Assembly: GCA_934129895.1 (NCBI GenBank)
Contig: CAKOWY010000001.1
Coordinates: 272,788 to 336,787, forward strand
Length of the DNA: 64,000 nucleotides
Origin: an uncultured Clostridia bacterium
GTDB taxonomy: Bacteria > Bacillota > Clostridia > TANB77 > CAG-508
Direction of reading: 5' to 3'
Part shown: piece by piece, positions 1 through 64,000 of the stretch
How positions within the stretch are numbered: the stretch's first letter is position 1
Layout: the number at the start of each line of letters is the position of its first letter
Made by a program: the position numbers and the translations under genes
The notes under the pieces: model-generated
The model's database searches: none
The model's input: the letters and a program-made list of their open reading frames with translations, nothing else
What the model was told of the DNA's origin: nothing

Positions 1-245
1 TGATATATACTATTACATTCATTTATCAAGATTTTTATTATCCATGTTTTAAAATATTGATTATTTTTTAATTTTTTTATTGACGAATATGTTTTTATTA
101 TCGTTTCTTGAACAGCTTCATTTATATCATCATCAGATTTCAGTCTTAATTTTGCTATTTTATATAATTCGCTTTGCATATTTGTTATCAAAACTGTAAA
201 CGCCTGATTATCACCTTTTTTTGCTTTTTCTATTATTTCCTCCAT
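1..245 (-). CDS. sigma-70 family RNA polymerase sigma factor, N-terminal part (gene continues beyond window start)
   Basis: Minus-strand ATG at 243-245 with GGAGG (complement of 256-260) about 10 nt upstream. Translation MEEIIEKAKKGDNQAFTVLITNMQSELYKIAKLRLKSDDDINEAVQETIIKTYSSIKKL resembles sigma-70 region 2. It is absent from the ORF track because it is truncated by the window edge. Confidence 0.45.
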   Translation of the reverse strand, partial: MEEIIEKAKKGDNQAFTVLITNMQSELYKIAKLRLKSDDDINEAVQETIIKTYSSIKKLKNNQYFKTWIIKILINECNSIY

Positions 246-368
246 AAATAATTTTCCTCCTTAGGTATGTACATACACTTTTTACATCTATTAGACTTCT
301 ATTATATTATAATTAGTTTCATTTTACACAAAAAAAGTTATTCATTTTTTCAAATGAATAACTTTTTT

Positions 369-875
369 CTAATCTTCAAAATATGTACTTACTCCTTGTA
401 ATCCTTCAAAATTGTTTTGTCTTAATATTTCATAAGCTATAATACATACTGAATTTGATAAATTTAATGAACGCAATACTGGTCTCATTGGTATTCTAAT
501 TGTATTTTGAATATATTTTTGTAATAAATCTTCTGGTAATCCTTTTGTTTCTTTTCCAAATAGTACAAATATCTCTTCATCTTTAAATTGGCTATAATCT
601 ACATCTGTATAACAATGTTCTGCTTTTGTTGTTGCAAAAAACATGTTATGTTCTTCTGGTTTGTATTTTTCTAAAAATTGGTCTAGACTATCATGCTTTT
701 CTATTTCTAATTTATCCCAATAATCAAGTCCTGCTCTTTTTAAGTATTTATCATCTAAACTAAATCCTAATGGATATACTAAATGTAATTTTGCTCCTGT
801 AATTGCACAAGTTCTTGCTATATTTCCTGTATTTTGTGGTATTTCTGGTTCTACCATTACAATATTTAATTTCAT
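369..875 (-). CDS. trmL: tRNA (cytidine/uridine-2'-O)-methyltransferase TrmL (SpoU/TrmH family)
   Basis: KLNIVMVEPEIPQNTGNIARTCAITGAKLHLV matches the TrmL N-terminus. The ATG at 873-875 has an AAAGGA RBS, whereas the track ORF start at 908 is a GTG extension. Confidence 0.8.
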   Translation of the reverse strand: MKLNIVMVEPEIPQNTGNIARTCAITGAKLHLVYPLGFSLDDKYLKRAGLDYWDKLEIEKHDSLDQFLEKYKPEEHNMFFATTKAEHCYTDVDYSQFKDEEIFVLFGKETKGLPEDLLQKYIQNTIRIPMRPVLRSLNLSNSVCIIAYEILRQNNFEGLQGVSTYFED

Positions 876-913
876 GATTTTTTTCCTTTCATCTACATAC
901 ATTTTCACATAAT

Positions 914-938
914 AAAAAAACGCCCTTCAAAGCGTTTC
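914..938 (-). terminator. Rho-independent terminator after rpmB
   Basis: AAACGC/GCGTTT stem (918-923 and 932-937) followed on the minus strand by a TTTTTTTATT run, directly 3' of the rpmB stop at 941. Confidence 0.55.
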
Positions 939-940
939 TA

Positions 941-1141
941 TTATTGTGCTCTTTTAACTTTTCCGTTTTTTAAACATTTTGCACATACATGAATTCTTTT
1001 TATTTCTCCATCAACATCAGCTTTAACTGTTCTTAAGTTTGGCTTCCATGTACGTGGAGCTCTTTTACTTATATGAGAACGAGTTATGCTTAATTTATTT
1101 CCATGGATAGCTGTTTTTTCACAAATTTCACATTTTGCCAT
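941..1141 (-). CDS. rpmB: 50S ribosomal protein L28
   Basis: MAKCEICEKTAIHGNKLSITRSHISKRAPRTWKPNLR... is a canonical L28 sequence. The ATG is the 5th codon of the track ORF. Confidence 0.9.
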   Translation of the reverse strand: MAKCEICEKTAIHGNKLSITRSHISKRAPRTWKPNLRTVKADVDGEIKRIHVCAKCLKNGKVKRAQ

Positions 1142-1248
1142 AATAAATAGCACCTCCTAATTTTTCTGTTTTAAATTCGACTACGATTTAGTTTATCACA
1201 TATTTCAAAAAAATACAAGTATTTCTACTAAATTTTTTTAAAATATGT

Positions 1249-1563
1249 TTAGTGTTTACTGCTTAATTCAATTATTTTGTTCATATCGTCATCTTCAGCA
1301 GCTTTATTTTTTCTAATTTGTCCACATTTTTTGCATTTGAATATTATAACATATCCTTTTTTGGAATTAATTTCAAGACCTATTGGTTCTAATATTCCAT
1401 GACATTTTTCTGCTCTGTCTCCAGGATTTATATCTAAATGTTTAGAATGCAAACAGTAAGGACAGTGGTTTCTGCAGGTATACCCTAGTTTTGGAACCAC
1501 TCTTCCACAATTTTCACAAATAAATTCTTCGTCTATTTTTGTAAATTTACTTGATTGTAACAT
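1249..1563 (-). CDS. RNHCP domain-containing Cys-rich small protein
   Basis: Contains the literal RNHCP motif (GYTCRNHCPYCLHSKH) and further CxxC pairs (CENCGR, CKKCGQ), consistent with a zinc-ribbon-like protein. Confidence 0.6.
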   Translation of the reverse strand: MLQSSKFTKIDEEFICENCGRVVPKLGYTCRNHCPYCLHSKHLDINPGDRAEKCHGILEPIGLEINSKKGYVIIFKCKKCGQIRKNKAAEDDDMNKIIELSSKH

Positions 1564-1581
1564 TTTTTACTCCTTTATGTT

Positions 1582-3216
1582 TTACCCTTTAAAGTCTCCT
1601 CCACCTAAAAATTCTTTTAATAAAGAATGTGATGGTACTATATCCTTTGGTATTGACTCAAAATATTTTAATATTTCTATTAGTCTTTGTGCTTCTGCAT
1701 ATTCTTTTTCATCTCTTGTTATTTTTTGTAATAATGGTATTGCTTCGTCTTTTAAAACTCCTAATTCATATATTAATGATGTATTAAATATGCTATCAGC
1801 TTCTTCTTGGAATGGGAATATGTTCTTTTCTTCTCCTCTATTTACATTATTCCATGAAGATATTGTATTTTGTGCTGTATATGCTCTAAATTGATTATCT
1901 CTTACCATTCTTCTTATTAATCTTGTATCTGTTGTTGATATTCTGTTAAATGCATCCATATTTAAAACCGTTAATGCACTTATGTAAATTTTATATTTTT
2001 GATCACTTGGAATTTTCTCTGTTAATTTATCATTTAAGCAATGTATTCCTTCTATAACTAATACTTCATCTTCTGCTAATTTTATTTTATTTCCATTATA
2101 TCTTTTTGTTCCTACTTTAAAGTCAAACTCAGGCATTTCAACTTCTTTACCATTTAGTAAATCTAATAGTTGTTGATTAAATAATTCTGTATCTATTGCT
2201 TCTATACATTCAAAGTCATATTCTCCTTTTTCATTTCTTGGAGTTTGCTCTCTTTCAACAAAATAATTATCTACTGATATTGTTACAGGCTTTAATCCAT
2301 TTATTCTTAGTTCTAATCCTAGTCTTTGAGCAAATGTTGTCTTTCCTGATGATGATGGCCCTGCTATTAATATCATTTTTACACCTTTTTTTGCTGCTAT
2401 TTTATCTGCTATTTGTGCAATTTTCTTTTCATGTAATGCTTCTGATAATAAAATTAATTCTTTAATTTTGTTTTCTTTTACTGTTTTATTTAATCTATAT
2501 ACTGTTCCTACATTTAATACTTTATAAATAGTTTCATATTCGTGTAATGCCCATAATAATTTCTTTGTTTCTTTAAATTCTGGTAATTTTAATGGTTCTG
2601 CAGAACTTGGATATCTTAATAAAAATCCTTTATAATATTTCTTTAATTCAAATATTTTAGCTACTCCAGTATGTGTTGCTATTACTCCATAGAAATAATT
2701 AAAATAATCATCACAATAATACATATTAATTTTATCATTAGTAATTAAGTCTAGTTGTAATCTACCTTTTCCTGTATTATTTTCTTCGTAAAATTTTTCT
2801 GCTTCTTTTCTTGACATTACATTTTTTTCTATTTTTAAATCTTCATCAACTATTCTTTTCATTTCTTTTTCAAGATTTGATAACATTTCTTCTGTTATTT
2901 CCATATTTTCCAAATTGCAGTACATAGCATTTGATAATTGGTAATTTACTGTTACATGTGCTTCTGGATATAGTTTCCAAAAAGCCATTCCCATAATATA
3001 TGTTAGTGTTCTAATATATATTTTCATTCCTTCTTTTGATGAAATATTTATTAATTCTAATTTTCCATCTTCATTTAATTTTTCATCTAAGTTTTTATAT
3101 TCATTATTAAAAATTGCTCCTACAACAGGATATTGGCTTTCTTCTATTTGTTTTTCTGCTATCTCTGATATTTTTGTGTTTTCTCTTGCTTTTACTATTA
3201 TTTTATCTTCTTCCAT
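1582..3216 (-). CDS. uridine kinase-like / nucleoside kinase family ATPase with N-terminal TGS-like domain
   Basis: P-loop GPSSSGKTTFAQRL followed by a uridine-kinase-like core (VLVIEGIHCLNDKLT). The ATG at 3214-3216 has an AAAGGA RBS, whereas the track start at 3234 is a TTG. Confidence 0.7.
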   Translation of the reverse strand: MEEDKIIVKARENTKISEIAEKQIEESQYPVVGAIFNNEYKNLDEKLNEDGKLELINISSKEGMKIYIRTLTYIMGMAFWKLYPEAHVTVNYQLSNAMYCNLENMEITEEMLSNLEKEMKRIVDEDLKIEKNVMSRKEAEKFYEENNTGKGRLQLDLITNDKINMYYCDDYFNYFYGVIATHTGVAKIFELKKYYKGFLLRYPSSAEPLKLPEFKETKKLLWALHEYETIYKVLNVGTVYRLNKTVKENKIKELILLSEALHEKKIAQIADKIAAKKGVKMILIAGPSSSGKTTFAQRLGLELRINGLKPVTISVDNYFVEREQTPRNEKGEYDFECIEAIDTELFNQQLLDLLNGKEVEMPEFDFKVGTKRYNGNKIKLAEDEVLVIEGIHCLNDKLTEKIPSDQKYKIYISALTVLNMDAFNRISTTDTRLIRRMVRDNQFRAYTAQNTISSWNNVNRGEEKNIFPFQEEADSIFNTSLIYELGVLKDEAIPLLQKITRDEKEYAEAQRLIEILKYFESIPKDIVPSHSLLKEFLGGGDFKG

Positions 3217-3291
3217 ATTCTTTTGTCCTTTCAAATATATTTATATTTTTAACATATTACATTTTATAGTATTTTATTCCATAAGTCAATC

Positions 3292-6200
3292 TTAATATGA
3301 GCAATTTTCTTTTCCTACGATTTCTTGAAAAATTTTTAAAATCTCTTCTGTTAAATAAATTGCACCACATGGCTTTAATTCATTATTTATTTTTATTGCT
3401 ACAGCTATATTGTTTTTTTCACCATTAAAAAATTTAATTGCTCCTCTTAATTTCTCTTTTTCTTCTTCTGTTGAATTTGTAATATCTATTATCAAGTGTT
3501 TTGGTCTTTGAATTTCTATATTTTGTAAATTTAAATTTTTCTTTTCATTATAATTTTCACTAAAATTCTCTCCAAAATTTTTTATCTCTTGTGCTATTAT
3601 TTTTGTGTTTTCATCTTCTCTAATGCTTAATCTTCCTTTTATAATTATAATGTTCTCTTCTAAAAGTTTATCTTGACATCTTAAAAATGTTGGTTCAAAT
3701 ATTATTATTTCTGCAGATCCATTCAAGTCTTCAATTGTAACAAATGCCATTATTTTATTATTTTTAGTATATTTCTTTTTTACAGATGTTATTAATCCTG
3801 CAATTCTTACTTCTTGTCCATCTTCATATTCTAGCTTTTCTTGAACTTTTCCCTCGTCATTTTCTTCTGAAGAATTCTGTTCATCAATTTCTTTCAATTC
3901 TTTTGATGATATATTTGTTAATTGTTTTATTTGTTCTTTTATCTTTTCTAGTGGATGTCCTGATATATAAATTCCAAGCATTTCTTTTTCCATTGATAAT
4001 TTTTCTTTTTCGCTCATTTCTTCTTGCTCTGAAAATTGATATTTTATTTCTTTTAAATTGTTTTCTTCTTGTTCTCCGCCTAAGTCAAACATTGATACTT
4101 GACCATTCATTCCTTTTTTATTGTAACTTTGTGCCATATCCATTATTGCTTCATAAGATGCTAATAATGTTGCTCTTGTTTCTGGGAACTCATCAAATGT
4201 TCCTGCTTTTATTAAGCTTTCTACACATTTTTTGTTTACTGCTTCTCCTTCAACTCTTTCACAAAAGTCTGTAAATCCTTCAAATCTTCCATGTTCTTTC
4301 CTGTCTTTTATTATATTATCTATTGGTTGTAATCCTACATTTTTTATACTACCTAATCCAAAACGTATTTGTCCTATTTGATTATTCTTATCTTGATTTT
4401 CATCGAATTCTACTGTAAATTTTGAACTACTACTGTTTATATCTGGTTTTAATATCTTTATTCCTATTCTTCTACATTCATCTATATATTCAGGAACTTT
4501 GTCTAAGTTTCCTAAAAAACTATTTAACATTGATGCCATAAATTCTGCTGGATAATATGCTTTTAAATATGCTGTTCTATATGCAACTACTGCATAACAT
4601 GCTGCATGTGATTTGTTAAATGCATATTTTGCAAATTCTGCCATTTCATCAAATATCTTATTTGCTGATTCAGCATCAATTCCATTTCTTACACAACCAG
4701 GTACGACTATATTTCCATTTTCGTCTACTTGACCATTTATAAATACTTCTCTTTCTTTTGCCATTACATCAAGTTTCTTTTTTCCCATGGCTCTACGTAC
4801 CAAGTCTGCTCTTCCTAATGAATATCCTGCTAAATCTCTTACTATTTGCATTACTTGTTCTTGATATACCATACATCCATAAGTTACATTTAATATTGGC
4901 TCTAAACTTGGATGTGTGTATTCATTGTGTCCTGGATTTTGTTTTCCTCTTATATATCTTGGAATTTGATCCATTGGTCCAGGTCTATATAATGAAACTC
5001 CTGCTATTAAATCTTCTAAACAGTCTGGTTTTAATTCTTTCATGAAGTTTGTCATCCCTTGTGATTCAAACTGGAATATTCCTGATGTATTACCTTCTTG
5101 CCATAATTTATATACTTTAGGGTCTGACATATCTTTGTCAAATTCTACATCTATTCCTCTATTTTGTTTTACAAGATTTATTGTGTCTTGAATAACTGTT
5201 AATGTCCTTAACCCTAAAAAATCCATTTTTAGAAGTCCAAGTTCTTCTAGTGTTGTCATTATATATTGTGTAGAAATTTGTCCATCTCTTACATATAATG
5301 GAACATAAGTATCTACTGGATCTTTTGTTATTACAACACCACAAGCATGTGTTGATGCTTGTCTTGGCATTCCTTCTAATGACATTGCAATTTCTAATAA
5401 TTTATGTACTTGTGGATCTGTATCATATAATTCTTTTAACTCTCTATTTTGTTCTAGTGCTTTTGGAATTGTTATATGTATTTCATTTGGTATCATTTTT
5501 GCTAATTTATCTGCTTCTGAATAAGGATAATCTAATACTCTTGCAACATCTCTTATTACCATTTTAGCTGCCATTGTTCCAAATGTTATTATCTGTGATA
5601 CATGATCATGTCCATATTTTCTTGATACATAATCTATTACATCTTGTCTATGTTCATAACAAAAATCAACATCAAAATCTGGCATACTTACTCTTTCTGG
5701 ATTTAAAAATCTTTCAAATAATAATCCATATTTCATTGGATCTATATCTGTTATTCCAATTGCATAAGCAAGTATTGAACCTGCTCCAGATCCTCTTCCA
5801 GGTCCTACTGGTATTCCTTGACTTTTTGCATAATGTATAAAATCCCATACTATTAAGTAATAATCAACATATCCCATTTTCTTGATTACACCAATTTCAT
5901 ATTCTGCTCTTTTTATAATTTCTTCTGATGGATTTTCTCCATATCTTTCTTTTATTCCATCATCACATAGTTTTTTTAAGAAATCATAATGTGTTGGATA
6001 TTCTGGTGGAACATCATAATTAGGTAATATTGTATGTCCAAATTCAAATTCTACATTACATTTATCTGCAATTTTCACTGTGTTTTCTATTGCATCTGGA
6101 AATGCTGAAAAATATTCGCTCATTTCTTCTGGTGATTTTACATATAATTCATCTGTATCAAATTTCATTCTGTCTTCATCACTCATTCTTTTTCCTGTTT

Positions 6201-6867
6201 GAATACATAATAAAATTTCATGACTATATGAATCTTCTCTTTTTAAATAATGTGCATCATTTGTTGCTACTAATGGTATGTCTAATTTTCTTGCCAATTG
6301 TACAAGTTTTTGATTTGCTAATACTTGTTCTCTTATTCCATTATTTTGTATTTCTATATAATAATCTTCTCCAAATACTCTTTTATGCCATAATGCTATT
6401 TCTTCTGCTTTTTCTATTTGACCATTTAATAGTGCTTGATTTACTGCACCTGCTAAACATGCACTTAAACATATTATTCCTTCATGATATTTTTCTAATA
6501 CTTCTAAATCTATTCTTGGTTTATAATAATATCCTTCTGTAAAGCCTATTGATACTAATTTACTTAAGTTTTTATATCCTTGATTATTTTTAGCTAATAA
6601 TATTAAATGATAATATTGTTTGTCTATTGGTTCTTTATCAAATCTTGAACGTGGTGCAACATATACTTCACAACCTATTATTGGTTTTATTCCTTCTTTT
6701 TTACATGCTTTATAAAAATCAATAGCACCATACATTACTCCATGGTCTGTTATTGCCATTGCTTTCATTCCTAATTCTTTTGCTCTTACTGGTAAATCTT
6801 TTATTCTGTTTGCTCCATCTAATAGGCTAAATTCACTATGTATATGTAAATGTACAAATTCTGCCAT
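3292..6867 (-). CDS. dnaE: DNA polymerase III alpha subunit (DnaE-type, PHP + pol core + OB)
   Basis: The N-terminal PHP domain MAEFVHLHIHSEFSLLDGA...ITDHG is present and the 1191-aa length fits DnaE. A GGAGG RBS precedes the ATG at 6865-6867. Confidence 0.9.
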   Translation of the reverse strand: MAEFVHLHIHSEFSLLDGANRIKDLPVRAKELGMKAMAITDHGVMYGAIDFYKACKKEGIKPIIGCEVYVAPRSRFDKEPIDKQYYHLILLAKNNQGYKNLSKLVSIGFTEGYYYKPRIDLEVLEKYHEGIICLSACLAGAVNQALLNGQIEKAEEIALWHKRVFGEDYYIEIQNNGIREQVLANQKLVQLARKLDIPLVATNDAHYLKREDSYSHEILLCIQTGKRMSDEDRMKFDTDELYVKSPEEMSEYFSAFPDAIENTVKIADKCNVEFEFGHTILPNYDVPPEYPTHYDFLKKLCDDGIKERYGENPSEEIIKRAEYEIGVIKKMGYVDYYLIVWDFIHYAKSQGIPVGPGRGSGAGSILAYAIGITDIDPMKYGLLFERFLNPERVSMPDFDVDFCYEHRQDVIDYVSRKYGHDHVSQIITFGTMAAKMVIRDVARVLDYPYSEADKLAKMIPNEIHITIPKALEQNRELKELYDTDPQVHKLLEIAMSLEGMPRQASTHACGVVITKDPVDTYVPLYVRDGQISTQYIMTTLEELGLLKMDFLGLRTLTVIQDTINLVKQNRGIDVEFDKDMSDPKVYKLWQEGNTSGIFQFESQGMTNFMKELKPDCLEDLIAGVSLYRPGPMDQIPRYIRGKQNPGHNEYTHPSLEPILNVTYGCMVYQEQVMQIVRDLAGYSLGRADLVRRAMGKKKLDVMAKEREVFINGQVDENGNIVVPGCVRNGIDAESANKIFDEMAEFAKYAFNKSHAACYAVVAYRTAYLKAYYPAEFMASMLNSFLGNLDKVPEYIDECRRIGIKILKPDINSSSSKFTVEFDENQDKNNQIGQIRFGLGSIKNVGLQPIDNIIKDRKEHGRFEGFTDFCERVEGEAVNKKCVESLIKAGTFDEFPETRATLLASYEAIMDMAQSYNKKGMNGQVSMFDLGGEQEENNLKEIKYQFSEQEEMSEKEKLSMEKEMLGIYISGHPLEKIKEQIKQLTNISSKELKEIDEQNSSEENDEGKVQEKLEYEDGQEVRIAGLITSVKKKYTKNNKIMAFVTIEDLNGSAEIIIFEPTFLRCQDKLLEENIIIIKGRLSIREDENTKIIAQEIKNFGENFSENYNEKKNLNLQNIEIQRPKHLIIDITNSTEEEKEKLRGAIKFFNGEKNNIAVAIKINNELKPCGAIYLTEEILKIFQEIVGKENCSY

Positions 6868-7157
6868 TTTTTTCTGCCTCCTTGTTCTTAAAATTCTCCT
6901 ATTTTCGTTCTTATATTATCACAAAAAGGCTTATTTTTCAACATAAAAAATTTTTTATATTTTTGAATATATTTTTATTTTCTGTTAATACTATCTTAGT
7001 AAGAGGTGATATCTTTGACAAATATCAATTGTACTTTAGATTGTATTTATCAAATAGATGGAAATTGCTCTTATGATATTATTTCAAATTCAATAATATG
7101 TCCAAATTCTGAATGTTCATATTATTGTAAAATAAAGTAATTTTATTTATTACTTGA

Positions 7158-7206
7158 TAAAAGGTCTAATTTTAAAGTAGTTAAAATTGGACCTTTTATT
7201 TTTTAT
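7158..7206 (-). terminator. hairpin terminator downstream of spoIIP (possibly bidirectional)
   Basis: AAAAGGTCTAATTTTAA / TTAAAATTGGACCTTTT stem with an AGTAG loop. It has a strong T-run on the plus side and a weaker U-run on the minus side, and lies 3' of the spoIIP stop at 7212. Confidence 0.45.
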
Positions 7207-7211
7207 GTAAT

Positions 7212-8354
7212 TTATTTTAATGCTTCATCAAATATTTTTGATAAATACTTCATACTATTTAAGCATTGCTCTAATGTATTTCCTGTTGCCCCAACTTCAA
7301 TTATACATGCTGCTTTTCCTAAATGTTGATTATATCTTGAATTTCGTACTATAATTGGCTTAAATAATCCTGGATACATCTCATTTGCTTTTTTTTGAAT
7401 TTGTATTGCAAATTGTAAATTGTTTTCCCAATTTGGATGATATAATCCTCCTCCATTTGTTCCTATTACAAACATCATTTTTGCTGCTACATCTTCTCCT
7501 ATTTTTACACTTGGATCATAATTACTTTTACTTCCAATTGCATCTCTATGTAAATCTATAATTATATCACTATTATTTTTTTTTAATACATTTTCTACTG
7601 TTTGCAAAGATCTTTTATATGACCCTGTATATGCAGGATAATCATGATATGTCTTATCATGATATACATTAAATTTACGTTCTATAAGATATTTTTCAAG
7701 CTCATCTCCAACTCTTGCAACTGAATAATTTAAATCGATTGTCCTAAAATTTCCGGTTTGCTCATAATTATATGCTTCACTTGGAGTATAACTTTCACAA
7801 GTATGTGTGTGAAAGATCACTATATTTTTTTTATTTATTTCTAATGTATTTGATAATATTTCTTCATTTATTTCATAACTTGTTTCATTTTTTATTTTTA
7901 CTCCTGCTATTTCTAAATTTGAACTTTCTTTTATTGGATTTTGCGTTACAGTTTCTATTTTTACTTCTTCTATATTAGTGTTTTCTTCATCTTGTGGTTC
8001 TGTAATATTTGATTCTACATTTTCTGAAATTTCTATATTATTTTCTTCTTGACTTTTCTCTACTGCTTTCATTTTTGATAATTCTACTCTTAAAATTCTT
8101 TCCGAAAAATTTTTTTCTTTTTCTTCTCCATCTTCTTTTATTTTTGTATTAGAATCTTTATTAATATTTGAAATAGCAGGAATTTCTATATCTAAACAAC
8201 TAATAAATTTTTCTGATATATATGATAATTTTATTCCATCATTTCTTATGTTATTAGCTATTTGTGCTAAATAAAATGTAATAATCGTTAGTATTAATAC
8301 CACTGCTATTCTTTTTAATGAACTTTTAGCATTTATTATTGTAACATTGAACAT
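7212..8354 (-). CDS. spoIIP: stage II sporulation protein P (SpoIIP, engulfment amidase/peptidase)
   Basis: The conserved C-terminal domain IVIFHTHTCESY...IIIDLHRDAIG...CIIEVGATGNT matches SpoIIP. An N-terminal TM anchor is present. Confidence 0.8.
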   Translation of the reverse strand: MFNVTIINAKSSLKRIAVVLILTIITFYLAQIANNIRNDGIKLSYISEKFISCLDIEIPAISNINKDSNTKIKEDGEEKEKNFSERILRVELSKMKAVEKSQEENNIEISENVESNITEPQDEENTNIEEVKIETVTQNPIKESSNLEIAGVKIKNETSYEINEEILSNTLEINKKNIVIFHTHTCESYTPSEAYNYEQTGNFRTIDLNYSVARVGDELEKYLIERKFNVYHDKTYHDYPAYTGSYKRSLQTVENVLKKNNSDIIIDLHRDAIGSKSNYDPSVKIGEDVAAKMMFVIGTNGGGLYHPNWENNLQFAIQIQKKANEMYPGLFKPIIVRNSRYNQHLGKAACIIEVGATGNTLEQCLNSMKYLSKIFDEALK

Positions 8355-8475
8355 ATAATATACTATAAACCTTTCTTTTATTTTTTGTTCCTATATATAT
8401 TATATGTTTTACATATTTTTTTAGAACTTTAACAGTAAAAATTCCTGCCACTAATTTGTGTACAGGAATTTTTTT

Positions 8476-9636
8476 CTATTTTTCTTTTGTTGGAACTTTT
8501 ATTACTACTTCAGTACCTTTTCCAACTTCACTTTTTATATCAATGCTTCCACCATTTCTATCTAATAAATCTTTGGCTATTGAAAGACCTAATCCTGTAC
8601 CACCCATTTCTCTACTACGAGCTTTGTCAACACGATAAAATCTTTCAAAAATTCTAGTTAAGTCTTCTTCTGGAATTCCTATTCCATTATCAAAAACCTT
8701 TATATATGCATCATTATAAACAAATCCTACATATATTTTAATTTCTCCACCTTCTTTTGTATATTTGATGCTATTTGTCATTATATTTAAAACAACTCTT
8801 TCAATATCATCTTTATCTGCATATACAAGTGGAACATCTGCTGTTACAAAACAATTTACACTATGATTTTTTCTTTTTATTTCTATTGCAAGCTTGTCCT
8901 GACATTTTTTAACAAGTTCTCCTAAATCAAATTGCTCTTTTTTTACAACATTTCTATTATTATCATTTTTTGAAAGTGTAAGTAAATCTGTTACTAATTT
9001 TGCCATTCTTCTTGCTTCTGATGCAATAACATTTAAGAATTTGCTTTGTGTTTCTTTATCATATTCTTCTTCTAATAATGTATCTGCATATCCCATAATT
9101 GATGTTATTGGTGTTTTTAATTCATGTGATACATCTGCAATAAATTCTTTTCTCATATTATCCAATTTTACATGTTCTGTTATATCTTGCAATACTGCTA
9201 TAACACCAACTGTTTTATCATTATCTTTTTTAAATGGTGCAAAATATACATTTAAAAATCTATCATCTATGCTTATTCTCTCTTCTGTATTAGTCCAGTT
9301 TTCAAGATATATAATTTTTTCAAGATTTATATGCAATCTGCCAAATATATCATCAAATGTTTTATCATTTGTTGATATATTCATCATTTGTTTTGCTGCT
9401 GGATTTATTAAAATAACAACTCCATTTCTATCAAATGCTATAATTCCATCTGTCATGTGTAAAAAGACACTATTATTTATATCTAAATCATCATTTGTAA
9501 CTCCAGAACCTTTTATTAATCTTGTCTTTGGAAATAACATTTTTCGTTTTAAATATTTTTTCATTAAGATTTCACTTATAATTAGTATTATTATATCTAT
9601 TAAAACTATTAGTATTATAAATTTGTAATTTTCCAA
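8476..9636 (-). CDS. sensor histidine kinase (TM + PAS + HisKA + HATPase_c), no adjacent response regulator
   Basis: It has an H-box (ADVSHELKTPITSIMGYADTL), a G-box (GGTGLGLSIAKDLL) and an N-terminal TM segment. Its ATG is 2 nt downstream of the murG stop, so it is likely co-transcribed with murG. Confidence 0.8.
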   Translation of the reverse strand: MENYKFIILIVLIDIIILIISEILMKKYLKRKMLFPKTRLIKGSGVTNDDLDINNSVFLHMTDGIIAFDRNGVVILINPAAKQMMNISTNDKTFDDIFGRLHINLEKIIYLENWTNTEERISIDDRFLNVYFAPFKKDNDKTVGVIAVLQDITEHVKLDNMRKEFIADVSHELKTPITSIMGYADTLLEEEYDKETQSKFLNVIASEARRMAKLVTDLLTLSKNDNNRNVVKKEQFDLGELVKKCQDKLAIEIKRKNHSVNCFVTADVPLVYADKDDIERVVLNIMTNSIKYTKEGGEIKIYVGFVYNDAYIKVFDNGIGIPEEDLTRIFERFYRVDKARSREMGGTGLGLSIAKDLLDRNGGSIDIKSEVGKGTEVVIKVPTKEK

Positions 9637-9638
9637 TT

Positions 9639-10763
9639 TTATTTTCCACCTTTTACTATTTTTTTAATCTCTGTATATATTTTTTCTTGTACATTTTTTA
9701 CTGATTTAGTAGATGCTTTTTCTCCCATTTCTTTCATTTTTTCTTTGTTTGAAGCTATTTCTATTATTTCTTTATTTAATATGTCTTTTTCTAATTTATC
9801 ATTTAATATAATTTGTGCTGCACCTATTTTTTGTAATACCTCTGCATTTCTTAATTGATGATCTTGGCTTACATTTGGAAGTGGTATTAATATTGATGGC
9901 TTTTCTAAATTTGAAATTTCTGTTATTGTCATTGCCCCACTTCTTGCTACTATTATATCTGAAATATTCATTATTTCTTCCATATTATAAATATATGGAA
10001 GAATTTTTGCATTTTCCACTTTTTCTATATCTATTGAAGATTTTTTTAATTCTTCTTTTACAATATCATATTGTTTTGGTCCAGTTGCCCAAACTATTTG
10101 GTATTTCTGATTTAGTTTTTCTTTTAATATTCCAATAACTGCCTCATTTATCTTTTGAGCTCCTTGACTTCCTCCAAATATCAAAACAATTGGTGAACTT
10201 TCTGTTAATCCTAATTCATCTAGAATTTTATTTTTTTGTTCACTTGAAAATTCTCGTTTTTGGATTTTTACTGGTGTTCCTGTAAAAACAATTTTTTTGG
10301 CATTATGTATTCTTTCTCTTGCTTCTTCAAATGATATTAATACAACATCCGCTTTTTTAGCAAGAAATTTTACTGCTTTTCCAGGAAAAGCATTACTTTC
10401 ATGTAATGCTACTGGTATATTTTCTTTTTTTGCAGCCCATACTACTGGTCCACAAATATATCCTCCTGCTCCTATTACTACATCTGGTTTAAATTCTTTT
10501 ATGATTTTTCTTGCTTTTGATGTTGCTTTTAATGTTTCACACATTTTTTTCATATTATCAATTGAAATTTTTTTACTTAATCCATAAGCTTCTATTGTTT
10601 TTAATTTATATCCAGCACGAGGTACTAAATCATTTTCTAAACCTCGTGTTGTTCCAATAAAAATTATTTCTGAATCTTTTTCTTCTTCTTTTATTTTATT
10701 CGCTATAGCTAAACCTGGATTTATATGTCCTCCTGTTCCAGCTGCTGCAACAATAACTCTCAT
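9639..10763 (-). CDS. murG: UDP-N-acetylglucosamine--N-acetylmuramyl-(pentapeptide) pyrophosphoryl-undecaprenol GlcNAc transferase
   Basis: MRVIVAAAGTGGHINPGLAIA is the MurG N-terminal signature, and the whole protein follows the GT28 architecture. Confidence 0.9.
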   Translation of the reverse strand: MRVIVAAAGTGGHINPGLAIANKIKEEEKDSEIIFIGTTRGLENDLVPRAGYKLKTIEAYGLSKKISIDNMKKMCETLKATSKARKIIKEFKPDVVIGAGGYICGPVVWAAKKENIPVALHESNAFPGKAVKFLAKKADVVLISFEEARERIHNAKKIVFTGTPVKIQKREFSSEQKNKILDELGLTESSPIVLIFGGSQGAQKINEAVIGILKEKLNQKYQIVWATGPKQYDIVKEELKKSSIDIEKVENAKILPYIYNMEEIMNISDIIVARSGAMTITEISNLEKPSILIPLPNVSQDHQLRNAEVLQKIGAAQIILNDKLEKDILNKEIIEIASNKEKMKEMGEKASTKSVKNVQEKIYTEIKKIVKGGK

Positions 10764-10785
10764 TTTTATTTTCCTCTTTTCTAAT

Positions 10786-11961
10786 TTATTGCTTTAAACT
10801 AGCTCTAGAAATATTAAGCAGTACTCCCATTTCGCAAAGCAATAAGAATAATGCCGTTCCTCCATAACTGAAAAATGGTAATTGCATTCCTGTTACAGGC
10901 ATTGATGATGTTACTACTGCAACATTTATTAATACCTGAACTCCTACTAAAGCTGTTATTCCAATTGCAACCAAACTTCCAAACATATCTGGAGCTTTCA
11001 TTGCAATTAGTACACCTCTCCAAATAAATATTGCAAATAATAAAAATACTACTAAACATCCAACAAATCCTAATTCTTCTGCTAATACTGCAAAAATAAA
11101 GTCGTTATGTGGTTCTGAAAGATATAAATATTTTTGTTTACTTTCACCTAATCCAACTCCAAATAATCCTCCTGAGCCTATTGCATATAAACTTTGAATT
11201 ATTTGCCAACCACTATCTGTAGCATCTTTCCAAGGATCTGTGAATGTTATTACTCTTGTTACTATATATTGGAATTTATTTCTAAATGTTTCACTCACAA
11301 AATAAAGAACTGTAGCAATTCCTCCACCAGTGCCTCCAACTACTAAACCAGAGACAAGAAACTGCCAAAATTTACATCCTGCCATTATCATCATAATGCA
11401 ACAAACTATTATTATTACAAGTGATGTACTAACATGTGGTTCTAATAGTAATAGTCCTATTATTGGAATTAAGAACAATAAATTATATACAATTCCCTTC
11501 CAAAACTTTCCTAATATTTCTCTATTTTTTACAAGCATTTCTGCATAAAATATTATTATTAAAAATTTTACAATTTCAGACGGCTGAAATGAAAATATCT
11601 TTAAATCTATCCATCTTTTTGCACCATGACTGTCACTTCCAAATAAAAAAACTGCACATAATAATATTATTGACACAATATAAGCAATTTTGTAAAATTT
11701 TTGATAAATTCTATAATCTATTTTGGATATAAACCACATCATAAAAATTCCTGCAATAGCAAAACCTAATTGCTTTACAAAAAATTTATAACTAGTTCCA
11801 TATTTTTGTGCAGATGATGGTGCGCTTGCAGAAAGTACCATTATTAATCCTATAGAAAGTAATATTAAAATTGTTATTAACAATGTGAAATCTACAGAAT
11901 TATTCAAAAAACTAGAAAATCCTTTTACTTCCTGTTTATTTGTTTCTTTCTTTCTTGCCAT
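10786..11961 (-). CDS. SEDS-family peptidoglycan glycosyltransferase (FtsW/SpoVE/RodA)
   Basis: It is a polytopic SEDS protein sitting between mraY and murG, which in B. subtilis is the spoVE/ftsW position. Confidence 0.8.
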   Translation of the reverse strand: MARKKETNKQEVKGFSSFLNNSVDFTLLITILILLSIGLIMVLSASAPSSAQKYGTSYKFFVKQLGFAIAGIFMMWFISKIDYRIYQKFYKIAYIVSIILLCAVFLFGSDSHGAKRWIDLKIFSFQPSEIVKFLIIIFYAEMLVKNREILGKFWKGIVYNLLFLIPIIGLLLLEPHVSTSLVIIIVCCIMMIMAGCKFWQFLVSGLVVGGTGGGIATVLYFVSETFRNKFQYIVTRVITFTDPWKDATDSGWQIIQSLYAIGSGGLFGVGLGESKQKYLYLSEPHNDFIFAVLAEELGFVGCLVVFLLFAIFIWRGVLIAMKAPDMFGSLVAIGITALVGVQVLINVAVVTSSMPVTGMQLPFFSYGGTALFLLLCEMGVLLNISRASLKQ

Positions 11962-11996
11962 TTAAGCACATTTCCTTTCTTATGTTTAATAACTTT

Positions 11997-12983
11997 TTAT
12001 ATAATCTTTAGTCCAATTATACAAGCTAATAATGTTATTATACTAAATGTCATTACAACTTGATTTTCTCTCCATCCTGATAATTCAAAATGATGATGAA
12101 GTGGTGCCATTTTAAATACTCTTTTTCCTGTTTTCTTGAATACTGCAACTTGAATAATTACTGATAATGTTTCCAAAACTGGTATAATTGCAATAATTAA
12201 TAATAATAATGGCATTTTTAAGTATAATGCAATTCCAGATACAACACCTCCTAAAAACAGTGAGCCTGTATCTCCCATAAATGCTTTTGCAGGATATATA
12301 TTAAACATTAAAAATCCTAATGTTGCGCCTATAACTATTGCACCAAACACTACTATTTCTTTTATTCCAAACATTGTTGCTATAATTGTTAAACATGTAA
12401 TTATAATTGTACTTACACTTGATGATAATCCATCTATTCCATCTGTTAAGTTTATTGCATTTGTTGTTGCAAGTATTACTATAATTGCAAATGGTATATA
12501 TAACCATATTGGCATTGTTACATATTTATTAGCAAATGGTATATATGTTTCTGTCCCTATTTTTAGTCCCCATACTAAATATGCTACAAATGCAATTGAT
12601 ATTATAAGTAGTCCTAACATTTTTAGCTTTGGTTTTAATCCTTCTGTACTTTTTAGTACTAATTTTTTGAAATCGTCTATAAATCCTATAATTCCAAATC
12701 CTGTTGTTAAACATAATATTGGAATTAAATGTTTTGCAAGATTTGCATCTTTCACTTTATAATACATATAAGCTACTATTGTTATAATTATTATACCTAA
12801 CATTATAATAATTCCACCCATTGTTGGTGTTCCTTGTTTTTTTAAATGTGATTGTGGTCCATCTGTTCTTTCTATTTGACCTACTTTTAGTTTTCTTAAT
12901 ATTGGTACTATTATTAATCCAAGCAGTACTGTTACTGCAAATGTTCCTAATAGCATTTTTGTTTGAAAATCCACTTTTATCAA
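11997..12983 (-). CDS. mraY: phospho-N-acetylmuramoyl-pentapeptide transferase
   Basis: The MraY motifs NLTDGIDGL and HHHFE are present, with about 10 TM segments. Confidence 0.9.
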   Translation of the reverse strand: MIKVDFQTKMLLGTFAVTVLLGLIIVPILRKLKVGQIERTDGPQSHLKKQGTPTMGGIIIMLGIIIITIVAYMYYKVKDANLAKHLIPILCLTTGFGIIGFIDDFKKLVLKSTEGLKPKLKMLGLLIISIAFVAYLVWGLKIGTETYIPFANKYVTMPIWLYIPFAIIVILATTNAINLTDGIDGLSSSVSTIIITCLTIIATMFGIKEIVVFGAIVIGATLGFLMFNIYPAKAFMGDTGSLFLGGVVSGIALYLKMPLLLLIIAIIPVLETLSVIIQVAVFKKTGKRVFKMAPLHHHFELSGWRENQVVMTFSIITLLACIIGLKII

Positions 12984-13000
12984 CCTTTCTTCTGTTTTAT

Positions 13001-14464
13001 TTATCCTATAATTTCTTTTACTATTATTCTTTCGTCAAATGGATATTTTGTTCCATTTATTTCTTGATATGGTTCATGACCTTTTCCTGCAAGTACTATT
13101 ATATCTAGTTTGTTTGCCATTTCTATTGCTTCTTTTATTGCTTCTTTTCTGTCTACTACTACTTTATATTTTCCGTTTGTTTTTTTCATTCCTTCTTCAA
13201 TTTCTTTTACTATTTCTTCAGGCTCTTCTGTACGAGGATTATCTGTTGTTATAAATGTAAAGTCTGCTATTTTTCCTGATATTTCTCCCATTAATGGTCT
13301 TTTTCCTTTATCTCTATCTCCTCCACATCCAAATACAGATATTACTCTTCCTCTTGTATAGCTTTTTACTGCTGATAATATATTTTGTAAACTTTCTGGT
13401 GAATGTGCATAATCTATCATTATTGGTATTTCTTTTTTATTTGGTACCATTTCAGATCTTCCTGGTACTTTTATTTCTGCTAATGCTTCTATTACTTTGT
13501 CTGATGCTATTCCTAATTTTTTTGCTACACATATTGCTGCAAGTGCATTATATACACTAAATCTACCTGGAATATCTACTTTTACTCTTTCATTTCTGTC
13601 AGATACTTTTACTCTAAAATCTACATAAGAATTTGTTATTGTTATGTCTTTTGCTAATACTTCACAATAATTGTCTATTCCGTAAGTCATTATATTATTT
13701 TCTGGTAATAATCTTGGTATTTTTGATACTTGTAAATCATCAACATTTATTATTCCATTGTCACACATTTTGAATAGTTTTAATTTTGATTCAAAATAGT
13801 CTTTCATATCTGGATGTTCTTTTTCACTAATATGATCTTCTGAAAAGTTTGTAAATACTACTATATCAAAATTGCATCCATCTACTCTATGTAGTTTTAA
13901 GCTTTGTGATGATACTTCCATTACTACATATTCAACACCTACTTCTACCATTTGTGCAAATGTTTTTTGTAATTCTATACTTTCTGGTGTTGTTCTTGCA
14001 CTTTCTGATATCATTTTTCCGTTTATATATGTTGCTATTGTTCCTATTAATCCAACTTTATGTCCTGCTTTTTCTAATATTTCTTTAATCATATATGTTG
14101 TTGTTGTTTTTCCTTTTGTTCCTGTTACTCCTATTAATTTGAATTTTCTTGATGGATTTCCGTAGAAATTGCAACTACATATTGCTAATGCTTCTCTTGT
14201 GTCTTTTGCCATAATTATTGTTACATCTGCTGGTAATTTAATTTTTTTCAAGTCACAGCCTTCTTGAACCATTACTACTTTTGCTCCTGCTTCTATTGCA
14301 TTGTTTATATAGTCATGACCGTCTACACTATAACCTTTTATTGCTATAAACATATATCCTTCTTTTATGTTTTTTGAGTTACTTTCTAGTCCTGTTATGT
14401 CTAAGTCAAGGTTTCCTTTTGCTTTTAGTCCTTCTAATCCTACTAATATTTTCTTTAATTCCAT
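13001..14464 (-). CDS. murE: UDP-N-acetylmuramoyl-L-alanyl-D-glutamate--2,6-diaminopimelate ligase
   Basis: It has a Mur ligase P-loop (GVTGTKGKTTTTYMI) and a DNPR motif. The ATG at 14462-14464 has an AAAGGAG RBS, whereas the track start at 14521 is probably over-extended. Confidence 0.85.
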   Translation of the reverse strand: MELKKILVGLEGLKAKGNLDLDITGLESNSKNIKEGYMFIAIKGYSVDGHDYINNAIEAGAKVVMVQEGCDLKKIKLPADVTIIMAKDTREALAICSCNFYGNPSRKFKLIGVTGTKGKTTTTYMIKEILEKAGHKVGLIGTIATYINGKMISESARTTPESIELQKTFAQMVEVGVEYVVMEVSSQSLKLHRVDGCNFDIVVFTNFSEDHISEKEHPDMKDYFESKLKLFKMCDNGIINVDDLQVSKIPRLLPENNIMTYGIDNYCEVLAKDITITNSYVDFRVKVSDRNERVKVDIPGRFSVYNALAAICVAKKLGIASDKVIEALAEIKVPGRSEMVPNKKEIPIMIDYAHSPESLQNILSAVKSYTRGRVISVFGCGGDRDKGKRPLMGEISGKIADFTFITTDNPRTEEPEEIVKEIEEGMKKTNGKYKVVVDRKEAIKEAIEMANKLDIIVLAGKGHEPYQEINGTKYPFDERIIVKEIIG

Positions 14465-14585
14465 ATTTTTCTCCTTTTGCCTACTCTTTTTTATAGGCTC
14501 TAATATAAGGGATTTTGTCAATTGCCATTCCTCCCATTATCGCATACATTATATAACTATTTTTTTATTTTGTATAGTAAATTCT

Positions 14586-14626
14586 AAAAAATCACTTAAT
14601 AAATTTTATTAAGTGATTTTTTGTTT
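14586..14626 (-). terminator. Rho-independent terminator after the oxidoreductase operon
   Basis: Near-perfect palindrome AAAAAATCACTTAATAAA/TTTATTAAGTGATTTTTT flanked by A and T runs, 10 nt 3' of the beta-subunit stop. Confidence 0.6.
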
Positions 14627-14635
14627 TATTCATTA

Positions 14636-15586
14636 TTATTTATTAGTAATTTCTTCTAATTCCAAAAGTTCATTCCATCTCTTATCAACTTCTTTTTGGA
14701 ATTCTTCTATCATCCACTCATTTCCAGGTTTAAACATGTGTTTAAAACGTTTTTGTGGACGTAAGAATTCTTCTACTGGTAATTTTTTTGCTGGTTTATA
14801 TGTTATATGATATTTTCCATCAACAACTTCATATAATGGCCAATAACATGTATCTGCAGCTAATTTATTGATTTTCATTAAATCTTCTGTTGCATATCCC
14901 CAACCTCTTGGACATGGTGCCATAACATTTAAAAATGCTGGTCCTTTTGTATAAATTGCTTTTTCAGATTTTTCATATAAATCTTTAAAATTTGTCATCG
15001 CAAGTGTTTGTGCAACATAAGGAATATGGTGATCTGCCATGATTTTTGTTAAATCTTTTCTTATTTGCATCTTTCCAGGAATAACTTTTCCTGCTGGTGA
15101 TGTTGTTGTGTCAGCAAATTTTGGAGTTGCTGATGATCTTTGAATTCCTGTGTTCATATATGCTCCATTATCATAACATACATAAACCATATCATGTCCT
15201 CTTTCCATTGCTCCTGATAAACTTTGTAAACCTATATCATAAGTTCCACCATCTCCACCAAATGCTATAAATTTTGTGTCTTTATCTTGTGGTAATTTTC
15301 CTTGTTTTTTTAAGGCTTTATATGCCGCTTCTGCACCAGAACATGTTGCACCAGCATTTTCAAATGCTGTGTGTATAAATGAATCTGTCCATGCTGTATA
15401 TGGATATATAAATGTTGATACTTCCATACATCCAGTTGCATTTGCTATAACAGCATGATCTTCTGGTTTTAATGCTCTTAATACCATTCTTGCTACTACT
15501 GGGGCTCCACATCCTGCACACATTCTGTGTCCTTCTGTGAATCTTGATGGCTTTTCTGCCATTATCTTCTTTAAATCATAAGCCAT
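14636..15586 (-). CDS. 2-oxoacid:ferredoxin oxidoreductase beta subunit (TPP-binding; PorB/VorB-like)
   Basis: The TPP-binding signature GDGG is present. It shows the Cys cluster CAGCGAP and is typical of POR/VOR beta subunits. Confidence 0.8.
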   Translation of the reverse strand: MAYDLKKIMAEKPSRFTEGHRMCAGCGAPVVARMVLRALKPEDHAVIANATGCMEVSTFIYPYTAWTDSFIHTAFENAGATCSGAEAAYKALKKQGKLPQDKDTKFIAFGGDGGTYDIGLQSLSGAMERGHDMVYVCYDNGAYMNTGIQRSSATPKFADTTTSPAGKVIPGKMQIRKDLTKIMADHHIPYVAQTLAMTNFKDLYEKSEKAIYTKGPAFLNVMAPCPRGWGYATEDLMKINKLAADTCYWPLYEVVDGKYHITYKPAKKLPVEEFLRPQKRFKHMFKPGNEWMIEEFQKEVDKRWNELLELEEITNK

Positions 15587-15587
15587 T

Positions 15588-16778
15588 TTATTCTTCCCCC
15601 TTTCTTAGTCCTAAATATCTATATGGATTTCCTGTCTCTCCTGTTTTTACTATTTCTTGTAAATCTTTATATACAGATTCTATTTGCATTGTTGTTGTAT
15701 CTCTTCCACCAATTCCATAAATATAATTTACCATTGGTACTTGTTTTTTATTAACATACATTGCTGATGTTACATCTTCAAATAATGCTCCACCTGCTGC
15801 ATTTAATGAATCTGCTTTATCAAGTATTGCTACTGCTTTTAATCCTTGTAATGCTTCTGCAATTTCTTCTGCTGGGAATGGTCTAAACATTCTTAATTTT
15901 AATAATCCTGCTTTTACACCTTTTTCTCTTAATTCATCAACAACTGCTTTTGTTGTTCCTGCTGTTGAATTCATACATACTATTGCTATTTCTGCATCAT
16001 CTAATTTATATTTTTCAAAGAATTCATATTTTCTTCCTGTCCATTTTTCAAATTCTTCTGCAACTTCTTTTATTACTTTTTTAGCATTTTTCATTGCTTC
16101 TGCTTGTTGAGCCTTATGTTCAAATAAATATGCTTGCAAATCTAATGGTCCAATTGCTATTGGCTCTTTATCATTTAATAAATAATGTTCTGGTTTATAT
16201 TGTCCAACAAATTTCTTTACTTCTTCATCATTTTCTAATTCAATATTTTCAATTGAATGTGATGTAATAAATCCATCTTGGCATACCATTACTGGTAATT
16301 GAACATCTTTATGTTCTGCAATTCTATGTGCCATTAACATATTATCATAAGCTTCTTGGTTATTTTCTGAAAATAACATTATCCATCCAGCATCTCTTAC
16401 TCCCATTGCATCTGAATGATCATTATGGATATTTAATGGTCCTGAAACTGCTCTATTTACTAATGCCATTACTATTGGTAATCTTAAACTTGATGCTATA
16501 TATATCATTTCCCACATTAATGATAATCCGTTTGCAGATGTAGCTGTCATTGCTCTTGCTCCAGCAGCTTCTGCACCAATTGTTGCAGACATTGCACTAT
16601 GTTCACTTTCAACTGCAACAAATTCTGTATCTACTTCTCCATTTGATACAAATGTTGAAAAATATTGTGGTATTTCTGTAGATGGTGTAATTGGGAATGC
16701 TGCAACTACATCTGGATTTATTTGTTTCATTGCTATTGCTGTTGCTTCATTTCCGCTTAATCTTTCTCTTATACTCAT
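15588..16778 (-). CDS. 2-oxoacid:ferredoxin oxidoreductase alpha subunit (PorA/VorA-like)
   Basis: It has the pyruvate-flavodoxin/ferredoxin oxidoreductase N-terminal domain. Only a 1-nt gap separates it from the beta-subunit gene. Confidence 0.8.
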   Translation of the reverse strand: MSIRERLSGNEATAIAMKQINPDVVAAFPITPSTEIPQYFSTFVSNGEVDTEFVAVESEHSAMSATIGAEAAGARAMTATSANGLSLMWEMIYIASSLRLPIVMALVNRAVSGPLNIHNDHSDAMGVRDAGWIMLFSENNQEAYDNMLMAHRIAEHKDVQLPVMVCQDGFITSHSIENIELENDEEVKKFVGQYKPEHYLLNDKEPIAIGPLDLQAYLFEHKAQQAEAMKNAKKVIKEVAEEFEKWTGRKYEFFEKYKLDDAEIAIVCMNSTAGTTKAVVDELREKGVKAGLLKLRMFRPFPAEEIAEALQGLKAVAILDKADSLNAAGGALFEDVTSAMYVNKKQVPMVNYIYGIGGRDTTTMQIESVYKDLQEIVKTGETGNPYRYLGLRKGEE

Positions 16779-16812
16779 TTTTTTATTTCCTTTCTAAATT
16801 TTGATTTTTTTA

Positions 16813-17103
16813 TTATTCAACTTTCATTTCTATTGCTTTAAATGGACATACTTGTGCACATACTCCACATCCTTTACAATAGTCAAAATCTGTTTCTGTT
16901 CTTTTACAATCTTTTCCTACTGGTATTGAATTATCTGGACATACTGCAAAACATAATCCACATTGTTTACACTTTTCTTCATACCATACAGGTTTCATAC
17001 TTCTCCAGTCACCTGTTTTAAATTCTCTTGCATTTCCTGCACAATATATGTTTCCACCAATTGTTAAGTCTTTCATTGGTGTTTCTTTGTTTATTTCTGT
17101 CAT
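16813..17103 (-). CDS. 2-oxoacid:ferredoxin oxidoreductase delta subunit (2x[4Fe-4S] ferredoxin)
   Basis: It carries two CxxCxxCxxxCP motifs (CKQCGLCFAVCP and CKGCGVCAQVCP). Confidence 0.8.
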   Translation of the reverse strand: MTEINKETPMKDLTIGGNIYCAGNAREFKTGDWRSMKPVWYEEKCKQCGLCFAVCPDNSIPVGKDCKRTETDFDYCKGCGVCAQVCPFKAIEMKVE

Positions 17104-17125
17104 CTTTCAGCCCTCCTTTTTTATT

Positions 17126-17707
17126 TTATTGGATTTTTGTTACTTCTTTTAATGCTAATTCTAATGCTTTCATATTTCCTTCTATAACTTCTGGCTTTTT
17201 AGCAAATTTGTGTTTGAATGAACCTTTCATATCTTCTAAAAATGCTTCATCACTCATTATTCCTGTTACTTTTACAATTGCTGCAAGCATTGGTGTATTA
17301 GGAAAATATTTTCCTAATGTTTCTTCTGACACTTTTCTTGCATCTATTGTATAAATATTTCCATCATATCCATTTAATTTTTCTTTTAAATATTCTGGTG
17401 ATTTTGTAGTATTTATTACTATTGCTCCTTCTTTTTTTAGCCCTGCAGTTACTGGTACACTTTCTAGTAATGTATCGTCTACAACTACTACATAATTTGG
17501 CTCATATATATTACTATGTATTGTTATTGGTTTATCACTTATTCTATTATAGGCTGTTATTGGTGCTCCCATTCTTTCTGGTCCATATTCTGGAAATCCT
17601 TGAATGTATTTTCCTGTATTAAATGCTGCATCAGCAAGTAATAATGATGCTGTTTTTGCTCCTTGTCCGCCTCTACCATGCCATCTAATTTCTATTAAAT
17701 TGTTCAT
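17126..17707 (-). CDS. 2-oxoacid:ferredoxin oxidoreductase gamma subunit
   Basis: It has the POR gamma-subunit family pattern (IRWHGRGGQG...ITAYNRIS), and an AGGAGG RBS is present. Confidence 0.8.
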   Translation of the reverse strand: MNNLIEIRWHGRGGQGAKTASLLLADAAFNTGKYIQGFPEYGPERMGAPITAYNRISDKPITIHSNIYEPNYVVVVDDTLLESVPVTAGLKKEGAIVINTTKSPEYLKEKLNGYDGNIYTIDARKVSEETLGKYFPNTPMLAAIVKVTGIMSDEAFLEDMKGSFKHKFAKKPEVIEGNMKALELALKEVTKIQ

Positions 17708-17745
17708 GTTTTTCCTCCTTTAATTTCTATATTATATATAGAATT

Positions 17746-17774
17746 TACTTCATAAAGTATATTCTCTTTTACAT
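17746..17774 (-). promoter_or_regulatory. putative sigma-A promoter of the oxidoreductase operon
   Basis: On the minus strand it reads TTGACA-N17-TATACT, with the -35 at 17769-17774 and the -10 at 17746-17751, about 40 nt upstream of the gamma-subunit start. Confidence 0.4.
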
Positions 17775-17894
17775 TTATTGTCAAGTTAATTTTACGACCA
17801 AAAGGTCAAAAAAATAAACAAAAAACCATTATTCTAACAGTTTCTTGTCTACTACTTCGGTCATATTAAATACAACTAATTTATTTTTTATTAG

Positions 17895-18539
17895 TTATTG
17901 TAATGCTTTTATTTCTTCTCTTAATTCTGCTATTCTCCCTTTTCTACTTTTTATTTGTTCACTTATCCTTTCTATTTCAACCATAAAACAAACTTCATCT
18001 TGTGAGCTTTCGTAAAATTCTGCGTTTTTTTCAAAGAATATGTCTATAACTCTTCCTATATTTAAATCTTTTAAACCGTTATCATATACTAATCCACGTA
18101 CATTAGAATATTCAACCAACTGATAAAAAAAACAATATTTAGGTCCTTTGCACCTCTTTTTTAAGTATTGTTTGTCACAACCTACATTTTTTTTACCATA
18201 ATCACATTTTATTTCTTCTATGTTTATATATAAATCTAATGGATTACATATACGTGAATTTTTTCGCAAAACTTCGTCAAGAGATAATCTCATACTTGTT
18301 ATTCCTTCTTGCATTCCACAAGGAGGAATTAATAAAAGTTCCTGTTTATTTTCTTCATCTGCCAATCTCCATTCTATACTGCCATTTGTTTCCGGACATT
18401 TTAATTCCAAATTTTTATGTTGCTTTAAAATTTCATATAAACTTATCCTTGGCTCAATTTTAGAACAAAACGGACATAGAAAACTAGATATATCAAATGC
18501 CCTTATGAATACTCTTTCTGAATTAAGAATATCATTCAT
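17895..18539 (-). CDS. hypothetical Cys-rich protein with C-terminal coiled coil (paralogue of the next gene)
   Basis: MNDILNSERVFIRAFDISSFLCPFCSKI... is followed by further Cys pairs and a C-terminal RIAELREEIKALQ segment. It has an AAAGAGGA RBS, and its ATG overlaps the upstream gene's stop by 8 nt. Confidence 0.6.
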   Translation of the reverse strand: MNDILNSERVFIRAFDISSFLCPFCSKIEPRISLYEILKQHKNLELKCPETNGSIEWRLADEENKQELLLIPPCGMQEGITSMRLSLDEVLRKNSRICNPLDLYINIEEIKCDYGKKNVGCDKQYLKKRCKGPKYCFFYQLVEYSNVRGLVYDNGLKDLNIGRVIDIFFEKNAEFYESSQDEVCFMVEIERISEQIKSRKGRIAELREEIKALQ

Positions 18540-19341
18540 TATCTGAATCCTCTTTCATAAATATGATATTTCTCTTACTCGAATATTTTTTCATAGGTTG
18601 TATTATTGGTTGTTCTGTAGGAACTTTATCTTTTTGACTTTGATTAGATACCTTCTTTCTTTTGGTCGAAGTTGATGACTTTTTACTTTTTGGGCTTTTA
18701 GCAACACTAGTTTTTTGAATCTCCTCTTTTTGAACTTGTTTAGACTCATCTACTTGTGAATTGATCTTTTCTTTTTCTTGAGCTTCCTTTTTTAATATTG
18801 CTAATTGACTCTCTAATTCTTGTTCTTCTATCTTTAATCTTTCTTCCTCTTTTCTTAATCTTTCAAGATAAAAAGTAGTTGAACATTGTTTATATTCTTC
18901 TGGATCAAATTCAAATGCCAATTGTATTGTTCTTGGTGATTTACAATACTTTCGATTTGCACAATTGTATTTATCACATTTTAAAGCTTTAGGAATAAGA
19001 TATACTCTTGGTTCATCTGGTGCTTCTTTGATATCATATCCAGATTGATATACTGATAAACAACAATTTTTAAAGCAAATTTTTGCATAAATACATGGCA
19101 AAAATAAGCCTGCTCCTTCTGAATAAGCTAATTTTATTACTAGATAAACTCCAGCTTCATACTCCTCCTCTGAAATTTCATCACAACTCAAATAAATTTT
19201 AAATTCATTGTAACGATCTGAAATATAACGTGAACTGTACTGCCCTTCAATTGAACTTATTCTTGAATTCCAATCATGCCATTTTCCACAGTAAGGACAT
19301 AAAAATCGCTTGATTTTGCAATTCAATAAACTTATATTCAT
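18532..19341 (-). CDS. hypothetical Cys-rich protein with coiled coil and Lys/Ser-rich tail (paralogue of the previous gene)
   Basis: It most likely starts at the ATG at 19339-19341 (MNISLLNCKIKRFLCPYCGKW), which has a GGAGG RBS. The track start at 19407 is a TTG. It shares with its neighbour the MN..L....FLCP(Y/F)C(G/S)K N-terminus and the same domain order. Confidence 0.6.
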   Translation of the reverse strand: MNISLLNCKIKRFLCPYCGKWHDWNSRISSIEGQYSSRYISDRYNEFKIYLSCDEISEEEYEAGVYLVIKLAYSEGAGLFLPCIYAKICFKNCCLSVYQSGYDIKEAPDEPRVYLIPKALKCDKYNCANRKYCKSPRTIQLAFEFDPEEYKQCSTTFYLERLRKEEERLKIEEQELESQLAILKKEAQEKEKINSQVDESKQVQKEEIQKTSVAKSPKSKKSSTSTKRKKVSNQSQKDKVPTEQPIIQPMKKYSSKRNIIFMKEDSDNE

Positions 19342-19515
19342 TCTGCTTCCTCCATAACTAATATTTCTCATTTGTAAAGTATCATCTAAGCTACTTATCT
19401 CAGACAATTCTTACATTTTTTCAGCGCATGTTATATTACAATTTTGATATTTTGCAAATCTATTATGTTTATTCAAAAAATAAAGATAAGTTATAAAACT
19501 TTTGATTTTACTAAC

Positions 19516-20556
19516 TTATCTACTTTCATCTTTTTTTCCCATATTTTCTAATCTTTGTATCCAATGTTGATTTTCATCTTCCATCTGTATTCCAATTTTA
19601 AATGCTTCTTCTTCATCTCTAATTAAATCACTAGGATTATCTTTCTTTTTACTACAATTAAAACTATTATACATTTCTATAGCTAAACTTTTTAAATCTC
19701 CATATTGATTATTTTTATATTTTAAATGTTTTATATTTTCTCTTACATCTTCAAAAAGACATCTACTAGTATTTGTATGCTCTCTTTTGGTATATACTAA
19801 AAATTCAAATTCTGCTACACTAGATTTTTTAGATATTTTTAATCCTGTTTGATATATATGAAGAATGAAATTGGCTATACCTAAAAATTGTTGTATAGGT
19901 ATTATTTTTGAACTTGAATAAAATCTATATACATTTTTTTTATTTCTTCCATTAGCTTCTATTGTTCTAACAGCTATTATTGAAATATTCCTTCCTTTTT
20001 CTATAACTATTCCATCTTTACAAATATCCATAGGTCCTGATTTTCTTATCAAACTTGATACTTTGTTATTTGAAAATTCAAATTGCGTAACATATTTTTT
20101 TGATTCTAAAACAATATGCCCTATTTCATACCATAATCCATTACTAGAATAATCAAAAACGCTTTTTTTGCTATTTCCAAATGGAAGTGTTTGTATTGCT
20201 TTTTCAATTCTTTCTTCATTAACTTTCTTCCCAGATTCTTGAACTAACAGCATTTTTTCTAAATCTTCATCACTTAGTTTTTGTCCTAGAACTTTTTCTA
20301 AAATAGCACTATATATTTCAAGTTTTCTATTTAATACTTCATTCTTTTTAGCTAGTGCCCTAATTCTTGCTATTTCTAAATTTCTCTCATCAATTGATGC
20401 ATTTATTTCATTAATTTTTTGATTTATTTCTTGCTCCTTTTGTAGTGTTTCTTTTCTTACTTGTTCTTCCGCTTCTCTTCTCAACCTTTCAGAAATCGTC
20501 TCTTCACTTGACACTTGTTTAGAATCTACTTCAGGATAAATTGTTCTTTTTTTCAT
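19516..20556 (-). CDS. hypothetical protein (N-terminal coiled coil, unknown C-domain)
   Basis: An AAAGAGG RBS precedes the ATG. It lies 11 nt downstream of the previous gene's stop. I recognise no domain in it. Confidence 0.55.
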   Translation of the reverse strand: MKKRTIYPEVDSKQVSSEETISERLRREAEEQVRKETLQKEQEINQKINEINASIDERNLEIARIRALAKKNEVLNRKLEIYSAILEKVLGQKLSDEDLEKMLLVQESGKKVNEERIEKAIQTLPFGNSKKSVFDYSSNGLWYEIGHIVLESKKYVTQFEFSNNKVSSLIRKSGPMDICKDGIVIEKGRNISIIAVRTIEANGRNKKNVYRFYSSSKIIPIQQFLGIANFILHIYQTGLKISKKSSVAEFEFLVYTKREHTNTSRCLFEDVRENIKHLKYKNNQYGDLKSLAIEMYNSFNCSKKKDNPSDLIRDEEEAFKIGIQMEDENQHWIQRLENMGKKDESR

Positions 20557-20567
20557 TTTTTACCTCT

Positions 20568-21203
20568 TTATTCCAATTCCATATATTCTGATTCTTCTTC
20601 TTCAATAACTTCCATTAATTGCTCTGACCAAAATTCTAATTCTCCTATATAATAATTTAATATTTTCTCCATAAGCTGCACATTAATTGTATTATAATGT
20701 TTTTGAATTAATTGTTGTATTTGATTAGCTTTTTCTGTTGTTATCGGATATTTTGATAAAAAGTCTACATCATATTCATTTAAAATACGATTTCGTAATA
20801 AATTCACTCTTTCAAACATATCATAATAAATTCCACACTTGTTTCCACATTCTAAATAATACACTATAGTGTCTATAGTCCATCTATTTCTAAGTAATGC
20901 CACAATTGTTCTTTCAGAAGACATTTCATGAGTAAATTTTTTTAATTCTTCCAAAACTTCTGAATTTTTTTCACCATAAGCTTGACTTAATTTATTTTTT
21001 ATTTTTAATTTTGACTTTTTTTTGGCTATCTTCTTTCTATATTTAGCAATTTCTTTTATGAAATCTAAATATTCTCTTGTTTGCTCTTGATCAATATGTT
21101 TTGAAATTGTGTCAACAACTCCTTTTATAATTGCATCATTTTCTGCTAAGATTTTTTCCTCATTTTCAATCTTTTCTTGACTTTCTTTTGATATGCGCTT
21201 CAT
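20568..21203 (-). CDS. hypothetical protein
   Basis: The ORF has a charged N-terminus. The ATG at 21201-21203 has a GAGGGG RBS, so the track start at 21218 is probably over-extended. Confidence 0.5.
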   Translation of the reverse strand: MKRISKESQEKIENEEKILAENDAIIKGVVDTISKHIDQEQTREYLDFIKEIAKYRKKIAKKKSKLKIKNKLSQAYGEKNSEVLEELKKFTHEMSSERTIVALLRNRWTIDTIVYYLECGNKCGIYYDMFERVNLLRNRILNEYDVDFLSKYPITTEKANQIQQLIQKHYNTINVQLMEKILNYYIGELEFWSEQLMEVIEEEESEYMELE

Positions 21204-21332
21204 TTTTGCCCCTCTCATATTTTTAACATAATATCTCTCCAGTTATTTAATTCTTCGTTTATGATTCTATATACATTTATTATTTGAATATTTATATTCT
21301 TATTCATTACAATTTCTGTATTTGTGACTTTT

Positions 21333-21518
21333 TTATTTTGATATGCATATTTTAACATTCCGCTTTGCTCTTAATTCATTTTGAATTTGTTTTATTTCTT
21401 GAAAATCTTCTTTTGTCATTTGTAATATTTCTTTATTAGACATATATTGTGATAATATTTCTATTTTTTCTATATAACCTAAAATTTTTTTATAATTGTT
21501 TATATTTTCTTTTTCCAT
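21333..21518 (-). CDS. small hypothetical protein (61 aa)
   Basis: It is a short ORF with a weak RBS, co-oriented at the head of the hypothetical-protein array. Confidence 0.3.
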   Translation of the reverse strand: MEKENINNYKKILGYIEKIEILSQYMSNKEILQMTKEDFQEIKQIQNELRAKRNVKICISK

Positions 21519-21609
21519 TATTAAAATCTCTTTCCATAATTTTTTATTTTAGGCTTAATTGCCAGCTCAAAAGTAACATAATTATATAACAATAATATAA
21601 AATTGTCAA

Positions 21610-21653
21610 TAAAAAAGCTAAGAGCTACCACAAATCTGTGATAGCTCTTGCTT
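21610..21653 (-). terminator. Rho-independent terminator closing the island operon
   Basis: Imperfect 16-bp stem AAGCTAAGAGCTACCACA / TGTGATAGCTCTTGCTT with an AATC loop. It begins 1 nt after the TAA stop at 21655-21657 and is followed on the minus strand by TTTTTTATT. Confidence 0.6.
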
Positions 21654-21654
21654 T

Positions 21655-22614
21655 TTAGTCTAACGTATCTGCCTGTACGATATTAGCAGGTGTAAAATAT
21701 CTTGCAAATAAATTTCCACCTACTTCATATCCACCCATAGTTGCGTTTATTGCATTAAATTGTAACTCTCTCGAAGCCAGAGATTCAATGATAAAAATTA
21801 CATTTTCAGAAATTAACTTCATTATCATCTCCAATGTCTGAATTGTAAGGGGATTTGTACTAGTACAAATAACAAATACAAACTTAGTATTTGCACTGTA
21901 AAATCTTTGCATTTTTCCAATGATTTTTTTGAATGTTTCGTTCCTTTGACTTCGCATAGATATTGTATAGAGTCTTTTAAGTCCACTCTCCCAATAATTC
22001 ATATATTCATCACTGGGATCACTATAAAGCTCTTGAAGATATGTTAAAATCTCCCTTGCCTCATATTCTATATAACTATCTCTATAATATCCTACATGAT
22101 ATCTATCATCTTTTTCTATCTCATTCATTATAGTTGCTGCAATAAGATTATAGATATCATGTCCAGTGTTTGCAATGTCAACTCGATTGAATAAGACAAC
22201 ATCCTGATTTCTAATATCATATAAGGTTCTATCTACCAGGATATCGGCATTCATTCCAAATACCCCAATCAAACCAGTATTACATTTAGGTCTGTTTATG
22301 AGTGGCTGTACTTTAGCTGTAAGCTGATTTGATCTTCTTGCCGTTCTATCAGAACTTTCTACAGCTCTTGATGCAGTCATGGGAACTACTTCAGAATTTT
22401 CCCTTTGATTTCTGAAATCTTCTGATGATTGTTCATTTCTCCTCTCTTCTCTAGTTGCATAATTACTATTTTCCTGATAACTTTGATAAGATTCAGCATA
22501 ACTGTCTTGTCTTCTTGCTTCGTTTCTTATCTCAGTTTCTTCCTTTTTTGGACTATTTTGAGCAGTAATTTTCTGCCCAGTTTGTTCAAAATATATTTGG
22601 CGCCGTCTTGCCAT
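21655..22614 (-). CDS. hypothetical protein, last gene of island operon (about 100-aa polar disordered N-terminus + uncharacterised C-domain)
   Basis: Its ATG overlaps the upstream TAA (TAATG), and an AAAGGAG RBS is present. The N-terminus is rich in Q/E/R/S/N (QNSPKKEETEIRNEARRQDSYAESYQSYQENSNY...). The C-domain (GLIGVFGMNADILV...KFVFVICTSTNPL) is unassigned. Confidence 0.7.
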   Translation of the reverse strand: MARRRQIYFEQTGQKITAQNSPKKEETEIRNEARRQDSYAESYQSYQENSNYATREERRNEQSSEDFRNQRENSEVVPMTASRAVESSDRTARRSNQLTAKVQPLINRPKCNTGLIGVFGMNADILVDRTLYDIRNQDVVLFNRVDIANTGHDIYNLIAATIMNEIEKDDRYHVGYYRDSYIEYEAREILTYLQELYSDPSDEYMNYWESGLKRLYTISMRSQRNETFKKIIGKMQRFYSANTKFVFVICTSTNPLTIQTLEMIMKLISENVIFIIESLASRELQFNAINATMGGYEVGGNLFARYFTPANIVQADTLD

Positions 22615-24020
22615 TATTTTCTCCTTTCACATTGTGATAAGGAATTTTTCTCCAATAACAAACTCTTTGCCCTGTTTTTCACAGGATCTTTAAATTCGCC
22701 TCTTTCTATTATCTCATAAAACCATCTTTTTGCATCAGCCGTGTAAACATCCAGTACTTTTTTGGCTCTTTCTTGCTCGAATTGACTTCTTGCATTAGTA
22801 ATAACCAATATAACTTTTTCAAATTCTTTAACATACTGGAGTTTTTCTGCAGTATCTGTTCCTGCAATAAAAGCATGTTTTTGACGATAGCTTGCTTTTA
22901 TAATATTTTTAGGAAATTGCATTAAGGCATGACATGCCAAAAAATATTCTCCTAAAATACTTCCTTCAGTCATTTCTCTTTCAGGAGCAGGATAACATGT
23001 TGCAGAAAATATTTGTTCAATTGTCCTCATTCTCCTTTGCTTTACAGTTGCCTCAATCTGATTTGGAAGTTCTGCTGCTTTAGTTCCCTCTACAGGTTCA
23101 TAACTTGCAACTCCAATATCACTGAAATATCCTTTTTCGAGATATTGAACCAAACCTCTAAATTCAGATTCCGTTTCTCCAGGATATCCAACAATTACTT
23201 CTGTTGAAATAATCAAATCAGGACGCAGTCTTTTTAAAGCATTTATCTTTTTATCCACATCTTCAAATAGTGGACGATTCATGCTTTTTAAGATACTTGG
23301 TGAACTATGCTGTATATGCAACATAATTTCAACAATGTTTGCGTTTTGTCCAATGAGTTCAATCACTTCATCAGTTAAACCTGCCGGATGAAACCAACCA
23401 ATAACATATCTGCAATCAGGATAGCCTTTTACAATTCTTGTCATCAGTTCAGCAAATTTTCTTTTTCCATACAAATCAACACCATAATCAGATGTTTCTT
23501 GTGCACCTGTAATATAAATAGTCGATTCGCTTGGATACATATTGCTAACTTCTTGCAAAATGTCTTGCATGCTTTTACTATGATATTCACCATAAAATTG
23601 AGGATAAACACAATAAGAGCATCTATGATTACAACCAGTCGAAATAATAACTTTGTTTTGTGGAATCCATTGAACATTAATATTGGGTTTATTGAACTTT
23701 GCAAGTACTTCTTCAAAAGATTTTACCTTAATTGGTGCTTCTTCTTTTAACTCTTTCAGTTCTTCTTTGCAAAGTCTTTCCAAACACCCTGTAACGATAA
23801 CTTCAGCATCTTTTTTCTTATTAATGCAAACATCTGCAATAACCTGCATAGAATACAGCTTATTAGGACCAAAAGCACAGGTAAGAATGATTATACAATC
23901 AGCAATCGTATAATCATTTACTACTTCATACCCAACAGTACTTTTAACCCGATTTACCAGTTGATTTGCATTATCAATGTCCATGTGCATGTCATTACAG
24001 AGAATTACCGCAACTTTCAT
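22614..24020 (-). CDS. radical SAM methylthiotransferase-like enzyme (MiaB/RimO/MtaB-type architecture)
   Basis: The N-terminal MTTase-type domain has three Cys (ILCND, ILTCAF, VTGCLERLC). The radical-SAM CxxxCxxC motif is CNHRCSYC. A C-terminal extension of more than 100 aa follows. The ATG overlaps the upstream TAA, and a GGAGG RBS is present. Confidence 0.8.
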   Translation of the reverse strand: MKVAVILCNDMHMDIDNANQLVNRVKSTVGYEVVNDYTIADCIIILTCAFGPNKLYSMQVIADVCINKKKDAEVIVTGCLERLCKEELKELKEEAPIKVKSFEEVLAKFNKPNINVQWIPQNKVIISTGCNHRCSYCVYPQFYGEYHSKSMQDILQEVSNMYPSESTIYITGAQETSDYGVDLYGKRKFAELMTRIVKGYPDCRYVIGWFHPAGLTDEVIELIGQNANIVEIMLHIQHSSPSILKSMNRPLFEDVDKKINALKRLRPDLIISTEVIVGYPGETESEFRGLVQYLEKGYFSDIGVASYEPVEGTKAAELPNQIEATVKQRRMRTIEQIFSATCYPAPEREMTEGSILGEYFLACHALMQFPKNIIKASYRQKHAFIAGTDTAEKLQYVKEFEKVILVITNARSQFEQERAKKVLDVYTADAKRWFYEIIERGEFKDPVKNRAKSLLLEKNSLSQCERRK

Positions 24021-24604
24021 TAATATCCTCCTTCACGCACTTTCGTACGAGAATCTGTAGTTTTGGATTTTGTTTTGGTTTCCTGCTGATATTCTTTGGT
24101 GAACTCTCGATTTGCAACTTTACCAAGTGCATTTTCAAGTGCAAGATATTTTTCACATTTCTTGCCTTTGAGCCCTTTGGGTTCAAACTTTACTTCACCA
24201 TCTTCAGATACAGATACCATCATAAATCCACCACTAGAATCCTGGGGATCTCTAACCTTGTAGCTACCTCCTTCTTGTTTGCTCACACTCAAATGCATCT
24301 TTTTGGCAGTCTTTTTCATCATCTCAATCGCATAATTGCTCATGATTATCGAACCATTATAGCCAATATATCTGGTAACATGACCGTCCCAAAAATCAGC
24401 CGTAATGTTATAATTGCCTGTCATGCTCTTTTCAAGTGCACAATCATATATTCCTGGAAGTTTTACTACATTCTCCTTTAACTGTGCACCTCCATAAAAC
24501 CGACACATTCCTTCGTCAACCATGTTAAGTCCCATGTTCGCCAAAGCTGATCTTGCACACTCCAAATCTCGGATCTCGGTATAAATAGTTGTAAAATGAC
24601 TCAT
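24020..24604 (-). CDS. Ycf35/DUF1257-like protein with Lys/Thr/Glu-rich C-terminal tail
   Basis: The N-terminus MSHFTTIYTEIRDLECARSALANMGLNM matches, from recollection, the MSHF..I.T.I.D...L..AL.DLG start of plastid/cyanobacterial Ycf35 (DUF1257). A TAATG overlap and GGAGG RBS are present. Confidence 0.65.
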   Translation of the reverse strand: MSHFTTIYTEIRDLECARSALANMGLNMVDEGMCRFYGGAQLKENVVKLPGIYDCALEKSMTGNYNITADFWDGHVTRYIGYNGSIIMSNYAIEMMKKTAKKMHLSVSKQEGGSYKVRDPQDSSGGFMMVSVSEDGEVKFEPKGLKGKKCEKYLALENALGKVANREFTKEYQQETKTKSKTTDSRTKVREGGY

Positions 24605-26244
24605 TACTGATTTCCTCCTTCAAAATTGATTGTTCGACCAGTCTTTTTCTTTTTATTAGTAGTGCTTCCTTTGCTTTCTGCACTATCATCTGAATGAATA
24701 TTAGCCCAACGAATATTTTCTTTTTGTGCCCATTCTGTTAATGCTTCTACGGTTTCTTTCATGATTCCTTTAGATGCTGGTTGAAGTACTTCCATCTGAT
24801 TTAAAATATCGTTTGTATTCAATTCTCTTGCATTATCTGCAAAGGAATTAAACATTGCCGATATCACGGCTTCTTCGATTTCTGCACCTGTGAAACCATC
24901 AGATACCTCAGCCAATTTTTCAACATCAAAGCTTTGAGCATTACGCCCTTTCTTTTCAAGTTGAATACTTACAATTTCTTCTCTTTCTTTTAAATTAGGA
25001 AGACCGACAAAAAAGATTTCATCAAATCGTCCTTTTCTCAAAAGTTCAGGTGGAAGAGATGTAATATTATTGGCAGTTGCAATAACATAAACTGCAGATT
25101 CTTTTTCCTGCATCCATGTAAGAATACTTGCAAACATACGGGAAGATACTCCAGAATCGTTTCTACCACCTGCTCCAGCACCAGCTAAACCTTTTTCAAT
25201 CTCATCAATCCACAACACACAAGGTGACATGGCTTCTGCCGTCTGAAGGGCTTTTCTGGTATTGGCTTCTGTATCACCAACATAGCTTCCAAAAAGTTTT
25301 CCAAGATCACATTTAATGAGCGGAACACTCCAAGTATTTGCCAATGCTTTGGCTGCCAAGCTCTTTCCGCATCCAGGAATACCTACAAGCAATACTCCCT
25401 TAGGGTTAGGTAAACCATATTTTTTTGCCTTATCTGAATATGCCAGAATACGCTTCTGGGTATATTCCTTAAAGTTTTGCATTCCTCCCACTTTAGTAGA
25501 ATCATGATTGTTCCAAAACTCAAGCAAACCATCTTTACAAATTATTTGTGCCTTAACTTCCGAAACAATCTCTAAATCAAGAGCCCGCTTTTTTGAAAAA
25601 GACGTTGATATTGCATTTTCAGCCTGATTTAACGTCAATCCCAGTAAAATCTCTGCTGCCTTTTCTGTTATAGACGAAATCTTTTCAAGTTCACTTGCCT
25701 TCAAATTGTCCTTGAATCTTTCAACCATATCATTAATGAGCTCTACAAAATCTTCTTTTTTAGGGAGCTCTAAATCAATGGAAACTGTAGATTCTTCCCA
25801 ATCTTTAGGCACGTCAAATTGATTGCTAATAAAGATAAAACAACATCCAATTTCATTTGCTTTTTCAAATGCTTCTTTTGCTGCTCGCAAAACCAAAGGC
25901 TGATCAACAAAATGATGGAAATCAAGCATACATAAAATGTATTCTCCTTGCTCATCATTAAGTTTTAAGCCTTCAGTTAATGCTTCTTGAGGATCTGTGA
26001 CATCTGCGTTTTCTTCTACCAGGTAATAATCTTCCATGTCGATATAATTTTTGTCACCACGAATTTGGATTCTGGGATCAACAACCTCCATGATTCCCCT
26101 TGTACAAGACCAATAGTATACCCTTTTTTGATAATGCTGACCTGCTCTTAAACAATCTGCCAAGGCCCGGTTTTCTTCGGGTGTTTGCAGGATAACTGAT
26201 GAGTAACCTGCGCTGATACAACCAGAGATGGATAATTTACTCAT
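24604..26244 (-). CDS. Ycf46-family AAA+ ATPase
   Basis: It has Walker A (GIPGCGKS), Walker B (LWIDEIEK) and the Ycf46-like segments TWMQEKESAVYVIATANN and LLRKGRFDEIFFVGLP. The preferred start is the ATG at 26242-26244 (MSKLSISG), which has a GGAGG RBS. The track start at 26259 lacks an SD. Confidence 0.85.
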   Translation of the reverse strand: MSKLSISGCISAGYSSVILQTPEENRALADCLRAGQHYQKRVYYWSCTRGIMEVVDPRIQIRGDKNYIDMEDYYLVEENADVTDPQEALTEGLKLNDEQGEYILCMLDFHHFVDQPLVLRAAKEAFEKANEIGCCFIFISNQFDVPKDWEESTVSIDLELPKKEDFVELINDMVERFKDNLKASELEKISSITEKAAEILLGLTLNQAENAISTSFSKKRALDLEIVSEVKAQIICKDGLLEFWNNHDSTKVGGMQNFKEYTQKRILAYSDKAKKYGLPNPKGVLLVGIPGCGKSLAAKALANTWSVPLIKCDLGKLFGSYVGDTEANTRKALQTAEAMSPCVLWIDEIEKGLAGAGAGGRNDSGVSSRMFASILTWMQEKESAVYVIATANNITSLPPELLRKGRFDEIFFVGLPNLKEREEIVSIQLEKKGRNAQSFDVEKLAEVSDGFTGAEIEEAVISAMFNSFADNARELNTNDILNQMEVLQPASKGIMKETVEALTEWAQKENIRWANIHSDDSAESKGSTTNKKKKTGRTINFEGGNQ

Positions 26245-26333
26245 AGAATTTTCCTCCATTTTTTATTGTTTGTTATTGAAAAAACTTTGGCTACAAAATA
26301 GTTTTTTTATAACCAATAAATTTTTTCCGTGTA

Positions 26334-26362
26334 ATTATATCACATCCCTTAATTTATGTCAA
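26334..26362 (-). promoter_or_regulatory. consensus sigma-A promoter of the four-gene island operon
   Basis: On the minus strand it reads TTGACA (26357-26362) - 17 nt - TGATATAAT, with the -10 at 26334-26339. It is an extended -10 and lies about 85 nt upstream of the ATPase start. Confidence 0.5.
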
Positions 26363-26403
26363 TTTCTTATGACGTGTTATTAATAAAAAAAGTTTTTATA
26401 TAA

Positions 26404-26448
26404 CCAAAAAGAGAAGGCTACATATAATATGTATACTTCTCTTTTTGG
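26404..26448 (-). terminator. long hairpin after the 240-aa island gene
   Basis: Perfect 13-bp inverted repeat CCAAAAAGAGAAG...CTTCTCTTTTTGG enclosing a second palindrome TACATATAATATGTA. It sits 10 nt 3' of the stop at 26458, and the U-run on the minus strand is displaced by about 10 nt. Confidence 0.45.
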
Positions 26449-26457
26449 AAAATGAAT

Positions 26458-27180
26458 TTAAAATCTTATCGGACCATCTCCAGAATCAACAATGATTATA
26501 AAATCAGTAATCTTATGTTCTACAAACCATCTTAAAATCTCTCGACTTTGCTCATCCACCTTATAATATCCTAATGCACAAAAAACTTTTGTGTCATATT
26601 GTAAAAAGGCCTTTTTCAGTGATTGTATTGCTTCTTCTATATTTTTAGCTTCTTCTCCTATTACTCTCCTTTGATATCTTTCTTTATAACTCATAGGGTA
26701 TTGATAATGAAAACCTAGATTTTGTGCACAATATTGCAAATTATACCTTTGTTCAACGATTTCGATATACCTTAAACGTGAATATGCTGTATCTTCGCAC
26801 CTACTATACACTGATACTAAGCTTTCTGCAATACGCCAAAAGATATTGGAAAAAGATTCCATAGAGATAAAACCCAAGAATACTGTTTGCAAAGAAAAAA
26901 TAGAATTCGATATTCTGGCTGTACTATCTCTAAATTTTTTTATTTCAGAATAAGCATTTTCTCCGTAAACATTTATTATATTCGTCTTAGGATTCTCTTC
27001 TCTAAATAATTGTGTTGCCACTTTTTCGAACCCGCGATCTCTTACTAATTGAATCCCCTCGTTTCTTTGAACTTTAGAGTTTTCTTCATTTGGTTCTTCT
27101 TCACTTTTTAAAAATACAAATTCGCTATCTTTGCGTACCAAGATTTCTCCATTGTTTTCTGCATAAATTTTCCGTCTCAT
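26458..27180 (-). CDS. hypothetical protein (first gene of island, own promoter and terminator)
   Basis: The ATG at 27178-27180 (MRRKIYAENNGE) has a GGAGG RBS, whereas the track start at 27201 is a TTG. I recognise no domain; the C-terminus ends ...ITDFIIIVDSGDGPIRF. Confidence 0.65.
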   Translation of the reverse strand: MRRKIYAENNGEILVRKDSEFVFLKSEEEPNEENSKVQRNEGIQLVRDRGFEKVATQLFREENPKTNIINVYGENAYSEIKKFRDSTARISNSIFSLQTVFLGFISMESFSNIFWRIAESLVSVYSRCEDTAYSRLRYIEIVEQRYNLQYCAQNLGFHYQYPMSYKERYQRRVIGEEAKNIEEAIQSLKKAFLQYDTKVFCALGYYKVDEQSREILRWFVEHKITDFIIIVDSGDGPIRF

Positions 27181-27263
27181 ACTGTACCTCCATGTTGTCA
27201 ATTATTCATTTTTTACATTCTGTTGAACTGTTTCAGAATCGTTTTTAAACAAAACTTACGTGT

Positions 27264-27292
27264 ATTATATCATTTTTGCAATTTTATGTCAA
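27264..27292 (-). promoter_or_regulatory. consensus sigma-A promoter of the 240-aa island gene (near-duplicate of 26334-26362)
   Basis: It reads TTGACA (27287-27292) - 17 nt - TGATATAAT, with the -10 at 27264-27269. The surrounding sequence cgtgtattatatcat...ttatgtcaatt closely matches the operon promoter. Confidence 0.45.
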
Positions 27293-27300
27293 TTAATCTT

Positions 27301-27801
27301 TTATATTATTGCTGATGAGACATGATATATTGTACATTTTTCTTTTAATAATCTTTTTGCTTCTCTTAATACTTTTTGTTCATCATCTAATAATATTGAA
27401 TGTGTATAACTTTCTTCCCTTTTTTTGATATTTTCCCCTTTTATTATATCTCTATTTTGTGATGAATAATCTCCTATCTCTTTCGTTAAAATTATCCAAT
27501 TATCTTCTTTTATAAATGGTACATATTTTTTTAACCAATTCTTCTTTTCTTCTGTTATTTTATTTGTCTTAGATAATGATAGAATATACATATCAAGATT
27601 CTTTATATTTGACAATTCTTTTAAATTTTGTATTACACATTTTAAAGGTTCAAATTCTTTATATTCTTTTCCCATTTTTTCAGCAATCTCATTTGATTCA
27701 TATATATGATATTCAACTATTGTTCCATCCATATCAATATACATAGCAACTTTTTCATTTGCTTCACATATCTTTTTAACTTTTTCTATAAAATTACTCA
27801 T
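27301..27801 (-). CDS. HAD-superfamily 5'(3')-deoxyribonucleotidase-like protein
   Basis: The HAD motif I is DxDGT-like (MYIDMDGTIVEY) and the length is about 166 aa, as in NT5C-type nucleotidases. An AAAGAGG RBS is present, and the GC content is host-like. Confidence 0.6.
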   Translation of the reverse strand: MSNFIEKVKKICEANEKVAMYIDMDGTIVEYHIYESNEIAEKMGKEYKEFEPLKCVIQNLKELSNIKNLDMYILSLSKTNKITEEKKNWLKKYVPFIKEDNWIILTKEIGDYSSQNRDIIKGENIKKREESYTHSILLDDEQKVLREAKRLLKEKCTIYHVSSAII

Positions 27802-27930
27802 AATTACCTCTTTCTATTAATAAAAAAATTATACCAGACATATTTATATTTTTCAAGTTTTACTTTTCTATTTACATTATTATAAAAATATGATAATATG
27901 TATAAAAGTTCTAATGAAAGGATGTGTACT

Positions 27931-28113
27931 ATGTCTGAAAAAAATAAAAAAATTGAAATAATTACTGATGATAGTTCAAACCTTGTAATTTCACCAGTTT
28001 ATGAACATATTAAAGATGTAAAACCAAAAATAACAGATAAGAAAAATATTATTATCCCAGGTGAAAAGAAAAAAGAAAATGAAGATAATAAAAAAGAAGA
28101 TAGTGAAAATTAA
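27931..28113 (+). CDS. small Lys/Glu-rich hypothetical protein (60 aa)
   Basis: Only plus-strand ORF with an RBS (AAAGGA 9 nt before the ATG at 27931). It is convergent with mreB and low-complexity, so it may be spurious. Confidence 0.3.
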   Translation: MSEKNKKIEIITDDSSNLVISPVYEHIKDVKPKITDKKNIIIPGEKKKENEDNKKEDSEN

Positions 28114-28127
28114 TTCACTATCCTCTT

Positions 28128-29114
28128 TTATTTCATATCTAAATTATCTAATGCTTTACCTGTTCCAAGCGCAACACATGATACTGCATCATCTGCAATC
28201 ATAACATTTATTCCTGTTTTTTCTTGTAATAATTTATCTAATCCATCAATTAGACATCCTCCACCAGTCATATATATTCCTCTATCACTAATATCTGCTG
28301 ATAACTCAGGTGGTGTTTTTTCTAATACTGAATGTACAGCTTCAACTATCTGCATAGCTGGTTCTATAAGTGCCTCTAGCATTTCGCTAGAATATACTAC
28401 AACATTTTTTGGTAATCCTGTTGTTAAATCTCTTCCTCTAATTTCCATGTCTATATCCTTTTCTTTTGGATATACACAACCAATGTTAATTTTCAAGTCT
28501 TCAGCTGTTCTTTCACCTATCATAATATTATGTTTCTTTTTTATATATTTTACTATTGATTCGTCAAACTTATCTCCAGCAACTTTTATTGATGTACTTT
28601 CTACAGAACCTCCTAATGATATTACTGCAATATCTGTAGTTCCTCCACCAATATCAACTACCATGTTTCCACAAGGTTTTGCAATATCTATACCAGCTCC
28701 AATAGCTGCTGCAATTGGCTCTTCTATTAAAAATACTTTTCTTGCTCCTGCTTGTGTAGCTGCATCTATTACTGCTTTTTTTTCAACTTCAGTAACTCTT
28801 GATGGAATACATATCATTGTTCTTGGTGCAAATATTGATTTTCCATTAACTTTATTTATAAAATATTTCAACATTTTTTCTGTTACTGTATAGTCTGATA
28901 TAACCCCTTCTCTTAATGGTCTTGTTGCTACAATATTACCTGGAGTTCTTCCTAACATTCTTCTTGCTTCTTGCCCAACAGCAAGTACCTCTTTTGTATT
29001 ACTATTTACAGCAACTACAGATGGTTCTCTTAATACTACACCTTTTCCTTTTATATACGCAATTACTGTTGCTGTTCCCAAATCAATTCCTATATCTTGC
29101 CCAAAACCAAACAT
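28128..29114 (-). CDS. mreB: rod shape-determining actin homologue MreB/Mbl family
   Basis: GIDLGTATVIAYIKGKGVVLREPSVVAV together with the actin-fold phosphate loops DIGGGTTD identify it. Confidence 0.85.
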   Translation of the reverse strand: MFGFGQDIGIDLGTATVIAYIKGKGVVLREPSVVAVNSNTKEVLAVGQEARRMLGRTPGNIVATRPLREGVISDYTVTEKMLKYFINKVNGKSIFAPRTMICIPSRVTEVEKKAVIDAATQAGARKVFLIEEPIAAAIGAGIDIAKPCGNMVVDIGGGTTDIAVISLGGSVESTSIKVAGDKFDESIVKYIKKKHNIMIGERTAEDLKINIGCVYPKEKDIDMEIRGRDLTTGLPKNVVVYSSEMLEALIEPAMQIVEAVHSVLEKTPPELSADISDRGIYMTGGGCLIDGLDKLLQEKTGINVMIADDAVSCVALGTGKALDNLDMK

Positions 29115-29208
29115 AATTAATCTAATCCTTCCACTAAAAATTTTCTAACTTTATATTCCCTATTATTTTATGTTCATTTTTATCAATTATATTCATCTTT
29201 TGAACATT

Positions 29209-29589
29209 TTAATTTAATTTTAAGTTCATTATTACAACTCCTGCAATTATCAATGCTGCTCCACCTATATTTAATCCTGTAATTTGTTCTTTTAATATTA
29301 ACCATGATGCAAGTACTATCATTACTTGTGATATTCCATTACATATTGGAGAAATAAAACTTAAACTTTCAAACATCATTATAATTCTTGTATATAACAA
29401 GAAACTAACAATGTAACATATAAAACCTAGTAAGCTAACCCAACTTATTGAAAATCCAAATTCTCCGCCACCTACTGTTATTTTCCCTGCATTTCCACCT
29501 TTTTTCATTAAAATTAATCCTGATACTGTAAATATTAAATACATTACTATCATTAAGTATTTCATTATTTCTTTACTCCTTATTTTCAT
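29209..29589 (-). CDS. small 4-TM EamA/SMR-like membrane protein (GtrA/ArnE-like lipid-linked sugar flippase candidate)
   Basis: It is 126 aa with four hydrophobic segments, and its start overlaps the stop of the GT2 gene upstream. Confidence 0.55.
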   Translation of the reverse strand: MKIRSKEIMKYLMIVMYLIFTVSGLILMKKGGNAGKITVGGGEFGFSISWVSLLGFICYIVSFLLYTRIIMMFESLSFISPICNGISQVMIVLASWLILKEQITGLNIGGAALIIAGVVIMNLKLN

Positions 29590-30539
29590 TATTTTATCCT
29601 TCCATCTTTTTCTGTTTCTTTAACAATATATATAGGACGTTTTTTTACTTCTAAATATGTTTTTGATAAATACTGTCCTATAATTCCAATTGTAAACAAT
29701 TGAATTCCACTAACAAATACTGTTATGCATGCCATTGATGGCCATCCTGGTGTTGGATCTCCATACACAAGGGTTTTTACTATTATAAATATAATTGCTA
29801 TAAATGCAACTATACAAAATATCAAACCTATTATTGATGAAAATATCAATGGTGTAGTTGAAAATGCAGTTATTCCTTCTAATGCATATTTAAACAATTT
29901 CCAAAAAGACCATTTAGTTTCTCCTGCAACTCTTTCTACATTTTCATATTCAATCCATTTTGTATCAAAACCTACAAAACTAAATAATCCTTTTGAATAT
30001 CTATTGTATTCTTTTAATGATATTATTGCATCAACTACTTGTCTTTTCATAAGTCGATAATCTCTTGCACCATCAACCATTTCTATGTCTGACATTTTAT
30101 TTATTATTTTATAAAACATTCTTGCAAAAAAACTTCTAATTGGTGGTTCTCCTTTTCTAGTAACTCTACGAGTTCCAACAGAATCATATCCTTCGTTTTT
30201 TATTGCATCATACATCTGTTTTAATAATGCTGGTGGATCTTGTAAATCAGCATCCATTAATGTTACATAATCTCCTTCTGCTGCTTCTAGTCCAGCATAC
30301 ATTGCTGCTTCTTTTCCAAAGTTTCTTGAAAATGAAACATATCTTACTTTATTATCTTTACTATTCAATTCTTTCATTATTTTTAATGTGTTATCTTTTG
30401 AACCATCGTTTACAAATATATATTCAAATTCAGCAATTCCTTCAAAATCTTGTTTTCTAACTCTTTCCATTTCTTCATAAAATAATGGTAAAGCTTTTTC
30501 TTCATTATAACAAGATACTACTACAGATATTTTTTCCAT
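29589..30539 (-). CDS. polyprenyl-phosphate glycosyltransferase (GT2, GtrB/ArnC-like, C-terminal 2 TM)
   Basis: It has the GT2 signatures VVVSCYNEEK and DGSKD plus a DADLQD motif, and two TM segments at the C-terminus. Confidence 0.8.
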   Translation of the reverse strand: MEKISVVVSCYNEEKALPLFYEEMERVRKQDFEGIAEFEYIFVNDGSKDNTLKIMKELNSKDNKVRYVSFSRNFGKEAAMYAGLEAAEGDYVTLMDADLQDPPALLKQMYDAIKNEGYDSVGTRRVTRKGEPPIRSFFARMFYKIINKMSDIEMVDGARDYRLMKRQVVDAIISLKEYNRYSKGLFSFVGFDTKWIEYENVERVAGETKWSFWKLFKYALEGITAFSTTPLIFSSIIGLIFCIVAFIAIIFIIVKTLVYGDPTPGWPSMACITVFVSGIQLFTIGIIGQYLSKTYLEVKKRPIYIVKETEKDGRIK

Positions 30540-30541
30540 TT

Positions 30542-32044
30542 TTATCCCTTTCTATTATTTATTAGTATATTACTATTATAAAATTTCGATGTTTTTCTTA
30601 ATTCGCCATCAACATATTCTTTTCCGTATTTTTCAAGTAATGTTTTTTCATTTGAAAATAAATTTGTTCCTAATCCTAATCTTTCTCCTTCAATCTTAAC
30701 TCCCAATGCTGCTAATGTTGTAGGATATAAATCCATAGTACTAAATTGTCTATTTTTTGTATTATCAGTATTGCTAGATGAATTCATAAATAAATTTATA
30801 ACTGTTTTTTCATATTCACTATTTTCATCTATTTCAAAAAAATCCTTTTGCATTGATAAATGGTCACCTGATATAACAATTGTTGTGTTTTCATAAAAAT
30901 CTTGTTCTTGAATCCATTTTACAAATTCTGCAACTTTTTTACTAGAACATGCTATTACATTTTTGTATTGTTCATCAAACTTATTATCACAATCTTCACA
31001 CAAATATCCCTCTTGAAAATGTGTATCTACAGTTAACATTGTAAAATTAAATGGTTCGTCTTGCTTTGATATTGTTTCTAATTTTTCTTTTGCCATTTCA
31101 AACAATATATTATCATTAAATCCCCACCAAACTCTTTCGTTTATTTTACCTTCTTTTTCTGCTGTATTTACATCATATATCTCATAATTTCCATGTTGTT
31201 GGTAGAAATTTTTTCTCCCTGCATATCCAGCTTCTGACCCCATTAAAATATAATTTTTATACCCATTATCTTCAAGAACTTGTCCTATAGTATAAGCTCC
31301 ATCTAGAAATTTGCTGTATTGATCTAGTGAATTTTGTTCAATTCCTATTTTTAATGGTATTCCTGCACTTTGTGCTGTCATTGCTCCAACTGTCCATGTT
31401 GCACCATATAATGCATAAGCTCCTCCTAATTTGTCTGTATTAGAAAAACTTATGTTTTCTTTCGCTAATTTTGAAAGCTCTGGCATTAAATTTTGCTTAG
31501 ATAATCCTCCATCTTCTTGTGAATAATATGTTGATTCCATTGATTCCAAATATATGTATATCAAGTTTTTCTTTTTTTCTGGAAATTCTATTTTTGCTGT
31601 TTTGGGATCTACATATTCATTTTCTATAAATTTTGAATTATTCATTTGATTTGATATGTATTCTTTTATATCTGTAGCTTTTACAACCTTATTAATACTT
31701 ATCAATAATATAAATAATGATAACATTATTGTAATTACTGCTGTTTTTTTCTTATTTGATGTTTGAATATTTATTTTTTCTTTTAATTTTATATCTTTTG
31801 CATTAGGATATATTAGTATAATTGATAATATTATTGTTGATAATATTATTTTCCATAAACATGTATTTAAATATTCATATACTAATGTTGTATCTGCTCC
31901 TTCAATTGGCACTTTTAACTGAAATATGATTTCTTCTAATTTTAATTCATTAAAACTATTATACAACCAGTCAATTGAAATTGATAATGCAATTCCTATT
32001 AATAAACACACTATTATTATTACGCCAATTATCTTTTTCTTCAT
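30542..32044 (-). CDS. LTA synthase family / sulfatase-like phosphoglycerol transferase
   Basis: N-terminal TM segments are followed by an alkaline-phosphatase-like sulfatase domain (TVDTHFQEGY). Confidence 0.7.
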   Translation of the reverse strand: MKKKIIGVIIIVCLLIGIALSISIDWLYNSFNELKLEEIIFQLKVPIEGADTTLVYEYLNTCLWKIILSTIILSIILIYPNAKDIKLKEKINIQTSNKKKTAVITIMLSLFILLISINKVVKATDIKEYISNQMNNSKFIENEYVDPKTAKIEFPEKKKNLIYIYLESMESTYYSQEDGGLSKQNLMPELSKLAKENISFSNTDKLGGAYALYGATWTVGAMTAQSAGIPLKIGIEQNSLDQYSKFLDGAYTIGQVLEDNGYKNYILMGSEAGYAGRKNFYQQHGNYEIYDVNTAEKEGKINERVWWGFNDNILFEMAKEKLETISKQDEPFNFTMLTVDTHFQEGYLCEDCDNKFDEQYKNVIACSSKKVAEFVKWIQEQDFYENTTIVISGDHLSMQKDFFEIDENSEYEKTVINLFMNSSSNTDNTKNRQFSTMDLYPTTLAALGVKIEGERLGLGTNLFSNEKTLLEKYGKEYVDGELRKTSKFYNSNILINNRKG

Positions 32045-32047
32045 TTT

Positions 32048-33064
32048 TTACCTCATCTTGTTCATCTTGTTTTGTATATATTTCCATGAATCATTACACA
32101 TATCTTGTAATGTTTTATTAGCTTCCCATCCTAATTCATTTTTTGCTTTTTTTGGATCTGAATAACATGTTGCAATATCTCCTGGTCTACGATCAACTAT
32201 TTTATAATTAATTGCTTTTCCTGTTGTTTTTTCAAATGCTTTGACCATATCTAATACACTGTATCCTATTCCTGTTCCTAAATTATATATATATATTCCC
32301 TTTTGTTCTTTTTCTAATTTTTCTAATGCTTTAATATGTCCTTTTGCTAAATCAACTACATGTATATAGTCTCTTACTCCTGTTCCATCTGGTGTATTAT
32401 AATCATTTCCAAATACTGATAATTGTTCTAATTCTCCTGATGCAACTCTAACTATATAAGGCATTAAATTATTTGGTATTCCTTGTGGCTCTTCTCCTAT
32501 CAATCCACTTTCATGTGCTCCAACTGGATTAAAATATCTTAATATCGCAATATCCCACTCATTATCTGAATTATATAAATCTTTTAATATTTGCTCAATA
32601 AATAATTTTGTTGTTCCATAAGGATTTGTTGTTCCACCTGTTTTACATTCTTCTGTAATTGGTATTATTTCAGGATCTCCATATACTGTTGCTGATGAAC
32701 TAAATATAAATTTCTTTACATTATATTTTTTCATTGTTTCTAATAATGTTATCGCTCCTGATATATTATTTTCATAATATTCTAATGGTTTTTTTACTGA
32801 TTCTCCAACAGCTTTATATCCAGCAAAATTCATTACTGCTTCTATTTTATTTTCTTCAAATACTTTTTCAAGTTCTTTTTTATTTAAATAATCTATTTTA
32901 TAAAATTTAAAGTCTTTTTTTGTTATTTTCTTGATGCTCTCTAATACTTCTGGCTTACTATTTGAAAAATTGTCCAGAACTACTACATCTCTTCCTTCAT
33001 TTAATAATTCTACTACTGTGTGGCTACCTATATATCCAGCTCCACCTGTTACTAATATTGACAT
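32048..33064 (-). CDS. galE: UDP-glucose 4-epimerase
   Basis: It has the Rossmann motif [11 protein letters not shown] and the catalytic YGTTK motif. The ATG at 33062-33064 has a GGAGG RBS. Confidence 0.8.
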
Positions 33065-33149
33065 ATTTTCCTCCTTATAAGACAAAATAACTGTTTTTTT
33101 GTCGCTGTTAGTATATCACTAAAACTATATATTTTCAATAGTTTAATTC

Positions 33150-35117
33150 TTAAAAATATCTTTTGTAACAAATATTTAAATCTATATTTCCAGTTATACC
33201 AGCAATTTTTCCTTTATCTGTATATTGCCACATATCATATCCTTTTGAATATTTAAATATATCATCTGGAAGTTGCCCATTACTTTCGCCATAATCTGCA
33301 ATCCATATATTATAATCTTCTGGTAATTTATTTATATCTAAATAATTTGCTAACCAATATGAATATGAGTATACTCCGACTTCATATCCAGCTGATTTCA
33401 TTGTATTGCAAAATGCTATAGTTATTTTAGTTATTGTTTCTTTATCTATATTTTTCTGTGTTTCGTCTTCTATATCAAAAAATATAGGTAATTCAAATTT
33501 TGTTTGATTACTATTTTTTAAATATTTTATTGTTTCTTCTGCTTCTTTTTTAGCTCCTTCAACATCTTTTGCATAAGAATATATGTAAGCTCCTAATGGA
33601 ATTTTTTTGTTTTTGGTTTCTTTATAATTTCTCTTAAATTGATCATCTTCTATAAATTTCTTTTGATCTTCACTATACCATCCTATTCTTGCTATCATAA
33701 AATCAATTTTTTTACTTGCAACAACTTTATTATAATCAATTTTATTTTGCCATTTTGATACATCTACTCCAATATAATATCTTTTATAATGTGGTACTAT
33801 TCTGATTTCTATTGCTTCTATTTTTAAATTTCGTCCTGTTGTACCAGCACTTTCACCATCTATATACCACTCTGTCCATCCTATATCTTGGACATGTACT
33901 CTATATTCTACAGTATATTCATCTAAATTTTCCAATTTTATTTTTATTGCTTCTATTTTTAGTCCTTTATTTAATATTCCTGCTTTTTCATCAGCATTTA
34001 CCCAGCTCATCCACCCTATATCCTGTACATGAACCATATATTTTATTTTTTCATTTTCTTTTGCATTTATTAATTCCATACTTATTGCTTCTAATTTTCT
34101 ATTTTGCCCTGTAGTACCTGCTGTTTCACCATTTTTTAGAATTTTGTTTTCTTCTGGTACATTTCCTTCAAGATAAGCATAATATTCAATTCCAATTTTA
34201 TCTGAATTATTATTTTCTTTTTCTATTATCATTATTTGTATTGCCTCTATTTTTTCAGTAGCTGATATTTTTCCAGCAATTGCACCATTTTCTACCCAAT
34301 TCATCCAACCTTCATTTTCAACATGAACTCTATATTTAACTGTATATTTATTGGTTCCTTCTATTTTTATTCTTATTCCAAATAATCTCAAATTTTTTCC
34401 TGTCGTTCCTGTTTGTTCTCCGTTTTTTACCCAATTTTGCCAACCAGCATTTTCTACATAAGTTTTATATTTTATATTTACTCCACTAGGTGCATTGTTT
34501 AATTTTATTTTCAATGCTTCTGTTTTTAAATTTTCCCCAATTGTTCCTGAAATATCATATTCTGTTTTTTCTGCTTGCCAACCTATGTCTTGTACATGAG
34601 AACTATAAGTTACAGAAATATTGTTATTATTTTTTTTAGAAACAATTCTAATTTCTATTGCTTCTATTTTTAAGCCATCACCTAAATTTCCTGAAATTTT
34701 GCCATCGCTTACCCATTCTGTCCAACCAATATCTTGTACATGTGTCCTATATTCAATAGAATATTCACTTGTGTTTTCTAACCAAATTTTAATTGCTTCC
34801 ATTCTTAAATTTTTTCCTGTTGTTCCTGTTTGTTCTCCATTAGAAACTGTTTTTTGCCATCCTTTTCCTTGAATATAAGTTGTATATTTTATATTTATTC
34901 CATTACTATTTTTTAGTTTTATATTTAATGCTTCAACTTTTAAATTTTTTCCTGTTGTCCCTGCTTGTTTACCTTCAGTAACATATTCTTGCCATCCTAT
35001 ATCTTGTACATGTGTACGATATTCTACTTCTGGCTTTACTGAAGCTGCCCTTACATCTACTTTTAATACAAAAATATATAATATAATTAATAATATTATT
35101 CCAATTGTTTTTTTCAT
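33150..35117 (-). CDS. secreted ChW-repeat protein with C-terminal GH25 muramidase domain
   Basis: A signal peptide is followed by about 9 repeats of YxxHVQDIGWxxW...AGTTGxxLxxEAIxIxL (ChW-type). The C-terminal GVDVSKWQ...DIED...WIADYG segment is a GH25 lysozyme. Confidence 0.8.
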   Translation of the reverse strand: MKKTIGIILLIILYIFVLKVDVRAASVKPEVEYRTHVQDIGWQEYVTEGKQAGTTGKNLKVEALNIKLKNSNGINIKYTTYIQGKGWQKTVSNGEQTGTTGKNLRMEAIKIWLENTSEYSIEYRTHVQDIGWTEWVSDGKISGNLGDGLKIEAIEIRIVSKKNNNNISVTYSSHVQDIGWQAEKTEYDISGTIGENLKTEALKIKLNNAPSGVNIKYKTYVENAGWQNWVKNGEQTGTTGKNLRLFGIRIKIEGTNKYTVKYRVHVENEGWMNWVENGAIAGKISATEKIEAIQIMIIEKENNNSDKIGIEYYAYLEGNVPEENKILKNGETAGTTGQNRKLEAISMELINAKENEKIKYMVHVQDIGWMSWVNADEKAGILNKGLKIEAIKIKLENLDEYTVEYRVHVQDIGWTEWYIDGESAGTTGRNLKIEAIEIRIVPHYKRYYIGVDVSKWQNKIDYNKVVASKKIDFMIARIGWYSEDQKKFIEDDQFKRNYKETKNKKIPLGAYIYSYAKDVEGAKKEAEETIKYLKNSNQTKFELPIFFDIEDETQKNIDKETITKITIAFCNTMKSAGYEVGVYSYSYWLANYLDINKLPEDYNIWIADYGESNGQLPDDIFKYSKGYDMWQYTDKGKIAGITGNIDLNICYKRYF

Positions 35118-35199
35118 TTTATCACTTCCCTTAGTATATATTATAAACGCCAAAAAAGGATTTTTCAACCATTATTAAAAAATCCTTTCCTAGTAATTT

Positions 35200-36243
35200 T
35201 TACCATTTAATATCTATTTTCAATTTATCAATGAAAAATCTATATATTCTTATATATACCATTGGCATATTCCATTTATATAATAATGAAATTCCCCATA
35301 ATCCAAAATGCTTAAATCCTTTTTTGATAGAATATGTAAATTTTAAAAATGGATTTTTTCGCCATGTTCCAAAATTTTCGTCCAAATATTTTATTGTTTC
35401 TTTTACCATCTTTTTTATTTCTATATTTGGATCATAAGATGCTCTATACATAACAGAAACTCCTAAGTGTATAAATGCCATCAAATCTAATATATATTTC
35501 ATCTCATCATATTTTCCAGAGTTTTTATAAAATTCTTTTACCTCTAGTAAATACTTCTTTAAATTATTAACATCCTTTTCATTTATAGTATGAATTTGTG
35601 AATCATATCTTAAATAATAATGATACAATACATCTGGCACAAATGCAATCTTTTCTATTCTAGTATATGCTTCCATTAAAAACATCGTATCATTAAAACC
35701 TCTAAAGCTCAAAAACCTTAAATCTTTTATTTTTTCTCTACGATATATTTTATTCCAAGGAGCTGGGTTAATAAAAACTATAAAATCATCTTTTGGATCT
35801 ATTTTTTTTACTGTACGACCAAATCCAGTCATGTCTGTGCCAACTACTTTGTTTGTTGCTAAATCAATTCTTTCAAATGCACAAACTGCGAAGTCTGCAT
35901 CATTCTTTTTAGCTGCATTATATAACTTTTCTGCCCATTCTTTTTCTACATAATCATCTGTATCAACAAATGTTACGTATTCTCCTTTTGCTCTTTCTAA
36001 TCCGTAATTTCTAGTTGTAAATTCTCCACCATTTGGTTTATGAAATGCTTTTACTTTATTAGGATATTTTTTTTCATATTCATCTATTATTTGTGGTGCA
36101 GAATCTGTTGAGCCGTCATCTACACATAATATTTCTATATCTTCTAATGTTTGATTAACAAGAGCATCTAAACATCTTGGTAAATATTTTTCCAAATTGT
36201 ATACTAATGCTACTATTGATAATTTTATGTTTTTCTCTTCCAT
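35200..36243 (-). CDS. glycosyltransferase family 2
   Basis: The GT2 signatures LSIVALVYNLEKYL and VDDGSTDS are present. Confidence 0.75.
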   Translation of the reverse strand: MEEKNIKLSIVALVYNLEKYLPRCLDALVNQTLEDIEILCVDDGSTDSAPQIIDEYEKKYPNKVKAFHKPNGGEFTTRNYGLERAKGEYVTFVDTDDYVEKEWAEKLYNAAKKNDADFAVCAFERIDLATNKVVGTDMTGFGRTVKKIDPKDDFIVFINPAPWNKIYRREKIKDLRFLSFRGFNDTMFLMEAYTRIEKIAFVPDVLYHYYLRYDSQIHTINEKDVNNLKKYLLEVKEFYKNSGKYDEMKYILDLMAFIHLGVSVMYRASYDPNIEIKKMVKETIKYLDENFGTWRKNPFLKFTYSIKKGFKHFGLWGISLLYKWNMPMVYIRIYRFFIDKLKIDIKW

Positions 36244-36244
36244 T

Positions 36245-36610
36245 TTATTTCTCCAATTTTTTTGTTCTCTCTAATTCATCTATTCTCGCTTTTAACATAG
36301 AAACTTCTTGTATTAATAGAACATTCTTTTTTTGCTCTTGTGAAATTAATGTTGTTAAATTAAATATTAAATATAATATTATAAATATAGCTACACTAAA
36401 TATCATATTTATAGGCATCTCAAATCCTATCATTTTTGAAAAATTTTCTACAAGTCCTGGTATGCACAATGCAACAATTAATAATATTCCTATAATTGAC
36501 CAAAATATTAAATATCCAATTCTCATATTTTTTCTTTTCACAGCTTTAAGTATACTGAAAATGTATATTAATAAAACAAGAATTAAAACAATTTTTAATG
36601 ACATTTGCAT
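36245..36610 (-). CDS. DUF2304-like small membrane protein
   Basis: Two or three TM segments precede a C-terminal coiled coil. It is overlapped by the upstream GT2 stop, an arrangement common with GT2 partners. Confidence 0.55.
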   Translation of the reverse strand: MQMSLKIVLILVLLIYIFSILKAVKRKNMRIGYLIFWSIIGILLIVALCIPGLVENFSKMIGFEMPINMIFSVAIFIILYLIFNLTTLISQEQKKNVLLIQEVSMLKARIDELERTKKLEK

Positions 36611-37341
36611 TATTTTTTTCCTCCTTTTTTCTTAAAGCTTATACTATCAACTATTATTGCTAATACTACTTTAACCATATAATCAACTGTTTTCCATAAT
36701 CTTATTGATGAAACTCCTCCAGTTCTTTCGTTCATACTTACTGGTACTTCTTCTACTTTATAATTACTTACTAATAAACATACTGTTGACTCTGGCTCTG
36801 GATATTCTGTTGGGTAATTATGAGCAAATTCTTCTATTACTTTTTTATTTGTTGCTCTAAATCCAGATGTTGGATCTGTAATTCTTACACCACAACAGAT
36901 TTTTATAAACATTGAGATTATATTTGCCCCTAATCTTCTCATAAATGTTGATTGGAATTTGCTTGATGATTTGTCTAAATATCTTGTTCCAATACACATA
37001 TCAACTTGTCCATCAATTAAAGGTTCGCATATTTTTATCACATAATTGATATCATGTTGTCCATCTCCATCAAACTGAACTGCAATATCATAATTATTTT
37101 CGTGAGCATATTTGTATCCTGTTTGAACAGCTCCTCCAATTCCTAAATTATTAATCAAATTTATATGATTTAAATTATTTTCTTCTAGTATTTTTAATGT
37201 ACTATCTTTTGAACCATCATTAATAAATACATAATCTAATTTTTGTTCATTTTTTTCATTATAATTTTTTATAGTATTATATACTTTTAATACATTTTCT
37301 TCTTCGTTATATGCTGGTATTATTAATAATATTTTTTTCAT
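36610..37341 (-). CDS. glycosyltransferase family 2 (dolichyl/polyprenyl-phosphate sugar transferase-like)
   Basis: It has the GT2 signature IIPAYNEEENV...NDGSKD and a DxD-equivalent motif. Confidence 0.8.
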   Translation of the reverse strand: MKKILLIIPAYNEEENVLKVYNTIKNYNEKNEQKLDYVFINDGSKDSTLKILEENNLNHINLINNLGIGGAVQTGYKYAHENNYDIAVQFDGDGQHDINYVIKICEPLIDGQVDMCIGTRYLDKSSSKFQSTFMRRLGANIISMFIKICCGVRITDPTSGFRATNKKVIEEFAHNYPTEYPEPESTVCLLVSNYKVEEVPVSMNERTGGVSSIRLWKTVDYMVKVVLAIIVDSISFKKKGGKK

Positions 37342-37365
37342 TAAACTCCCTCTTCTTTACAAGTT

Positions 37366-39489
37366 TTAATTAACTTTATATATTGATACGCCTTGTTCAT
37401 TATATATTTGTTCAAAATCAACATTTTCTGTATCAAATTCTCTTACATCTCTTGTAGATACTATATATTTAATTCCTAATTCTTTTACTTTTTCTGGTGT
37501 TAAATATAATTTTATACTATCTTCATATAATAATTCTACTTTATTTTGATCTTTGGTTATTTCCATTGTAATATGTGCATATCTATTATAAATTTTCTTA
37601 ATTGATTCATTTTCTGCATTTTCAGTTCCTAATACAGTCTTAAATAAATCAAAATTTGGATATATATTAGTTGAATTCAATACTTTTGCACCACTTGCTA
37701 ATAAATAGTTTGGCATATAAAATATTGTATTGTCTGTAATCCATAAATTATTTTCAGAATCTTCACTTACTATTTTTTGTACTTCTTTTGCTAATGGTTT
37801 ATCTGTTAAAACTGATATTCCTTTTTGAATAGGATTTACTGTAATTCCTGTCATAATTGCCATTCCTGCTAATCCTATTAGTAATATTTTCTTATTTTTT
37901 GGATTGTTCATTGTTAAAATTAAATATAAGAATATTACTAATATTAATCCACAACAATATGATTTTAATGAGCCTAATAAATTAGCTGGTGCTGTTTTTA
38001 ATGCTATACTCATAAATATTACACTTAAAACTATTGCTAATATTTTTGCAATATCATCTTTTTTTATTAATATTGTTTCTTTATTTGTTATTGATAATAA
38101 ATATACTAGTAATAATACTTGTATAAATCCTAATGGAACTGTCAATCTACTTCCTGTTGTTATATATAATAATGTTATTTTTGCAAATAACTCATTTGTT
38201 TTAAATAATGAGAATATTGAAAATACTACAGATAATATTAACAATGGTATAAAAAATCCAAAATGTTTTTTCCTATCTTTATTTCTAATTAAATATATTA
38301 TAGCTAATATCATTGGAATTGGATAAAAAGATATCATTCCAGCTAGCTCACATGGATTATTTACTGAACAATAAGGAAATAAGAAACTATATATATATGA
38401 GAATAATATTCCTATTCCGTTTCCTCCAATTTCAAATCTCATTCCTGGATAATCTGTGTTCATTGTTGCATTCAAAGCATCAGATGACTTATATAAATAT
38501 CTAACTCCTATTGCACCTATTGCTAATATTACAGCAAGAATAATCAATATATCCTTTTTCTGTATTTTGTAAACTTTTCTGTTTTTTATACATAAAGAAA
38601 TAAATACTGCTATATATATGTATATAAATGGTACTTGCCATGCAGGATACATTATAAATACATAAGATATTGCACTTATAAATATACCAAATGCATATAT
38701 AAATTTATATTTTATTTTATCTGTCCTCAAATACTTATCTGCTAATATTAATGCTAACATTCCCCACATTAAAACATCTGTCATGTTCCACCATTGAGTT
38801 GCTGCTGAAAATACAACTAACAACATTCCACATGCTGATATAATTTTTTTCTTATCAGTTATTAGTAAAAAGAATTCATAAGCAACTAATACTAAACAAA
38901 TCCATTTTCCAGCCCATAATACAGCTAGTCCTCTTGAAGCTCCAAATAATAAGAATCCAACATTAAATGGTCTTGCAAGTGTTAAGATATCTAGTACTGC
39001 TGGTGCCACAACAGAAAACATATCTGTCATAGTTCCTCTTAAATTGTTATTATAATATGCAAATCTATTATTTGCATCAAGTGCTTGTGATACAAATATT
39101 GGTGTATTTACAACCCATTCATCTGATCTTATACTTCTATATTTTCCTAATACTGGCTCAAAATATGTACTTCTTGCTTCTCCTTGGAGTATATCATTAT
39201 ATACTCCAATAGATGAACCTGAATATTCGAAAATTACAGCTATTATAAATAAAACTCCAGCAATTTGAAATCTATATTTATGAATAAATTCATAAATATC
39301 TTTTAATTTTAATATAAAGTGTAATGCAATAAACATTAATATTGCACCAACTAAAAATATTCTATCAATAACAATTGTAGTTCTTGTAATTGTATAGATT
39401 GTTGAAAGTGTAAATGAAATTATAAATGCAACTATTATTTTAAATATTGTATAATTTCCTTTTGTCAAAAATTCTTTTATTTTCTTCAT
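37366..39489 (-). CDS. large polytopic membrane protein, putative GT-C-type glycosyltransferase/polymerase
   Basis: The 707-aa protein has 12 or more TM helices followed by a roughly 200-aa C-terminal extracytoplasmic domain, and it sits inside the glycosyltransferase locus. Confidence 0.6.
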   Translation of the reverse strand: MKKIKEFLTKGNYTIFKIIVAFIISFTLSTIYTITRTTIVIDRIFLVGAILMFIALHFILKLKDIYEFIHKYRFQIAGVLFIIAVIFEYSGSSIGVYNDILQGEARSTYFEPVLGKYRSIRSDEWVVNTPIFVSQALDANNRFAYYNNNLRGTMTDMFSVVAPAVLDILTLARPFNVGFLLFGASRGLAVLWAGKWICLVLVAYEFFLLITDKKKIISACGMLLVVFSAATQWWNMTDVLMWGMLALILADKYLRTDKIKYKFIYAFGIFISAISYVFIMYPAWQVPFIYIYIAVFISLCIKNRKVYKIQKKDILIILAVILAIGAIGVRYLYKSSDALNATMNTDYPGMRFEIGGNGIGILFSYIYSFLFPYCSVNNPCELAGMISFYPIPMILAIIYLIRNKDRKKHFGFFIPLLILSVVFSIFSLFKTNELFAKITLLYITTGSRLTVPLGFIQVLLLVYLLSITNKETILIKKDDIAKILAIVLSVIFMSIALKTAPANLLGSLKSYCCGLILVIFLYLILTMNNPKNKKILLIGLAGMAIMTGITVNPIQKGISVLTDKPLAKEVQKIVSEDSENNLWITDNTIFYMPNYLLASGAKVLNSTNIYPNFDLFKTVLGTENAENESIKKIYNRYAHITMEITKDQNKVELLYEDSIKLYLTPEKVKELGIKYIVSTRDVREFDTENVDFEQIYNEQGVSIYKVN

Positions 39490-39509
39490 TTATAGATATT
39501 CCTTCCATA

Positions 39510-41042
39510 TTATTGTACAAAATATGTTATTATTTTTAAAATTGGTATAATGTTAAATAATAAATAAATTGAAAAATATTTTAATTCAATATTTTTTATT
39601 TTTATACTATTTTCTTTTAAGCACATTGCTAATAAGAACAATATATATACTGGAATAAAATATCTTCCTTGTACTCCAGCTATTATTCTAGCACCAACTG
39701 GTGAAAATGTTAAATATAAACCTGTCAATATTAATGCGATTAATATTAGTCCAATAATAATCATTATTATTTTTTGATATTTATCTAAAGTTTTTTTAGT
39801 TTCTTCAAAAAATGGTGTTATAAATAATCCAAAAGTCATTGGAATAATATATAAAGCTGGTATTGATACTTCTAATAGACCTAATGCATTTCCTGTAAAT
39901 CCAAATAAATATGATTCGCCATTAATTTCTAATGATTTTATAAATACTTTAATATAATTAATTGGATTTTTTATTATATATTTTAATTGTTCTATTGCTT
40001 GAACGTTATTTACTATTATATATTCTCTTAAATCAACATATTTTTGTGAAAATACAAACCATCCAACTGATGCACCAATTGATGTAAGTATTGATATTAA
40101 TATTAGTTTGATTTTTTTATTTTTACTTATATTTTTATTTTTTATTAGCAATAAACTCATAAATGTTAGTGGAAAATATACATATTTGCATACAGATAAA
40201 CTCAAAGCTATTATATAATATATTAACCTTTGTTTTAATGTTAAATCACTTTCTTGATACATTAATTTTAAATTATATGATATAAATAATATTGCTAACA
40301 TATTTATAAAAGCATCTGCAGATAATGAACATGCTTGTTGCATTATCATTGGTAAAAACATATAAATTCCAAGCATTAATTTTCCAAATGGTATCATTTT
40401 TATTGAATAATATCCTACTAATATAAATAATATAAAATTTACTAATCTAATTATATAACACATTAGAATTATATTTATATTAAACATTCTTCCTACAAAA
40501 AATCCAATTGCTCCTGTTAAATAATTTATTGGAAAATATGTTTTTGTTATTGTATCAACACTTACTAAATTCTGATAATCTGTTTTTTCTGCCATTAAAT
40601 ATCTACATGCATCAAATTTATTCCAAGATTGAGCTAATTTTAACAATTGCTCTGGTACATATATTTCACCTTTGTTTTCTTCTCCAAGTGGTGTTATAAA
40701 ATTCCCACATGAAAAGTCATAAGCTCTAAATATATGTGCTTCTTCATCAGGAACTTTTACTAAAGGTACTAAAATTGCATACATCATTCCTATTGGTATT
40801 ATGCAAGTTACAAATAATTTAGCAATATCTTTTTTATATTTAACAAAATTATATATTATTATTCCAACTAATAATATAATAAAAATTCCACTCATTACTA
40901 ATGATATTTTAGAAATACTTCCATTTTTATGCTCTGTTTGCAAACTAAATATTGTAACTGCTAATATTAATGCAATTATAAATTCAATTATTGAATTTGA
41001 TTTATTCCAAATTTTATCTTTGTTTTCTTTTAACCAATCCAT
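39510..41042 (-). CDS. polytopic membrane protein (DUF2142-like, GT-C-like candidate)
   Basis: The 510-aa multi-TM protein has a conserved extracytoplasmic acidic motif (KVPDEEAHIFRAYDFSCG) after TM3. Confidence 0.6.
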   Translation of the reverse strand: MDWLKENKDKIWNKSNSIIEFIIALILAVTIFSLQTEHKNGSISKISLVMSGIFIILLVGIIIYNFVKYKKDIAKLFVTCIIPIGMMYAILVPLVKVPDEEAHIFRAYDFSCGNFITPLGEENKGEIYVPEQLLKLAQSWNKFDACRYLMAEKTDYQNLVSVDTITKTYFPINYLTGAIGFFVGRMFNINIILMCYIIRLVNFILFILVGYYSIKMIPFGKLMLGIYMFLPMIMQQACSLSADAFINMLAILFISYNLKLMYQESDLTLKQRLIYYIIALSLSVCKYVYFPLTFMSLLLIKNKNISKNKKIKLILISILTSIGASVGWFVFSQKYVDLREYIIVNNVQAIEQLKYIIKNPINYIKVFIKSLEINGESYLFGFTGNALGLLEVSIPALYIIPMTFGLFITPFFEETKKTLDKYQKIIMIIIGLILIALILTGLYLTFSPVGARIIAGVQGRYFIPVYILFLLAMCLKENSIKIKNIELKYFSIYLLFNIIPILKIITYFVQ

Positions 41043-41051
41043 TATTTTATC

Positions 41052-43304
41052 CTATTCTATTTTTTTATTTTTTCTTGTTAGTTTTCCTTTTATTTTTTTT
41101 GCAATTTTCCAAATCATACTACTTCTCATTTTTTCATATCTATAAACGACATGACCATAAGATGCTTGATATTGGTTGAATTCAAACTCTTTTGATTTGG
41201 CTCTATATTCCATAAAATTGTATATATTCGCAATTTCATTTTTATTTTCTATATTTGAATATAATTTATTATAATATTCTTGCATTTCTTCTACTGTCTT
41301 AAATTTATATTTTTTAAAGTTTTCTTTTTTATTTTTATATTCTTCACTATTATTACTTATTTCTTTAATTTTTTCAAGTATTTTTGTTGAACTTGTATTT
41401 AAATTTATTATCCATCCTAGCTCGTCTTTTTTTACTCTGTCACCAACAGCTCCAATATCATAAGTTAATATTGGAACTTCTGCCATATAACTTTCTGTTA
41501 GTGTATATGAATATGTTTCTGGCCATGTTGCAAACATACAAACTAGATCAATATCATTATCTACAAGTAATTGAGGTAATTCTCCTCTTGTATATTTCCC
41601 ATGATTTATATAATTTTCTCTACTTTTTTCTAATTCTTTATCTTCAGATTTTCCAAATAAATGTATTTTTATATTCGAATTATTATTTTTCTTTACTAAA
41701 TCTTTTAAAATATTGCTACCTTTGTGTATTGCCATTGCCCCAACAAATGCAATATTAAAATCTTTTGATATTCTTTCTTTTCTTTTTGGAATTATTACAT
41801 TTACGCCATGCTCTACTGTTTCTATTTGTAATTCTTTATACACATTGTTAAATATTTTTTTTGTATTATCTGATGGAACAATTATTTTGTCAAATCTTTT
41901 TAATACATCTAAACAAGTTTTTTGCCAGTTATTTAAAATATTACTATTTACTCCATATCTTATATTAAGACATTTGGCACAATCTTTACTTTCATCTTCT
42001 TCACAATACTTTTCTTTATATACCATATTTATTGATGGGCATATCATATATAAATCATGTAAAGTTATAATTGAATATATATTTCTCTTTTTTGCTATGT
42101 CTATTGCATCAAATGTTTGAAATAAGAAATGATGCACATGTAAAATATCTATTTTAAAACTATCAAATATATTTTCTAACATTTCTTTATATGTATTATT
42201 TGTATATGTTATTTGTCCATATTGTTGAATATCTGTTTTATAATTTGCAATTTCTCTAGCATATTTATCTGTATATAAATATAATTTGAATCTTGATAAA
42301 TCACATTTATCTGGAGCAAGTACAAAACTTGCAATATTATTCATTTTATTTGACTGAATTAAATCTTTTATATGTAATGATGTTCCTCCAGTCATTTCCA
42401 TGCTTTCTTCCCATTCATTTACTAAATATAATATTTTCTTTTTATTATATAATATAATATTTAAATTTACATTTTCTTGTATATCTCTTATTGGATTATT
42501 GGCAATAAAATTATCTGTTTTTTGAACATATATAGGATGTTTCTTTCTTAATAATTGCATGTGTTCATCAATCAATGCTGCTCTTGATGCTGTCATATTT
42601 TCTTTTTTAAAGCTTTGTGTTCCTTTATGATATATAAATGTATTATCACATAAAACATTAGTATATCCATGATCCAAAGCTCTGTAACAAAAATCATTTT
42701 CTTCTCCATATCCTTTTCCAAATGTCTTTGCATCAAATAATCCTAATTCATTAATTACGTCTCTTTTTATATACATACAAAAACCATTTCCTGTTGTTAA
42801 TTCTGGATATCTGTTTTTTGAAGATTTTTCTATCATAAGAGCATATTCTTCTAAATTCATATTTTTTGGTAATTCATTATCTACTCCAAAGTTAGGAACT
42901 GAACATATTGTTCCATTATTTGTTAAAGGTGTAACTGTTGCAATATATTGGCTTGAATATGCACAATTTTGAATTTTTTCTATCCAGTTTGCAGTTACTT
43001 CTGTATCACTATTTAATAATATTACATCATTTTCTGAATACTTCATTCCTTTATTTACTGTTCTAACAAATCCCATATTTTTTTCATTATCTAATACAAC
43101 TATTTTTTTGTCTTCATTTTCATTTTTATATTTGTTTAACATTGGCAAGATTTTTTCATCTGGGCTTTTATCATTTATTAAAACCAAAGTATGTTTATTT
43201 AAATCTGTATTTTTTATAATACTTTTTATACACTCTTCTGTAAATTCATAAGCATTATATATCGGTACTATAATATCTATTGTTTTCATATTATTCTCAC
43301 TCAC
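41052..43304 (-). CDS. bifunctional glycosyltransferase (N-terminal GT2 + C-terminal GT1/GT4 domain)
   Basis: The N-terminus has the GT2 signature IIVPIYNAYEF...NDKSPD. A GT4-like fold with an E..G motif region occupies the C-terminal half. Confidence 0.75.
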   Translation of the reverse strand: MSENNMKTIDIIVPIYNAYEFTEECIKSIIKNTDLNKHTLVLINDKSPDEKILPMLNKYKNENEDKKIVVLDNEKNMGFVRTVNKGMKYSENDVILLNSDTEVTANWIEKIQNCAYSSQYIATVTPLTNNGTICSVPNFGVDNELPKNMNLEEYALMIEKSSKNRYPELTTGNGFCMYIKRDVINELGLFDAKTFGKGYGEENDFCYRALDHGYTNVLCDNTFIYHKGTQSFKKENMTASRAALIDEHMQLLRKKHPIYVQKTDNFIANNPIRDIQENVNLNIILYNKKKILYLVNEWEESMEMTGGTSLHIKDLIQSNKMNNIASFVLAPDKCDLSRFKLYLYTDKYAREIANYKTDIQQYGQITYTNNTYKEMLENIFDSFKIDILHVHHFLFQTFDAIDIAKKRNIYSIITLHDLYMICPSINMVYKEKYCEEDESKDCAKCLNIRYGVNSNILNNWQKTCLDVLKRFDKIIVPSDNTKKIFNNVYKELQIETVEHGVNVIIPKRKERISKDFNIAFVGAMAIHKGSNILKDLVKKNNNSNIKIHLFGKSEDKELEKSRENYINHGKYTRGELPQLLVDNDIDLVCMFATWPETYSYTLTESYMAEVPILTYDIGAVGDRVKKDELGWIINLNTSSTKILEKIKEISNNSEEYKNKKENFKKYKFKTVEEMQEYYNKLYSNIENKNEIANIYNFMEYRAKSKEFEFNQYQASYGHVVYRYEKMRSSMIWKIAKKIKGKLTRKNKKIE

Positions 43305-43321
43305 TTTATTAAAAATTCTTT

Positions 43322-45016
43322 TTATATGTTTATACTCAATCCTGTATTGTTTTTACTTAAATTTGGACTAAAATAAATATCTCCTCTTTTATACATATTT
43401 GTCCAATGTTTTTGGAATTTTTCTTCATCAATTTTATCTGTTTGATTTAGTTTTTTTACACATATTGAAATTATTGGATTTATAACAACTTGTTTTTGTT
43501 GTTGTAAGATTTTTAAACATGTATCAATACTTACTGCAAGTTCTTTATATTCTGTTGTAAATCCTTTTATTTTTTCAAATACAGCTTTATCTATCATTGC
43601 ATATTTTACATATACACACATTACATTATGTATTATTAATAATCTTTGCATATATGTTCCAATGTCTTTAGGTGCACCTTTATATAGAAAATCTCCAATT
43701 CCATTCATTCCTAATATAATTCCACTATGTTCCACTTGATTTTGTTCATTATATAATTTTGTACCTACAATTCCTACATTTGGATCTTGGCATATTCCGA
43801 CTAAATCTTCTATATAAGAAGTTTTATCTATGTTTATTAAATTTTCATCAAAAATTATAAAGTATTTTCCTTCAGCTAAAGATACAGCTTTATTATAATC
43901 TTCAAATATATTATTAGTTAGTTTTACTGTTTTATATTTTTCCTCTAATTTTTCATTTGTTATTATTATAATTTCGTAATTCTTATAAGTTGAAATTTTT
44001 ACTTTTTCTATAAGGCTATTTATCTGCTCTTTTGACATATTTGTTCCGTCAATAATTATACTAACTTTATAATTTTCTTTAACAATATATTTTACTTCAT
44101 AACTTCCTGGTGTTAAACCATCTGTTACTTCTACATCTATATCTAAACTTCTTTTTATATGGTCTTTTATAACTTTTTTTCCGATTTCAAATGCATAAGG
44201 TTTTGAGTCTGAATTTTGTGCTGTTGAATTTTTATGTGCTCTCCAATGATATAATACTTTTGGAATATGTATTATATTTTGAGTTAATTCTGAAGCTCTT
44301 GCTACTATATCAAAGTCTTGACTTCCATCATATTCACTTCTAAATCCTCCAAGCTTCTCCATCAATTCTTTTTTAAATACACTAAAATGACAAATATAAT
44401 TTGCACTATTTAATGTATATGGAGAAAAATCTGGTTTAAAAAACACTCCATATCTTGGTCCTTTTAATCTTTCCAACTTATCCTCATCTGAATATATAAA
44501 TTCTACTTCTGGATTTTCATTTATTACTTTTACTATCTCAAACAAAGAAAATGAAGGTAATAAATCGTCATGATCTAAAAGTCCTATATAATCACCTGTT
44601 GCAAGTGTTAGTGCTTCATTTGTATTACCAGAAATTCCTTTATTTTCTCCTATTATTTTATATTTAATTCTACTATCTTTTTTTGGATATTCTTGCATAT
44701 ATTTTATTGGTTCTGGTGAACCATCAGCTAAGCATAACTCCCAATTTGAATATGTTTGATTTTGCAAACTTTGTACTAATTCTGCGAAAAAGTTTTCTGG
44801 TGTATTATATACAGGTACAACAATACTTATTTTAGGATTAATATCAAATTTCGTATTTTTTTGTTTTGCAAGATCTTCTTTATTTGGCTCATTCTTATCT
44901 ATCCATTTCTTATAGATTTTTTCTTCTTCTGTGTATTCTCCAAAAATTCTTGCATATACTTTTTTTGCAAATTCTCTACGTTTTGAACCTTGGGGTAATA
45001 TCTTATTTATATCCAT
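43322..45016 (-). CDS. tandem GT2-domain glycosyltransferase
   Basis: The first GT2 domain is ISIVVPVYNTPENF...LADGS. A second GT2-like domain begins near YKVSIIIDGTNMS. Confidence 0.75.
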   Translation of the reverse strand: MDINKILPQGSKRREFAKKVYARIFGEYTEEEKIYKKWIDKNEPNKEDLAKQKNTKFDINPKISIVVPVYNTPENFFAELVQSLQNQTYSNWELCLADGSPEPIKYMQEYPKKDSRIKYKIIGENKGISGNTNEALTLATGDYIGLLDHDDLLPSFSLFEIVKVINENPEVEFIYSDEDKLERLKGPRYGVFFKPDFSPYTLNSANYICHFSVFKKELMEKLGGFRSEYDGSQDFDIVARASELTQNIIHIPKVLYHWRAHKNSTAQNSDSKPYAFEIGKKVIKDHIKRSLDIDVEVTDGLTPGSYEVKYIVKENYKVSIIIDGTNMSKEQINSLIEKVKISTYKNYEIIIITNEKLEEKYKTVKLTNNIFEDYNKAVSLAEGKYFIIFDENLINIDKTSYIEDLVGICQDPNVGIVGTKLYNEQNQVEHSGIILGMNGIGDFLYKGAPKDIGTYMQRLLIIHNVMCVYVKYAMIDKAVFEKIKGFTTEYKELAVSIDTCLKILQQQKQVVINPIISICVKKLNQTDKIDEEKFQKHWTNMYKRGDIYFSPNLSKNNTGLSINI

Positions 45017-45020
45017 TTTT

Positions 45021-46664
45021 CTACCTCTTCCAAAATAATCTTCTTTTATTTTCTAATTTTTTTATATATTCTCTATTATTTTTGTTTTGTTCTTCAAGAG
45101 ATATTATATATTCTTGTTTTCTTCTATTATCTTCTTCTAATTGTTCTATATATTCTTGTTTTTTCTTATTATCTTCATTTGCATCTTTTAAACAACTTTC
45201 TGCTATTTTTTTATCATTTATTAAATTATCTATACTTGTTATTTTTTTGCAATACATTTTATCAAATATGTCTTTTTCTATTATTTCATCTCTTAATTTT
45301 TTATCTATTTTTTCAAAACAATTTTTGAATTCTAATATTCCTAACTCTTCTAGCAATTTTTCTACATTTATTTTTCTTACTAAATCATAAGAATTTATTA
45401 CTGAACGATAAATTATAAATTCAACTGGTAAATATTCTTTTTCCCATTCTTGATCAAAGAATACAAATTTTTCATTAATATAAAAACAATTTTTAGGAAT
45501 CATATCCCAATATGCTTTTGGTAAATAATTTAATTTTTTCAAAAGTTCTTCTTTTTCTTGGATTTTTACTTTGTTTTTACATATTTCGTACTTTTGAGAA
45601 TTTCTTAATAATAATGTTCTTAATTTATTTAATATTTCTTTTATTTTTTCAAAATCCTTATAATTTTCATCTAAAATTAAATCTAATGTTTTTTCATTTT
45701 TTATCAACTTACTATATAATTTTCCATTTTCTACATAATCAAGAATTTCTATATCTGATTTTTTTAAATCATTTATAATATTTGCCATTCCATTTATATG
45801 ACTAATTGCTTTTGAATTAACAGGTAATTTTTCAACAACATCATCTTTGATTATTGTCATTAATTGATATTCTTGTTTTCTACAATTATTAAATGATATA
45901 TACTTGAATCCTTTATTTACTTCTGCATTTGATGCTTCAATAATATAAGAATTAGCAAAAAATTTTATCAATTCTTTTTCATTTGTTACTATATATTTTA
46001 ATACTTTAATTTCATCAAACAACTTAATCTCATCTTCTGAAATTGCTTGATTATATTTTTCAATTTGACTATCATTTATATTAAAGTTTTCGTTTACTAT
46101 TAATTCTGTTTCTTTATAATTTGGAAAAACATAATATGTATTTATATTTTTTATATTATTTTCTTTTAGTTCTTTTTTTATATGTTCTATTGTTTTTGAT
46201 TTTTCATCATTTCTTTCTACTTTTAATGAGTTGTTTTTTTCTTTTGTTTCACATTTACTCCAATTATTAATTCCTGTAGCATTTTCTCCTATAATTAAAA
46301 TTTTTCCTTCTAAAGATAAAAATTTTACAATTTGAGATATTAAATCAAAATATTTTTCATATCCATAAATAATTATATAATCATATTTACTATTGTCTTC
46401 TATTTCATCTATTTTCTCTACTTGCTTTATTTTCTGTTGATCATCTATAATACTTATTTTTTCACCTATTTGTAAAATATTTTTTTCTTTCTCAAATGGA
46501 TACCATTTTATTATATTACTATTATATATATTTAATTTATTCTCTTCCACCGAAAACTCCTCTCCCCTTAAAATATCTTTATTTTCGCTGTTCCATCTTT
46601 TTCTATATAATGTTGTTTTACTTTTAATTTTTTCATCCACTCTCTTGTTTCTTTTGTTTTCCAA
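45021..46664 (-). CDS. hypothetical protein with C-terminal coiled coil (repeated QEYI motifs)
   Basis: The 547-aa ORF has a C-terminal segment KKQEYIEQLEEDNRRKQEYIISLEEQNKNNREYIKKLE. Its 5' end overlaps the 3' end of the MBL-fold gene by about 97 nt, so the real start is uncertain. Confidence 0.5.
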   Translation of the reverse strand: MENKRNKRVDEKIKSKTTLYRKRWNSENKDILRGEEFSVEENKLNIYNSNIIKWYPFEKEKNILQIGEKISIIDDQQKIKQVEKIDEIEDNSKYDYIIIYGYEKYFDLISQIVKFLSLEGKILIIGENATGINNWSKCETKEKNNSLKVERNDEKSKTIEHIKKELKENNIKNINTYYVFPNYKETELIVNENFNINDSQIEKYNQAISEDEIKLFDEIKVLKYIVTNEKELIKFFANSYIIEASNAEVNKGFKYISFNNCRKQEYQLMTIIKDDVVEKLPVNSKAISHINGMANIINDLKKSDIEILDYVENGKLYSKLIKNEKTLDLILDENYKDFEKIKEILNKLRTLLLRNSQKYEICKNKVKIQEKEELLKKLNYLPKAYWDMIPKNCFYINEKFVFFDQEWEKEYLPVEFIIYRSVINSYDLVRKINVEKLLEELGILEFKNCFEKIDKKLRDEIIEKDIFDKMYCKKITSIDNLINDKKIAESCLKDANEDNKKKQEYIEQLEEDNRRKQEYIISLEEQNKNNREYIKKLENKRRLFWKR

Positions 46665-47464
46665 GGACCTGAGTCTTCTGTTCCATTTATATCATTTCTC
46701 CATAACCAATCTGGTGTTGGCCATAAACAAATTTCAGGTTTTACTATTTTATATAATTCTTCTGTAGCCCCATTTTGACCATGGTGTGCCATTTGAACAA
46801 TATCTGATTTTAAATTTTTTCCTTGATTTTTTATCAATTTTTCACTACTTTCAGCTCCTGTATCTCCTAAAAACAATATTGTTTTATTATTAACTCTTGC
46901 TTTTAGTACCATGCTTGAATTATTTATTGCATTTGTAGTGATTTCTGGATTTTTTATTCCAAGTATACTTACTGTTATATTATCAATTTTAATTTTTTCG
47001 TTAATTTGTGGTTCTACAATTTTGGATTTTAATTCTGGATTATTATCTAAAACATCAAAAAAATCATCTATATCTTCTTTTCGTGATTCTTCATTTTCCA
47101 AATACCAATCTTTATCTTCTATTGAAATATATATTTTTTCTATGTTTATATTTGGATTTTGAGTTATTATTTCAAATGCACCAGCATGATCTGAATGTAT
47201 ATGTGTTATAAACCATGCTTTTACATTTCCACCATTACTAATTATATAATCTTCTAATTGTTGTGCATCACCTTGTGTTCCACCATCAATCAAAACAATT
47301 TCGTTATTTTTTGTTTTTATTGCATATCCCATCATTTGTCTTGATGTTGTTGCTCCAAATTGTGTTAAATATATGTAATTATTTCTTCTTATAATATAAG
47401 CACTTCCTAATATTAGTACTATTACAGATATTATAATTAAAATTTTCTTGACTATTTTTTTCAT
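46568..47464 (-). CDS. MBL-fold metallo-hydrolase (N-terminal TM anchor)
   Basis: It has the HxHxDH motif (ITHIHSDHAG) and further His/Asp ligands. Confidence 0.7.
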   Translation of the reverse strand: MKKIVKKILIIISVIVLILGSAYIIRRNNYIYLTQFGATTSRQMMGYAIKTKNNEIVLIDGGTQGDAQQLEDYIISNGGNVKAWFITHIHSDHAGAFEIITQNPNINIEKIYISIEDKDWYLENEESRKEDIDDFFDVLDNNPELKSKIVEPQINEKIKIDNITVSILGIKNPEITTNAINNSSMVLKARVNNKTILFLGDTGAESSEKLIKNQGKNLKSDIVQMAHHGQNGATEELYKIVKPEICLWPTPDWLWRNDINGTEDSGPWKTKETREWMKKLKVKQHYIEKDGTAKIKIF

Positions 47465-47471
47465 ATATTCC

Positions 47472-48770
47472 TCATTTCTTTGTTACAGTTATTTTCGAAT
47501 CAACTCTTACTAATCCTACACAATCTTTATTTGATGTTATTTCAACTAATAAAGCATCATATTTTCTACTTAATACTTCTAGATCTCCGTTTGCATTAAA
47601 ATGTGTACAACTGAATGATATTGTATATTTGTTTGGAGCTAAATTTAGTTTTTGTCTAAATTCAACAATTGCTGTTTCTCCTTTTTTAAATTCACCTGTT
47701 ACAATTTTTTCAAATGCTGTATTTGTTCCTAAAATATCTAGTCCTTTGAAATCTTTTATTGTCATTGTAAATATTGGTTCTTTAACATCTTCATTAAATT
47801 TGATCTTTGATTTTAAAATTACTTCTTTATCATTTTCTATTGAAGTAATTAAATTATCATTTTCATCAAATATTCCATAATCTATAACATCAGCTTTTCC
47901 GTTTCCATATTCAATAATATTAGGATTTACATCTAAATGATCTTTCCATATTAGATCATTATTATTTTTATCATTATTTATATTTTCGACTACTTTTTCT
48001 GTGTTTTCATCTTTCTTTTTTTCTTCATCTGGAAGTTTTACAATTAATTTTTTGTATTTTTCAACTCCATCTTTTACGCTTCCATCATATATTTTCTTTC
48101 CTGCATCTATTATAATTACTCTTGTGCAATTTCTTATTACGTCATTTACATTATGTGTAACGTATAAAATTGTTTTTCCTCTTTCTTTAAATTGTTCAAA
48201 TTTTTTGAAACATTTTAATTGAAATGCCATATCTCCAACTGATAATACTTCATCAACTATTAAAATATCTGGATCAACATTTATTGCACATGCAAATGCT
48301 AAACGAGCAAACATTCCTGATGAATATGTTTTTACTGGCTGGTACAAATGATCACCAATATCAGCAAAATCAATTATATCTTGTTTAGTAGCTTCTATTT
48401 GTTCTTTAGTAAGTCCCATTACTTGCCCATGTTGATATATGTTTTCCATTCCAGTTAACTCACTATTAAATGCAGCACCTAATTCCAATAAAGAACTTAT
48501 TTTTCCCTTTACTTCTAGTTTTCCTGCTGTAGGTGTTACTACTCCTGTTATCATTTTTAATAATGTTGATTTTCCAGCTCCATTTTTTCCTAATATGCCA
48601 ACAACTTCACCTTTTTTTATTTGTAAATCTAAATTATCTGTTGCTTTAAATACTTGATGTTTATGATAAAAAGGAAATAATGCTTCAAGTAATCTATCTC
48701 TTTTTTTATTAAACATTTTATATTCTTTTACTAATCCTTGTATTTCTATTACATTTTCGCTGTTTTCCAC
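47472..48770 (-). CDS. polysaccharide/teichoic-acid ABC exporter ATP-binding protein (TagH/Wzt-like with C-terminal substrate-binding extension)
   Basis: Walker A (GKNGAGKSTLLK), ABC signature (YSSGM) and Walker B (ILIVDE) are present, with an extra roughly 180-aa C-terminal domain. Confidence 0.8.
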   Translation of the reverse strand: MENSENVIEIQGLVKEYKMFNKKRDRLLEALFPFYHKHQVFKATDNLDLQIKKGEVVGILGKNGAGKSTLLKMITGVVTPTAGKLEVKGKISSLLELGAAFNSELTGMENIYQHGQVMGLTKEQIEATKQDIIDFADIGDHLYQPVKTYSSGMFARLAFACAINVDPDILIVDEVLSVGDMAFQLKCFKKFEQFKERGKTILYVTHNVNDVIRNCTRVIIIDAGKKIYDGSVKDGVEKYKKLIVKLPDEEKKKDENTEKVVENINNDKNNNDLIWKDHLDVNPNIIEYGNGKADVIDYGIFDENDNLITSIENDKEVILKSKIKFNEDVKEPIFTMTIKDFKGLDILGTNTAFEKIVTGEFKKGETAIVEFRQKLNLAPNKYTISFSCTHFNANGDLEVLSRKYDALLVEITSNKDCVGLVRVDSKITVTKK

Positions 48771-48797
48771 GTTGTTCCTCCCTTTATATAATTATTT

Positions 48798-49589
48798 TTA
48801 TAATACATCTGCAAAATCTTTTTTATTTTTCTTAAATACATGATTTCCCCATACATACATAATTACTGTTATTATCCAAAAAACTATTGTATATATTCCA
48901 TGATTTTCTGTTATTATATTTCCTCCCATAAATGCTTGTCTAAATGCTGTTACTAAATAAGAAAAAGGCATACATTGTACTACTTTTAATATTGTTTGAT
49001 GGTTTTCTAATCTAGATACTCCCCAAACAACTGGTGTTGCCCAAAAGAATAATTGCATTAATATTGCTAATAAATTTGAAAGATCAGGTACCAAAGTTGT
49101 TAGTGCTGATGTCAACCTAGTAAATGCTATTACAAATGCATATACTGCTATTACTACATAAATTGCTTGTAATATATTTGGCACATATCCAAACATTGAA
49201 CATACAACTGTAACTACTATTATTAAAAATATTGATACAAATGAACTTCCTATAAGTGAAATAATTGGTATTATATCTATTGGAAAGACAACTTTTTTTA
49301 CCAAATAGCTGTAATTTCTAATAGCTGAACTTGCACTCATTATACTATCATTTAAGCATTGCCATATTGCCATACCAGGCAAATACCATACAATATAAGG
49401 TGATCCTCCATCTCCTTCCATTCCAAATATAAATTGAAATACCACTACATACATCATCATAAATACGAATGGTTGTAAAAATCCCCATACACTTCCTAAA
49501 CTTGTATTAGCAAATCTATTTTTAAAATCACTTTTTCCAAGTTTCCATGCAATTGTTTTATTCTCCCATAATGTTTTTATAAATTCCAT
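48798..49589 (-). CDS. ABC-2 type polysaccharide exporter permease (TagG/Wzm-like)
   Basis: It has 6 TM segments and the ABC-2 family pattern, and it is adjacent to the ATPase gene. Confidence 0.8.
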   Translation of the reverse strand: MEFIKTLWENKTIAWKLGKSDFKNRFANTSLGSVWGFLQPFVFMMMYVVVFQFIFGMEGDGGSPYIVWYLPGMAIWQCLNDSIMSASSAIRNYSYLVKKVVFPIDIIPIISLIGSSFVSIFLIIVVTVVCSMFGYVPNILQAIYVVIAVYAFVIAFTRLTSALTTLVPDLSNLLAILMQLFFWATPVVWGVSRLENHQTILKVVQCMPFSYLVTAFRQAFMGGNIITENHGIYTIVFWIITVIMYVWGNHVFKKNKKDFADVL

Positions 49590-49685
49590 TTTTCTTCCTC
49601 TCTTGCTTCTGTTTATTATTCATGGCATATTATATCATTGTTTTGTTTTTATTTCATTATTTTTCACAAATTTTTTCCTTAATTT

Positions 49686-50471
49686 CTACATAAGATCTAT
49701 TATACTCTGAATTATTTCTTTTTTTGACATTTGTTTCTCTTTATTTTCATTTATAAATATAATCATTTTATTATTATCTTCAAAATATTCATAAGTTTGA
49801 TATTGATCCATTTCTTCAAAATTGTAATCCAATATTTCCCCGGTTACTTCATCAACAATATAAGTTACACTTGAATTTCTTAAAATATATAATCTATCGC
49901 CTTTTATTACTTTTTCTATTTTTTTATCATTTTCATTTTGATTATTTTTGTTTTTTATTTTTAAATATCCATTTTCATTTATTTCATATTCGGAATTTGT
50001 TATTTCTTTTAACATTTCTAATACATTTTGCCTGTCTTTTTCAAAAATCCAAATTCCTGCATATTTTGGATGATTATTTTTTAAAATATCATCAATTTCT
50101 GATAATTTAGGCTCACTATTTTTTATCATTCCTGCAAATGCAACTTTATATTTTACACTTGATTTTATTGTTATAACTTTTGTATTGTCATAACTTTCTT
50201 GTATTTCGTATAATTCTGAATTTCCTGTTTTTCCAGAATCATTTTTTATATTATCTATTTCTGTTTGTTCTTCTTGAGATTCTGTTTGTTCTTGATTTTC
50301 TATTGGAATCTCTTTTTGTTCATCATTTATCTCATCTTGCTGATTTTCTTCAATATTTTCTTTATTATCTTCATTTGTTTTATTTTGTTTTAAATTATTT
50401 ACTGTAACAATTACTATTCCAAGTACTATTATTACAACTATACATACAAAAATTATTATTTTTTTCTTCAT
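49686..50471 (-). CDS. hypothetical membrane-anchored acidic protein
   Basis: An N-terminal TM segment is followed by an E/Q/D-rich low-complexity stretch and an unknown globular C-domain. Confidence 0.5.
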   Translation of the reverse strand: MKKKIIIFVCIVVIIVLGIVIVTVNNLKQNKTNEDNKENIEENQQDEINDEQKEIPIENQEQTESQEEQTEIDNIKNDSGKTGNSELYEIQESYDNTKVITIKSSVKYKVAFAGMIKNSEPKLSEIDDILKNNHPKYAGIWIFEKDRQNVLEMLKEITNSEYEINENGYLKIKNKNNQNENDKKIEKVIKGDRLYILRNSSVTYIVDEVTGEILDYNFEEMDQYQTYEYFEDNNKMIIFINENKEKQMSKKEIIQSIIDLM

Positions 50472-50530
50472 AATTAATAATTAAGGGGGATTGCTTCCAC
50501 TTATTTAGTGAGAACTTTCCCCCATTCCTT

Positions 50531-53026
50531 TCATTTTATTGATTTTAGCATATCTAATGTAGCTGTTATATACCTATTAGAAAATTTCTTATCAACAACA
50601 GATTGATGATCTGTTACTCCTGCTTTTGGTAATTCTATTAATGCTGATTTTGCTGCACCTGCTGATGATCCAAGATATGTTCTTGCCCAGTTTACTAAAT
50701 ATCCTGTTCCATATCTTCCTACACCTGATTTATTATTTTCCGGAAATTGTTTTTCATAATATGAGCATATTTTAACATCTCCAATTAATTGTTGAGTCCA
50801 TCCATGTAAGTCAACTAATATTGTTTGACCATTTTGAGATTTATTCTTTATTAAGAAATCCCTCAAAGCTTTTGCTTCATACGCTTGAAATCCCTTTTCT
50901 CCATTATAATTTCTATCTGATGTATATCTAGTATAATCTTCTCCCACTTGCCAGCATCTATTCATATCAATTCCTTTATTTTGAGGTGCTTCACTGTATA
51001 AAGTTGTTCTTCCTGGTCCATTATTTGTCCATCCATTTTTTAATCCATCTTGATTTACACCAGGGAAAACATATATTGTCCAATTATTATAAATATCATA
51101 GTCTTTATCTGTCATAAGTTTATTATAAAAGTCATTTGCTATATTAACTAATTCTTTACCATCTTTATCCCAAATATCTTCATATCCATGTAAAGCAAAT
51201 ACTGCAAAAAATACATTTTTTCCTTTGCCATATTTTAAATATGGTAATTCACTTCCACCTTTATTTGCAATTTTTTGACCAGATACACCATAAGTTCCTT
51301 CTTCTCGTTCTATTTTAGGACAAATTTCAGTATCAACCATTTGTTGCTCTAGTATTTTACCATCTTCACTTACAACTTGGACTTTTAAATTTACCTTTTC
51401 TAATTTATAAGTACTAAAATCTACAATCATTTCATATCCTGGTTTTGGATTTTTGTCTTGTCCTCCATATCCTTTTATTGTTTCTAATACATCTGCTCTT
51501 TCTGTTCTTTCTAATTTTATATTTTCAATCTTATCATTGACCATTAATTGTATTTTGGCATTTTTTATATCTGTCATTAGCCAGCCTTTTATCTTATATT
51601 GTTCCTGACCTATTTTATCTGGAATCATTGTGTCAACACACATTTTTAATTTATTTTTTATTTTAGGTACAATTTTTATTTCTATCGCTTCTACTTTAAG
51701 ATTTTTACCTGTTGTTCCTGATATTTCTCCATCATTTGCCCATTCTTGCCATCCTCTGTCTTGAATATAAGTCCTATATGTTATTGAATATTGTTCTGTA
51801 CCTTCTAATTTTATTTGAATTGCTTCTACTTTTAAGTTTTTACCTGTTGTTCCTGATTGTTCTCCTGCATTTTTCCAAGTTTTTTCCCAGCCTAAATCTT
51901 GTACATGTGTTTTATAAAGAATTTTTACTCCTTCTGGAATGTTTCTTCCGACTATTTTAATTGCTTCTATCTTTAATTTTTTTCCTGTAACTCCTGCTGT
52001 ATTTCCTTGCTCTTTATAATTTTGCCATCCTATATCTTGCACATGTGCTGAATATCTTACAAAAAACTCATTACTTATCTTCTTTTTTATGGCTTTTATT
52101 TCTATTGCTTCTATTCTTTTATTTTTGCCTGTTGTTCCCGCTTCTTCGCCATCTTTTTTCCAGCTCTGCCATCCTTCTCCTTGTACAAATACTCTATATG
52201 TAATTGAATATTCATCAGAATACTCATCTCCAACTTTTATTTTTATTGCTTCTACTTTAAGATTTTTTCCTGTTGTTCCTGATTGTTCTCCTGAATTTTT
52301 CCAAGTTTTTTCCCAACCTAAATCTTGTACATGTGACTGATATTTTATATTTATGTTCTTTTTTCCATCTTTTAGTTCTATTCTTACGGCTTCGATTTTT
52401 AATCCTTTATTTGCTATTCCAGATGTTTCTCCATCACAATAATATTTTTGCCATCCTATATCTTGTACATGTGATTGATATAACACTGTTGTTTCTGTTT
52501 TAGAAACAATTCTAATTTGAATTGCTTCCATTTTTAAACCTTTTCCAACAGCACCTGCAATTTCTTCATCTTTTTTCCATTCCATCCATCCATAATTTTC
52601 TAGATGAGTTCTATATTCTACTGAATAATTTTCTGTTCCTGTTAATCGGATTTTTATTGCTTCCATTATTTTGTTTTTACCTGTTGTTCCCGCTTCTTCA
52701 CCATTCTTTTTCCATTCTTGCCAACCAATATCTTTAACATATACTTGATATTCAATATTTACATTTTTAGGAGCATCTACTAGTTTTATTTTTATTGCTT
52801 CATTTTTTAGATTTTTACCTGTTGTTCCTGATTCTTGACCATCAATTTTAGAAAATTCTTTTTCCCATCCTAAGTCTTGTACATGTGAATTATATGCAAC
52901 TGAAAATTTTTCTTCGATTTTTTCATTTTTCTTCTCCACTTCAGCTGCACTAACTGTTTGAACAAATGATAATAGCAAAATAACACAACAACTTAATACT
53001 CCAATAACTATTTTTAAATTTCTCAT
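50531..53026 (-). CDS. secreted ChW-repeat protein with C-terminal M14-type zinc carboxypeptidase-like domain (peptidoglycan peptidase candidate)
   Basis: A signal peptide (start at the ATG at 53024-53026) is followed by about 10 ChW-type repeats. The C-domain has the HxxE (FALHGYEDIW), NRCW and DLHGW motifs expected for M14 zinc ligands. Confidence 0.7.
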   Translation of the reverse strand: MRNLKIVIGVLSCCVILLLSFVQTVSAAEVEKKNEKIEEKFSVAYNSHVQDLGWEKEFSKIDGQESGTTGKNLKNEAIKIKLVDAPKNVNIEYQVYVKDIGWQEWKKNGEEAGTTGKNKIMEAIKIRLTGTENYSVEYRTHLENYGWMEWKKDEEIAGAVGKGLKMEAIQIRIVSKTETTVLYQSHVQDIGWQKYYCDGETSGIANKGLKIEAVRIELKDGKKNINIKYQSHVQDLGWEKTWKNSGEQSGTTGKNLKVEAIKIKVGDEYSDEYSITYRVFVQGEGWQSWKKDGEEAGTTGKNKRIEAIEIKAIKKKISNEFFVRYSAHVQDIGWQNYKEQGNTAGVTGKKLKIEAIKIVGRNIPEGVKILYKTHVQDLGWEKTWKNAGEQSGTTGKNLKVEAIQIKLEGTEQYSITYRTYIQDRGWQEWANDGEISGTTGKNLKVEAIEIKIVPKIKNKLKMCVDTMIPDKIGQEQYKIKGWLMTDIKNAKIQLMVNDKIENIKLERTERADVLETIKGYGGQDKNPKPGYEMIVDFSTYKLEKVNLKVQVVSEDGKILEQQMVDTEICPKIEREEGTYGVSGQKIANKGGSELPYLKYGKGKNVFFAVFALHGYEDIWDKDGKELVNIANDFYNKLMTDKDYDIYNNWTIYVFPGVNQDGLKNGWTNNGPGRTTLYSEAPQNKGIDMNRCWQVGEDYTRYTSDRNYNGEKGFQAYEAKALRDFLIKNKSQNGQTILVDLHGWTQQLIGDVKICSYYEKQFPENNKSGVGRYGTGYLVNWARTYLGSSAGAAKSALIELPKAGVTDHQSVVDKKFSNRYITATLDMLKSIK
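51820..51909. repeat. intragenic direct repeat copy A (ChW-module coding)
   Basis: About 90 nt that are roughly 95% identical to 52246-52335 (ttgcttctac...tcctgttgttcctgattgttctcctg.atttttccaagttttttccca.cctaaatcttgtacatgtg). Confidence 0.55.
52246..52335. repeat. intragenic direct repeat copy B (ChW-module coding)
   Basis: It matches 51820-51909. The same core ttttttcctgttgttcctg(a/t)ttgttctcc also recurs in the GH25 gene (for example near 34380 and 34810). Confidence 0.55.
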
Positions 53027-53064
53027 AAAAATCAATCCTTTTCTTTTTTCTTTTGAGACCATTA

Positions 53065-54042
53065 TTATATACTAAATTTAATATACGCTATTAAGGGAAA
53101 ATGAAATAATACAATTTCTCTTATTTCTTTTTTAAATTGATTTTTTCCTCCTAATATTTTAAAATAAGTCCTTACATTAGTATAGATTATTTTATTGTTT
53201 AAAATAGTTTCATAATATTTTTTTGATTTTTCTATAAATTTTTTATCTTCTTCATCTTCAGTATATTTTTCGCACATCAATATTCCATCATAATATGCTC
53301 TATGTATAACATCTTTTCTATATAAGCAAAATGATTTATACCCTTGTCCATTTTTTTCTTTCCATCTTTTTAAATTTTGGCTTAGATTTCTTCCACCAAA
53401 GACATTAGTGTTATGTAACCTATAATCAAATAATGGTTCTTTTATACATGTTATTCCTTTTCCCTCTGAAGCTATAAATGCTGCCAACCAATCATGTGCT
53501 ATTACTTCGTCTTTAAATGGTATCATTTTATCTTTCACATATTTAGTTATTATTTGTGAGCATCCTATTCCAACACATCTTGAAATTGCTAATTTGTCTT
53601 TTTTAAAAACTATTGGAACATTTTTATATTTCAAATAGTTTTCTTTTAAAACAATGCCATTTTCATTTATCTGTCTACAATTACAATATGCCATATCAAC
53701 ATTTTTTTCTTTTAATTGTTTTAAACTTTTTTCTACTTTATCAATATACCATACATCATCATGATCTGAAAACATTATGTATTCTGCATTTGATTGTTTT
53801 AATAAAAATTCAAAATTCTTGTTATAACCTAAATTATGTGGTTGTATAAATAATTTTATTCTACTATCTTTTTGAGCATATTCTTTTAATATTTCAATTA
53901 TATTTGCATTACTTGAATGATCATCACTTATATATAATTTGATATTTTTATGTGTCTGTCTTAATATTGATTCTATTTGCTTTCTCAAATACTTTTCATT
54001 TGTATTATAAGTTGCTAATAATATATCAACTAAATCTTTCAT
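53065..54042 (-). CDS. glycosyltransferase family 2
   Basis: The GT2 signatures ILLATYNTNEKYL and SDDHSS are present. Confidence 0.75.
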   Translation of the reverse strand: MKDLVDILLATYNTNEKYLRKQIESILRQTHKNIKLYISDDHSSNANIIEILKEYAQKDSRIKLFIQPHNLGYNKNFEFLLKQSNAEYIMFSDHDDVWYIDKVEKSLKQLKEKNVDMAYCNCRQINENGIVLKENYLKYKNVPIVFKKDKLAISRCVGIGCSQIITKYVKDKMIPFKDEVIAHDWLAAFIASEGKGITCIKEPLFDYRLHNTNVFGGRNLSQNLKRWKEKNGQGYKSFCLYRKDVIHRAYYDGILMCEKYTEDEEDKKFIEKSKKYYETILNNKIIYTNVRTYFKILGGKNQFKKEIREIVLFHFPLIAYIKFSI

Positions 54043-54066
54043 TTTTCTTCCTTTTCTATAATTAGA

Positions 54067-54783
54067 TTATATTTTATATTCCTTTTCTAGTTTTTCATTA
54101 AAATATAATTTTGTTATAAGTTTTAGTTCATTTAATGATTCATCTTTTAAATTAAATGAAAAAAGCTTTTTGGCTGGTGACATAATAATATATTTTATAG
54201 CTGATACTGTACTTTCTGACATTATTAATGCTCCTTTGTCTTGCTTTCCACAATTTTCACATTTAAATCCATTATCTTTTATACTAAAATATCTAATATT
54301 TTCTGCACTTTTACAATTTACACATTCTTTTATTCTTGGTGTATATCCTAAAAAACATAATAACTTCATTTTAAATATACTAACAATTAATTCAGGATTT
54401 TTATCTGTTTCTGATAAAACATATAATGTATTTAAATACAGTTGTAATATTTTGTAACAATTCTCATTCTCTTCTGTTACATCTCTAATAATTTTTGTTA
54501 TTTCAACAGCACAATTTAGTTTGTCTAAATCTGTTCTTATATTATAAAAAACTTCTATTGTATCACATGAATTTATATTATATGTATTTGCCCCTTTATA
54601 CATCATATAATTGCCAAAGCACAAAAATTGTGTTCCTGCTAGCAATGCACTTTTAGGTCTTCTTGCTCCTTTGGCAACACATGATATTTTTCCAATTCCA
54701 GGTGTTAACATTGTTAGCATTTTATCATAATCACCTAAATTTGTTTCAGAAATTATTATACCACTTGTTTTTATCGTTCCCAT
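54067..54783 (-). CDS. recO: DNA repair protein RecO
   Basis: It has the RecO N-terminal OB region (GIIISETNLGDYDKMLTMLT...GKISCVAKGARR) and a C4 zinc motif (CVNC...CENC). Confidence 0.85.
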   Translation of the reverse strand: MGTIKTSGIIISETNLGDYDKMLTMLTPGIGKISCVAKGARRPKSALLAGTQFLCFGNYMMYKGANTYNINSCDTIEVFYNIRTDLDKLNCAVEITKIIRDVTEENENCYKILQLYLNTLYVLSETDKNPELIVSIFKMKLLCFLGYTPRIKECVNCKSAENIRYFSIKDNGFKCENCGKQDKGALIMSESTVSAIKYIIMSPAKKLFSFNLKDESLNELKLITKLYFNEKLEKEYKI

Positions 54784-54937
54784 TCTGTTCGTCCTTTTGT
54801 ATTTTTTCTATTTCAAAATCTTTTAATTCATTCTTTTTGTATATTTCAGCTTCAGTTCCTTCAAATTGCTTAAGCTCTAAAAAAGTGTTTAAATCTCCAG
54901 TATTTTTAAAAGTTTCCCATGCTATTTTTTTTATCAT
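54746..54937 (-). CDS. YqzL-like small protein
   Basis: IAWETFKNTGDLNTFLELKQFE resembles the YqzL family. It sits in the conserved position between era and recO, and its 3' end overlaps the recO start by 38 nt. Confidence 0.45.
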   Translation of the reverse strand: MIKKIAWETFKNTGDLNTFLELKQFEGTEAEIYKKNELKDFEIEKIQKDEQNGNDKNKWYNNF

Positions 54938-55000
54938 AAGCTCACTTCCTTTAATTCTATCTTCTGCATTTTATTATTTTTTATTCAATTTTGTGAAATA

Positions 55001-55903
55001 TTATTGCAATTTAAATTTTTTTACAATTGCAGTATCATCTTGCCAGTCTTTTTTTACTTTTACCCATGTTTTTAAATTTACTTTTATGCCAAAATTGTTT
55101 TCCATATCAATTCTTGCCGCTTGTCCTATTCTTTTTAACATACTTCCATCTTTTCCAATTATTATTCCTTTATGTGATTCTCTTAAACAATAAATTGTTG
55201 CTTCTATATCATAAAATTCTTCCTTTTTTTGAGTTTTCTTTAATTTCATTTTTTCAACTTCAACATAAATTCCATGTGGTACTTCGTCTTGCAAAAATTT
55301 TAATGCTTTTTCTCTGATTGTTTCTTCTGCAAGTTGTCTCATTGTTTGATCTGTATATTCTTCTGTATCATAATATGCTGGTCCTGGCTTTAAGTTTTTT
55401 TCAATCTCATCTAATATAATATCTCTATATTTGTTTTTTACTGATGATACTGGAATTACAGCTTCAAAATTATATTGTTTTTGATATAAATCAATTAATT
55501 TTAATAAATTTTCTTTTTTTACTAAATCTATTTTGTTTATTATAAGTATTGCCTTTTTATTTGATTCTTTTATTTTTTCTAGGATTCTCATATCTCCTCT
55601 GCCTATTTCTTCACTTGTAGCTTCTATAACAAATAAAATTAAGTCAATTTCACTTATAATTCCAAAAGATGTTTCTATCATGGTTTCATTTAATTTAGTC
55701 TTTGGTTTATGAATTCCAGGAGTATCTATAAATACTATTTGAGAATTTTCTCTATTTACAATTCCTCTTATTGCTGTTCTTGTTGTTTGTACTTTATTTG
55801 CTGTTGCAGCAATTTTTTCTCCTACAAGTAAATTGACTAATGTAGATTTTCCTACATTAGTTCTTCCTAGTATTGCCACAAATCCTGATTTAAATTCTGC
55901 CAT
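55001..55903 (-). CDS. era: GTPase Era
   Basis: The G1 motif GRTNVGKSTL and the G3 motif DTPGIH are present, with a C-terminal KH domain. Confidence 0.9.
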   Translation of the reverse strand: MAEFKSGFVAILGRTNVGKSTLVNLLVGEKIAATANKVQTTRTAIRGIVNRENSQIVFIDTPGIHKPKTKLNETMIETSFGIISEIDLILFVIEATSEEIGRGDMRILEKIKESNKKAILIINKIDLVKKENLLKLIDLYQKQYNFEAVIPVSSVKNKYRDIILDEIEKNLKPGPAYYDTEEYTDQTMRQLAEETIREKALKFLQDEVPHGIYVEVEKMKLKKTQKKEEFYDIEATIYCLRESHKGIIIGKDGSMLKRIGQAARIDMENNFGIKVNLKTWVKVKKDWQDDTAIVKKFKLQ

Positions 55904-58206
55904 TATTTTTCTTCCTCCACCTTTTTTACAGTATATTCTATAACATTTATAGTTTTTATATTCAATTTTGATGCAATATCATCTTCATCCATTTTTGCAA
56001 TACGCACTGTCTTTTTAGACTCAAGTTTTATATCAGCATCCTTTATTTTTCCAATTATCCTTGTATCATTATCCATTCCGATTGGTAATGTCTTGTTTTG
56101 ATTATCAAAATAAACACAATTAGAAAATGCTAATATATTAGAACCTCTTTCAAAATTAATTTTAAATAAGTTTATTTTATTTTTTTCAGATTTTTCTATT
56201 CCATCTAATATTTCATTTTCTGCACATAAATTAAATACATTTATCTCATTTGCATCAATATTTTCTTCTTCTTCTTTCCATAAGTATGCAGAAAGATTCT
56301 CACTTAATGTTATTTTATCAAGTGCATCATTTATTCTCCAATTAATTTGACTTAAATTTGCTCTATAATCTGCTATTTTGTATTGTTTTGCTACACCTAA
56401 TATTTCATATTTATTTTTTGGATGTTCTCTATGTTCTTTATTAGCTAATTTTTTTATTTTTCTTGTATCTTCTTCCAATCCATCAAATATATCTATTGTT
56501 TCGTCTTTATTTATTGCTTTAAAATCTGCTTTTACTTTTTTTAGATATCCATCTAATTCTTTTGGTTCTAATGAATTTGTTCTTATTTTATTTAATGCAA
56601 TTAATTGATCTGTTGTAGTTATATATATTGCATCTAATTCTTCTTTATTTAATTTATTGCGTTGTAATTTATCAATTGTGTTTCCAAATTCTTCAAAATC
56701 TTCGTCATAATCAAAATTTTTAGTATGTGGTTTTACATTTATTTGTTCTTCTTCACCTTCATTTAAAGCTTGAACTTCATCTTTATTACTATATTTCCAA
56801 AATTCAAATATACTCTTTTTATGATTATCTATTTCTTGAATATATGCTGTTGCATTCTCAATTTTTTTGTTTAAATTTACAATTTTTAATTTTAAAGCAT
56901 TTATATCTAATATAATATTTTTTAGATTATTTTCGCTTTCTACTACTTTTTTACCTTTTGCAACTAATTCCTCAAGTTTATATTGTTCTTTTAATATTTC
57001 ATCTATATATTCAATCTCTTGGCTATCTTCATTTTTTTCTGTTTCAACTGCAATTTCATTATTTTCTTTTTCTTCTTTTTTCTTAGTCTTTTTTCCACTA
57101 TATTTAAAGAAATATTTTACTTTTCCGAAAAATGTTTTCTTACATTCCAAAAATACTGATATTTGCTTTTCTTTTGATATATATTCACTTTCTAATTCTT
57201 CTGATTGTTTTTGCAATATATTTAATTTTTCTTTATATTTATTGTATTCTATTACTGACTCTTTTTCTTTTTTAATCATTTCTTTATATTGCAAATTAAT
57301 CCAATCACTTAAAGAATCATATTTTAATATTTCTTCATTATATAAAAATTCAATTGTTCCTTGTTTATCTACTTGAGTATTAAATTTATAACAACTTGGT
57401 AACTCTGTTTGTAATATATATAATGCTTTTACTAGTTTAAAAAATTTACCTGCATCAATTTTACTTGTTAATTTTACTTTATATTCTGATTTTATTTTTT
57501 CTAATACTTCTGTTTGTCCAATAATCTGTAATGATTTTTTTTCTGTTTTATCACTTACTTCATATACTGATGGCCAATTTTCTGTTATTGTATATAAATA
57601 ATTTATTAAACTATCTATTTCTGTCTTATTTAACAATTCTTTTGAGTAGTCCATATTACAAATTGGAACAAATATTTTTCCCGATTTTTTCTTTTCTAAT
57701 TGCTTTTTTAGTATATAGAAAAATGTAGAAAAGTCTCTATCTTCTGTTGGAACCATCATAAAATACTTGTCATTTACTTCTGAATAATATATTTGCCATA
57801 GATAATTACCTGGATATCTTATTTTAAATGGCATTTTTTTGCATAATTCTTGTTGTTCTTCTTCAATTTTCTCAATTTCAGCTATATTCATTTCTTCAAC
57901 CATTTTTATGAATGTTTCATAATTTATCATTTCCTCTTCTGTTTTAGGATCTATATAATAAATTAATGGTTTCGATTTTTTGTATTTTGTTTTTGTACTT
58001 TCCCCTCTATTACAAGGAGTTAACAATATTTCTAATTCTTTTGGAGATATAAATCTATATTGTCTATATTGATTTTCTTCTATTCCAAGATTTGGTCGAA
58101 AATCTATATTTTCAACATACTTTAACGTTCCTGGTATTTTTTCTAAGTCTAATCCTATGTATTCTAGTTTTTTTGTTATTTCATCTGCATTTTTTTTCTT
58201 TTCCAA
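55903..58206 (-). CDS. large hypothetical protein (767 aa, Lys/Glu-rich, central coiled coils)
   Basis: It has an intact ORF, and its stop overlaps the era ATG. I recognise no catalytic motifs in it. Confidence 0.6.
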   Translation of the reverse strand: MEKKKNADEITKKLEYIGLDLEKIPGTLKYVENIDFRPNLGIEENQYRQYRFISPKELEILLTPCNRGESTKTKYKKSKPLIYYIDPKTEEEMINYETFIKMVEEMNIAEIEKIEEEQQELCKKMPFKIRYPGNYLWQIYYSEVNDKYFMMVPTEDRDFSTFFYILKKQLEKKKSGKIFVPICNMDYSKELLNKTEIDSLINYLYTITENWPSVYEVSDKTEKKSLQIIGQTEVLEKIKSEYKVKLTSKIDAGKFFKLVKALYILQTELPSCYKFNTQVDKQGTIEFLYNEEILKYDSLSDWINLQYKEMIKKEKESVIEYNKYKEKLNILQKQSEELESEYISKEKQISVFLECKKTFFGKVKYFFKYSGKKTKKKEEKENNEIAVETEKNEDSQEIEYIDEILKEQYKLEELVAKGKKVVESENNLKNIILDINALKLKIVNLNKKIENATAYIQEIDNHKKSIFEFWKYSNKDEVQALNEGEEEQINVKPHTKNFDYDEDFEEFGNTIDKLQRNKLNKEELDAIYITTTDQLIALNKIRTNSLEPKELDGYLKKVKADFKAINKDETIDIFDGLEEDTRKIKKLANKEHREHPKNKYEILGVAKQYKIADYRANLSQINWRINDALDKITLSENLSAYLWKEEEENIDANEINVFNLCAENEILDGIEKSEKNKINLFKINFERGSNILAFSNCVYFDNQNKTLPIGMDNDTRIIGKIKDADIKLESKKTVRIAKMDEDDIASKLNIKTINVIEYTVKKVEEEK

Positions 58207-58283
58207 AACTAGACTCTCCTTTCACTTTTTATTCTTTTTTATTTTACTATTTTTTTTTGAAAATATCAAGTTTTATAGCAAAA

Positions 58284-58310
58284 AATAGTAAGACATTTCT
58301 TACTATTTTT
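58284..58310 (-). terminator. Rho-independent terminator after the peroxiredoxin gene
   Basis: AATAGTAAGA/TCTTACTATT 10-bp stem with a CATT loop, followed on the minus strand by TTTTTTGC. It lies 20 nt 3' of the stop at 58331. Confidence 0.55.
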
Positions 58311-58330
58311 AACGGTTTTTATCTGTTTTT

Positions 58331-58975
58331 TTATTTGAATTCTAAATACCAATTTAATCTATTTGGTGATTCATTTTTCATTCTTTCTTCTATCTCTAAA
58401 TATGTTTTTGGAGGATATAGTAATGTAGGATCTCCTTCTCTCCAATTAGCTGGTATTACAGTTTGTGATTTTTCTGAATATTGCAATGCTTCTACAATTC
58501 TTATTATTTCTGGAATGTATCTTCCTATATTCAAAGGATATGTAAGTATTACTCTGACAATTCCTTTATCATCTAATATAAAAACACTTCTTACTGTTTC
58601 TGTTGAACTAACATCATTTGATATCATTCCATACTGTCTTGCTATACTACCGTTTCTATCTGCAATTATAGGAAATGGTAATACAATTCCAGTCATGCTA
58701 TATATATTTCTCATCCATTCTAAATGAGAGGGATTACTATCTATGCTTAGTCCTAACAATTCTGTATTTAATTTTTGAAAAAATGGATATGCTTTGGCAA
58801 ATTCTATCATTTCTGTTGTACATACTGGGGTAAAGTCTCCTGGATGAGAAAAAAATATAAGCCATTTTCCTGCATAATTATTTAGTTCAATTTCTCCATA
58901 AGTTGTTACTGCTTTAAAGTTTGGAGCTTTTTGTCCTATTTTTACATTTCCATTCATCATTAATTCATAGTCCAT
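58331..58975 (-). CDS. peroxiredoxin (AhpC/TSA family, 1-Cys Prx6-like)
   Basis: It has the peroxidatic motif FTPVCTTE and WLIFFSHPGDFTPV. The ATG at 58973-58975 has an AAAGGAG RBS, whereas the track start at 59035 would overlap the upstream gene. Confidence 0.8.
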   Translation of the reverse strand: MDYELMMNGNVKIGQKAPNFKAVTTYGEIELNNYAGKWLIFFSHPGDFTPVCTTEMIEFAKAYPFFQKLNTELLGLSIDSNPSHLEWMRNIYSMTGIVLPFPIIADRNGSIARQYGMISNDVSSTETVRSVFILDDKGIVRVILTYPLNIGRYIPEIIRIVEALQYSEKSQTVIPANWREGDPTLLYPPKTYLEIEERMKNESPNRLNWYLEFK

Positions 58976-59027
58976 AAAAAATTCTCCTTTCAAATTATTA
59001 TATTTGAAAGAAGAATTTTTGTTAATT

Positions 59028-61745
59028 TTATTCATCTTTTGCTGTATTTAACTTAAACAATTTTAAAATTTCTACTATAATTACTGGTGAAATAATTAAA
59101 ATTATTGTTTCAATTACATTATCTTTTGGAAGTATTGGAATACTAAATATTGTTCTTAATTGCGGTATAAATAATATTACAACCATCAATAATGCTGATG
59201 CAAGAATTGCTAATATTAATACTCCATTTCCTAATATTCCTGTTTTAAATATTGATTGTTTGTTATCTCTTACATTAAATACATGAATTAGTTCTGAAAA
59301 TGCTAATACTATAAATGCCATTGTTTGCCCAACTTCTATTTTTGTTTGTTCTAATGTTAATCCTTCTATTGCTTGTGTTGTTGATCCTATTCCTATTAAA
59401 TATGCTGCAAGTGTTAATAACCCAATCATTATTCCTTGATAAATAATTCTAAATGTTCTTCCTTTTGTAAATATACCTTCATCTTTCTTTATTGGTTTTC
59501 TGCTCATTATATCTGAATTGGCTGGATCAAATGCTAATGCTAATGCTGGAAATGTATCTGTTACTAAGTTTATCCATAAAATATGTATTGGCATTAAAAC
59601 TTGTATCATTGTTACATCTGATATTCCAAAAAATTGTCCTATTTGTGGTGCAAACAATGTTGCTAATAATAATACTATAACTTCTCCAACATTACATGAA
59701 AGTAAAAATTGAATTACTTTTAGAATATTGTCATATATACGTCTACCTTCTTCAACTGCTGATACTATTGTAGCAAAATTATCATCTGTTAGTATTACAT
59801 CTGCAGCTTCTTTTGCTACTTCTGTTCCAACTTTTCCCATTGCGCAACCAATATCTGCTGTTTTTAATGCTGGACTATCATTTACTCCATCACCTGTCAT
59901 TGCAACAATTTCACCATTAGCTTGCCAAGCTTTTACTATTCTAACTTTATGTTCTGGTGAAACTCTTGCATATACTGAATATTTTCTTATATTCTTTGTT
60001 AAGTCACTATCTGACATTTTATCAAGTTCAGTACCTGTTAATGCTTCACTTTCATCTACCAATATTCCTAATTTTTTTGCAATTGCAATTGCAGTTACCT
60101 TATGATCTCCTGTAATCATAACTGTTTTTATTCCTGCTTTTTTACATTTTTCAACTGCCCTTTTTGCTTCTAATCTTGGTGGATCTATCATTCCAACCAT
60201 TCCAATAAATGTCAAGTTATTTTCTATTGTTTTCATTTCTTCTTTTGATGGTAAATGATCCATTTCTTTATATGCAAATGCTAATACTCTTAATGCTTCT
60301 TTTGCCATTTTTTCATTATTTTCTCTTATCCATTTTGCATAACTATCTAAATTTGTTCTAATTTCCCCTTTGTATAAGAATGAGTTACAACATTTTAATA
60401 ATTCGTCAACTCCACCTTTTGTATATACAATATATTTTCCATTATTTTTATTTACTGTTGTCATCAATTTTCTTTCAGAATCAAATGGAACTTCTTGAAC
60501 TCTTGGATTTTCTCTATATATAGATTTTTCATAATCTAACTTAAATGCCATATCTACTAATGCTGTTTCTGTTGGATCTCCCGCAAGTTGTCCATTTTCT
60601 AGTACTCTTGAATCATTACACAACATGCAATTATATACTAATTTTTTAAAATCTTCAGTTGTATTTATTTTATTTATATCTTGTAATATATCATCACAAA
60701 ATACTTTTTCAACTGTCATTTTGTTTTGTGTCAGTGTTCCTGTTTTATCAGAACATATTACAGTACTACTTCCTAGTGTTTCTACTGCTGGTAATTTTTT
60801 AACTATCGCATTTTTCTTTACCATCTTTTGAACACCTATTGCTAAAACTATTGTTGATACTGCTACAAGTCCTTCTGGTATTACAGCTACAGCAAGTGAT
60901 ACCGCTGTCATAAACATATTTATAATTTCTTTTCCTTGTATTAATCCTATTATAAATATAACTGCACATATAACTATACAAGCTATTCCTAATGTTTTTC
61001 CTAAATTATTTAGTCTTTGCTGTAATGGTGTTTCTTGCTTTTCTGCATTATCTAACATTCCTGCAATTTTTCCAACTTCTGTATCCATTCCTGTATTTAC
61101 TACAATTGCTTTTCCTCTTCCATAAGTTATTAAACTTGATGAAAATAGCATATTTTTTCTATCACCAATTCCAATTTCTGCACCATCTATTTTTTCAGAA
61201 ATCTTCTCTACTGGAACTGATTCTCCTGTTAATGATGATTCTTGAGATTTTAAGTTTACAGCTTCTATTATCCTTAAATCTGCAGCTACATAATCTCCTG
61301 TTTCTATAACAACAACATCACCTGGTACTAATTCTCTTGCTGGTATTACTTGTTCTTTTCCATTTCTTATTACTTTTGAGGCATGACTACTTAATTTTTT
61401 TAATGCTTCTAAAGATTTTTCTGCTTTACTTTCTTGTGCTACTCCTATTACTGCATTTAATAATACTACTATTAATATTATTATTGTGTCTGAAAAACCT
61501 TCTCCTTGTGCTACTCCTACTACTCCTGATACTATTGCTGCTATTATTAATACAATTATTGAAAAATCTTTAAATTGTTCCAAAAATTTTTTTAGTAATG
61601 AATCTTTTTTCTTTTCTTGTAATTCATTTATTCCATATTTTTTTACCTTTTCTTGGACTTGATTAGTGTTCAAACCTTTTTGACAATCTGTTCCTAATTC
61701 TTTTTCTACTTCTTGGCTTGTTTTATTAAACCAATTTTTTTCCAT
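59028..61745 (-). CDS. calcium-translocating P-type ATPase (type IIA/IIB)
   Basis: It has the phosphorylation motif DKTGTLT and the hinge motif TGDGVNDSPALK. A PEGL motif in TM4 (IPEGLVAVSTIVLAIG) is present, and it is 905 aa long. Confidence 0.85.
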   Translation of the reverse strand: MEKNWFNKTSQEVEKELGTDCQKGLNTNQVQEKVKKYGINELQEKKKDSLLKKFLEQFKDFSIIVLIIAAIVSGVVGVAQGEGFSDTIIILIVVLLNAVIGVAQESKAEKSLEALKKLSSHASKVIRNGKEQVIPARELVPGDVVVIETGDYVAADLRIIEAVNLKSQESSLTGESVPVEKISEKIDGAEIGIGDRKNMLFSSSLITYGRGKAIVVNTGMDTEVGKIAGMLDNAEKQETPLQQRLNNLGKTLGIACIVICAVIFIIGLIQGKEIINMFMTAVSLAVAVIPEGLVAVSTIVLAIGVQKMVKKNAIVKKLPAVETLGSSTVICSDKTGTLTQNKMTVEKVFCDDILQDINKINTTEDFKKLVYNCMLCNDSRVLENGQLAGDPTETALVDMAFKLDYEKSIYRENPRVQEVPFDSERKLMTTVNKNNGKYIVYTKGGVDELLKCCNSFLYKGEIRTNLDSYAKWIRENNEKMAKEALRVLAFAYKEMDHLPSKEEMKTIENNLTFIGMVGMIDPPRLEAKRAVEKCKKAGIKTVMITGDHKVTAIAIAKKLGILVDESEALTGTELDKMSDSDLTKNIRKYSVYARVSPEHKVRIVKAWQANGEIVAMTGDGVNDSPALKTADIGCAMGKVGTEVAKEAADVILTDDNFATIVSAVEEGRRIYDNILKVIQFLLSCNVGEVIVLLLATLFAPQIGQFFGISDVTMIQVLMPIHILWINLVTDTFPALALAFDPANSDIMSRKPIKKDEGIFTKGRTFRIIYQGIMIGLLTLAAYLIGIGSTTQAIEGLTLEQTKIEVGQTMAFIVLAFSELIHVFNVRDNKQSIFKTGILGNGVLILAILASALLMVVILFIPQLRTIFSIPILPKDNVIETIILIISPVIIVEILKLFKLNTAKDE

Positions 61746-62007
61746 ACCAATTACCTCTCTTTTCTAATTGTATTTTTTGTCTTTTAACTTTAGTTCTAAA
61801 CTTTACATATAAAATTTATGCTTGTATATAATATTTAGAACCAAATAAAGACTTTTAAAGAAAAAATATAATTAAATTATTATATCCTTTCTTTAAAAGT
61901 CTCGTTTACTCCTTGAAGCTTGTTAACCAGATTCTTATGAATCGCGGTTGTTGATTAACAATTTAAAACTACTCCCTCTTAATATTATAGAATTTTATTT
62001 ATTATTT

Positions 62008-62082
62008 TGGTGACCCGTACGAGAATCGAACTCATGATTCCACCTTGAGAGGGTGGCGTCTTAGCCGCTTGACCAACGGGCC
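62008..62082 (-). tRNA. tRNA-Glu (anticodon CUC)
   Basis: The reverse complement GGCCCGTTGGTCAAGCGGCTAAGACGCCACCCTCTCAAGGTGGAATCATGAGTTCGATTCTCGTACGGGTCACCA folds as a cloverleaf: a 7-bp acceptor stem, a TTCGATT T-loop and a CTCTCAA anticodon loop. Its 5' half is near-identical to Bacillus tRNA-Glu, and the CCA is encoded. Confidence 0.8.
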
Positions 62083-62198
62083 ATTATTTTTAGTACTTAT
62101 TATTTATATCATATTTATTTTAATTCGTCAATTGTTTTTTGTATTTTTTCATATATAAAAAGCCATAAATCGCAAAAAGCAATCTATGGCTTGGGCTG

Positions 62199-62852
62199 TT
62201 AGAATATTACTTCTACATTCTCAAGTACAATTGTTTGAATTTCTTTTATCCGATTATTTTTCGCATAAAGAACTGCTGTGAAACCATCCAGAACAAAATT
62301 ATGACAATCCACAATAATGGGTTTAGGAAACTGTTTACATCTCATATAGTACTCTTTTATTTTTTTATACTTATTGGTACTGGTATCTGTTAAGTCTATT
62401 GTAACTATCAAGTCAGATATTGGTCTTTTGCTAATCCATTCTTCTGGCAAAATGTGTACCCATCTTATTTGAAACATTTTGCTTTGGAAATATTCTCTCC
62501 TAAATTGTGATTGTAGCTTCTCATCTTTTAGGTTCATATAAGCTCTGAACTGTTCTGGCGTCATATCTTCTTTTTTGCCATTACAATTTCTGCAACATGG
62601 AACCATATTTTGAGGAATTGTTGGACCACCCAATGCTTGTGGATATACATGATCTAATGTTATTTTACTCTTTTCAACATGTTTACCACAATAATGGCAT
62701 CTATCATTTCCTTTCAATTTATATGTTATGTCATACATTATATCTTGAAACTTTCCTTGCCGTCCTTTCAATTTCAACACATTTTCTGTTTCAAAAGCAA
62801 TAATTTCTCCTTCTTTTTCAAAAGTATACCCCTTAGGAATTTCAATAATCAT
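62199..62852 (-). CDS. HNH endonuclease-domain protein with a C-terminal domain loosely resembling a ParB/Srx-like fold
   Basis: The HNH motif spans CHYCGK...LDHVYPQALGG...NMVPCCRNCNGKK, with two CxxC pairs, a His and an Asn. The C-terminal PIIVDCHNFVLDGFTAVLYAK segment is loosely similar to the ParB-N IxVD....LxDGhHR motif. Confidence 0.6.
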   Translation of the reverse strand: MIIEIPKGYTFEKEGEIIAFETENVLKLKGRQGKFQDIMYDITYKLKGNDRCHYCGKHVEKSKITLDHVYPQALGGPTIPQNMVPCCRNCNGKKEDMTPEQFRAYMNLKDEKLQSQFRREYFQSKMFQIRWVHILPEEWISKRPISDLIVTIDLTDTSTNKYKKIKEYYMRCKQFPKPIIVDCHNFVLDGFTAVLYAKNNRIKEIQTIVLENVEVIF

Positions 62853-62915
62853 TAAATCTCCTCCTTCTACTTTTGTTGTTTTTATATTATATCATTTTTT
62901 ATTTTTAGTCAAATT

Positions 62916-63623
62916 TTATTCATAAAAATAATCAATAATTCCATTGTATATTCCCCATGCAAGTCTATTTTGATATTCATCTTCTAAAAGCTTTTTTTCT
63001 TCTTCTGGATTAGACAAAAATCCACACTCAACTATTGTTATTGGAATTTCTACGTTTTTTATAATATATATATTGTCAATTGTTTTTGCAATTCTGTTAT
63101 TTTCTTTTGGCATAACATTATTTAAATTATTTTGTATTAATTCTGCTATCTTTTTTCCCTCTTCACTTCCTGCTTTATAAAATGTTTGCCACCCATCATA
63201 TTTCTGTTGTGGTATTTTATTTAAATGTATTGATACAAATAAATCTGCTGAACTTTCATTTCCTATTTTTACTCTATTATGTATGTCAGATATTTTTTTC
63301 TGTTTCAATGTTTTGGCATCTAAATCATATATTGCATTTTCATCTGATCTTGTTAATATTACTGTAGTTCCACTTTGTTCAAGTAAATTTTGCAATTTTA
63401 AAGCAATTTTCAAATTTGTTTCAGCTTCTGTTGTTCCAGAACTACTTTGTGCTCCTTCATCTGGTTTTCCATGTCCTGCATCTATTACTATTGTTTTTCC
63501 TGATACAGGTAATGATACTGTTGGAACCATTTCTTTTTTGTCTGTTATTAATATAAATGTAAATATTGAGACAAATACACTCATTAATAAAAATGTTATT
63601 CTTTTTTTGCTTAATACTATCAT
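62916..63623 (-). CDS. cwlD: N-acetylmuramoyl-L-alanine amidase (Amidase_3; CwlD-like)
   Basis: VIDAGHGKPDEGA...TTVILTRSDEN...VSIHLN is an Amidase_3 zinc-site pattern, and the size (235 aa) and signal anchor fit CwlD. Confidence 0.7.
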   Translation of the reverse strand: MIVLSKKRITFLLMSVFVSIFTFILITDKKEMVPTVSLPVSGKTIVIDAGHGKPDEGAQSSSGTTEAETNLKIALKLQNLLEQSGTTVILTRSDENAIYDLDAKTLKQKKISDIHNRVKIGNESSADLFVSIHLNKIPQQKYDGWQTFYKAGSEEGKKIAELIQNNLNNVMPKENNRIAKTIDNIYIIKNVEIPITIVECGFLSNPEEEKKLLEDEYQNRLAWGIYNGIIDYFYE

Positions 63624-63674
63624 AATAAAAAAACTCCCATACTTTTTTTATTATTGTATGCGAGTCTTTTTTTA

Positions 63675-64000
63675 TTATGAATTTCCATTTTTACATATCT
63701 TGACTTTTATAATTCTTTTGTCTTCATATTCTTCGATTTTAAATGTTAATTCTTCTGTTTCTATTACAGGGTTTTCATTTTCTGTTGGTATTCTTCCTAA
63801 TTCATCTTGTAAATATCCTGATAAAGTATCATAATCTCCTTCTGGAATATGTGAATTTAGGATTTTATTTACATCATATATTGGCAAATTTCCTGATAAT
63901 ATAAATGTTTTATCATCTATTTTCTCATATTCATTTTCTATTTCATCATACTCATCATATATATCTCCAACTATTTCTTCTAATATATCTTCCACTGTAA
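63675..64000 (-). CDS. CorC/HlyC-family (CBS-pair transporter-associated) protein, C-terminal part; gene continues beyond window end
   Basis: LEEIVGDIYDEYDE...transporter-associated C-terminal domain. The ORF is open to the window edge. Confidence 0.55.
   Translation of the reverse strand, partial: TVEDILEEIVGDIYDEYDEIENEYEKIDDKTFILSGNLPIYDVNKILNSHIPEGDYDTLSGYLQDELGRIPTENENPVIETEELTFKIEEYEDKRIIKVKICKNGNS

Follow-up and report, generated by a model that had tools for sequence, protein, structure and literature searches.

Among the four known clades of methylthiotransferases, three act on tRNA at A37, and RimO is the only one that modifies a protein (PMC2952846, PMC10702137). Cyanobacterial and plastid members of the Ycf46 family of AAA+ ATPases are core, stress-induced genes (PMC7496141), and expression of the cyanobacterial ycf46 operon correlates negatively with that of ribosomal genes (bioRxiv 10.1101/2025.07.21.665879). 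We found genes for the AAA, DUF1257 and DUF2997 proteins adjacent in at least 37 of 80 loci, across phyla; the Paenibacillus pPPM1a locus also has a radical-SAM partner. Ycf46-like ATPases are present on phages and plasmids as well, and the triad occurs on one IMG/VR contig.

In a 64-kb stretch of chromosome (hereafter the window) from an uncultured Clostridium of the human gut ('Clostridium sp. 26_21' type), we found a foreign-looking Ycf46 AAA/radical-SAM cassette at 19514–27293. It spans 7.8 kb and holds eight genes in three transcription units, encoding a p97-like ATPase, a Ycf35-type partner, a RimO-like radical-SAM enzyme and five orphan proteins (g1, g5–g8), and we are highly confident of its identity and boundaries. 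Its locus, flanked by the HAD-like/mreB side and by the porCDAB-mur operons, is a gap prone to rearrangement. Unit 1 is g1 behind promoter P1, unit 2 is the translationally coupled series from the AAA gene (g2) through g3 and g4 to g5 behind P2, and unit 3 is g6-g7-g8 behind P3.

27264–27292, minus strand: promoter P1, TTGACA-N17-TATAAT, 12/12 match with TG extended –10; upstream edge of the conserved cassette
27217–27239, minus strand: palindrome ATTCTG-N11-CAGAAT (6-11-6) in the g1 leader, read from the sequence
26458–27180, minus strand: g1, 240-aa orphan, sole gene of unit 1
26404–26448, minus strand: long terminator-like hairpin after g1, 22-nt arms, 91% complementary
26334–26362, minus strand: promoter P2 before the AAA gene, perfect 12/12 with TG
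24604–26244, minus strand: g2, Ycf46-family type-II AAA+ ATPase, 546 aa from the ATG at 26244
24020–24604, minus strand: g3, fused DUF1257(Ycf35)-DUF2997 protein, 194 aa
22614–24020, minus strand: g4, RimO-like radical-SAM methylthiotransferase, 468 aa, UPF0004 and radical SAM
21655–22614, minus strand: g5, 319-aa orphan, last gene of unit 2
21620–21649, minus strand: intrinsic terminator closing unit 2, with a T tract after a 13-bp stem
21581–21609, minus strand: promoter P3 before g6, perfect 12/12
21215–21518, minus strand: g6, small helical protein, split into g6a (21333–21518, 61 aa) and g6b (21215–21358, 47 aa, +1 frame, overlapping g6a)
20568–21218, minus strand: g7, orphan helical protein, 211–216 aa, acidic C-terminus ending E-L-E or E-F-E
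19516–20556, minus strand: g8, 346-aa orphan, last cassette gene, N-terminal coiled coil and conserved C-terminal domain
17811–19513, minus strand: accessory stretch adjoining the cassette, holding x9 and x10
18532–19407, minus strand: x9, 291 aa, Cys-rich CPxC protein
17895–18539, minus strand: x10, 214 aa, Cys-rich CPxC protein

The limits follow from comparison with other lineages. Nucleotide homology to the L002/L003 copy (83–85% identical) starts abruptly exactly at P1 (27293) and ends at 19514, 2 nt past the g8 stop codon, and the gene order is shared by five further lineages; we therefore placed the cassette boundaries at these positions. The L002/L003 copy lies at a different locus with unrelated flanks (an Fe-ADH-type gene upstream, other ORFs downstream). 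The order AAA-DUF-rSAM-g5-g6-g7-g8 is common to L004, L007, L109 and L111, each time between different housekeeping genes (mutS/asnB, sipL-yunB/PLD, secA, prfB), and in L013 profiles recovered only the AAA-DUF-rSAM-g5 part. The first-pass annotation had described an island of 5.7 kb and five genes; that GC-rich block (21610–27292) is only units 1 and 2, the front part of the larger conserved cassette, and the segment that differs from the sister species is longer still, at 9.5 kb (17811–27300). The hairpin terminator it had placed at 21610–21653 exists, but it separates units 2 and 3 and is not the edge of the island. The co-orientation of the island genes is real but uninformative, as all genes identified in the 64 kb lie on the minus strand.

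The 64 kb contains just three perfect matches to the sigma-A consensus promoter TTGACA-N17-TATAAT, one in front of each cassette unit. P1, reported earlier as a consensus promoter abutting the HAD-like gene, is indeed perfect and begins 8 nt past that gene's stop codon. L002 keeps all three, P1 included; L109 and L111 keep them in part, and the place equivalent to P2 holds perfect promoters in L002, L109 and L111. Judging from these promoters and their conservation, the cassette appears to be self-promoted and self-sufficient. The palindrome in the g1 leader, also present in L002, is a possible operator or leader hairpin. Beyond the hairpin that follows g1, a T-rich stretch starts about 12 nt from the stem; the hairpin also gives rise to a spurious Rfam mir-247 match (32 bits; gathering score, 70), and the Rfam scan of the cassette found no RNA gene or Rfam element. 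Within unit 2, the AAA/g3, g3/g4 and g4/g5 junctions all read TAATG with GGAGG upstream. Purifying selection acts on all eight genes (dN/dS 0.11–0.32).

None of the island genes has a classic housekeeping role, as had been noted, but several are identifiable as members of the Ycf46, Ycf35 (DUF1257) and DUF2997 families and as a RimO-like methylthiotransferase. In g2, the D1 domain is degenerate, with GYSSVILQTPEE in place of Walker A, and the D2 motifs are intact (GIPGCGKS, DEIEK, the YVG pore loop and RKGRFD), which marks D2 as the probable active ATPase domain. The protein matches Pfam AAA (1.4e-32), phrog_8638 over its full length (1.6e-126) and p97 D2 (2e-57). Its AF2 model (pLDDT 81.8) aligned in Foldseek to the D1-D2 region of p97, Rix7/NVL and Drg1 across some 560 columns (TMq 0.55–0.60); the alignment to D1-D2 unfoldases covers the full length of g2. 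Full-length relatives at 35–40% are found in many phyla, and the Heliomicrobium homologs carry the UniRef name ycf46. In g3, an alpha+beta domain of KA1/TBP-like fold is joined to a small DUF2997 domain, in which Cys150 is invariant; the basic tail is disordered and frequently ends in G-G-Y.

The g4 enzyme retains all six cluster cysteines (C8, C48, C79, C130, C134 and C137) that are invariant in seven cassette enzymes and align to MiaB cysteines. It scores best on the RimO model (208.8 bits), over MiaB or MtaB (137.9 and 156.7 bits), and its best PDB match is RimO 4jc0 (1.4e-39); these scores lie below the model cutoffs (357 bits for RimO; 205 against 251 for TIGR00089). RimO is therefore the closest family, but in g4 a TRAM domain is not detectable, and the C-terminal ~130 aa are family-specific. 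A strand reading 'IAG-TDT', as against 'LTGRTDS' in MiaB, may be a vestigial TRAM-like strand.

No homologs of known function were detected for g1 and g5–g8. The true start of g1 is the ATG at 27180, behind a GGAGG site (mechanical ORF start, 27201); g1 is 67% identical to its L002 counterpart (GC3 0.23, dN/dS 0.25) and has no match in Pfam, PHROG, PADLOC or NCBIfam. The g5 protein has a low-complexity charged N-terminus of ~110 aa and a conserved C-terminal domain with the motif LIGVFGMNxD; a collection of 1.84e9 proteins holds only 28 representative clusters of its relatives, and none was found in the PDB. Paralogs of g5 lie downstream of the L007 cassette, and a 210-aa gene in L111 was grouped with them by position and length alone. 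In other lineages g6 is a single ORF of ~102–108 aa; the g6a/g6b split recurs in L002 and in conspecific gene calls, and g6a has a dN/dS of 0.13. The values are 0.31 for g7 (GC3 0.17) and 0.30 for g8 (GC3 0.10). No family matches were found for x9 or x10 in PADLOC/NCBIfam-type profile searches. The sister species lacks their stretch (17811–19513), and in conspecific strains it is undergoing deletion or frameshifting, with deletions at 19003–19120 and 18059–18786 and variable gene calls.

Sliding GC and codon usage agree that 21610–27292 is compositionally distinct, as the first pass had proposed from 60-nt samples, all seven of which we reproduced (45.0, 38.3 and 35.0% in the island, 20.0–25.0% in four flanks). 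The block has 34.3% GC, compared to 26.2% for the rest of the window outside 17811–27300, and 1-kb windows peak at 0.383 (24.5–25.5 kb), the next peak being 0.339 over porA. The signal lies at synonymous sites. GC3 of the five genes is 0.21–0.34 (mean 0.252), compared to 0.118 ± 0.030 in 43 other genes, only one of which (62199–62852) reaches 0.24. Four-fold degenerate sites have 20.0% G+C in the five genes and 4.0% in pooled host genes; the block has 10.4% G and 9.6% C, where the single-host-gene maxima (n = 26) are 6.6% G and 4.7% C. The excess is present in every codon class and is therefore not selection for C-ending codons. In raw tetranucleotide distance, 22–27 kb gives the top three outliers (z 3.1–4.0), but after base-composition correction this region is unremarkable (z 1.1–1.5); thus, the anomaly is one of base composition, not of oligonucleotide signature. 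Unit 3 has host-like GC3. Across cassette loci, unit 2 GC3 is clearly above the host flanks in 6 of 7 measured (the window, L002, L004, L007, L109 and L111; L013 barely differs), it exceeds unit 3 wherever unit 3 was measured except in L007, and g3 is the highest unit-2 gene at every locus where it was measured. This pattern suggests an intrinsic bias of particular genes, which could make the 'foreign' signal look stronger than it is.

All conspecific contigs shown, from nine samples and 98.8–99.5% identical, carry the cassette; within that set it is fixed in the species and not strain-variable, contrary to the expectation that some strains would lack it. It is not a core feature of the whole genus: in sister-species contigs (92.6–93.1% identical across por-mur), ~0.9 kb replaces 17811–27300, and the order is HAD, a 212-aa reversed gene, then porC. 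The block is thus absent from the same site, but the empty-site comparison proposed in the first pass came out differently: the por side adjoins the HAD-like gene, and mraZ-rsmH, not mreB, lies on the far side. L106 was considered as an outgroup for gain-versus-loss polarity and proved not to be one.

We consider horizontal gain of the cassette in this lineage the probable origin. The most likely donor would be a different low-GC Clostridia lineage with somewhat higher GC, from which the cassette would have been taken up by recombination, no dedicated mobility machinery being involved; units 1 and 2 would stand out compositionally for that reason, and the cassette would since have become fixed. 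The dS between the window and L002 cassettes (0.15–0.82) is 2–3 times that of host genes to the sister species (0.05–0.33), and both cassettes keep the same raised GC3 though four-fold G+C in both hosts is ~4%; together with the different loci, this suggests independent acquisition. The borders hold no integrase, transposase or tRNA, as reported before, and the flanks no meaningful repeats. An ancestral Clostridial operon, inherited vertically, shuffled elsewhere and with an intrinsically raised GC3 in units 1 and 2, strikes us as rather unlikely. It would fit the fixation and purifying selection, the cross-locus GC3 pattern, the host-like corrected tetranucleotide usage and the distribution in low-GC gut Clostridia, where the cassette is widespread, always between housekeeping genes and never beside mobility genes in the loci examined. 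Loss or replacement in the sister species is possible, since that site holds its own foreign-looking gene (GC3 0.29). However, it is hard to accommodate that four-fold G+C is five times as high as in the host, whatever the codon class, and that no host gene comes near it; the highly expressed por and mreB genes have low GC3, leaving no known selective force to account for the bias, and at dS of ~0.3–0.8 in hosts with 4% four-fold G+C most of the excess should be gone. Homology to L002 that stops at the promoter and just past a stop codon, amid unrelated flanks, is what module transfer predicts. A prophage, ICE or transposon remnant, or an assembly chimera, could explain the foreign GC and the full-length PHROG match of the ATPase, but is effectively refuted: structural, integrase, relaxase and transposase genes were found neither inside nor adjoining, IMG/VR scans gave no rSAM or g3-type cassette, and the junctions are identical in independent assemblies from nine samples, which excludes a chimera.

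As for function, a complex of ATPase, adaptor and radical-SAM enzyme that modifies a macromolecule is a serious candidate, at a little under even odds. The g2 ATPase would assemble into a double-ring hexamer like that of p97, with the active D2 ring threading or remodelling a macromolecular substrate, g3 would be its adaptor or substrate handle, the TRAM-less g4 would use two [4Fe-4S] clusters to put a methylthio group on an exposed target, more likely protein than tRNA, and the fast-evolving orphans would provide specificity or regulation. That the substrate is a protein is itself a tentative assignment. Observations counted towards a module function are the selection, the TAATG/GGAGG coupling, the intact D2 and pore loop, the AAA-DUF1257-DUF2997 recurrence, the pPPM1a partner, and the six Fe-S cysteines and RimO affinity of g4. 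A tRNA or rRNA substrate is a live alternative, since DUF1257 is similar to KA1 domains, a group with RNA-binding members (METTL16): g3 would supply RNA binding in trans for the lost TRAM, and the ribosome or another ribonucleoprotein would be what the ATPase remodels. The A37 specificity of most clades, the ribosome-biogenesis AAA proteins Rix7/NVL and Drg1/AFG2 among the closest structural relatives of g2, and the ycf46 expression pattern favor it; we nevertheless hold it unlikely, as the best model and PDB match of g4 are RimO and not MiaB or MtaB, the KA1/TBP-like fold is generic and makes mainly protein or lipid contacts, and the cassette has no RNA element. A new system for anti-phage defence or abortive infection, based on an IetA-like AAA+ ATPase, is more improbable still. 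Patchiness between sister species, foreign composition, fast-evolving accessory proteins, the decaying x9/x10 stretch and the phage and plasmid relatives would suit such a system, and the ATPase domain matches PADLOC IetA models (2.2e-33) and NCBIfam IteA_antiphage (1.1e-28); but these matches cover only the generic AAA module (100 bits against a cutoff of 510), the IetS protease is missing, the remaining PADLOC models match none of the cassette proteins, and no restriction-modification, toxin-antitoxin or defence genes are among the neighbours at the loci examined. Fixation in all conspecifics shown and the core status of cyanobacterial and plastid relatives also argue against defence. Taken together, these data are best explained, with a probability of roughly 0.6, by a horizontally acquired and now fixed module that would couple ATP-driven remodelling to radical-SAM methylthiolation.

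All identified genes of the window lie on the minus strand, in the order dnaE, spoIIP, histidine kinase, murG, ftsW/spoVE, mraY, Mur ligase, porB-A-D-C, a gap, a HAD-like gene and mreB, followed by a long cell-wall glycosylation region. The first-pass annotation had described a GC-rich island of five genes and 5.7 kb (21610-27292) in the gap; we found that its borders and gene count were wrong and that the conserved element is a cassette of eight genes (g1 to g8) at 19514-27293. In contigs L002 and L003, which come from other samples, nucleotide similarity to the window (83-85% identity) covers precisely 27293 to 19514 and is absent outside these limits. Their homology begins at the -35 box of the first cassette promoter and stops 2 bases past the stop codon of the eighth gene, and their flanks are unrelated (upstream, an Fe-type alcohol dehydrogenase gene; downstream, a 77-aa high-GC ORF and an unknown gene). 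These sharp edges define the cassette and its eight genes; the GC-rich island comprises only the first five of them. Homologues of the cassette ATPase on other contigs are found in a recurrent, co-oriented gene array:

Gene 1: upstream gene of about 210-314 aa, usually co-oriented
Gene 2: AAA ATPase, about 540 aa
Gene 3: DUF1257/DUF2997 protein, about 190 aa
Gene 4: UPF0004 plus radical-SAM protein, about 455 aa
Gene 5: protein of 260-320 aa
Gene 6: protein of 60-108 aa
Gene 7: protein of about 210 aa
Gene 8: protein of 346-475 aa

By BLASTP among the window, L002 and two further cassette loci (L004 and L007), g2 to g8 are homologous, with the ATPase (g2), the DUF1257-DUF2997 protein (g3) and the radical-SAM enzyme (g4) 53-88% identical and g5 to g8 24-95% identical.

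The 64-kb window has exactly three perfect TTGACA-N17-TATAAT sites, all on the coding strand and all within the cassette; one of them, P1, is the promoter that had already been named at the island's edge. The promoters and stem-loops of the cassette are as follows:

27292-27264, minus strand: promoter P1, perfect TTGACA-N17-TATAAT
26404-26448: hairpin with 22-bp arms, 3' of g1
26362-26334, minus strand: promoter P2, perfect TTGACA-N17-TATAAT
21620-21649: canonical terminator, 3' of g5
21609-21581, minus strand: promoter P3, perfect TTGACA-N17-TATAAT

The three perfect promoters are likewise present in L002; in two further cassette loci (L109 and L111), perfect sites precede the AAA gene and also lie in the interval that follows g5. 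A hairpin reported at 21610-21653 as the island's border does exist, but it sits at the boundary of units 2 and 3 inside the cassette. Together, the three promoters, the hairpin after g1 and the terminator after g5 predict three transcription units: g1 (unit 1), the AAA gene with g3, g4 and g5 (unit 2), and g6, g7 and g8 (unit 3). The genes of unit 2 overlap in a TAATG at each of their three junctions, with GGAGG ahead of every one, which indicates translational coupling. Corrected starts place the ATG of the AAA gene at 26244 (546 aa, in agreement with conspecific gene calls) and that of g1 at 27180 (240 aa). The sole Rfam match, to mir-247 on the g1 terminator hairpin, is false.

The GC-rich block itself is real: 21610-27292 has 34.3% GC as compared to 26.2% in the rest of the window (the chromosome here is about 26% GC), the highest 1-kb GC window reaches 0.383, and we reproduced the seven 60-nt values on which the island had been drawn (45.0, 38.3 and 35.0% inside; 20.0-25.0% in the flanks). 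GC3 is 0.21-0.34 (mean 0.25) in the five island genes as compared to 0.118 ± 0.030 in the 43 other window genes, and G+C at four-fold degenerate sites is 20.0% as compared to 4.0% in host genes. The excess of G and C is found in G-ending and C-ending codons of all degeneracy classes, so the raised GC3 looks like the trace of a different mutational background and not of selection on particular codons; translational selection for C-ending codons is ruled out by this codon-class analysis. Tetranucleotide usage, which had been proposed as a check, gave a divided answer: by raw distance 22-27 kb holds the top three outliers (z 3.1-4.0), but after correction for composition the region is unremarkable.

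The deviant composition and codon usage of a genomic island are found in units 1 and 2 only, and unit 3 (GC3 0.10-0.17) is near the host. Unit 2 GC3 is clearly above that of the host flanks in six of the seven cassette loci measured, with the L013 locus barely different, and it exceeds that of unit 3 wherever unit 3 was measured, L007 excepted; g3 has the highest GC3 among unit-2 genes at every locus measured. The recurrence of this excess across loci indicates that part of the signal is an intrinsic trait of these genes, which left unit 3 invisible to a GC scan. As a caution for genome scans, compositional boundaries here tracked the limits of transcription units and not those of the acquired or conserved unit, and delineation by GC only lost 2-4 kb of the element. 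Elsewhere in the window, a 217-aa gene at 62199-62852 (GC3 0.24), which adjoins tRNA-Glu at 62008-62082, is the sole gene outside the cassette to approach cassette GC3, and it may be another small foreign insertion. The top composition-corrected tetranucleotide outlier (z 2.7) is 37000-42000, with a GC of 0.20-0.23, which covers DUF7657/DUF7654 and DUF2142 membrane-protein genes of the cell-wall glycosylation region.

We compared the window with contigs that encode an identical MreB or PorC, which form two sets, A and B. A database entry identical to this PorC carries the name 'MAG: pyruvate synthase [Clostridium sp. 26_21]', and the sequence is present on 841 contigs; the contigs examined come from human-gut metagenomes. 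Set A comprises nine samples, including Hadza metagenomes and the NCBI MAG GCA_964313975.1, and is 98.8-99.5% identical to the window. On every contig shown, the order is mreB, HAD, g1 to g8, porC, with g1 to g8 intact. Thus, we found no strain-variable presence among the conspecific contigs shown from these samples, the cassette is fixed in the species, and an assembly chimera is ruled out. Variation in set A is confined to the stretch between g8 and porC, with deletions of 19003-19120 and 18059-18786 and frameshifts. This stretch encodes two Cys-rich proteins, x10 (17895-18539) and x9 (18532-19407), each with a zinc-ribbon-like 'FLCP(Y/F)C' motif at the N-terminus and a coiled coil at the C-terminus; they have no family match, are missing from the sister species and are being deleted or frameshifted in conspecific strains, the two deleted segments being gone in contig L101 or L105.

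Set B is 92.6-93.1% identical across the por-mur region and represents a sister species, with the order mraZ, rsmH, 178-aa gene, 139-aa gene (reversed), HAD, 212-aa gene (reversed), porC. The cassette is absent from this site: four contigs of the sister species (L104 and L106-L108) carry about 0.9 kb where the window has the 9.5 kb of 17811-27300. The flank synteny that had been proposed as a check holds on the por side, where the HAD-porC region is kept, but not on the mreB side, where mraZ is found instead. The reversed 212-aa filler gene (L107 9026-9664; also in the other three contigs) has a GC3 of 0.29 as compared to about 0.09-0.13 in its neighbours, which suggests that the same site took up foreign DNA independently in the sister. 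The HAD/NT5C-like gene (27301-27801), the only gene common to both species inside the variable zone, has 64% amino acid identity to its sister counterpart (dS 0.58, dN/dS 0.43), as compared to 100% amino acid identity and a dS of 0.11 for PorC; recombinational exchange or relaxed selection may account for this. Its divergence and its differing upstream neighbour (mreB here, mraZ in the sister) point to a rearrangement hotspot. In the sister species, the four-subunit por operon lies within the dcw cluster (mraZ-rsmH-...-[HAD, porCDAB]-murE-mraY-ftsW-murG), and in the window species (por operon 14636-17707) the mreB/cell-wall glycosylation region replaces the mraZ side, so that the breakpoint of a large rearrangement lies immediately upstream of HAD.

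We favour gain of the cassette in this lineage over its loss in the sister, because its composition is foreign, because the window and L002 copies share raised GC3 despite a dS of 0.15-0.82 between them (2-3 times the dS that separates host genes from those of the sister species) and hosts with about 4% four-fold G+C, and because these copies sit at different loci with homology edges that run from promoter to stop. L106 was rejected as an outgroup for polarising gain and loss, since it is 98.9% identical to L107 upstream and thus the same species. The 77-aa ORF directly after the L002 cassette (L002 8419-8652) is by appearance much GC-richer than its surroundings, with a promoter-like TTGACA upstream and a hairpin with a T run downstream, and is a further sign of cassette insertion sites collecting foreign genes.

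In agreement with the first-pass annotation, we found no integrase, transposase or nearby tRNA target at the borders; we also found no credible flanking direct repeats, and the window's only tRNA is at 62008-62082. A prophage or ICE remnant is ruled out, as no such genes are present. Phage and plasmid nucleotide searches with 21000-28000 returned distant AAA-domain similarity only, and the sole match in an exact look-up of the window ATPase was a 2.5-kb contig. Like classical genomic and defence islands, the cassette has an atypical base composition, is missing from a close relative and lies between conserved operons beside a variable stretch; unlike them, it is without integrase, tRNA or direct repeats, measures only 7.8-9.5 kb and is fixed in the species. 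A foreign origin of the compositional island is therefore reasonable but unproven.

The cassette ATPase, g2, matches phrog_8638 over its full length (1.6e-126), and its C-terminal half matches p97 D2. Its AlphaFold model (pLDDT 81.8) aligns over about 560 columns to the D1-D2 tandems of p97/Cdc48, Rix7/NVL and Drg1/AFG2 (TMq 0.55-0.60, 17-20% sequence identity). The N-terminal half folds as a degenerate D1 without a Walker A motif, which makes D1 a predicted pseudo-ATPase, and D2 carries four motifs that do not vary across the family alignment: GIPGCGKS, DEIEK, the YVG pore loop and RKGRFD. Like the tandems of these unfoldases, g2 combines D1-D2 with a classical-clade D2, the YVG pore loop and an arginine-finger region; unlike them, it has no N-terminal substrate/cofactor domain, and this bacterial system has the dedicated small partners DUF1257/DUF2997 in the place of UBX- or Ufd1-Npl4-type adaptors. 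Among the matches listed, relatives with 35-49% identity over residues ~10-512 come from many phyla, and full-length relatives at 35-40% come from Cyanobacteria, Chloroflexota, Myxococcota, Armatimonadota and archaea, mostly distant phyla. Heliomicrobium homologues (42% identity) carry the UniRef name 'AAA domain-containing protein ycf46', and g2 has the full-length architecture of that family, a specific N-terminal half plus one classical AAA module.

In cyanobacteria, the Ycf46 gene (slr0374/Synpcc7942_0417) heads a three-gene operon of unknown function that is core to the lineage and induced by stress, (p)ppGpp and RpaB (PMC7496141; bioRxiv 10.1101/2025.07.21.665879). Like this cyanobacterial/plastid operon (slr0373-slr0374-slr0376; Synpcc7942_0416-0418; Ycf35 = DUF1257), the cassette has a homologous full-length AAA+ ATPase (35-40% identity over ~500 residues) with a DUF1257 protein with an MSHF(S/T)T N-terminus immediately downstream, and both are small, self-contained and biochemically uncharacterised. 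The cyanobacterial loci examined consist of a small upstream ORF, the AAA gene and the DUF1257 gene. In contrast, the Clostridial cassette fuses DUF1257 to DUF2997, adds a methylthiotransferase-like radical-SAM enzyme and five orphan genes, and is compositionally foreign and missing from the sister species at this locus, unlike the core cyanobacterial operon. Its promoters are constitutive-looking sigma-A consensus sites, which suggests regulation differing from the stress/(p)ppGpp induction of the cyanobacterial operon.

Ycf46-type ATPases, full-length or nearly so, are also present on the C. butyricum megaplasmid NZ_CP073278.1 (250698-252395; profile E 5e-122), beside a WYL-domain protein and a recombinase, and in Mycobacterium phage Bora (gp95; 1.6e-97). 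DUF1257/DUF2997 and radical-SAM partners were not detected at either locus, suggesting that the ATPase family has been recruited into several different modules. A 48.5-kb viral contig (IMGVR_UViG_3300014204_000260, 9585-12790) has a triad of DUF1257, DUF2997 and Ycf46-like AAA; phages thus carry the core triad, though not the Clostridial radical-SAM version, and IMG/VR scans for the g3 family and the radical-SAM enzyme found no Clostridial-type cassette.

The partner protein g3 is a fusion of DUF1257 (Ycf35) and DUF2997. The DUF2997 domain scores 41.1 bits against PF11211 (cutoff 24.1) at residues 130-173. By Pfam alone DUF1257 is sub-threshold (18.5 vs 22.2 bits); the g3 profile matches a RefSeq-annotated DUF1257 protein (3.5e-20) and ORFs just downstream of cyanobacterial AAA genes (~1e-10 to 1e-12), g3 and its DUF1257 relatives share the MSHF(S/T)T start, and one g3 family member (P0142) carries PF06868. 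The ATPase is thus adjacent to a Ycf35 protein, as in the Ycf46 family, and with the g3-family profile we found DUF1257/DUF2997 ORFs directly beside the ATPase at at least 37 of 80 loci across phyla. A BFVD fold search with the g3 model gave unnamed or weak matches only. Most Clostridial homologues in alignment A2 have a disordered basic C-terminal tail (24020-24080 in the window) ending in G-G-Y or G-Y, and a separate Paenibacillus DUF2997 protein ends in N-G-G; these endings recall, by analogy, the tags or docking motifs at the C-termini of ubiquitin-like proteins and of proteins that associate with the proteasome.

Another Firmicute locus, on Paenibacillus polymyxa M1 plasmid pPPM1a, shares the order AAA, DUF1257, DUF2997, followed directly by a CxxxCxxC radical-SAM-type protein ('4Fe-4S single cluster domain') and two hypothetical proteins. 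There, DUF1257 and DUF2997 are separate genes, the locus is megaplasmid-borne, homologues of g5 to g8 were not detected, and the Fe-S protein, small at 193 aa, resembles an activase and not, as g4 does, a methylthiotransferase. The association of the triad with a radical-SAM protein is therefore not unique to the Clostridial cassette.

The g4 enzyme has a UPF0004 domain (PF00919, 32.9 bits), with invariant C8, C48 and C79 that align to the MiaB auxiliary [4Fe-4S] cysteines, and a radical-SAM core (PF04055, 67.8 bits) with an invariant CxxxCxxC (C130/C134/C137); an alignment of g4 enzymes from seven cassettes with a MiaB encoded at L004 shows no variation at any of the six cluster cysteines, which match those of the MiaB. 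The best PDB match is RimO 4jc0 (1.4e-39) and the best HMM is RimO TIGR01125. However, g4 does not reach the trusted cutoff of any of the four clade models (RimO 208.8/357, MtaB 156.7/357, MiaB 137.9/355, e-MtaB 122.4/315) or of the general MiaB/RimO model (TIGR00089, 205/251). We found no TRAM match (PF01938, E <= 0.01) in g4, which the L004 MiaB does show, and the alignment leaves at most one vestigial TRAM strand. Methylthiotransferases were recognised as four clades as late as 2023, all three-domain proteins including TRAM, with RimO the only protein-modifying clade (PMC2952846, PMC10702137). Thus, g4 shares with RimO, the ribosomal protein S12 Asp88 methylthiotransferase, the UPF0004 N-domain and radical-SAM core, and keeps the three auxiliary-cluster cysteines and CxxxCxxC of RimO, MiaB and MtaB; unlike them, it replaces TRAM with a family-specific C-terminus of about 130 residues with a conserved 'SATCYPA' and helical segments. 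It also lies in an operon with an AAA+ unfoldase, a partner not mentioned for the four named clades (PMC2952846, PMC10702137). A RiPP cluster is ruled out, since g4 is of methylthiotransferase type and g6 is not precursor-like; the Pfam scan found no RiPP-type radical-SAM maturase domain.

For g1, g5 to g8 and their divergent orthologues, Pfam, PHROG, PADLOC and NCBIfam scans gave nothing significant, and PDB sequences searched with profiles of g5, g7 and g8 yielded no more than coiled-coil noise. Comparison of cassette families by hhalign found no g1-g5 relationship, only g5 paralogs, which lie downstream of the L007 cassette, and one g7-like N-terminus. The g5 C-domain family has 28 representative clusters in 1.84 billion proteins, none with a fused domain (0/28), and the g8 homologue search gave two close matches only. 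With dN/dS values of 0.11-0.32, all eight cassette genes appear functional. Elsewhere g6 is a conserved helical protein of about 105 aa without a Cys-rich or variable core, and the window and L002 versions are 95% identical. At 21215-21518 (minus strand), a 61-aa ORF and an overlapping +1-frame 47-aa ORF correspond to the single g6 of L004, L109 and L111. Both halves are intact, and the split is also present in the 84%-identical L002 cassette and in conspecific gene calls, a pattern suggestive of a split gene or of a programmed +1 frameshift near GCA-AAG-C-GGA, and not of decay.

The most economical model would be a complex in which ATP-driven remodelling by g2 presents a macromolecular target for methylthiolation by g4, with specificity supplied by g3 and the fast-evolving orphans. 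This model draws on the tight coupling of AAA, g3, g4 and g5, on a D2 ring predicted to be threading-competent, on an adaptor-like g3 with its disordered tail, and on a g4 whose two-cluster methylthiotransferase core is complete without the usual substrate-binding TRAM. By analogy we would favour a protein as the target, given the closeness of g4 to RimO and the unfoldase type of the ATPase. The possibility that the complex acts on RNA or a ribonucleoprotein competes seriously with this: tRNA is the substrate in three of the four methylthiotransferase clades, RNA binding is known for some of the KA1 domains that DUF1257 resembles, and Rix7 and Drg1 are similar to the ATPase. A defence system is possible and weakly supported. 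The IetA/IteA model matches g2 only in the AAA module (residues ~273-513, 100.5 bits vs a cutoff of 510), PADLOC matched none of the other nine proteins scanned, neither a full-length IetA with an IetS protease nor any other PADLOC system component was found, the cassette's fixation in the species argues against it, and its neighbourhoods in the loci examined showed no genes for defence.

A GC-rich islet without mobility genes is ordinary by itself; its contents are less so. In this Clostridial cassette, the uncharacterised Ycf46/Ycf35/DUF2997 system is extended by a RimO-like enzyme that has no TRAM, a form not described before; it is a good experimental lead and not a demonstrated novelty. 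The triad spans plastids, cyanobacteria, archaea and phages, and in these gut Clostridia it is translationally coupled to an enzyme of a class with well-understood chemistry, which yields a concrete, testable hypothesis on the substrate of the ATPase and its adaptor. The enzyme may represent a fifth methylthiotransferase subgroup, and its missing TRAM may be supplied in trans. At roughly one chance in five, g4 would found a fifth, TRAM-less methylthiotransferase clade that forms a stoichiometric complex with the unfoldase and the DUF1257-DUF2997 adaptor and methylthiolates a protein residue accessible only after ATP-driven unfolding. If true, such a machine for post-translational modification would be of a new kind, and it would make the long-uncharacterised, pan-bacterial and plastid Ycf46/Ycf35 system accessible to biochemistry for the first time.

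Follow-up and report, generated by a model that had tools for sequence, protein, structure and literature searches.

The window analysed here, a stretch of 64,000 nucleotides, belongs to a Clostridial chromosome and carries genes for DnaE, a Mur ligase, PFOR and ChW proteins. A compact operon within it, which like all the features described below lies on the minus strand, encodes in order an AAA+ ATPase of 551 aa (24604-26259), a DUF1257-DUF2997 fusion protein of 194 aa (24020-24604), a radical-SAM protein of 468 aa with an ATG start (22614-24020) and a protein of 319 aa (21655-22614). Stop and start codons overlap as TAATG at all three junctions (AAA/DUF, DUF/radical-SAM and radical-SAM/319-aa), and at each of them a GGAGG-like ribosome-binding site lies within the upstream gene. 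The initial annotation had placed the radical-SAM gene in such a lock with an AAA+ and a DUF1257 gene; the overlaps are indeed present, with the refinement that the "DUF1257 protein" is a fusion of DUF1257 and DUF2997. The four-gene unit is bracketed by a consensus promoter of the sigma-A type upstream of the AAA gene (TTGACA-17-TATAAT with a TG extension, 26334-26362) and by a strong terminator, an intrinsic-terminator-like hairpin with a 13-bp stem and a T run, directly 3' of the 319-aa gene (21620-21649). The AAA-gene promoter comes after a hairpin that follows the preceding gene. A second consensus promoter with a 12/12 match (21581-21609) drives the accessory genes downstream. A phage or mobile origin of the window was considered and rejected, since a 20-kb megablast against GenBank phages was empty and the chromosomal genes are of the housekeeping kind.

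The first gene of the operon encodes a Ycf46-like ATPase of the classical AAA+ type (Pfam AAA, 113 bits), which is matched over its full length, N-domain included, by phrog_8638 (residues 12-535, E 1.6e-126). Its Walker A (GIPGCGKS), Walker B (LWIDEIEK), pore loop (SYVGD) and SRH with Arg fingers can all be recognized; across 23 orthologues the Walker A, Walker B and SRH motifs are conserved and most of the orthologues have Leu or Ile in place of the pore-loop aromatics. The N-domain is strongly acidic (pI 4.5, charge -21) and the C-terminus forms a disordered basic tail. In the fusion protein, DUF2997 (PF11211) clears its cut-off of 24.1 with 41.1 bits, and DUF1257 (PF06868) scores 18.5 bits, just under its cut-off of 22.2; precomputed PF06868 matches exist for many members of the family. 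MSHF at the N-terminus, C150 and an exposed loop, VKLPGxYD, are invariant, and C34 is nearly so; the loop bears a loose resemblance to VKDLPGVRY, a loop of S12. The protein has a pI of 8.7. Its DUF1257 part adopts a KA1/TBP-like alpha+beta fold, for which the top matches are protein- and lipid-binding kinase KA1 domains, with RNA-binding modules of METTL16 and TUT1 also among the matches. No function for the Ycf46, Ycf35 or DUF2997 families was found in the literature searched.

The radical-SAM protein is a TRAM-less, RimO-like homologue of the methylthiotransferases (MTTases), an assignment drawn from domain and profile searches, alignments, an AlphaFold (AF2) model and a tree. Its N-terminal UPF0004/MTTase domain (aa 1-100; 23721-24020) was recognized by alignment and by Pfam PF00919 (32.9 bits, cut-off 27) and carries the cysteines of the auxiliary cluster, C8 (ILCND), C48 (ILTCAF) and C79 (VTGCLERLC). 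The radical-SAM cluster motif CNHRCSYC follows (C130, C134 and C137; 23610-23633), and Pfam Radical_SAM matches with 67.8 bits against a cut-off of 29.5. The three-cysteine domain and the CNHRCSYC motif had both been read from the sequence in the initial annotation, and every string quoted there is present. In an alignment of 29 diverse homologues all six cysteines are invariant or nearly so, C8 being invariant and C48 and C79 each kept in 28 of the 29; in P0116, one of the family, two auxiliary cysteines are missing. Two MTTase motifs, QHxSxxILxxMxR and GFPGET, can be aligned with RimO. Since both [4Fe-4S] sites are kept, the protein probably performs MTTase-type sulfur insertion. Neither SPASM nor RRE is matched in Pfam or NCBIfam; a RiPP maturase was therefore rejected, the neighbours being proteins of 180-470 aa rather than short precursors, with the exception of a conserved 61-aa helical protein.

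The protein nevertheless falls below every curated MTTase cut-off in NCBIfam. It scores 208.8 bits on the RimO model TIGR01125 (cut-off 357; 356.95), 156.7 bits on the MtaB model TIGR01579 and 137.9 bits on the MiaB model TIGR01574 (cut-offs of about 355-357), and 205 bits on the MiaB/RimO family model TIGR00089 (cut-off 251), on which reference RimO, MiaB and MtaB sequences reach 347-528 bits. Alignments to RimO, MiaB and MtaB, whether from the NCBIfam models or, for RimO and MiaB, from a PDB profile search, end at about residue 335-340, and a Pfam search gave no TRAM match. An extension of about 130 aa without TRAM had been proposed, and its fold was now predicted: in the AF2 model (pLDDT 88.3, pTM 0.86) residues ~340-468 are confident helices and not a beta-barrel. 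This all-helical domain (aa 338-468; 22617-23009) is private to the family. A phmmer search against 1.84 billion representatives returned 9 matches, all of them members or fragments of the family itself. The domain ends in a conserved ...RAKSLLL, and short-form family members of 368-372 aa lack it altogether while their neighbours are unchanged. Thus the TRAM substrate-binding domain has been exchanged for a private helical domain or, in the short forms, for nothing.

By sequence, structure and tree, RimO is the nearest relative. A PDB profile search found RimO (4jc0) with E 1.4e-54 and MiaB with 7e-28. In a neighbor-joining tree with a small reference set (3 RimO, 4 MiaB, 1 MtaB and no e-MtaB), the family is monophyletic in 100/100 bootstraps and groups with RimO in 96/100, as a sister to the RimO clade (100% supported) and not inside it. 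Could the enzyme simply be the genome's own RimO, MiaB or MtaB, diverged and placed in this operon by chance? RimO is, after all, its closest known relative, and the source genome was viewed for a canonical rimO within the 64-kb window only. However, the protein lies below all equivalog cut-offs and is missing TRAM, and it falls in another clade than authentic RimO proteins of gut Firmicutes, for which the RimO model gives 502-523 bits. A canonical MiaB with TRAM is encoded on the cassette's own contig in three related genomes (full length in L009 and L015, at 529-532 bits; split in L004), which argues that the cassette enzyme is not the housekeeping one. The annotation had named a sole, orthologous miaB or mtaB with normal TRAM as the finding that would overturn it; what was found instead is a separate clade coexisting with MiaB in those three genomes. 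Together with the gene order described next, this makes the housekeeping explanation very improbable, and we regard it as largely refuted.

The triad of AAA, DUF and radical-SAM genes occurs in nearly all of the ~30 species-level genomes with enough flanking sequence, all from uncultured gut or rumen Clostridia, at differing chromosomal sites and with overlapping stop and start codons. The linkage of the radical-SAM gene to its two partners is therefore conserved, not fortuitous. The cassette core is 45-65% identical across the lineage; one MAG carries two cassettes. No paper on an MTTase combined with an AAA protein or with DUF1257/DUF2997 was found in the literature searched, and among PADLOC-DB v2 models the radical-SAM, DUF, 319-aa and 247-aa proteins had no match, only the AAA domain being hit, generically, by IetA/TRIP13. 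The combination, which the initial annotation could not place in any described system, thus stands as undescribed in these sources. We conclude that the family is an undescribed branch of the MTTases, a TRAM-less clade encoded together with an unfolding ATPase and a small adaptor-like protein.

From one cassette locus to the next, the accessory genes differ. In the window, the 319-aa protein that closes the core operon belongs to family C2 and consists of the N-terminal tag MARRRQIYFE, a disordered linker of ~100 aa and an uncharacterised alpha/beta domain. It is followed by a small helical protein of 61 aa (C10, 21333-21518), 44-62% identical to its partners in related cassettes; a coiled-coil protein of 216 aa (C5, 20568-21218) with the conserved C-terminal end E-Y/F-G/M-E-L-E; and a protein of 346 aa (C11, 19516-20556) in which a long coiled coil separates the N-terminal tag MKKRTIYPE from a conserved C-terminal domain. 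Two Cys-rich proteins complete the series. The first, of 291 aa (18532-19407), has a K/S-rich disordered tail ending in ...SKRNIIFMKEDSDNE, and its homologues follow the C2 gene at loci L006 and L007; the second, of 214 aa (17895-18539), is homologous to the gene that comes next at these two loci. In conspecific strains shorter ORFs replace both Cys-rich genes. Upstream of the operon, an ORF of 247 aa (26458-27201; 240 aa in conspecific contigs) reads MRRKIYAEN from Met8 and is served by a consensus promoter of its own (27264-27292); this is probably one more tagged client, confined to the species. Elsewhere, arrays of accessory genes encode BspA-type LRR proteins that lack signal peptides (family C4). 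Searches of Pfam, PHROGs, PADLOC and PDB profiles gave nothing significant for the C2, C11, C6, C8, C14 and Cys-rich proteins, and no cassette protein contains a TM-like segment.

Several of these unrelated families share with the ATPase C-terminal tail a short basic terminal peptide, R-x-I-x-F, or in its wider form R-x-I/V/L-x-F/T/P, in which only the R and the I/L are constant. In accessory proteins the peptide sits at the extreme N- or C-terminus, beside a disordered linker. Five copies can be placed in the window: R-T-I-N-F in the ATPase tail (...KKKKTGRTINFEGGNQ; 24622-24636), R-Q-I-Y-F at the N-terminus of the 319-aa protein (22588-22602), R-T-I-Y-P in the C11 protein (20533-20547), R-N-I-I-F in the tail of the 291-aa Cys-rich protein (18559-18573) and R-K-I-Y-A in the 247-aa upstream ORF (27160-27174). 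Five of the seven motif-bearing ORFs in the window fall within 18.5-27.2 kb. Across loci, the motif occurs in the first 25 aa of 31/33 members of three unrelated accessory families, as against 18/219 flank genes. The ATPase tails carry it too, and it co-varies per locus with that of the accessory proteins. The tags are basic and the ATPase N-domain is acidic; neither an Asp nor any other residue that would be an evident target for modification is conserved in the tags. The LRR proteins end in a motif, G-V-I-R-x-N-L-I-A-x-K-K-K, whose R-x-x-L spacing is unlike that of the N-terminal tags, and for this reason we take it as related, not identical. The accessory variation, the tag common to accessory families and ATPase tail, and its co-variation per locus are new here.

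AAA-DUF modules that lack the radical-SAM gene were found on phage-like contigs, one of which also encodes an integrase, an S24 repressor and Bro-N, and these modules carry the same tags. It follows that the tag system does not need the radical-SAM protein, which is an addition specific to its clade. Phages often encode ATPases of this family (phrog_8638, 147 phage records). Tblastn of the DUF protein against phages gave no match, and neither RcKickapoo gp64 nor the ORF after the Javan368 AAA gene proved by hhalign to be DUF1257/DUF2997. The radical-SAM family itself had no members in IMG/VR viral contigs or GenBank phages, and apparent "phage" tblastn matches to it were bacterial rimO or miaB on mislabelled contigs.

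The phage-borne modules bring to mind a biological conflict, in which the cassette would be an anti-phage defence or a phage-derived counter-measure, the tagged proteins (LRR proteins among them) would act in sensing or as effectors, and the radical-SAM protein, once activated, would chemically disable a target such as the ribosome, tRNA or, as viperin does, a nucleotide. Besides those modules and the phage records, the high variability of the multi-copy, locus-specific accessory genes (BspA-type LRR arrays among them), the Cys-rich genes that differ between strains, the MAG with two cassettes and a weak, generic similarity of the ATPase to IetA/IteA are all in keeping with conflict. It is harder to reconcile with cassette flanks made of housekeeping genes rather than defence islands or mobile elements, with a consensus, constitutive-looking promoter and with a core so conserved across the whole lineage; in addition, no PADLOC model recognized the radical-SAM, DUF or accessory proteins, and the radical-SAM family is absent from the viral collections named above. 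We hold a function in conflict to be rather unlikely.

The known MTTase substrate classes are two, tRNA A37 and Asp88 of S12, and every characterised MTTase except RimO acts on the former (PMC10702137). An RNA (tRNA or rRNA) substrate therefore has to be weighed, with RNA recognition supplied in trans by the KA1-like DUF protein and/or the basic helical domain and the ATPase remodelling an RNP. In the window both the C-terminal domain and the DUF protein are basic (pI 9.1 and 8.7), and METTL16 and TUT1 provide an RNA-binding precedent for the KA1-like fold. However, basicity is not a conserved property of the C-terminal domain, whose pI in different family members runs from 5.6 to 9.7, and KA1/TBP-like is a generic binding fold whose best matches bind proteins or lipids. 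The family's affinity is to RimO rather than to MiaB or MtaB, and related genomes already encode a canonical MiaB. Classical-clade AAA+ ATPases of the cassette's architecture act on proteins. An RNA substrate is, on balance, unlikely.

Alternatively, the radical-SAM protein might service the AAA-DUF hub itself, for example by donating or accepting sulfur or Fe-S, or through modification of a conserved residue in the DUF protein or in the ATPase tail. In cyanobacteria, genes for DUF2997 and DUF1257 (ycf35) cluster with the ferredoxin gene fed7 (PMC4284462), and in freshwater red algal plastids ycf35 and ycf46 are absent together with the iron-related pbsA and ycf34 (PMC5940233). The conserved DUF cysteines (C150 and C34) and the S12-like VKLPGxYD loop would offer targets. 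Yet these literature links are correlative only, and the loop and cysteines are equally conserved in relatives without the radical-SAM gene, indicating that they are generic to the DUF family; on the same ground VKLPGxYD was rejected as an S12-like target, there being no specific support for it. Such a service role appears improbable.

The conserved co-encoding with an unfolding ATPase and an adaptor-like protein suggests a new protein-modification system, and our best guess for the substrate is a protein client. We propose that a widespread module of two genes, AAA+ and DUF1257-DUF2997, took on the radical-SAM protein as a third subunit coupled to it in translation. The module would act as a hub that recruits variable client proteins via the short basic terminal peptide, the receptor likely being the strongly acidic ATPase N-domain or the KA1-like DUF protein. 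The ATPase may then engage or unfold the tagged clients, or the hub proteins themselves, and the radical-SAM protein would add a thio or methylthio group to a side chain of a protein, much as Asp88 of S12 is modified by RimO. Taken as a whole, a RimO-related MTTase homologue serving as third subunit of a Ycf46-like/DUF hub for tagged protein clients is a plausible reading to which we give somewhat less than an even chance. Directly observed are the architecture of the enzyme, its place in the tree, the linkage to its partners, the co-varying tags and the presence of canonical MiaB beside it. Several observations weigh against the reading: the tags offer no evident residue for modification and occur without the radical-SAM gene, short-form members lack the helical domain, P0116 is short of two auxiliary cysteines, the KA1-like fold is shared with RNA-binding modules, most orthologous ATPases lack the pore-loop aromatics, and the sister relation to RimO comes from a small reference set. 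That the cassette is a new modification and remodelling system, in which the hub passes interchangeable tagged clients to the RimO-derived enzyme for side-chain methylthiolation, is a tentative proposal that we would sooner doubt than assert.

The cassette enzymes, a well-defined clade that lacks TRAM, is sister to RimO and is tied to a protein unfoldase, are thus concrete candidates for acting on a new class of MTTase substrate. If hub and methylthiolation both hold, the family would have a substrate beyond tRNA A37 and S12 Asp88, and the cassette would give a first mechanistic handle on Ycf35, Ycf46 and DUF2997 of cyanobacteria, plastids and phages. The tag common to the ATPase tail and its unrelated neighbours, also where the radical-SAM gene is lacking, provides a testable hypothesis of a peptide-addressed hub for these families. 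The hosts are abundant uncultured gut and rumen Clostridia, and whatever the function, cellular or defensive, its relevance would be to this lineage rather than universal.

Among known systems, RimO (the S12 Asp88 beta-methylthiotransferase; TIGR01125, 4jc0) shares with the cassette enzyme the three-cysteine UPF0004 domain, the CxxxCxxC core and the QHxSxxILxxMxR and GFPGET motifs. It differs in having the S12-binding TRAM, in place of which the cassette enzyme has the ~130-aa helical domain or, in short forms, none, and in being encoded alone, without AAA+ and DUF1257-DUF2997 genes as operon partners. The tRNA A37 enzymes MiaB and MtaB (PDB 7mjv) are more distant in sequence (138-157 bits), and TRAM again sets them apart. 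Ycf46, Ycf35 and DUF2997 of cyanobacteria and plastids, and phrog_8638 of phages, belong to the same families as the enzyme's partners; in the cassette, however, DUF1257 and DUF2997 are fused, and a radical-SAM enzyme and tag-bearing accessory proteins are added, an arrangement for which no description was found. Peptides that address unrelated proteins to the N-domain of an unfoldase include the VBM, VIM and SHP motifs of p97/Cdc48 cofactors and the XB tail of SspB, which docks on the ClpX N-domain. The cassette tags may be likened to these by analogy, the arginine-rich and hydrophobic VBM resembling MARRRQIYF, although there is no sequence homology and the cassette ATPase, unlike those unfoldases, bears the motif on its own tail.

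The four Cys and radical-SAM strings quoted in the initial annotation (ILCND, ILTCAF, VTGCLERLC and CNHRCSYC) were all found in the ORF at 22614..24020(-), which encodes a protein of 468 aa, here called rSAM. Pfam scans assigned a Radical_SAM domain (67.8 bits) and UPF0004, the N-terminal domain of methylthiotransferases (MTTases; 32.9 bits, cut-off 27), to this protein, while no Pfam match to TRAM was obtained, in line with the earlier remark that the C-terminal extension has no obvious TRAM signature. NCBIfam scores were 208.8 bits for RimO, 205 for the MiaB/RimO family model, 156.7 for MtaB and 137.9 for MiaB, in every case under the curated cut-off (251-357), and all four alignments ended near residue 340. 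A profile of the rSAM family matched RimO of Thermotoga maritima (4jc0, E 1.4e-54) and MiaB (7mjv, 7e-28) in the PDB, with the MTTase motifs QHxSxxILxxMxR and GFPGET aligned; both matches cover profile positions 21-335 only. When the C-terminal domain alone was searched by phmmer against 1.84 billion representative proteins, the nine matches were all members of the rSAM family or fragments of them. Homologues of a recurrent short form, 368-372 aa long, have no such domain at all.

More than 100 full-length homologues were recovered (42-98% identity), nearly all from gut or rumen metagenomes, and the sole database name among them is 'radical SAM protein [Clostridia bacterium]'. Among 29 diverse members that were aligned, C8, C130, C134 and C137 are invariant, and C48 and C79 are kept in 28. 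The exception, the homologue P0116, has His and Asp at the second and third auxiliary-cluster Cys positions and an intact radical-SAM motif (alignment A1); it may be a degenerate family member. The phylogeny suggested earlier was run as a neighbour-joining tree (398 shared columns, 100 bootstraps) with references validated by NCBIfam (three RimO, four MiaB and one MtaB; no e-MtaB). The rSAM family formed a separate clade (100/100), RimO was likewise monophyletic (100/100), and the two grouped together in 96/100 replicates; a sister relationship to RimO is thus supported but provisional, because the reference set is small and without e-MtaB. Judged from its sequence, rSAM is a predicted two-cluster MTTase-type enzyme that is nearest to RimO and has lost TRAM. 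Many GenBank 'phage' records among the phage-collection matches (H1-H30) hold ordinary bacterial rimO, miaB or mtaB and are therefore bacterial contigs, for instance Acinetobacter phage MD-2021a, Staphylococcus phage SA 1306 Kay and 'Bacteriophage sp.' fecal scaffolds; the genes from these mislabelled records served solely as reference sequences.

The rSAM gene is the third of a cassette that begins with an AAA+ ATPase gene (24604..26259) and a gene for a DUF1257-DUF2997 fusion, the DUF protein (24020..24604), and it is followed by the gene for a 319-aa protein (21655..22614). The TAATG overlaps described in the initial annotation as locking rSAM to its AAA+ and DUF1257 neighbours are present at all three junctions, each with a GGAGG-type ribosome-binding site inside the upstream gene. 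Three consensus promoters (12/12 matches) split the locus: one lies 5' of the AAA gene (26362-26334(-)), one heads a downstream unit of accessory genes (21609-21581(-)) and one drives an upstream ORF of 247 aa (27292-27264(-)). A terminator with a 13-bp stem (21649-21620(-)) lies 3' of the 319-aa gene.

Since the window encodes DnaE, a Mur ligase, pyruvate:ferredoxin oxidoreductase (PFOR), ChW-repeat cell-wall proteins and an MreB homologue, it is Clostridial bacterial chromosome rather than phage or plasmid. Nearly all of its genes are on the minus strand. The GC content of the AAA-DUF-rSAM core (22001-26000) is 33-37% versus ∼26% in the surrounding chromosome and the window overall, which could reflect strong constraint at the protein level or foreign origin. 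Conspecific metagenome contigs (99% identity, one of 459 kb) likewise carry the cassette between the mreB and PFOR genes. Two large proteins (33150-35168(-) and 50531-53062(-)) have nine ChW repeats apiece; a GH25 lysozyme domain is fused to one and an M14 carboxypeptidase domain to the other, and both are typical Clostridial cell-wall enzymes unrelated to the cassette.

When 185,579 species-level genomes were scanned, 30 loci came up, every one in a MAG of uncultured Clostridia from the gut of human, mouse, roe deer or another host, Clostridium sp. CAG:245 among them, and no member of the rSAM family was found in IMG/VR viral contigs. The gene order AAA, DUF1257-DUF2997, rSAM is kept in every locus with enough flanking sequence except L030, where the search turned up neither an AAA nor a DUF homologue; accessory genes at times separate the rSAM gene from the DUF gene, and the housekeeping genes that flank the cassette differ from locus to locus. 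With the exception of L030, the association of rSAM with the ATPase and the DUF protein is obligatory and translationally coupled. One MAG, RUG770, has two complete paralogous cassettes, L025 (OMPX01000082) and L028 (OMPX01000074), whose ATPase tail peptides, TRKIIRGGD and TRKIVRGGE, are nearly identical, so that there is no obvious insulation between them.

The initial annotation had raised the possibility that rSAM is simply the sole miaB or mtaB of its genome, with a normal TRAM domain. A search with the family HMM found no second MTTase gene within the 64-kb window but, among all fetched loci, further MTTase genes on three cassette contigs from three different genomes, 4-8 kb upstream of the cassette (L004:66-1503, L009:85-1647 and L015:2410-3825). 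Their scores on the MiaB equivalog model are 529-532 bits (cut-off 355), TRAM region included, so they are canonical miaB genes; that of L004 is split over two reading frames and followed by mutS. Genomes that bear the cassette therefore encode canonical MiaB too, and the proximity is probably a matter of conserved synteny and not of function. With TRAM absent from rSAM and MiaB coexisting in its relatives, a housekeeping MTTase placed fortuitously in this operon is very improbable.

The match of the ATPase to the phage family phrog_8638 is full-length (E 1.6e-126), and classical-clade AAA models, among them Cdc48, FtsH and PAN, match it as well. The Walker A and Walker B motifs and the arginines of the SRH are kept in 23 orthologues; the pore loop reads [Y/L/I]-V-G. 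The enzyme looks catalytically competent, and its N-domain is very acidic (pI 4.5, net charge -21). In the 194-aa DUF protein, the N-terminal MSHF, an exposed loop LPGxYD and Cys150 are invariant, and Cys34 is present in at least 90% of members. Its model (pLDDT 81.6) contains a KA1/TBP-like alpha+beta domain, a generic binding fold that cannot tell a protein partner from an RNA partner. An RNA substrate, for which the DUF protein would act in trans as a TRAM surrogate, is in our estimate unlikely. The LPGxYD loop, loosely similar to the S12 loop that RimO targets, was considered as a target of rSAM; it is equally conserved in relatives without rSAM and therefore lends no specific support to this role. 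In cyanobacteria, ycf35 and DUF2997 genes adjoin fed7 (PMC4284462), and freshwater red algae lack both ycf35 and ycf46, among other plastid genes (PMC5940233); these literature links are correlative and offer no mechanism.

Gene content outside the triad varies between loci. Clustering of neighbouring ORFs over 24 representative loci placed the 319-aa protein of the window in a family (C2) found in 16 of them, often in two copies. The window's 346-aa protein, with a coiled coil and a globular domain (C11), and its 216-aa (C5) and 61-aa (C10) proteins each recur in four other loci, and further families comprise proteins of ∼420 aa (C6, seven loci), ∼190 aa (C8, encoded between the DUF and rSAM genes in four loci) and ∼390 aa (C14, three loci), together with arrays of BspA-type LRR proteins (C4, three loci). 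Apart from the LRR proteins, none of these families matched Pfam, PHROGs, PADLOC or PDB profiles, and no TM-like segment was detected in any cassette protein of the window. A Cys-rich pair (291 and 214 aa, CPYC/CPFC; 17895-19407(-)) is replaced by several shorter ORFs in 99%-identical conspecific contigs (L038:15263-16717 and L039:10983-12311), which points to differences among strains, or to decay, at this end of the locus.

The mutually unrelated families C2, C11 and C8 all start with a short basic peptide, R-x-I/L-x-F/T/P (for example MARRRQIYFE, MKKRTIYPE and MPRQIIPEE), followed by a charged low-complexity linker. This tag occurs within the first 25 residues of 31 of their 33 members versus 18 of 219 unrelated flank genes, raw counts that overstate the effect because members of one family are not independent; the weight of the evidence lies in the convergence of three families. 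The ATPases, for their part, all end in a disordered tail bearing the tag, in the wider form R-x-I/V/L-x-F/T/P that describes it over the window and L001-L034, and its variable positions follow the accessory tags of the same locus: GRTINFEGGNQ with RQIYF, RTIYP, RKIYA and RNIIF in the window, RVIRF with RVIRF in L020 and L021, RRRIIPVSEEE with MPRQIIPIG and MPQRQIIPME in L031, AARIKRAS with RRIKRARD in L012, and RKIIT with RKIIF and RKIVT in L011. Seven window ORFs have a tag near a terminus, five of them at 18.5-27.2 kb (24622-24636, 22588-22602, 20533-20547, 27160-27174 and 18559-18573, all (-)); the 247-aa ORF upstream of the AAA gene is one of the five, and so is the Cys-rich 291-aa protein, whose tag is C-terminal. 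The ATPase tail and the variable cytosolic neighbours have a terminal peptide in common, and it varies in step between them.

Other termini are also conserved. The DUF protein ends in ...R-x-K-[VIL]-[RK]-x-G-G-Y in one clade and ...[HR]-L-x-E-W-S in another (alignments A2 and A6), and in the former the ATPase tail, too, has GG just before its end (GGNQ, GGDNE, GGNKE). Family C5 (20568-21218(-) in the window) ends in E-[YF]-G-E-L-E, or [KR]-[DEN]-F-E in its other clade, a putative second, acidic terminal motif. In one sub-clade, arrays of BspA-type LRR_5 proteins, two to five in number, flank the rSAM gene (L024:9119-14679, L025:4268-8528 and L028:4266-9107); none of these proteins has a signal peptide, and all of them end in FKSF-x-G-[VT]-[IV]-R-x-N-[LI]-I-A-x-K-K-K, of which G-V-I-R-x-N-L-I-A-x-K-K-K is related to the tag with different spacing. 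As for rSAM itself, [RK]-x-[ILV]-[ILV]-[LIFVYM] lies 0-7 residues from the C-terminal end in 71 of 100 full-length homologues and may, speculatively, be a docking motif of the tag class.

A search with the DUF-protein profile returned 134 relatives, the most distant of which belong to AAA-DUF modules that lack rSAM and lie on contigs resembling phage or prophage. One (L048, 5166-8206) is accompanied by an integrase, an S24 repressor and Bro-N, another (L047, 5547-8218) by RNase H and a MYG1-like exonuclease, and a third (L049, 2950-4335) has separate DUF1257 and DUF2997 genes and no called ATPase. In L047 and L048, ATPase tail and neighbour both have tag-like ends (...RRKIRM with ...RRKVRV; ...ARVIRR with ...RKLRVVRI), and in L049 the neighbour alone does (...RRSIEV). 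A conserved end, ...[FL]-C-G, is shared by the distant group's DUF proteins (P0244, P0225, P0241, P0235 and P0238). The tag system is accordingly a property of the AAA-DUF module, which recruited rSAM in one Clostridial lineage. Such phage relatives, together with the variable accessory genes and the LRR arrays, would suit a conflict or defence system with rSAM as its effector; the housekeeping flanks, the lack of PADLOC matches and the absence of rSAM copies from the IMG/VR viral contigs speak against this, and we regard it as somewhat unlikely.

We tentatively favor, at rather less than even confidence, a peptide-addressed hub formed by the ATPase and the DUF protein, with rSAM acting on protein as RimO does and modifying either a client or one of the hub's own components. 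The tag would address clients to a common receptor, most plausibly the acidic N-domain of the ATPase or else the DUF protein; cofactor motifs of p97 and ClpX provide the analogy for docking of a tag on an AAA+ N-domain. That rSAM would perform sulfur or Fe-S chemistry within the hub itself seems quite improbable. The combination of MTTase, AAA and DUF1257/DUF2997 proteins, noted at the outset as unfamiliar from any described defence, RiPP or modification system, was not found described in the literature either, and the AAA+ module that houses rSAM is uncharacterised and apparently peptide-addressed. The enzyme of the cassette is a real, conserved, new branch of a known kind.

MTTases are defined by three domains, MTTase, radical-SAM and TRAM, and their known substrates are tRNA A37 and S12 Asp88 only (PMC10702137). 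The rSAM family has two of the three and lies below all curated score cut-offs; on these features it would be MTTase-like in its working, yet outside RimO, MiaB and MtaB. TRAM is a property of those enzymes that is absent from the rSAM family, whereas the MTTase and radical-SAM domains are common to both.

Follow-up and report, generated by a model that had tools for sequence, protein, structure and literature searches.

In cyanobacteria and red-lineage plastids the AAA ATPase Ycf46 (slr0374) is encoded next to Ycf35 and DUF2997 proteins. The cyanobacterial operon is stress-responsive and itself uncharacterised (PMC7496141), and in cyanobacteria a reported DUF2997-ycf35-fed7 cluster provides a link to Fe-S proteins (PMC4284462). 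For Pvc15/Afp15, the AAA ATPase of contractile injection systems, it has been described that co-encoded proteins are picked by their disordered terminal signal peptides (PMC11495950).

Here we compare with these systems an operon found in a 64,000-nucleotide stretch of DNA (the window) from an uncultured low-GC gut Clostridium. The region is one operon within a compositionally atypical gene cluster and encodes an unfoldase-type ATPase, a Ycf35-like adaptor, a RimO-like radical-SAM enzyme (rSAM) and an inactive ATPase-like partner (p319). We regard this conserved, uncharacterised operon as a Clostridial form of the Ycf46-like ATPase/DUF1257/DUF2997 module, which is widespread. As in the Ycf46 set the AAA ATPase adjoins DUF1257 and DUF2997, a link to Fe-S proteins exists, and a Geminocystis plasmid ATPase accompanied by both domains shares 35.5% identity over 94% of the window ATPase length. 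In contrast to the Ycf46 set, DUF1257 and DUF2997 form one fused protein, the operon contains an inserted RimO-like rSAM gene, variable tagged accessory genes follow, and the host is a gut anaerobe that does not photosynthesise. The locus has the following features:

26458..27180, minus strand: upstream accessory gene p240, with its own 12/12 promoter (27292-27264)
26334..26362, minus strand: predicted operon promoter TTGACA-17 nt-TATAAT with TG extension, 12/12 sigma-70 consensus, in the intergenic gap 5' of the ATPase gene
24604..26244, minus strand: AAA+ ATPase, 546 aa (Pfam PF00004, 1.4e-32, and AAA_lid_3)
24622..24639, minus strand: ATPase tail motif G-R-T-I-N-F in the disordered C-terminus (...KKKKTGRTINFEGGNQ*)
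24602..24606, minus strand: junction 1, ATPase/DUF TAATG, with GAAGGAGGA within the ATPase coding sequence, where it codes E-G-G
24020..24604, minus strand: DUF1257 (Ycf35-like) + DUF2997 fusion, 194 aa (Pfam)
24018..24022, minus strand: junction 2, DUF/rSAM TAATG, with GAAGGAGGA
22614..24020, minus strand: radical-SAM methylthiotransferase-like enzyme, 468 aa, UPF0004 and radical SAM core (Pfam)
22612..22616, minus strand: junction 3, rSAM/p319 TAATG, with AAAGGAGA, masked by a local hairpin according to prediction
22588..22605, minus strand: p319 N-terminal tag R-R-Q-I-Y-F (MARRRQIYFEQ...)
21655..22614, minus strand: p319, 319 aa, consisting of the N-terminal tag, a disordered linker of ~85 aa and a degenerate AAA+/STAND-like P-loop domain (~90-319)
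21620..21649, minus strand: intrinsic terminator, 13-bp stem then T run, directly 3' of the p319 stop
17895..21518, minus strand: downstream accessory genes p61/orf47 (a split gene), p216, p346, p291 and p214, with their own 12/12 promoter (21609-21581)

The arrangement from the promoter, predicted by consensus scan only, to the intrinsic terminator supports a single transcription unit for the four genes. Direct inspection of the minus strand placed the three one-nucleotide TAATG overlaps exactly where the first-pass annotation had reported them, and all four ORFs proved intact, with zero internal stops. A GGAGG Shine-Dalgarno (SD) site, which had been claimed for every junction, is present at junctions 1 and 2, while the site at junction 3 is AGGAG. 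The overlaps had further been taken to indicate obligate translational coupling. This finds no support, since each downstream gene possesses an SD and the predicted mRNA at junctions 1 and 2 lacks significant structure (z +1.56 and -0.69); a predicted hairpin covers only the SD of p319 (junction 3, z -1.98).

The ATPase reading frame is intact, but its start had been set at 26259. The probable ATG is at 26244, 15 nt further downstream, because the upstream ATG belongs to aATGGAGGaaaattctATG, which provides the GGAGG for 26244. In agreement with this start, an independent gene call from another assembly gave 546 aa. No known relatives were found for the N-terminal ~250 aa, which are followed by one classical AAA domain and its lid. 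The nearest solved relatives are p97/Cdc48 D2 (E 2e-57), and phrog_8638 was matched over the full length (1.6e-126). All 28 relatives contain Walker A and Walker B, and 27 of them also have the R-x-G-R-F-D arginine-finger region. We infer that the protein is a classical-clade Cdc48/FtsH-type AAA+ protein unfoldase. Against an unfoldase counts the pore-loop site (G-S-[Y/L/I]-V-G-D-T-E), which carries the aromatic Tyr in only 9 of the 28 relatives and Leu or Ile elsewhere. Like Pvc15/Afp15, the ATPase is of the classical AAA type, with additional sequence at its N-terminus and a single active AAA domain; the likeness is one of architecture, and Pvc15 itself is larger (~700 aa, domains N, D1 and D2). 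Among the plasmid matches of the window ATPase the best, with 37.5% identity across 92% of the query, comes from Treponema succinifaciens and sits among baseplate-hub, Phage_base_V and PAAR genes. Unlike for Pvc15/Afp15, sheath, tube and baseplate genes are absent near the window operon and the related Clostridia loci.

The second protein had been called a DUF1257 protein, which was incomplete, since DUF1257 is fused to DUF2997. The DUF2997 part exceeds the Pfam cut-off (41 bits), while the DUF1257 part stays below it (18.5 bits, cut-off 22.2); hhalign related the fusion to the DUF1257 protein of phage SM1 with 93% probability. The MSHFT N-terminus is invariant. An AlphaFold2 (AF2) model (pLDDT 83, pTM 0.77) gave no significant fold match in the PDB.

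Like RimO, MiaB and MtaB, the rSAM combines a UPF0004 domain at the N-terminus, whose three Cys are conserved (C8/C48/C79, at least 90% among 36 relatives), with a CxxxCxxC radical-SAM core (C130/C134/C137, invariant in the same set); these are its six cluster-binding cysteines. In the PDB it is closest to T. maritima RimO (4JC0, E 1.4e-39, residues 28-333), MiaB reaching 4e-22. In contrast to these enzymes it has no TRAM domain, the place of which is taken by a family-specific C-terminus of ~130 aa, and it is always encoded 3' of the AAA ATPase and DUF1257/2997 genes. We refer to it as a RimO-like putative methylthiotransferase; methylthiolation is assumed here, as the NCBIfam scores fall below the cut-offs (RimO 209 bits, cut-off 357; MiaB/RimO subfamily 205 bits, cut-off 251). 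Members were seen in at least 28 species-level genomes, all from one Clostridia group, a lower bound obtained with strict peptide patterns.

For p319, AF2 gave a pLDDT >90 at residues 90-319 and <50 at 13-89. Foldseek against the PDB returned RdrA of RADAR on top (E 1.6e-5, probability 1.0), followed by ORC2, MalT and NLRs. The peptide GVFGMNAD appears, judged by the fold, to occupy the Walker A place. A search of 1.84 billion representatives yielded only 30 relatives at E<=1e-3. The family has a mean column identity of 26% and occurs in 0 to 4 copies per locus, either upstream or downstream of the core. Subsets of the downstream accessory genes are kept beside the core in other loci (tblastn, clustering), where LRR_5 accessory proteins reach up to 5 copies. 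The upstream gene p240 probably belongs to the system as well; a homologue was not found in the other loci.

The order ATPase-DUF-rSAM is preserved in 26/27 other distinct loci from uncultured gut and rumen Clostridia, with an rSAM identity of 44-63%. Over 27 distinct loci the ATPase-to-DUF spacing is -1 in 11, -4 in 7 and 0 to +3 in 5, and the DUF-to-rSAM spacing is -1 to +6 in 18. This tight geometry of the first two junctions fits co-production of a core complex. The spacing from the rSAM to the next gene varies from -20 to +268 nt and is a 12-nt gap in the closest other species. A fixed stoichiometric complex of all four proteins is thus not supported, given the variable third junction and the changing number and position of p319. 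The cluster occupies differing chromosomal positions, flanked by housekeeping genes and with no obvious defence island, and the GC3 of the core genes exceeds that of the flanking genes in 16/16 loci.

The ATPase/DUF1257/DUF2997 module also exists without the methylthiotransferase, namely in phage SM1, on plasmids from six phyla and on one IMG/VR contig. Five of the 11 plasmid loci sampled carry a small Fer4_12-type rSAM, different from the methylthiotransferase, no more than 4 kb away; the Paenibacillus polymyxa copy begins 6 nt past DUF2997, at the place taken here by the methylthiotransferase. On phage-like plasmids this small rSAM could be an NrdG-type nucleotide-metabolism gene. Many modules miss a radical-SAM partner (cyanobacteria, Nitrospirota, phage SM1).

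The operon members seem to be linked via a common short peptide tag. From 25 distinct Clostridia ATPase tails G-R-x-I-[RIY]-[FTR] was recovered, with R placed in 22 and I in 15; tails elsewhere read SRVIRR (locus L041), GRTIDF* (B. cereus) and, weaker, RRISH* (Paenibacillus). A strict R-x-I-[RIHYQ]-[FRL] lies within the first 16 aa of 21/30 p319-family proteins, separated from the folded domain by ~85 disordered residues in the AF2 model of p319. Among the accessory proteins, p240 begins MRRKIYAEN and ends ...DGPIRF*, p346 starts with MKKRTIYP..., and p291 carries ...KRNIIF near its C-terminus. Within the terminal 16 aa the strict motif, which is short and was defined after the sequences had been seen, occurs in 30/226 cluster-adjacent proteins vs 2/280 other same-locus proteins (Fisher p = 2e-9); excluding the p319 family leaves a modest enrichment (9/196, p = 0.007). 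A PSSM derived from the ATPase tails alone selected p319 N-termini (p = 0.005). Tail and tag are more similar within than between loci (8.55 vs 4.68±1.45, p = 0.004, a value that ignores kinship among loci). Matched pairs were also seen in distant taxa: GRTIDF*/GRMIDF* in B. cereus, SRVIRR/IRVIRR*/LRVIRRS* in L041, TDLEF/SDIEF* in P. urinalis and RRAVLL/RRILL* in Komagataeibacter.

AAA+ docking peptides include the C-terminal LRVVK by which SspB is tethered to ClpX, HbYX, and the GQYL common to Mpa and Bpa/PafE. Like these, the motif is short and basic/hydrophobic, lies terminally on a flexible tail, and is common to the ATPase and alternative partners, which implies a common receptor. In contrast to them it is found N-terminally, C-terminally or a few residues inward, so that a free carboxylate is not required. 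Unlike in ClpX and proteasome systems, a partner resembling ClpP or the proteasome is not apparent here.

Our best reading, which we hold with slightly less than even confidence, is a tag-directed unfoldase hub cooperating with a radical-SAM enzyme. The core trio of ATPase, Ycf35-type adaptor and RimO-like rSAM without TRAM would be co-translated from abutting genes. The ATPase-DUF hub would recognise R-x-I-x-F on flexible tails, borne by the ATPase itself and by the variable accessory proteins p319, p240, p346 and p291, which may thereby be tethered as adaptors or clients. The rSAM, having no substrate-binding domain of its own, would have as its target a macromolecule that the hub holds or unfolds, most likely a protein as with RimO.

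It appears rather unlikely that the operon is a conflict or anti-phage system, in which the accessory proteins (degenerate STAND/AAA+-like p319 paralogues, BspA-type LRR and WG-repeat proteins) would be diversifying sensors on the ATPase hub and the rSAM an effector that modifies a macromolecule of the host or of the phage. This would agree with module relatives on plasmids, phages and one phage satellite, with their neighbours there, among them DNA methylases, TnpB, RloB, zeta toxin, Fic, JAB, WYL and contractile-injection genes, with multi-copy, fast-evolving accessory families, and with the raised GC3 and shifting position of the core. RdrA as top fold match of p319 also points this way. 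The two share a P-loop NTPase fold at 9-12% sequence identity; RdrA has ~800 aa, p319 lacks the Walker A lysine, and the RdrB deaminase of RADAR is absent here. The single PADLOC match was the generic AAA core of IetA, to which the ATPase core is similar, but no complete PADLOC system was matched. Nuclease, protease and NADase effectors are all absent, the Clostridia cluster lies between housekeeping genes, and the cyanobacterial/plastid module behaves like a gene set that is conserved and induced by stress (PMC7496141).

We regard it as improbable that the R-x-I-x-F tails, instead of serving for docking, are themselves C-H functionalisation substrates fed to the rSAM by the ATPase. Radical-SAM enzymes commonly work on short extended peptides (PFL-activase on RVSGY loops, RimO on the S12 loop, MftC on a C-terminal tail), the motif sits on flexible tails, and two unrelated radical-SAM families hold the same operon position. 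However, the motif is equally present where no radical-SAM gene is nearby (L041, phage SM1, Komagataeibacter, Manganitrophus), and its primary role is therefore independent of the rSAM.

There is likewise little probability for a housekeeping role, in which a RimO/MtaB paralogue would methylthiolate tRNA or a ribosomal protein, an assembly chaperone would be formed by the ATPase and DUF protein, and p319 would be a mere neighbour. The nearest characterised rSAM relatives (RimO, then MtaB and MiaB), the housekeeping nature of the flanking genes and the function of the AAA+ relatives Rix7 and Afg2 in ribosome biogenesis fit such a role, whereas the rSAM lacks TRAM, with which those enzymes bind substrate, its family was found by strict peptide patterns in one Clostridia group only, the GC3 departs from that of the host genome, and canonical TRAM-bearing methylthiotransferases exist elsewhere in related genomes (L009, L013, L019).

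A toxin/immunity-type module with overlaps enforcing stoichiometry, proposed earlier from the overlapping stop/start codons and strong SDs only, is very improbable for four large proteins, two of them enzymes, with zero toxin, antitoxin or immunity domains (Pfam, PADLOC, NCBIfam, phrog), a 'fourth junction' that is not conserved, and an overlap type that is common in the source genome.

TAATG one-base overlaps, the usual type, account for 6/53 same-strand junctions of the window (genome 27% GC), among which no ATGA overlap occurs. The run of three is mildly unusual but not extraordinary, because the probability of such a run anywhere in the window is ~0.01 with the out-of-cluster rate (3/50) and ~0.07 with the overall rate (6/53). 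The overlaps are probably just this genome's way of packing an operon, by which co-production of the core proteins is maintained, and are nothing special in themselves. Beyond the four-gene cluster the window contains three more, at 55903, 36610 and 29589.

Read from its sequence, the operon appears to be an uncharacterised variant of the Ycf46/Ycf35/DUF2997 module, joined to a radical-SAM methylthiotransferase-like enzyme and equipped with a candidate docking tag. Cyanobacteria and algal plastids conserve Ycf46, Ycf35 and DUF2997 as 'hypothetical' genes, and many plasmids and phages carry relatives. After two decades, all that is known of the set is that it is a stress-induced operon. The Clostridial variant adds two clues, a dedicated radical-SAM (rSAM) partner and a shared terminal peptide whose variants in the ATPase and in its neighbours change together. 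The latter, absent from the first-pass annotation, is our most informative result.

All annotated genes in this stretch lie on the minus strand. The four genes and the signals around them are as follows.

27264-27292, intergenic gap: promoter of p240, the accessory gene upstream of the operon (12/12 match to the sigma-70 consensus)
26362-26334, minus strand: operon promoter, consensus match TTGACA-17-TATAAT (12/12) with TG extension
26259/26244..24604, minus strand: ATPase ORF
24604..24020, minus strand: DUF protein ORF, 194 aa
24020..22614, minus strand: rSAM ORF, 468 aa
22614..21655, minus strand: p319 ORF, 319 aa
21649-21620, minus strand: intrinsic terminator, 13-bp stem followed by a T run, six bases past the p319 stop
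21581-21609, intergenic gap: promoter of the downstream accessory genes p61-p216-p346 (12/12 match to the sigma-70 consensus)

The promoter, the terminator and the separate promoters for p240 and p61 argue for the four genes being one discrete operon. Within 6 kb there are three perfect 12/12 sigma-70 promoters, each in an intergenic gap and ahead of one gene set of the cluster.

The first-pass annotation had reported three TAATG stop/start overlaps, each with a GGAGG Shine-Dalgarno (SD) site, which is essentially correct. TAATG is found at 24606-24602 (ATPase/DUF, junction 1), 24022-24018 (DUF/rSAM, junction 2) and 22616-22612 (rSAM/p319, junction 3) with one base common to each gene pair. 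GGAGG is present at junctions 1 and 2 (GAAGGAGGA upstream) but not at junction 3 (AAAGGAGA upstream). The overlaps themselves are ordinary operon architecture: in a simple gene model of the window TAATG one-base overlaps occur at 6 of 53 same-strand junctions, three of them outside the cluster between unrelated gene pairs (55903, 36610 and 29589), while four-base ATGA overlaps occur at none of the 53. TAATG is the norm for this host genome of 27% GC, and three in succession are mildly unusual (p roughly 0.01-0.07). The true ATPase start is probably the ATG at 26244 rather than the one at 26259 used initially, because the latter sits within aATGGAGGaaaattctATG, the source of the SD (GGAGG) for ATG 26244, and because 546 aa is the length called independently in a further assembly of this organism.

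The SD GAAGGAGGA also codes for the C-terminal E-G-G of the preceding protein, i.e. of the ATPase (ending FEGGNQ, window 24613-24621) and of the DUF protein (ending REGGY, 24026-24034). In the two families the apparent conservation of a 'GG' tail mostly reflects the RBS, and a ubiquitin- or Pup-like role for the 'GGY' end of the DUF protein was rejected on this ground.

The overlaps had further been taken as a sign of obligate coupling. Compared to shuffled sequence, the predicted mRNA fold was not stronger at junction 1 (z +1.56) or junction 2 (z -0.69), such that both SDs look accessible in these models. The weaker SD of p319 lies in a predicted hairpin (z -1.98; 7/200 shuffles fold as well). 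Translational coupling is plausible from these predictions, above all at junction 3, but 'obligate' is too strong a term with the p319 SD as the only one in a predicted hairpin.

Related loci delimit the conserved part of the operon. Searched with strict peptide patterns, 185,579 species genomes yielded the rSAM family in 28 loci, all from uncultured gut or rumen Clostridia including Clostridium sp. CAG:245; the window itself stems from a 539-kb contig of a Hadza gut metagenome. No member of the family turned up in 2.9 million viral contigs. Synteny of ATPase, DUF fusion and rSAM holds in virtually every locus. For 27 distinct loci the ATPase-to-DUF spacing is -1 in 11, -4 in 7 and 0 to +3 in 5, and the DUF-to-rSAM spacing is -1 to +6 in 18, with one or two extra genes inserted in seven further loci. 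The spacing from rSAM to the next gene is variable in this set, and the closest other species (locus L002) has a 12-nt gap at the rSAM/p319 junction. Each locus has 0-4 genes of the p319 family, which may lie on either side of the core, and the other variable neighbours comprise p61, p216, p346, p291, p214, c7, c12, c16, BspA-type LRR_5 and WG-repeat proteins. From synteny, junctions and copy numbers we conclude that the core consists of three genes and that p319 is part of a variable accessory set. Of the proposed stoichiometric production of four proteins there remain one operon and likely co-production of the core, but not four fixed subunits, given the varying third junction and the p319 copy numbers.

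The ATPase shows the features of a putative classical-clade AAA+ protein (Cdc48/FtsH/PAN type): one AAA domain (PF00004, 1.4e-32), an AAA_lid_3 match (30.9 bits vs. a Pfam cut-off of 27.2), Walker A (GIPGCGKS) and Walker B (VLWIDE) motifs, both found in 28/28 relatives, and an arginine-finger region R-x-G-R-F-D in 27/28. At the pore-loop-1 site the window has S-Y-V-G; the aromatic position is Tyr in 9 and Leu or Ile in 18 of the 28 relatives. The nearest solved structures are p97/Cdc48 D2 domains (E 2e-57), followed by NSF, Afg2 and Rix7. The N-terminal ~250 aa had no PDB relative in a sequence search; the full length including this region matches phrog_8638 (E 1.6e-126). Homology across phyla was judged by comparison with ATPases that neighbour DUF1257/DUF2997, from Paenibacillus (32% identity over 542 aa, E 1e-92) and from a Geminocystis plasmid (35.5% identity over 94% of the query). 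PADLOC 2.0 returned partial IetA matches only, which cover residues 273-513 in the AAA core; IetS was not matched.

The 194-aa protein is assigned by profile matches as a fusion of DUF1257 (Ycf35 family) and DUF2997. DUF2997 (PF11211) matches residues 130-173 with 41.1 bits vs. a cut-off of 24.1. DUF1257 (PF06868, Ycf35) scores 18.5 bits, under its cut-off of 22.2; the model is matched by the homologues P0144 and the proteins of the related loci L009 and L041, and hhalign aligns the window protein to the DUF1257 protein of phage SM1 with 93% probability. SM1_027 of this phage was rejected as a DUF1257/2997 fusion. The AlphaFold2 model (pLDDT 83, pTM 0.77) had no significant match among PDB folds (best RnlA, E 8e-3, TM 0.25; other weak matches were TBP-like) and matched only unnamed phage proteins in BFVD, and a profile sequence search of the PDB gave no match. 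The N-terminus MSHFT is invariant in 23 homologues. Comparing the window (24590-24604) with L041, L045, L049 and L052, related loci of the wider module, M-S-H starts (MSHFT, MSHVT, MSHIS) are seen in Clostridia, cyanobacteria, Nitrospirota and 3/4 Bacilli loci, the exception being the P. polymyxa protein, which begins MSFVG. Removal of the Met would expose Ser-His, and this end might be functional, either by binding metal or by serving as an N-terminal nucleophile.

The rSAM protein combines a UPF0004 domain and a radical-SAM core as in MiaB/RimO methylthiotransferases (Pfam). Its CxxxCxxC cysteines (C130/C134/C137) are invariant, and those of UPF0004 (C8/C48/C79) are at least 90% conserved. 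RimO (4JC0, E 1.4e-39) is the closest PDB entry, with MiaB farther away (E 4e-22), and scores are under the NCBIfam cut-offs (TIGR00089 205 vs. 251; RimO model 209 vs. 357). No TRAM domain was matched in Pfam, the RimO alignment stops at residue 333, and the C-terminal 134 aa had no PDB relative in a sequence search. The enzyme may be described as methylthiotransferase-like without TRAM, and methylthiolation is its presumed chemistry. A conserved basic/hydrophobic element [KR]A[KR]xLLL is found at the C-terminus of the family (RAKSLLLEK in the window, 22614-22700; RFRRILL at the end of the L027 protein, from a rumen MAG); the rSAM proteins of three further loci (L032-L034) are shorter, about 370 aa, and lack it.

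p319 had no Pfam match, and only 30 relatives were detectable among 1.84 billion representatives. Its model comprises a disordered stretch (residues 13-89, pLDDT <50) and an α/β domain (90-319, pLDDT >90) whose fold matches P-loop domains of RdrA (E 1.6e-5), ORC2, MalT and NLRs. At the Walker A site, positioned by the fold, the window has GVFGMNAD and the family consensus is GVFGxNSD, without Lys. From this model p319 is probably an inactive AAA+/STAND-like protein. The likeness to RADAR is confined to the RdrA fold, and no RdrB is present. The family profile had no similarity to the ATPase or to a 319-aa protein of phage SM1. A Tat signal was rejected for the start MARRRQIYF, which lacks a hydrophobic h-region and is followed by a polar disordered linker.

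The p319 family starts with M(x)0-10 [RK]R-x-I-x-F (MARRRQIYF, MKIQRVIRF, MIRRKIIF), after which an acidic disordered linker follows. The motif recurs at the N-termini of unrelated neighbours, namely the p346 family (MKKRNIHF; MKKRTIYP in the window) and c12 (MPRQIIP). In the window p240 starts with MRRKIYAEN and ends with GPIRF, and p291 carries KRNIIF near its C-terminus. The disordered C-terminal tail of the ATPase contains G-R-x-I-[RIY]-[FTR], as derived from 25 distinct Clostridia tails with R in 22; the tail in the window ends with TGRTINFEGGNQ.

The enrichment was quantified with a fixed regular expression and with a PSSM from ATPase tails, for a short motif defined after inspection of the sequences and with p values that carry no phylogeny correction: R.I[RIHYQ][FRL] occurs in the terminal 16 residues of 30/226 cluster-adjacent vs. 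2/280 other same-locus proteins (p = 2e-9), and of 9/196 when the p319 family is left out (p = 0.007). With the PSSM, built on ATPase tails only, p319 N-termini scored beyond the 99th percentile of the controls (12 vs. 3, p = 0.005). Motif variants of ATPase tail and p319 were more alike within than between loci (p = 0.004, n = 14). A/U-rich codon bias at N-termini could inflate basic/Ile/Phe starts; same-genome controls gave 0 N-terminal matches. The same within-locus matching is seen in distant modules.

C-terminal ends of ATPases and neighbouring proteins in distant modules
L041: ATPase SRVIRREVNR; neighbours IRVIRR and LRVIRRS
B. cereus: ATPase GRTIDF; neighbour GRMIDF
P. polymyxa: ATPase YRRISH; neighbours SRVIHF and KRVIRL
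P. urinalis: ATPase TDLEFSQ; neighbour SDIEF
Komagataeibacter: ATPase RRAVLLG; neighbour SGRRILL

A peptide that is common to the flexible tail of the ATPase and to alternative partners implies a common receptor. Comparable cases are known: SspB has a tethering peptide for ClpX, and proteasomal ATPases share the docking motifs HbYX and GQYL with other activators.

The ATPase is found together with DUF1257 and/or DUF2997 in Pseudomonas phage SM1 and on plasmids of Paenibacillus, Bacillus, Geminocystis, Nostoc, Ca. Manganitrophus and Thermovibrio. An IMG/VR contig carries the module with a DUF fusion and a 4-nt overlap but without rSAM, and a more distant ATPase homologue of a Streptococcus satellite phage had no recognisable DUF1257 or DUF2997 neighbour. 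In cyanobacteria slr0373, slr0374 (ycf46) and slr0376 form a stress-induced operon of unknown function (PMC7496141), and a gene cluster DUF2997-ycf35-fed7 has been described (PMC4284462). A literature search with DUF1257, DUF2997, their Pfam/InterPro accessions and Ycf46/Ycf35 returned expression data and plastid gene inventories and no functional study.

A small Fer4_12-type radical-SAM protein is encoded within 4 kb of the ATPase in 5/11 plasmid loci examined (P. polymyxa, P. urinalis, B. cereus, B. halotolerans and Treponema succinifaciens). The P. polymyxa gene begins 6 nt past DUF2997, the place of the RimO-like enzyme in the window. Since two unrelated radical-SAM families share the same place, a functional link of the module to radical-SAM chemistry can be argued. 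The link is not universal, and in phage-like plasmids these genes could partly be of NrdG type. Among plasmid homologues of the window ATPase, the best (L043, T. succinifaciens plasmid pTRESU01, 1603-8572) is flanked by the small Fer4_12 gene and by GPD baseplate-hub, Phage_base_V and PAAR genes, a contractile-injection-like cluster. The AAA ATPase Pvc15, a further parallel to the shared peptide, chooses payloads via disordered signal peptides (PMC11495950). In contrast to a Pvc15-like eCIS loader, a sheath/tube/baseplate cluster is absent near the window operon and in 27 related loci; only the Treponema plasmid homologue has such a setting.

We favour a tag-directed hub as the reading of these data. 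The ATPase and the DUF1257/2997 protein would form its core, a physical complex that would tether tagged accessory proteins, either as adaptors or as clients. Whatever the hub presents would be acted on by the TRAM-less radical-SAM enzyme. In its full form the proposal is tentative, and we consider it possible though rather unlikely: the Ycf46-like module, conserved in plastids, cyanobacteria, phages, plasmids and gut Clostridia, would be a protein-remodelling hub in which an R-x-I-x-F-type peptide on the ATPase tail and on co-encoded, fast-diversifying proteins docks to a common receptor, perhaps a DUF1257/DUF2997 oligomer, with radical-SAM enzymes as recurrent catalytic partners (TRAM-less RimO-like here, small Fer4_12 in Bacilli and Treponema). 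If true, this would be a protein-modification or conflict system of a new class, ATP-dependent and coupled to radical-SAM enzymes, and would offer a first way into the mechanism of Ycf46 and Ycf35. A docking tag would make clients of the whole family predictable from sequence, and a new modification of protein or RNA might then come to light through the TRAM-less methylthiotransferase of these abundant uncultured gut bacteria.

The strongest rival is a conflict or defence system. The variable, sensor-like accessory proteins fit it, as do the relatives on plasmids, phages and a satellite, whose neighbours include RloB, zeta toxin, Fic and WYL proteins and methylases. Core GC3 also exceeds that of the flanks in 16/16 related loci (within L005-L037; mean 0.27 vs. 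0.16), and in the window it is 0.26 for the ATPase, 0.33 for DUF, 0.21 for rSAM and 0.22 for p319 vs. 0.11 for MreB and 0.09 for POR, which suggests horizontal circulation of the cluster or unusual codon selection. However, the operon matches no described system in PADLOC 2.0, including IetAS and RADAR, and none of ten proteins could be assigned to a system by PADLOC, NCBIfam or PHROGs. That the R-x-I-x-F motif is instead the substrate of the radical-SAM enzyme is disfavoured, because modules without rSAM keep the motif. A housekeeping RimO paralogue is likewise disfavoured by the missing TRAM domain, the narrow distribution and the canonical methylthiotransferases elsewhere in related genomes. 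The toxin/immunity module suggested initially finds no support, as Pfam, NCBIfam, PADLOC and PHROGs revealed no toxin domain with a small cognate neutraliser.

The accessory genes show several further peculiarities. Three loci from rumen MAGs (L027, L028 and L031) carry one or two BspA-type LRR_5 genes between DUF and rSAM and more past rSAM, up to five paralogues; the representatives inspected have a conserved tail F[SC]G[VT]IRxN[LI]IAxK[KR]. L028 and L031 belong to the same MAG, RUG770, which contains two copies of the whole module. The p61-family gene of the window (21215-21518) is split into p61 (21518..21333) and, in another frame, a 47-aa ORF (21358..21215); in five related loci the two parts together correspond to one protein of 103-108 aa. 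The split recurs in L002 and in L001, a further assembly of this species, and could reflect a frameshifted pseudogene, two genes or recoding; the end of the 47-aa ORF, WRDIMLKI, resembles the tail motif. p291 and p214 (window 17895-19341) are paralogue-like, with a zinc-ribbon-like motif FLCP[YF]C, and overlap by 8 nt (18539/18532); the two proteins are conserved only in the related loci L010 and L011. In L001 p214 aligns in three shifted pieces and is therefore probably disrupted.
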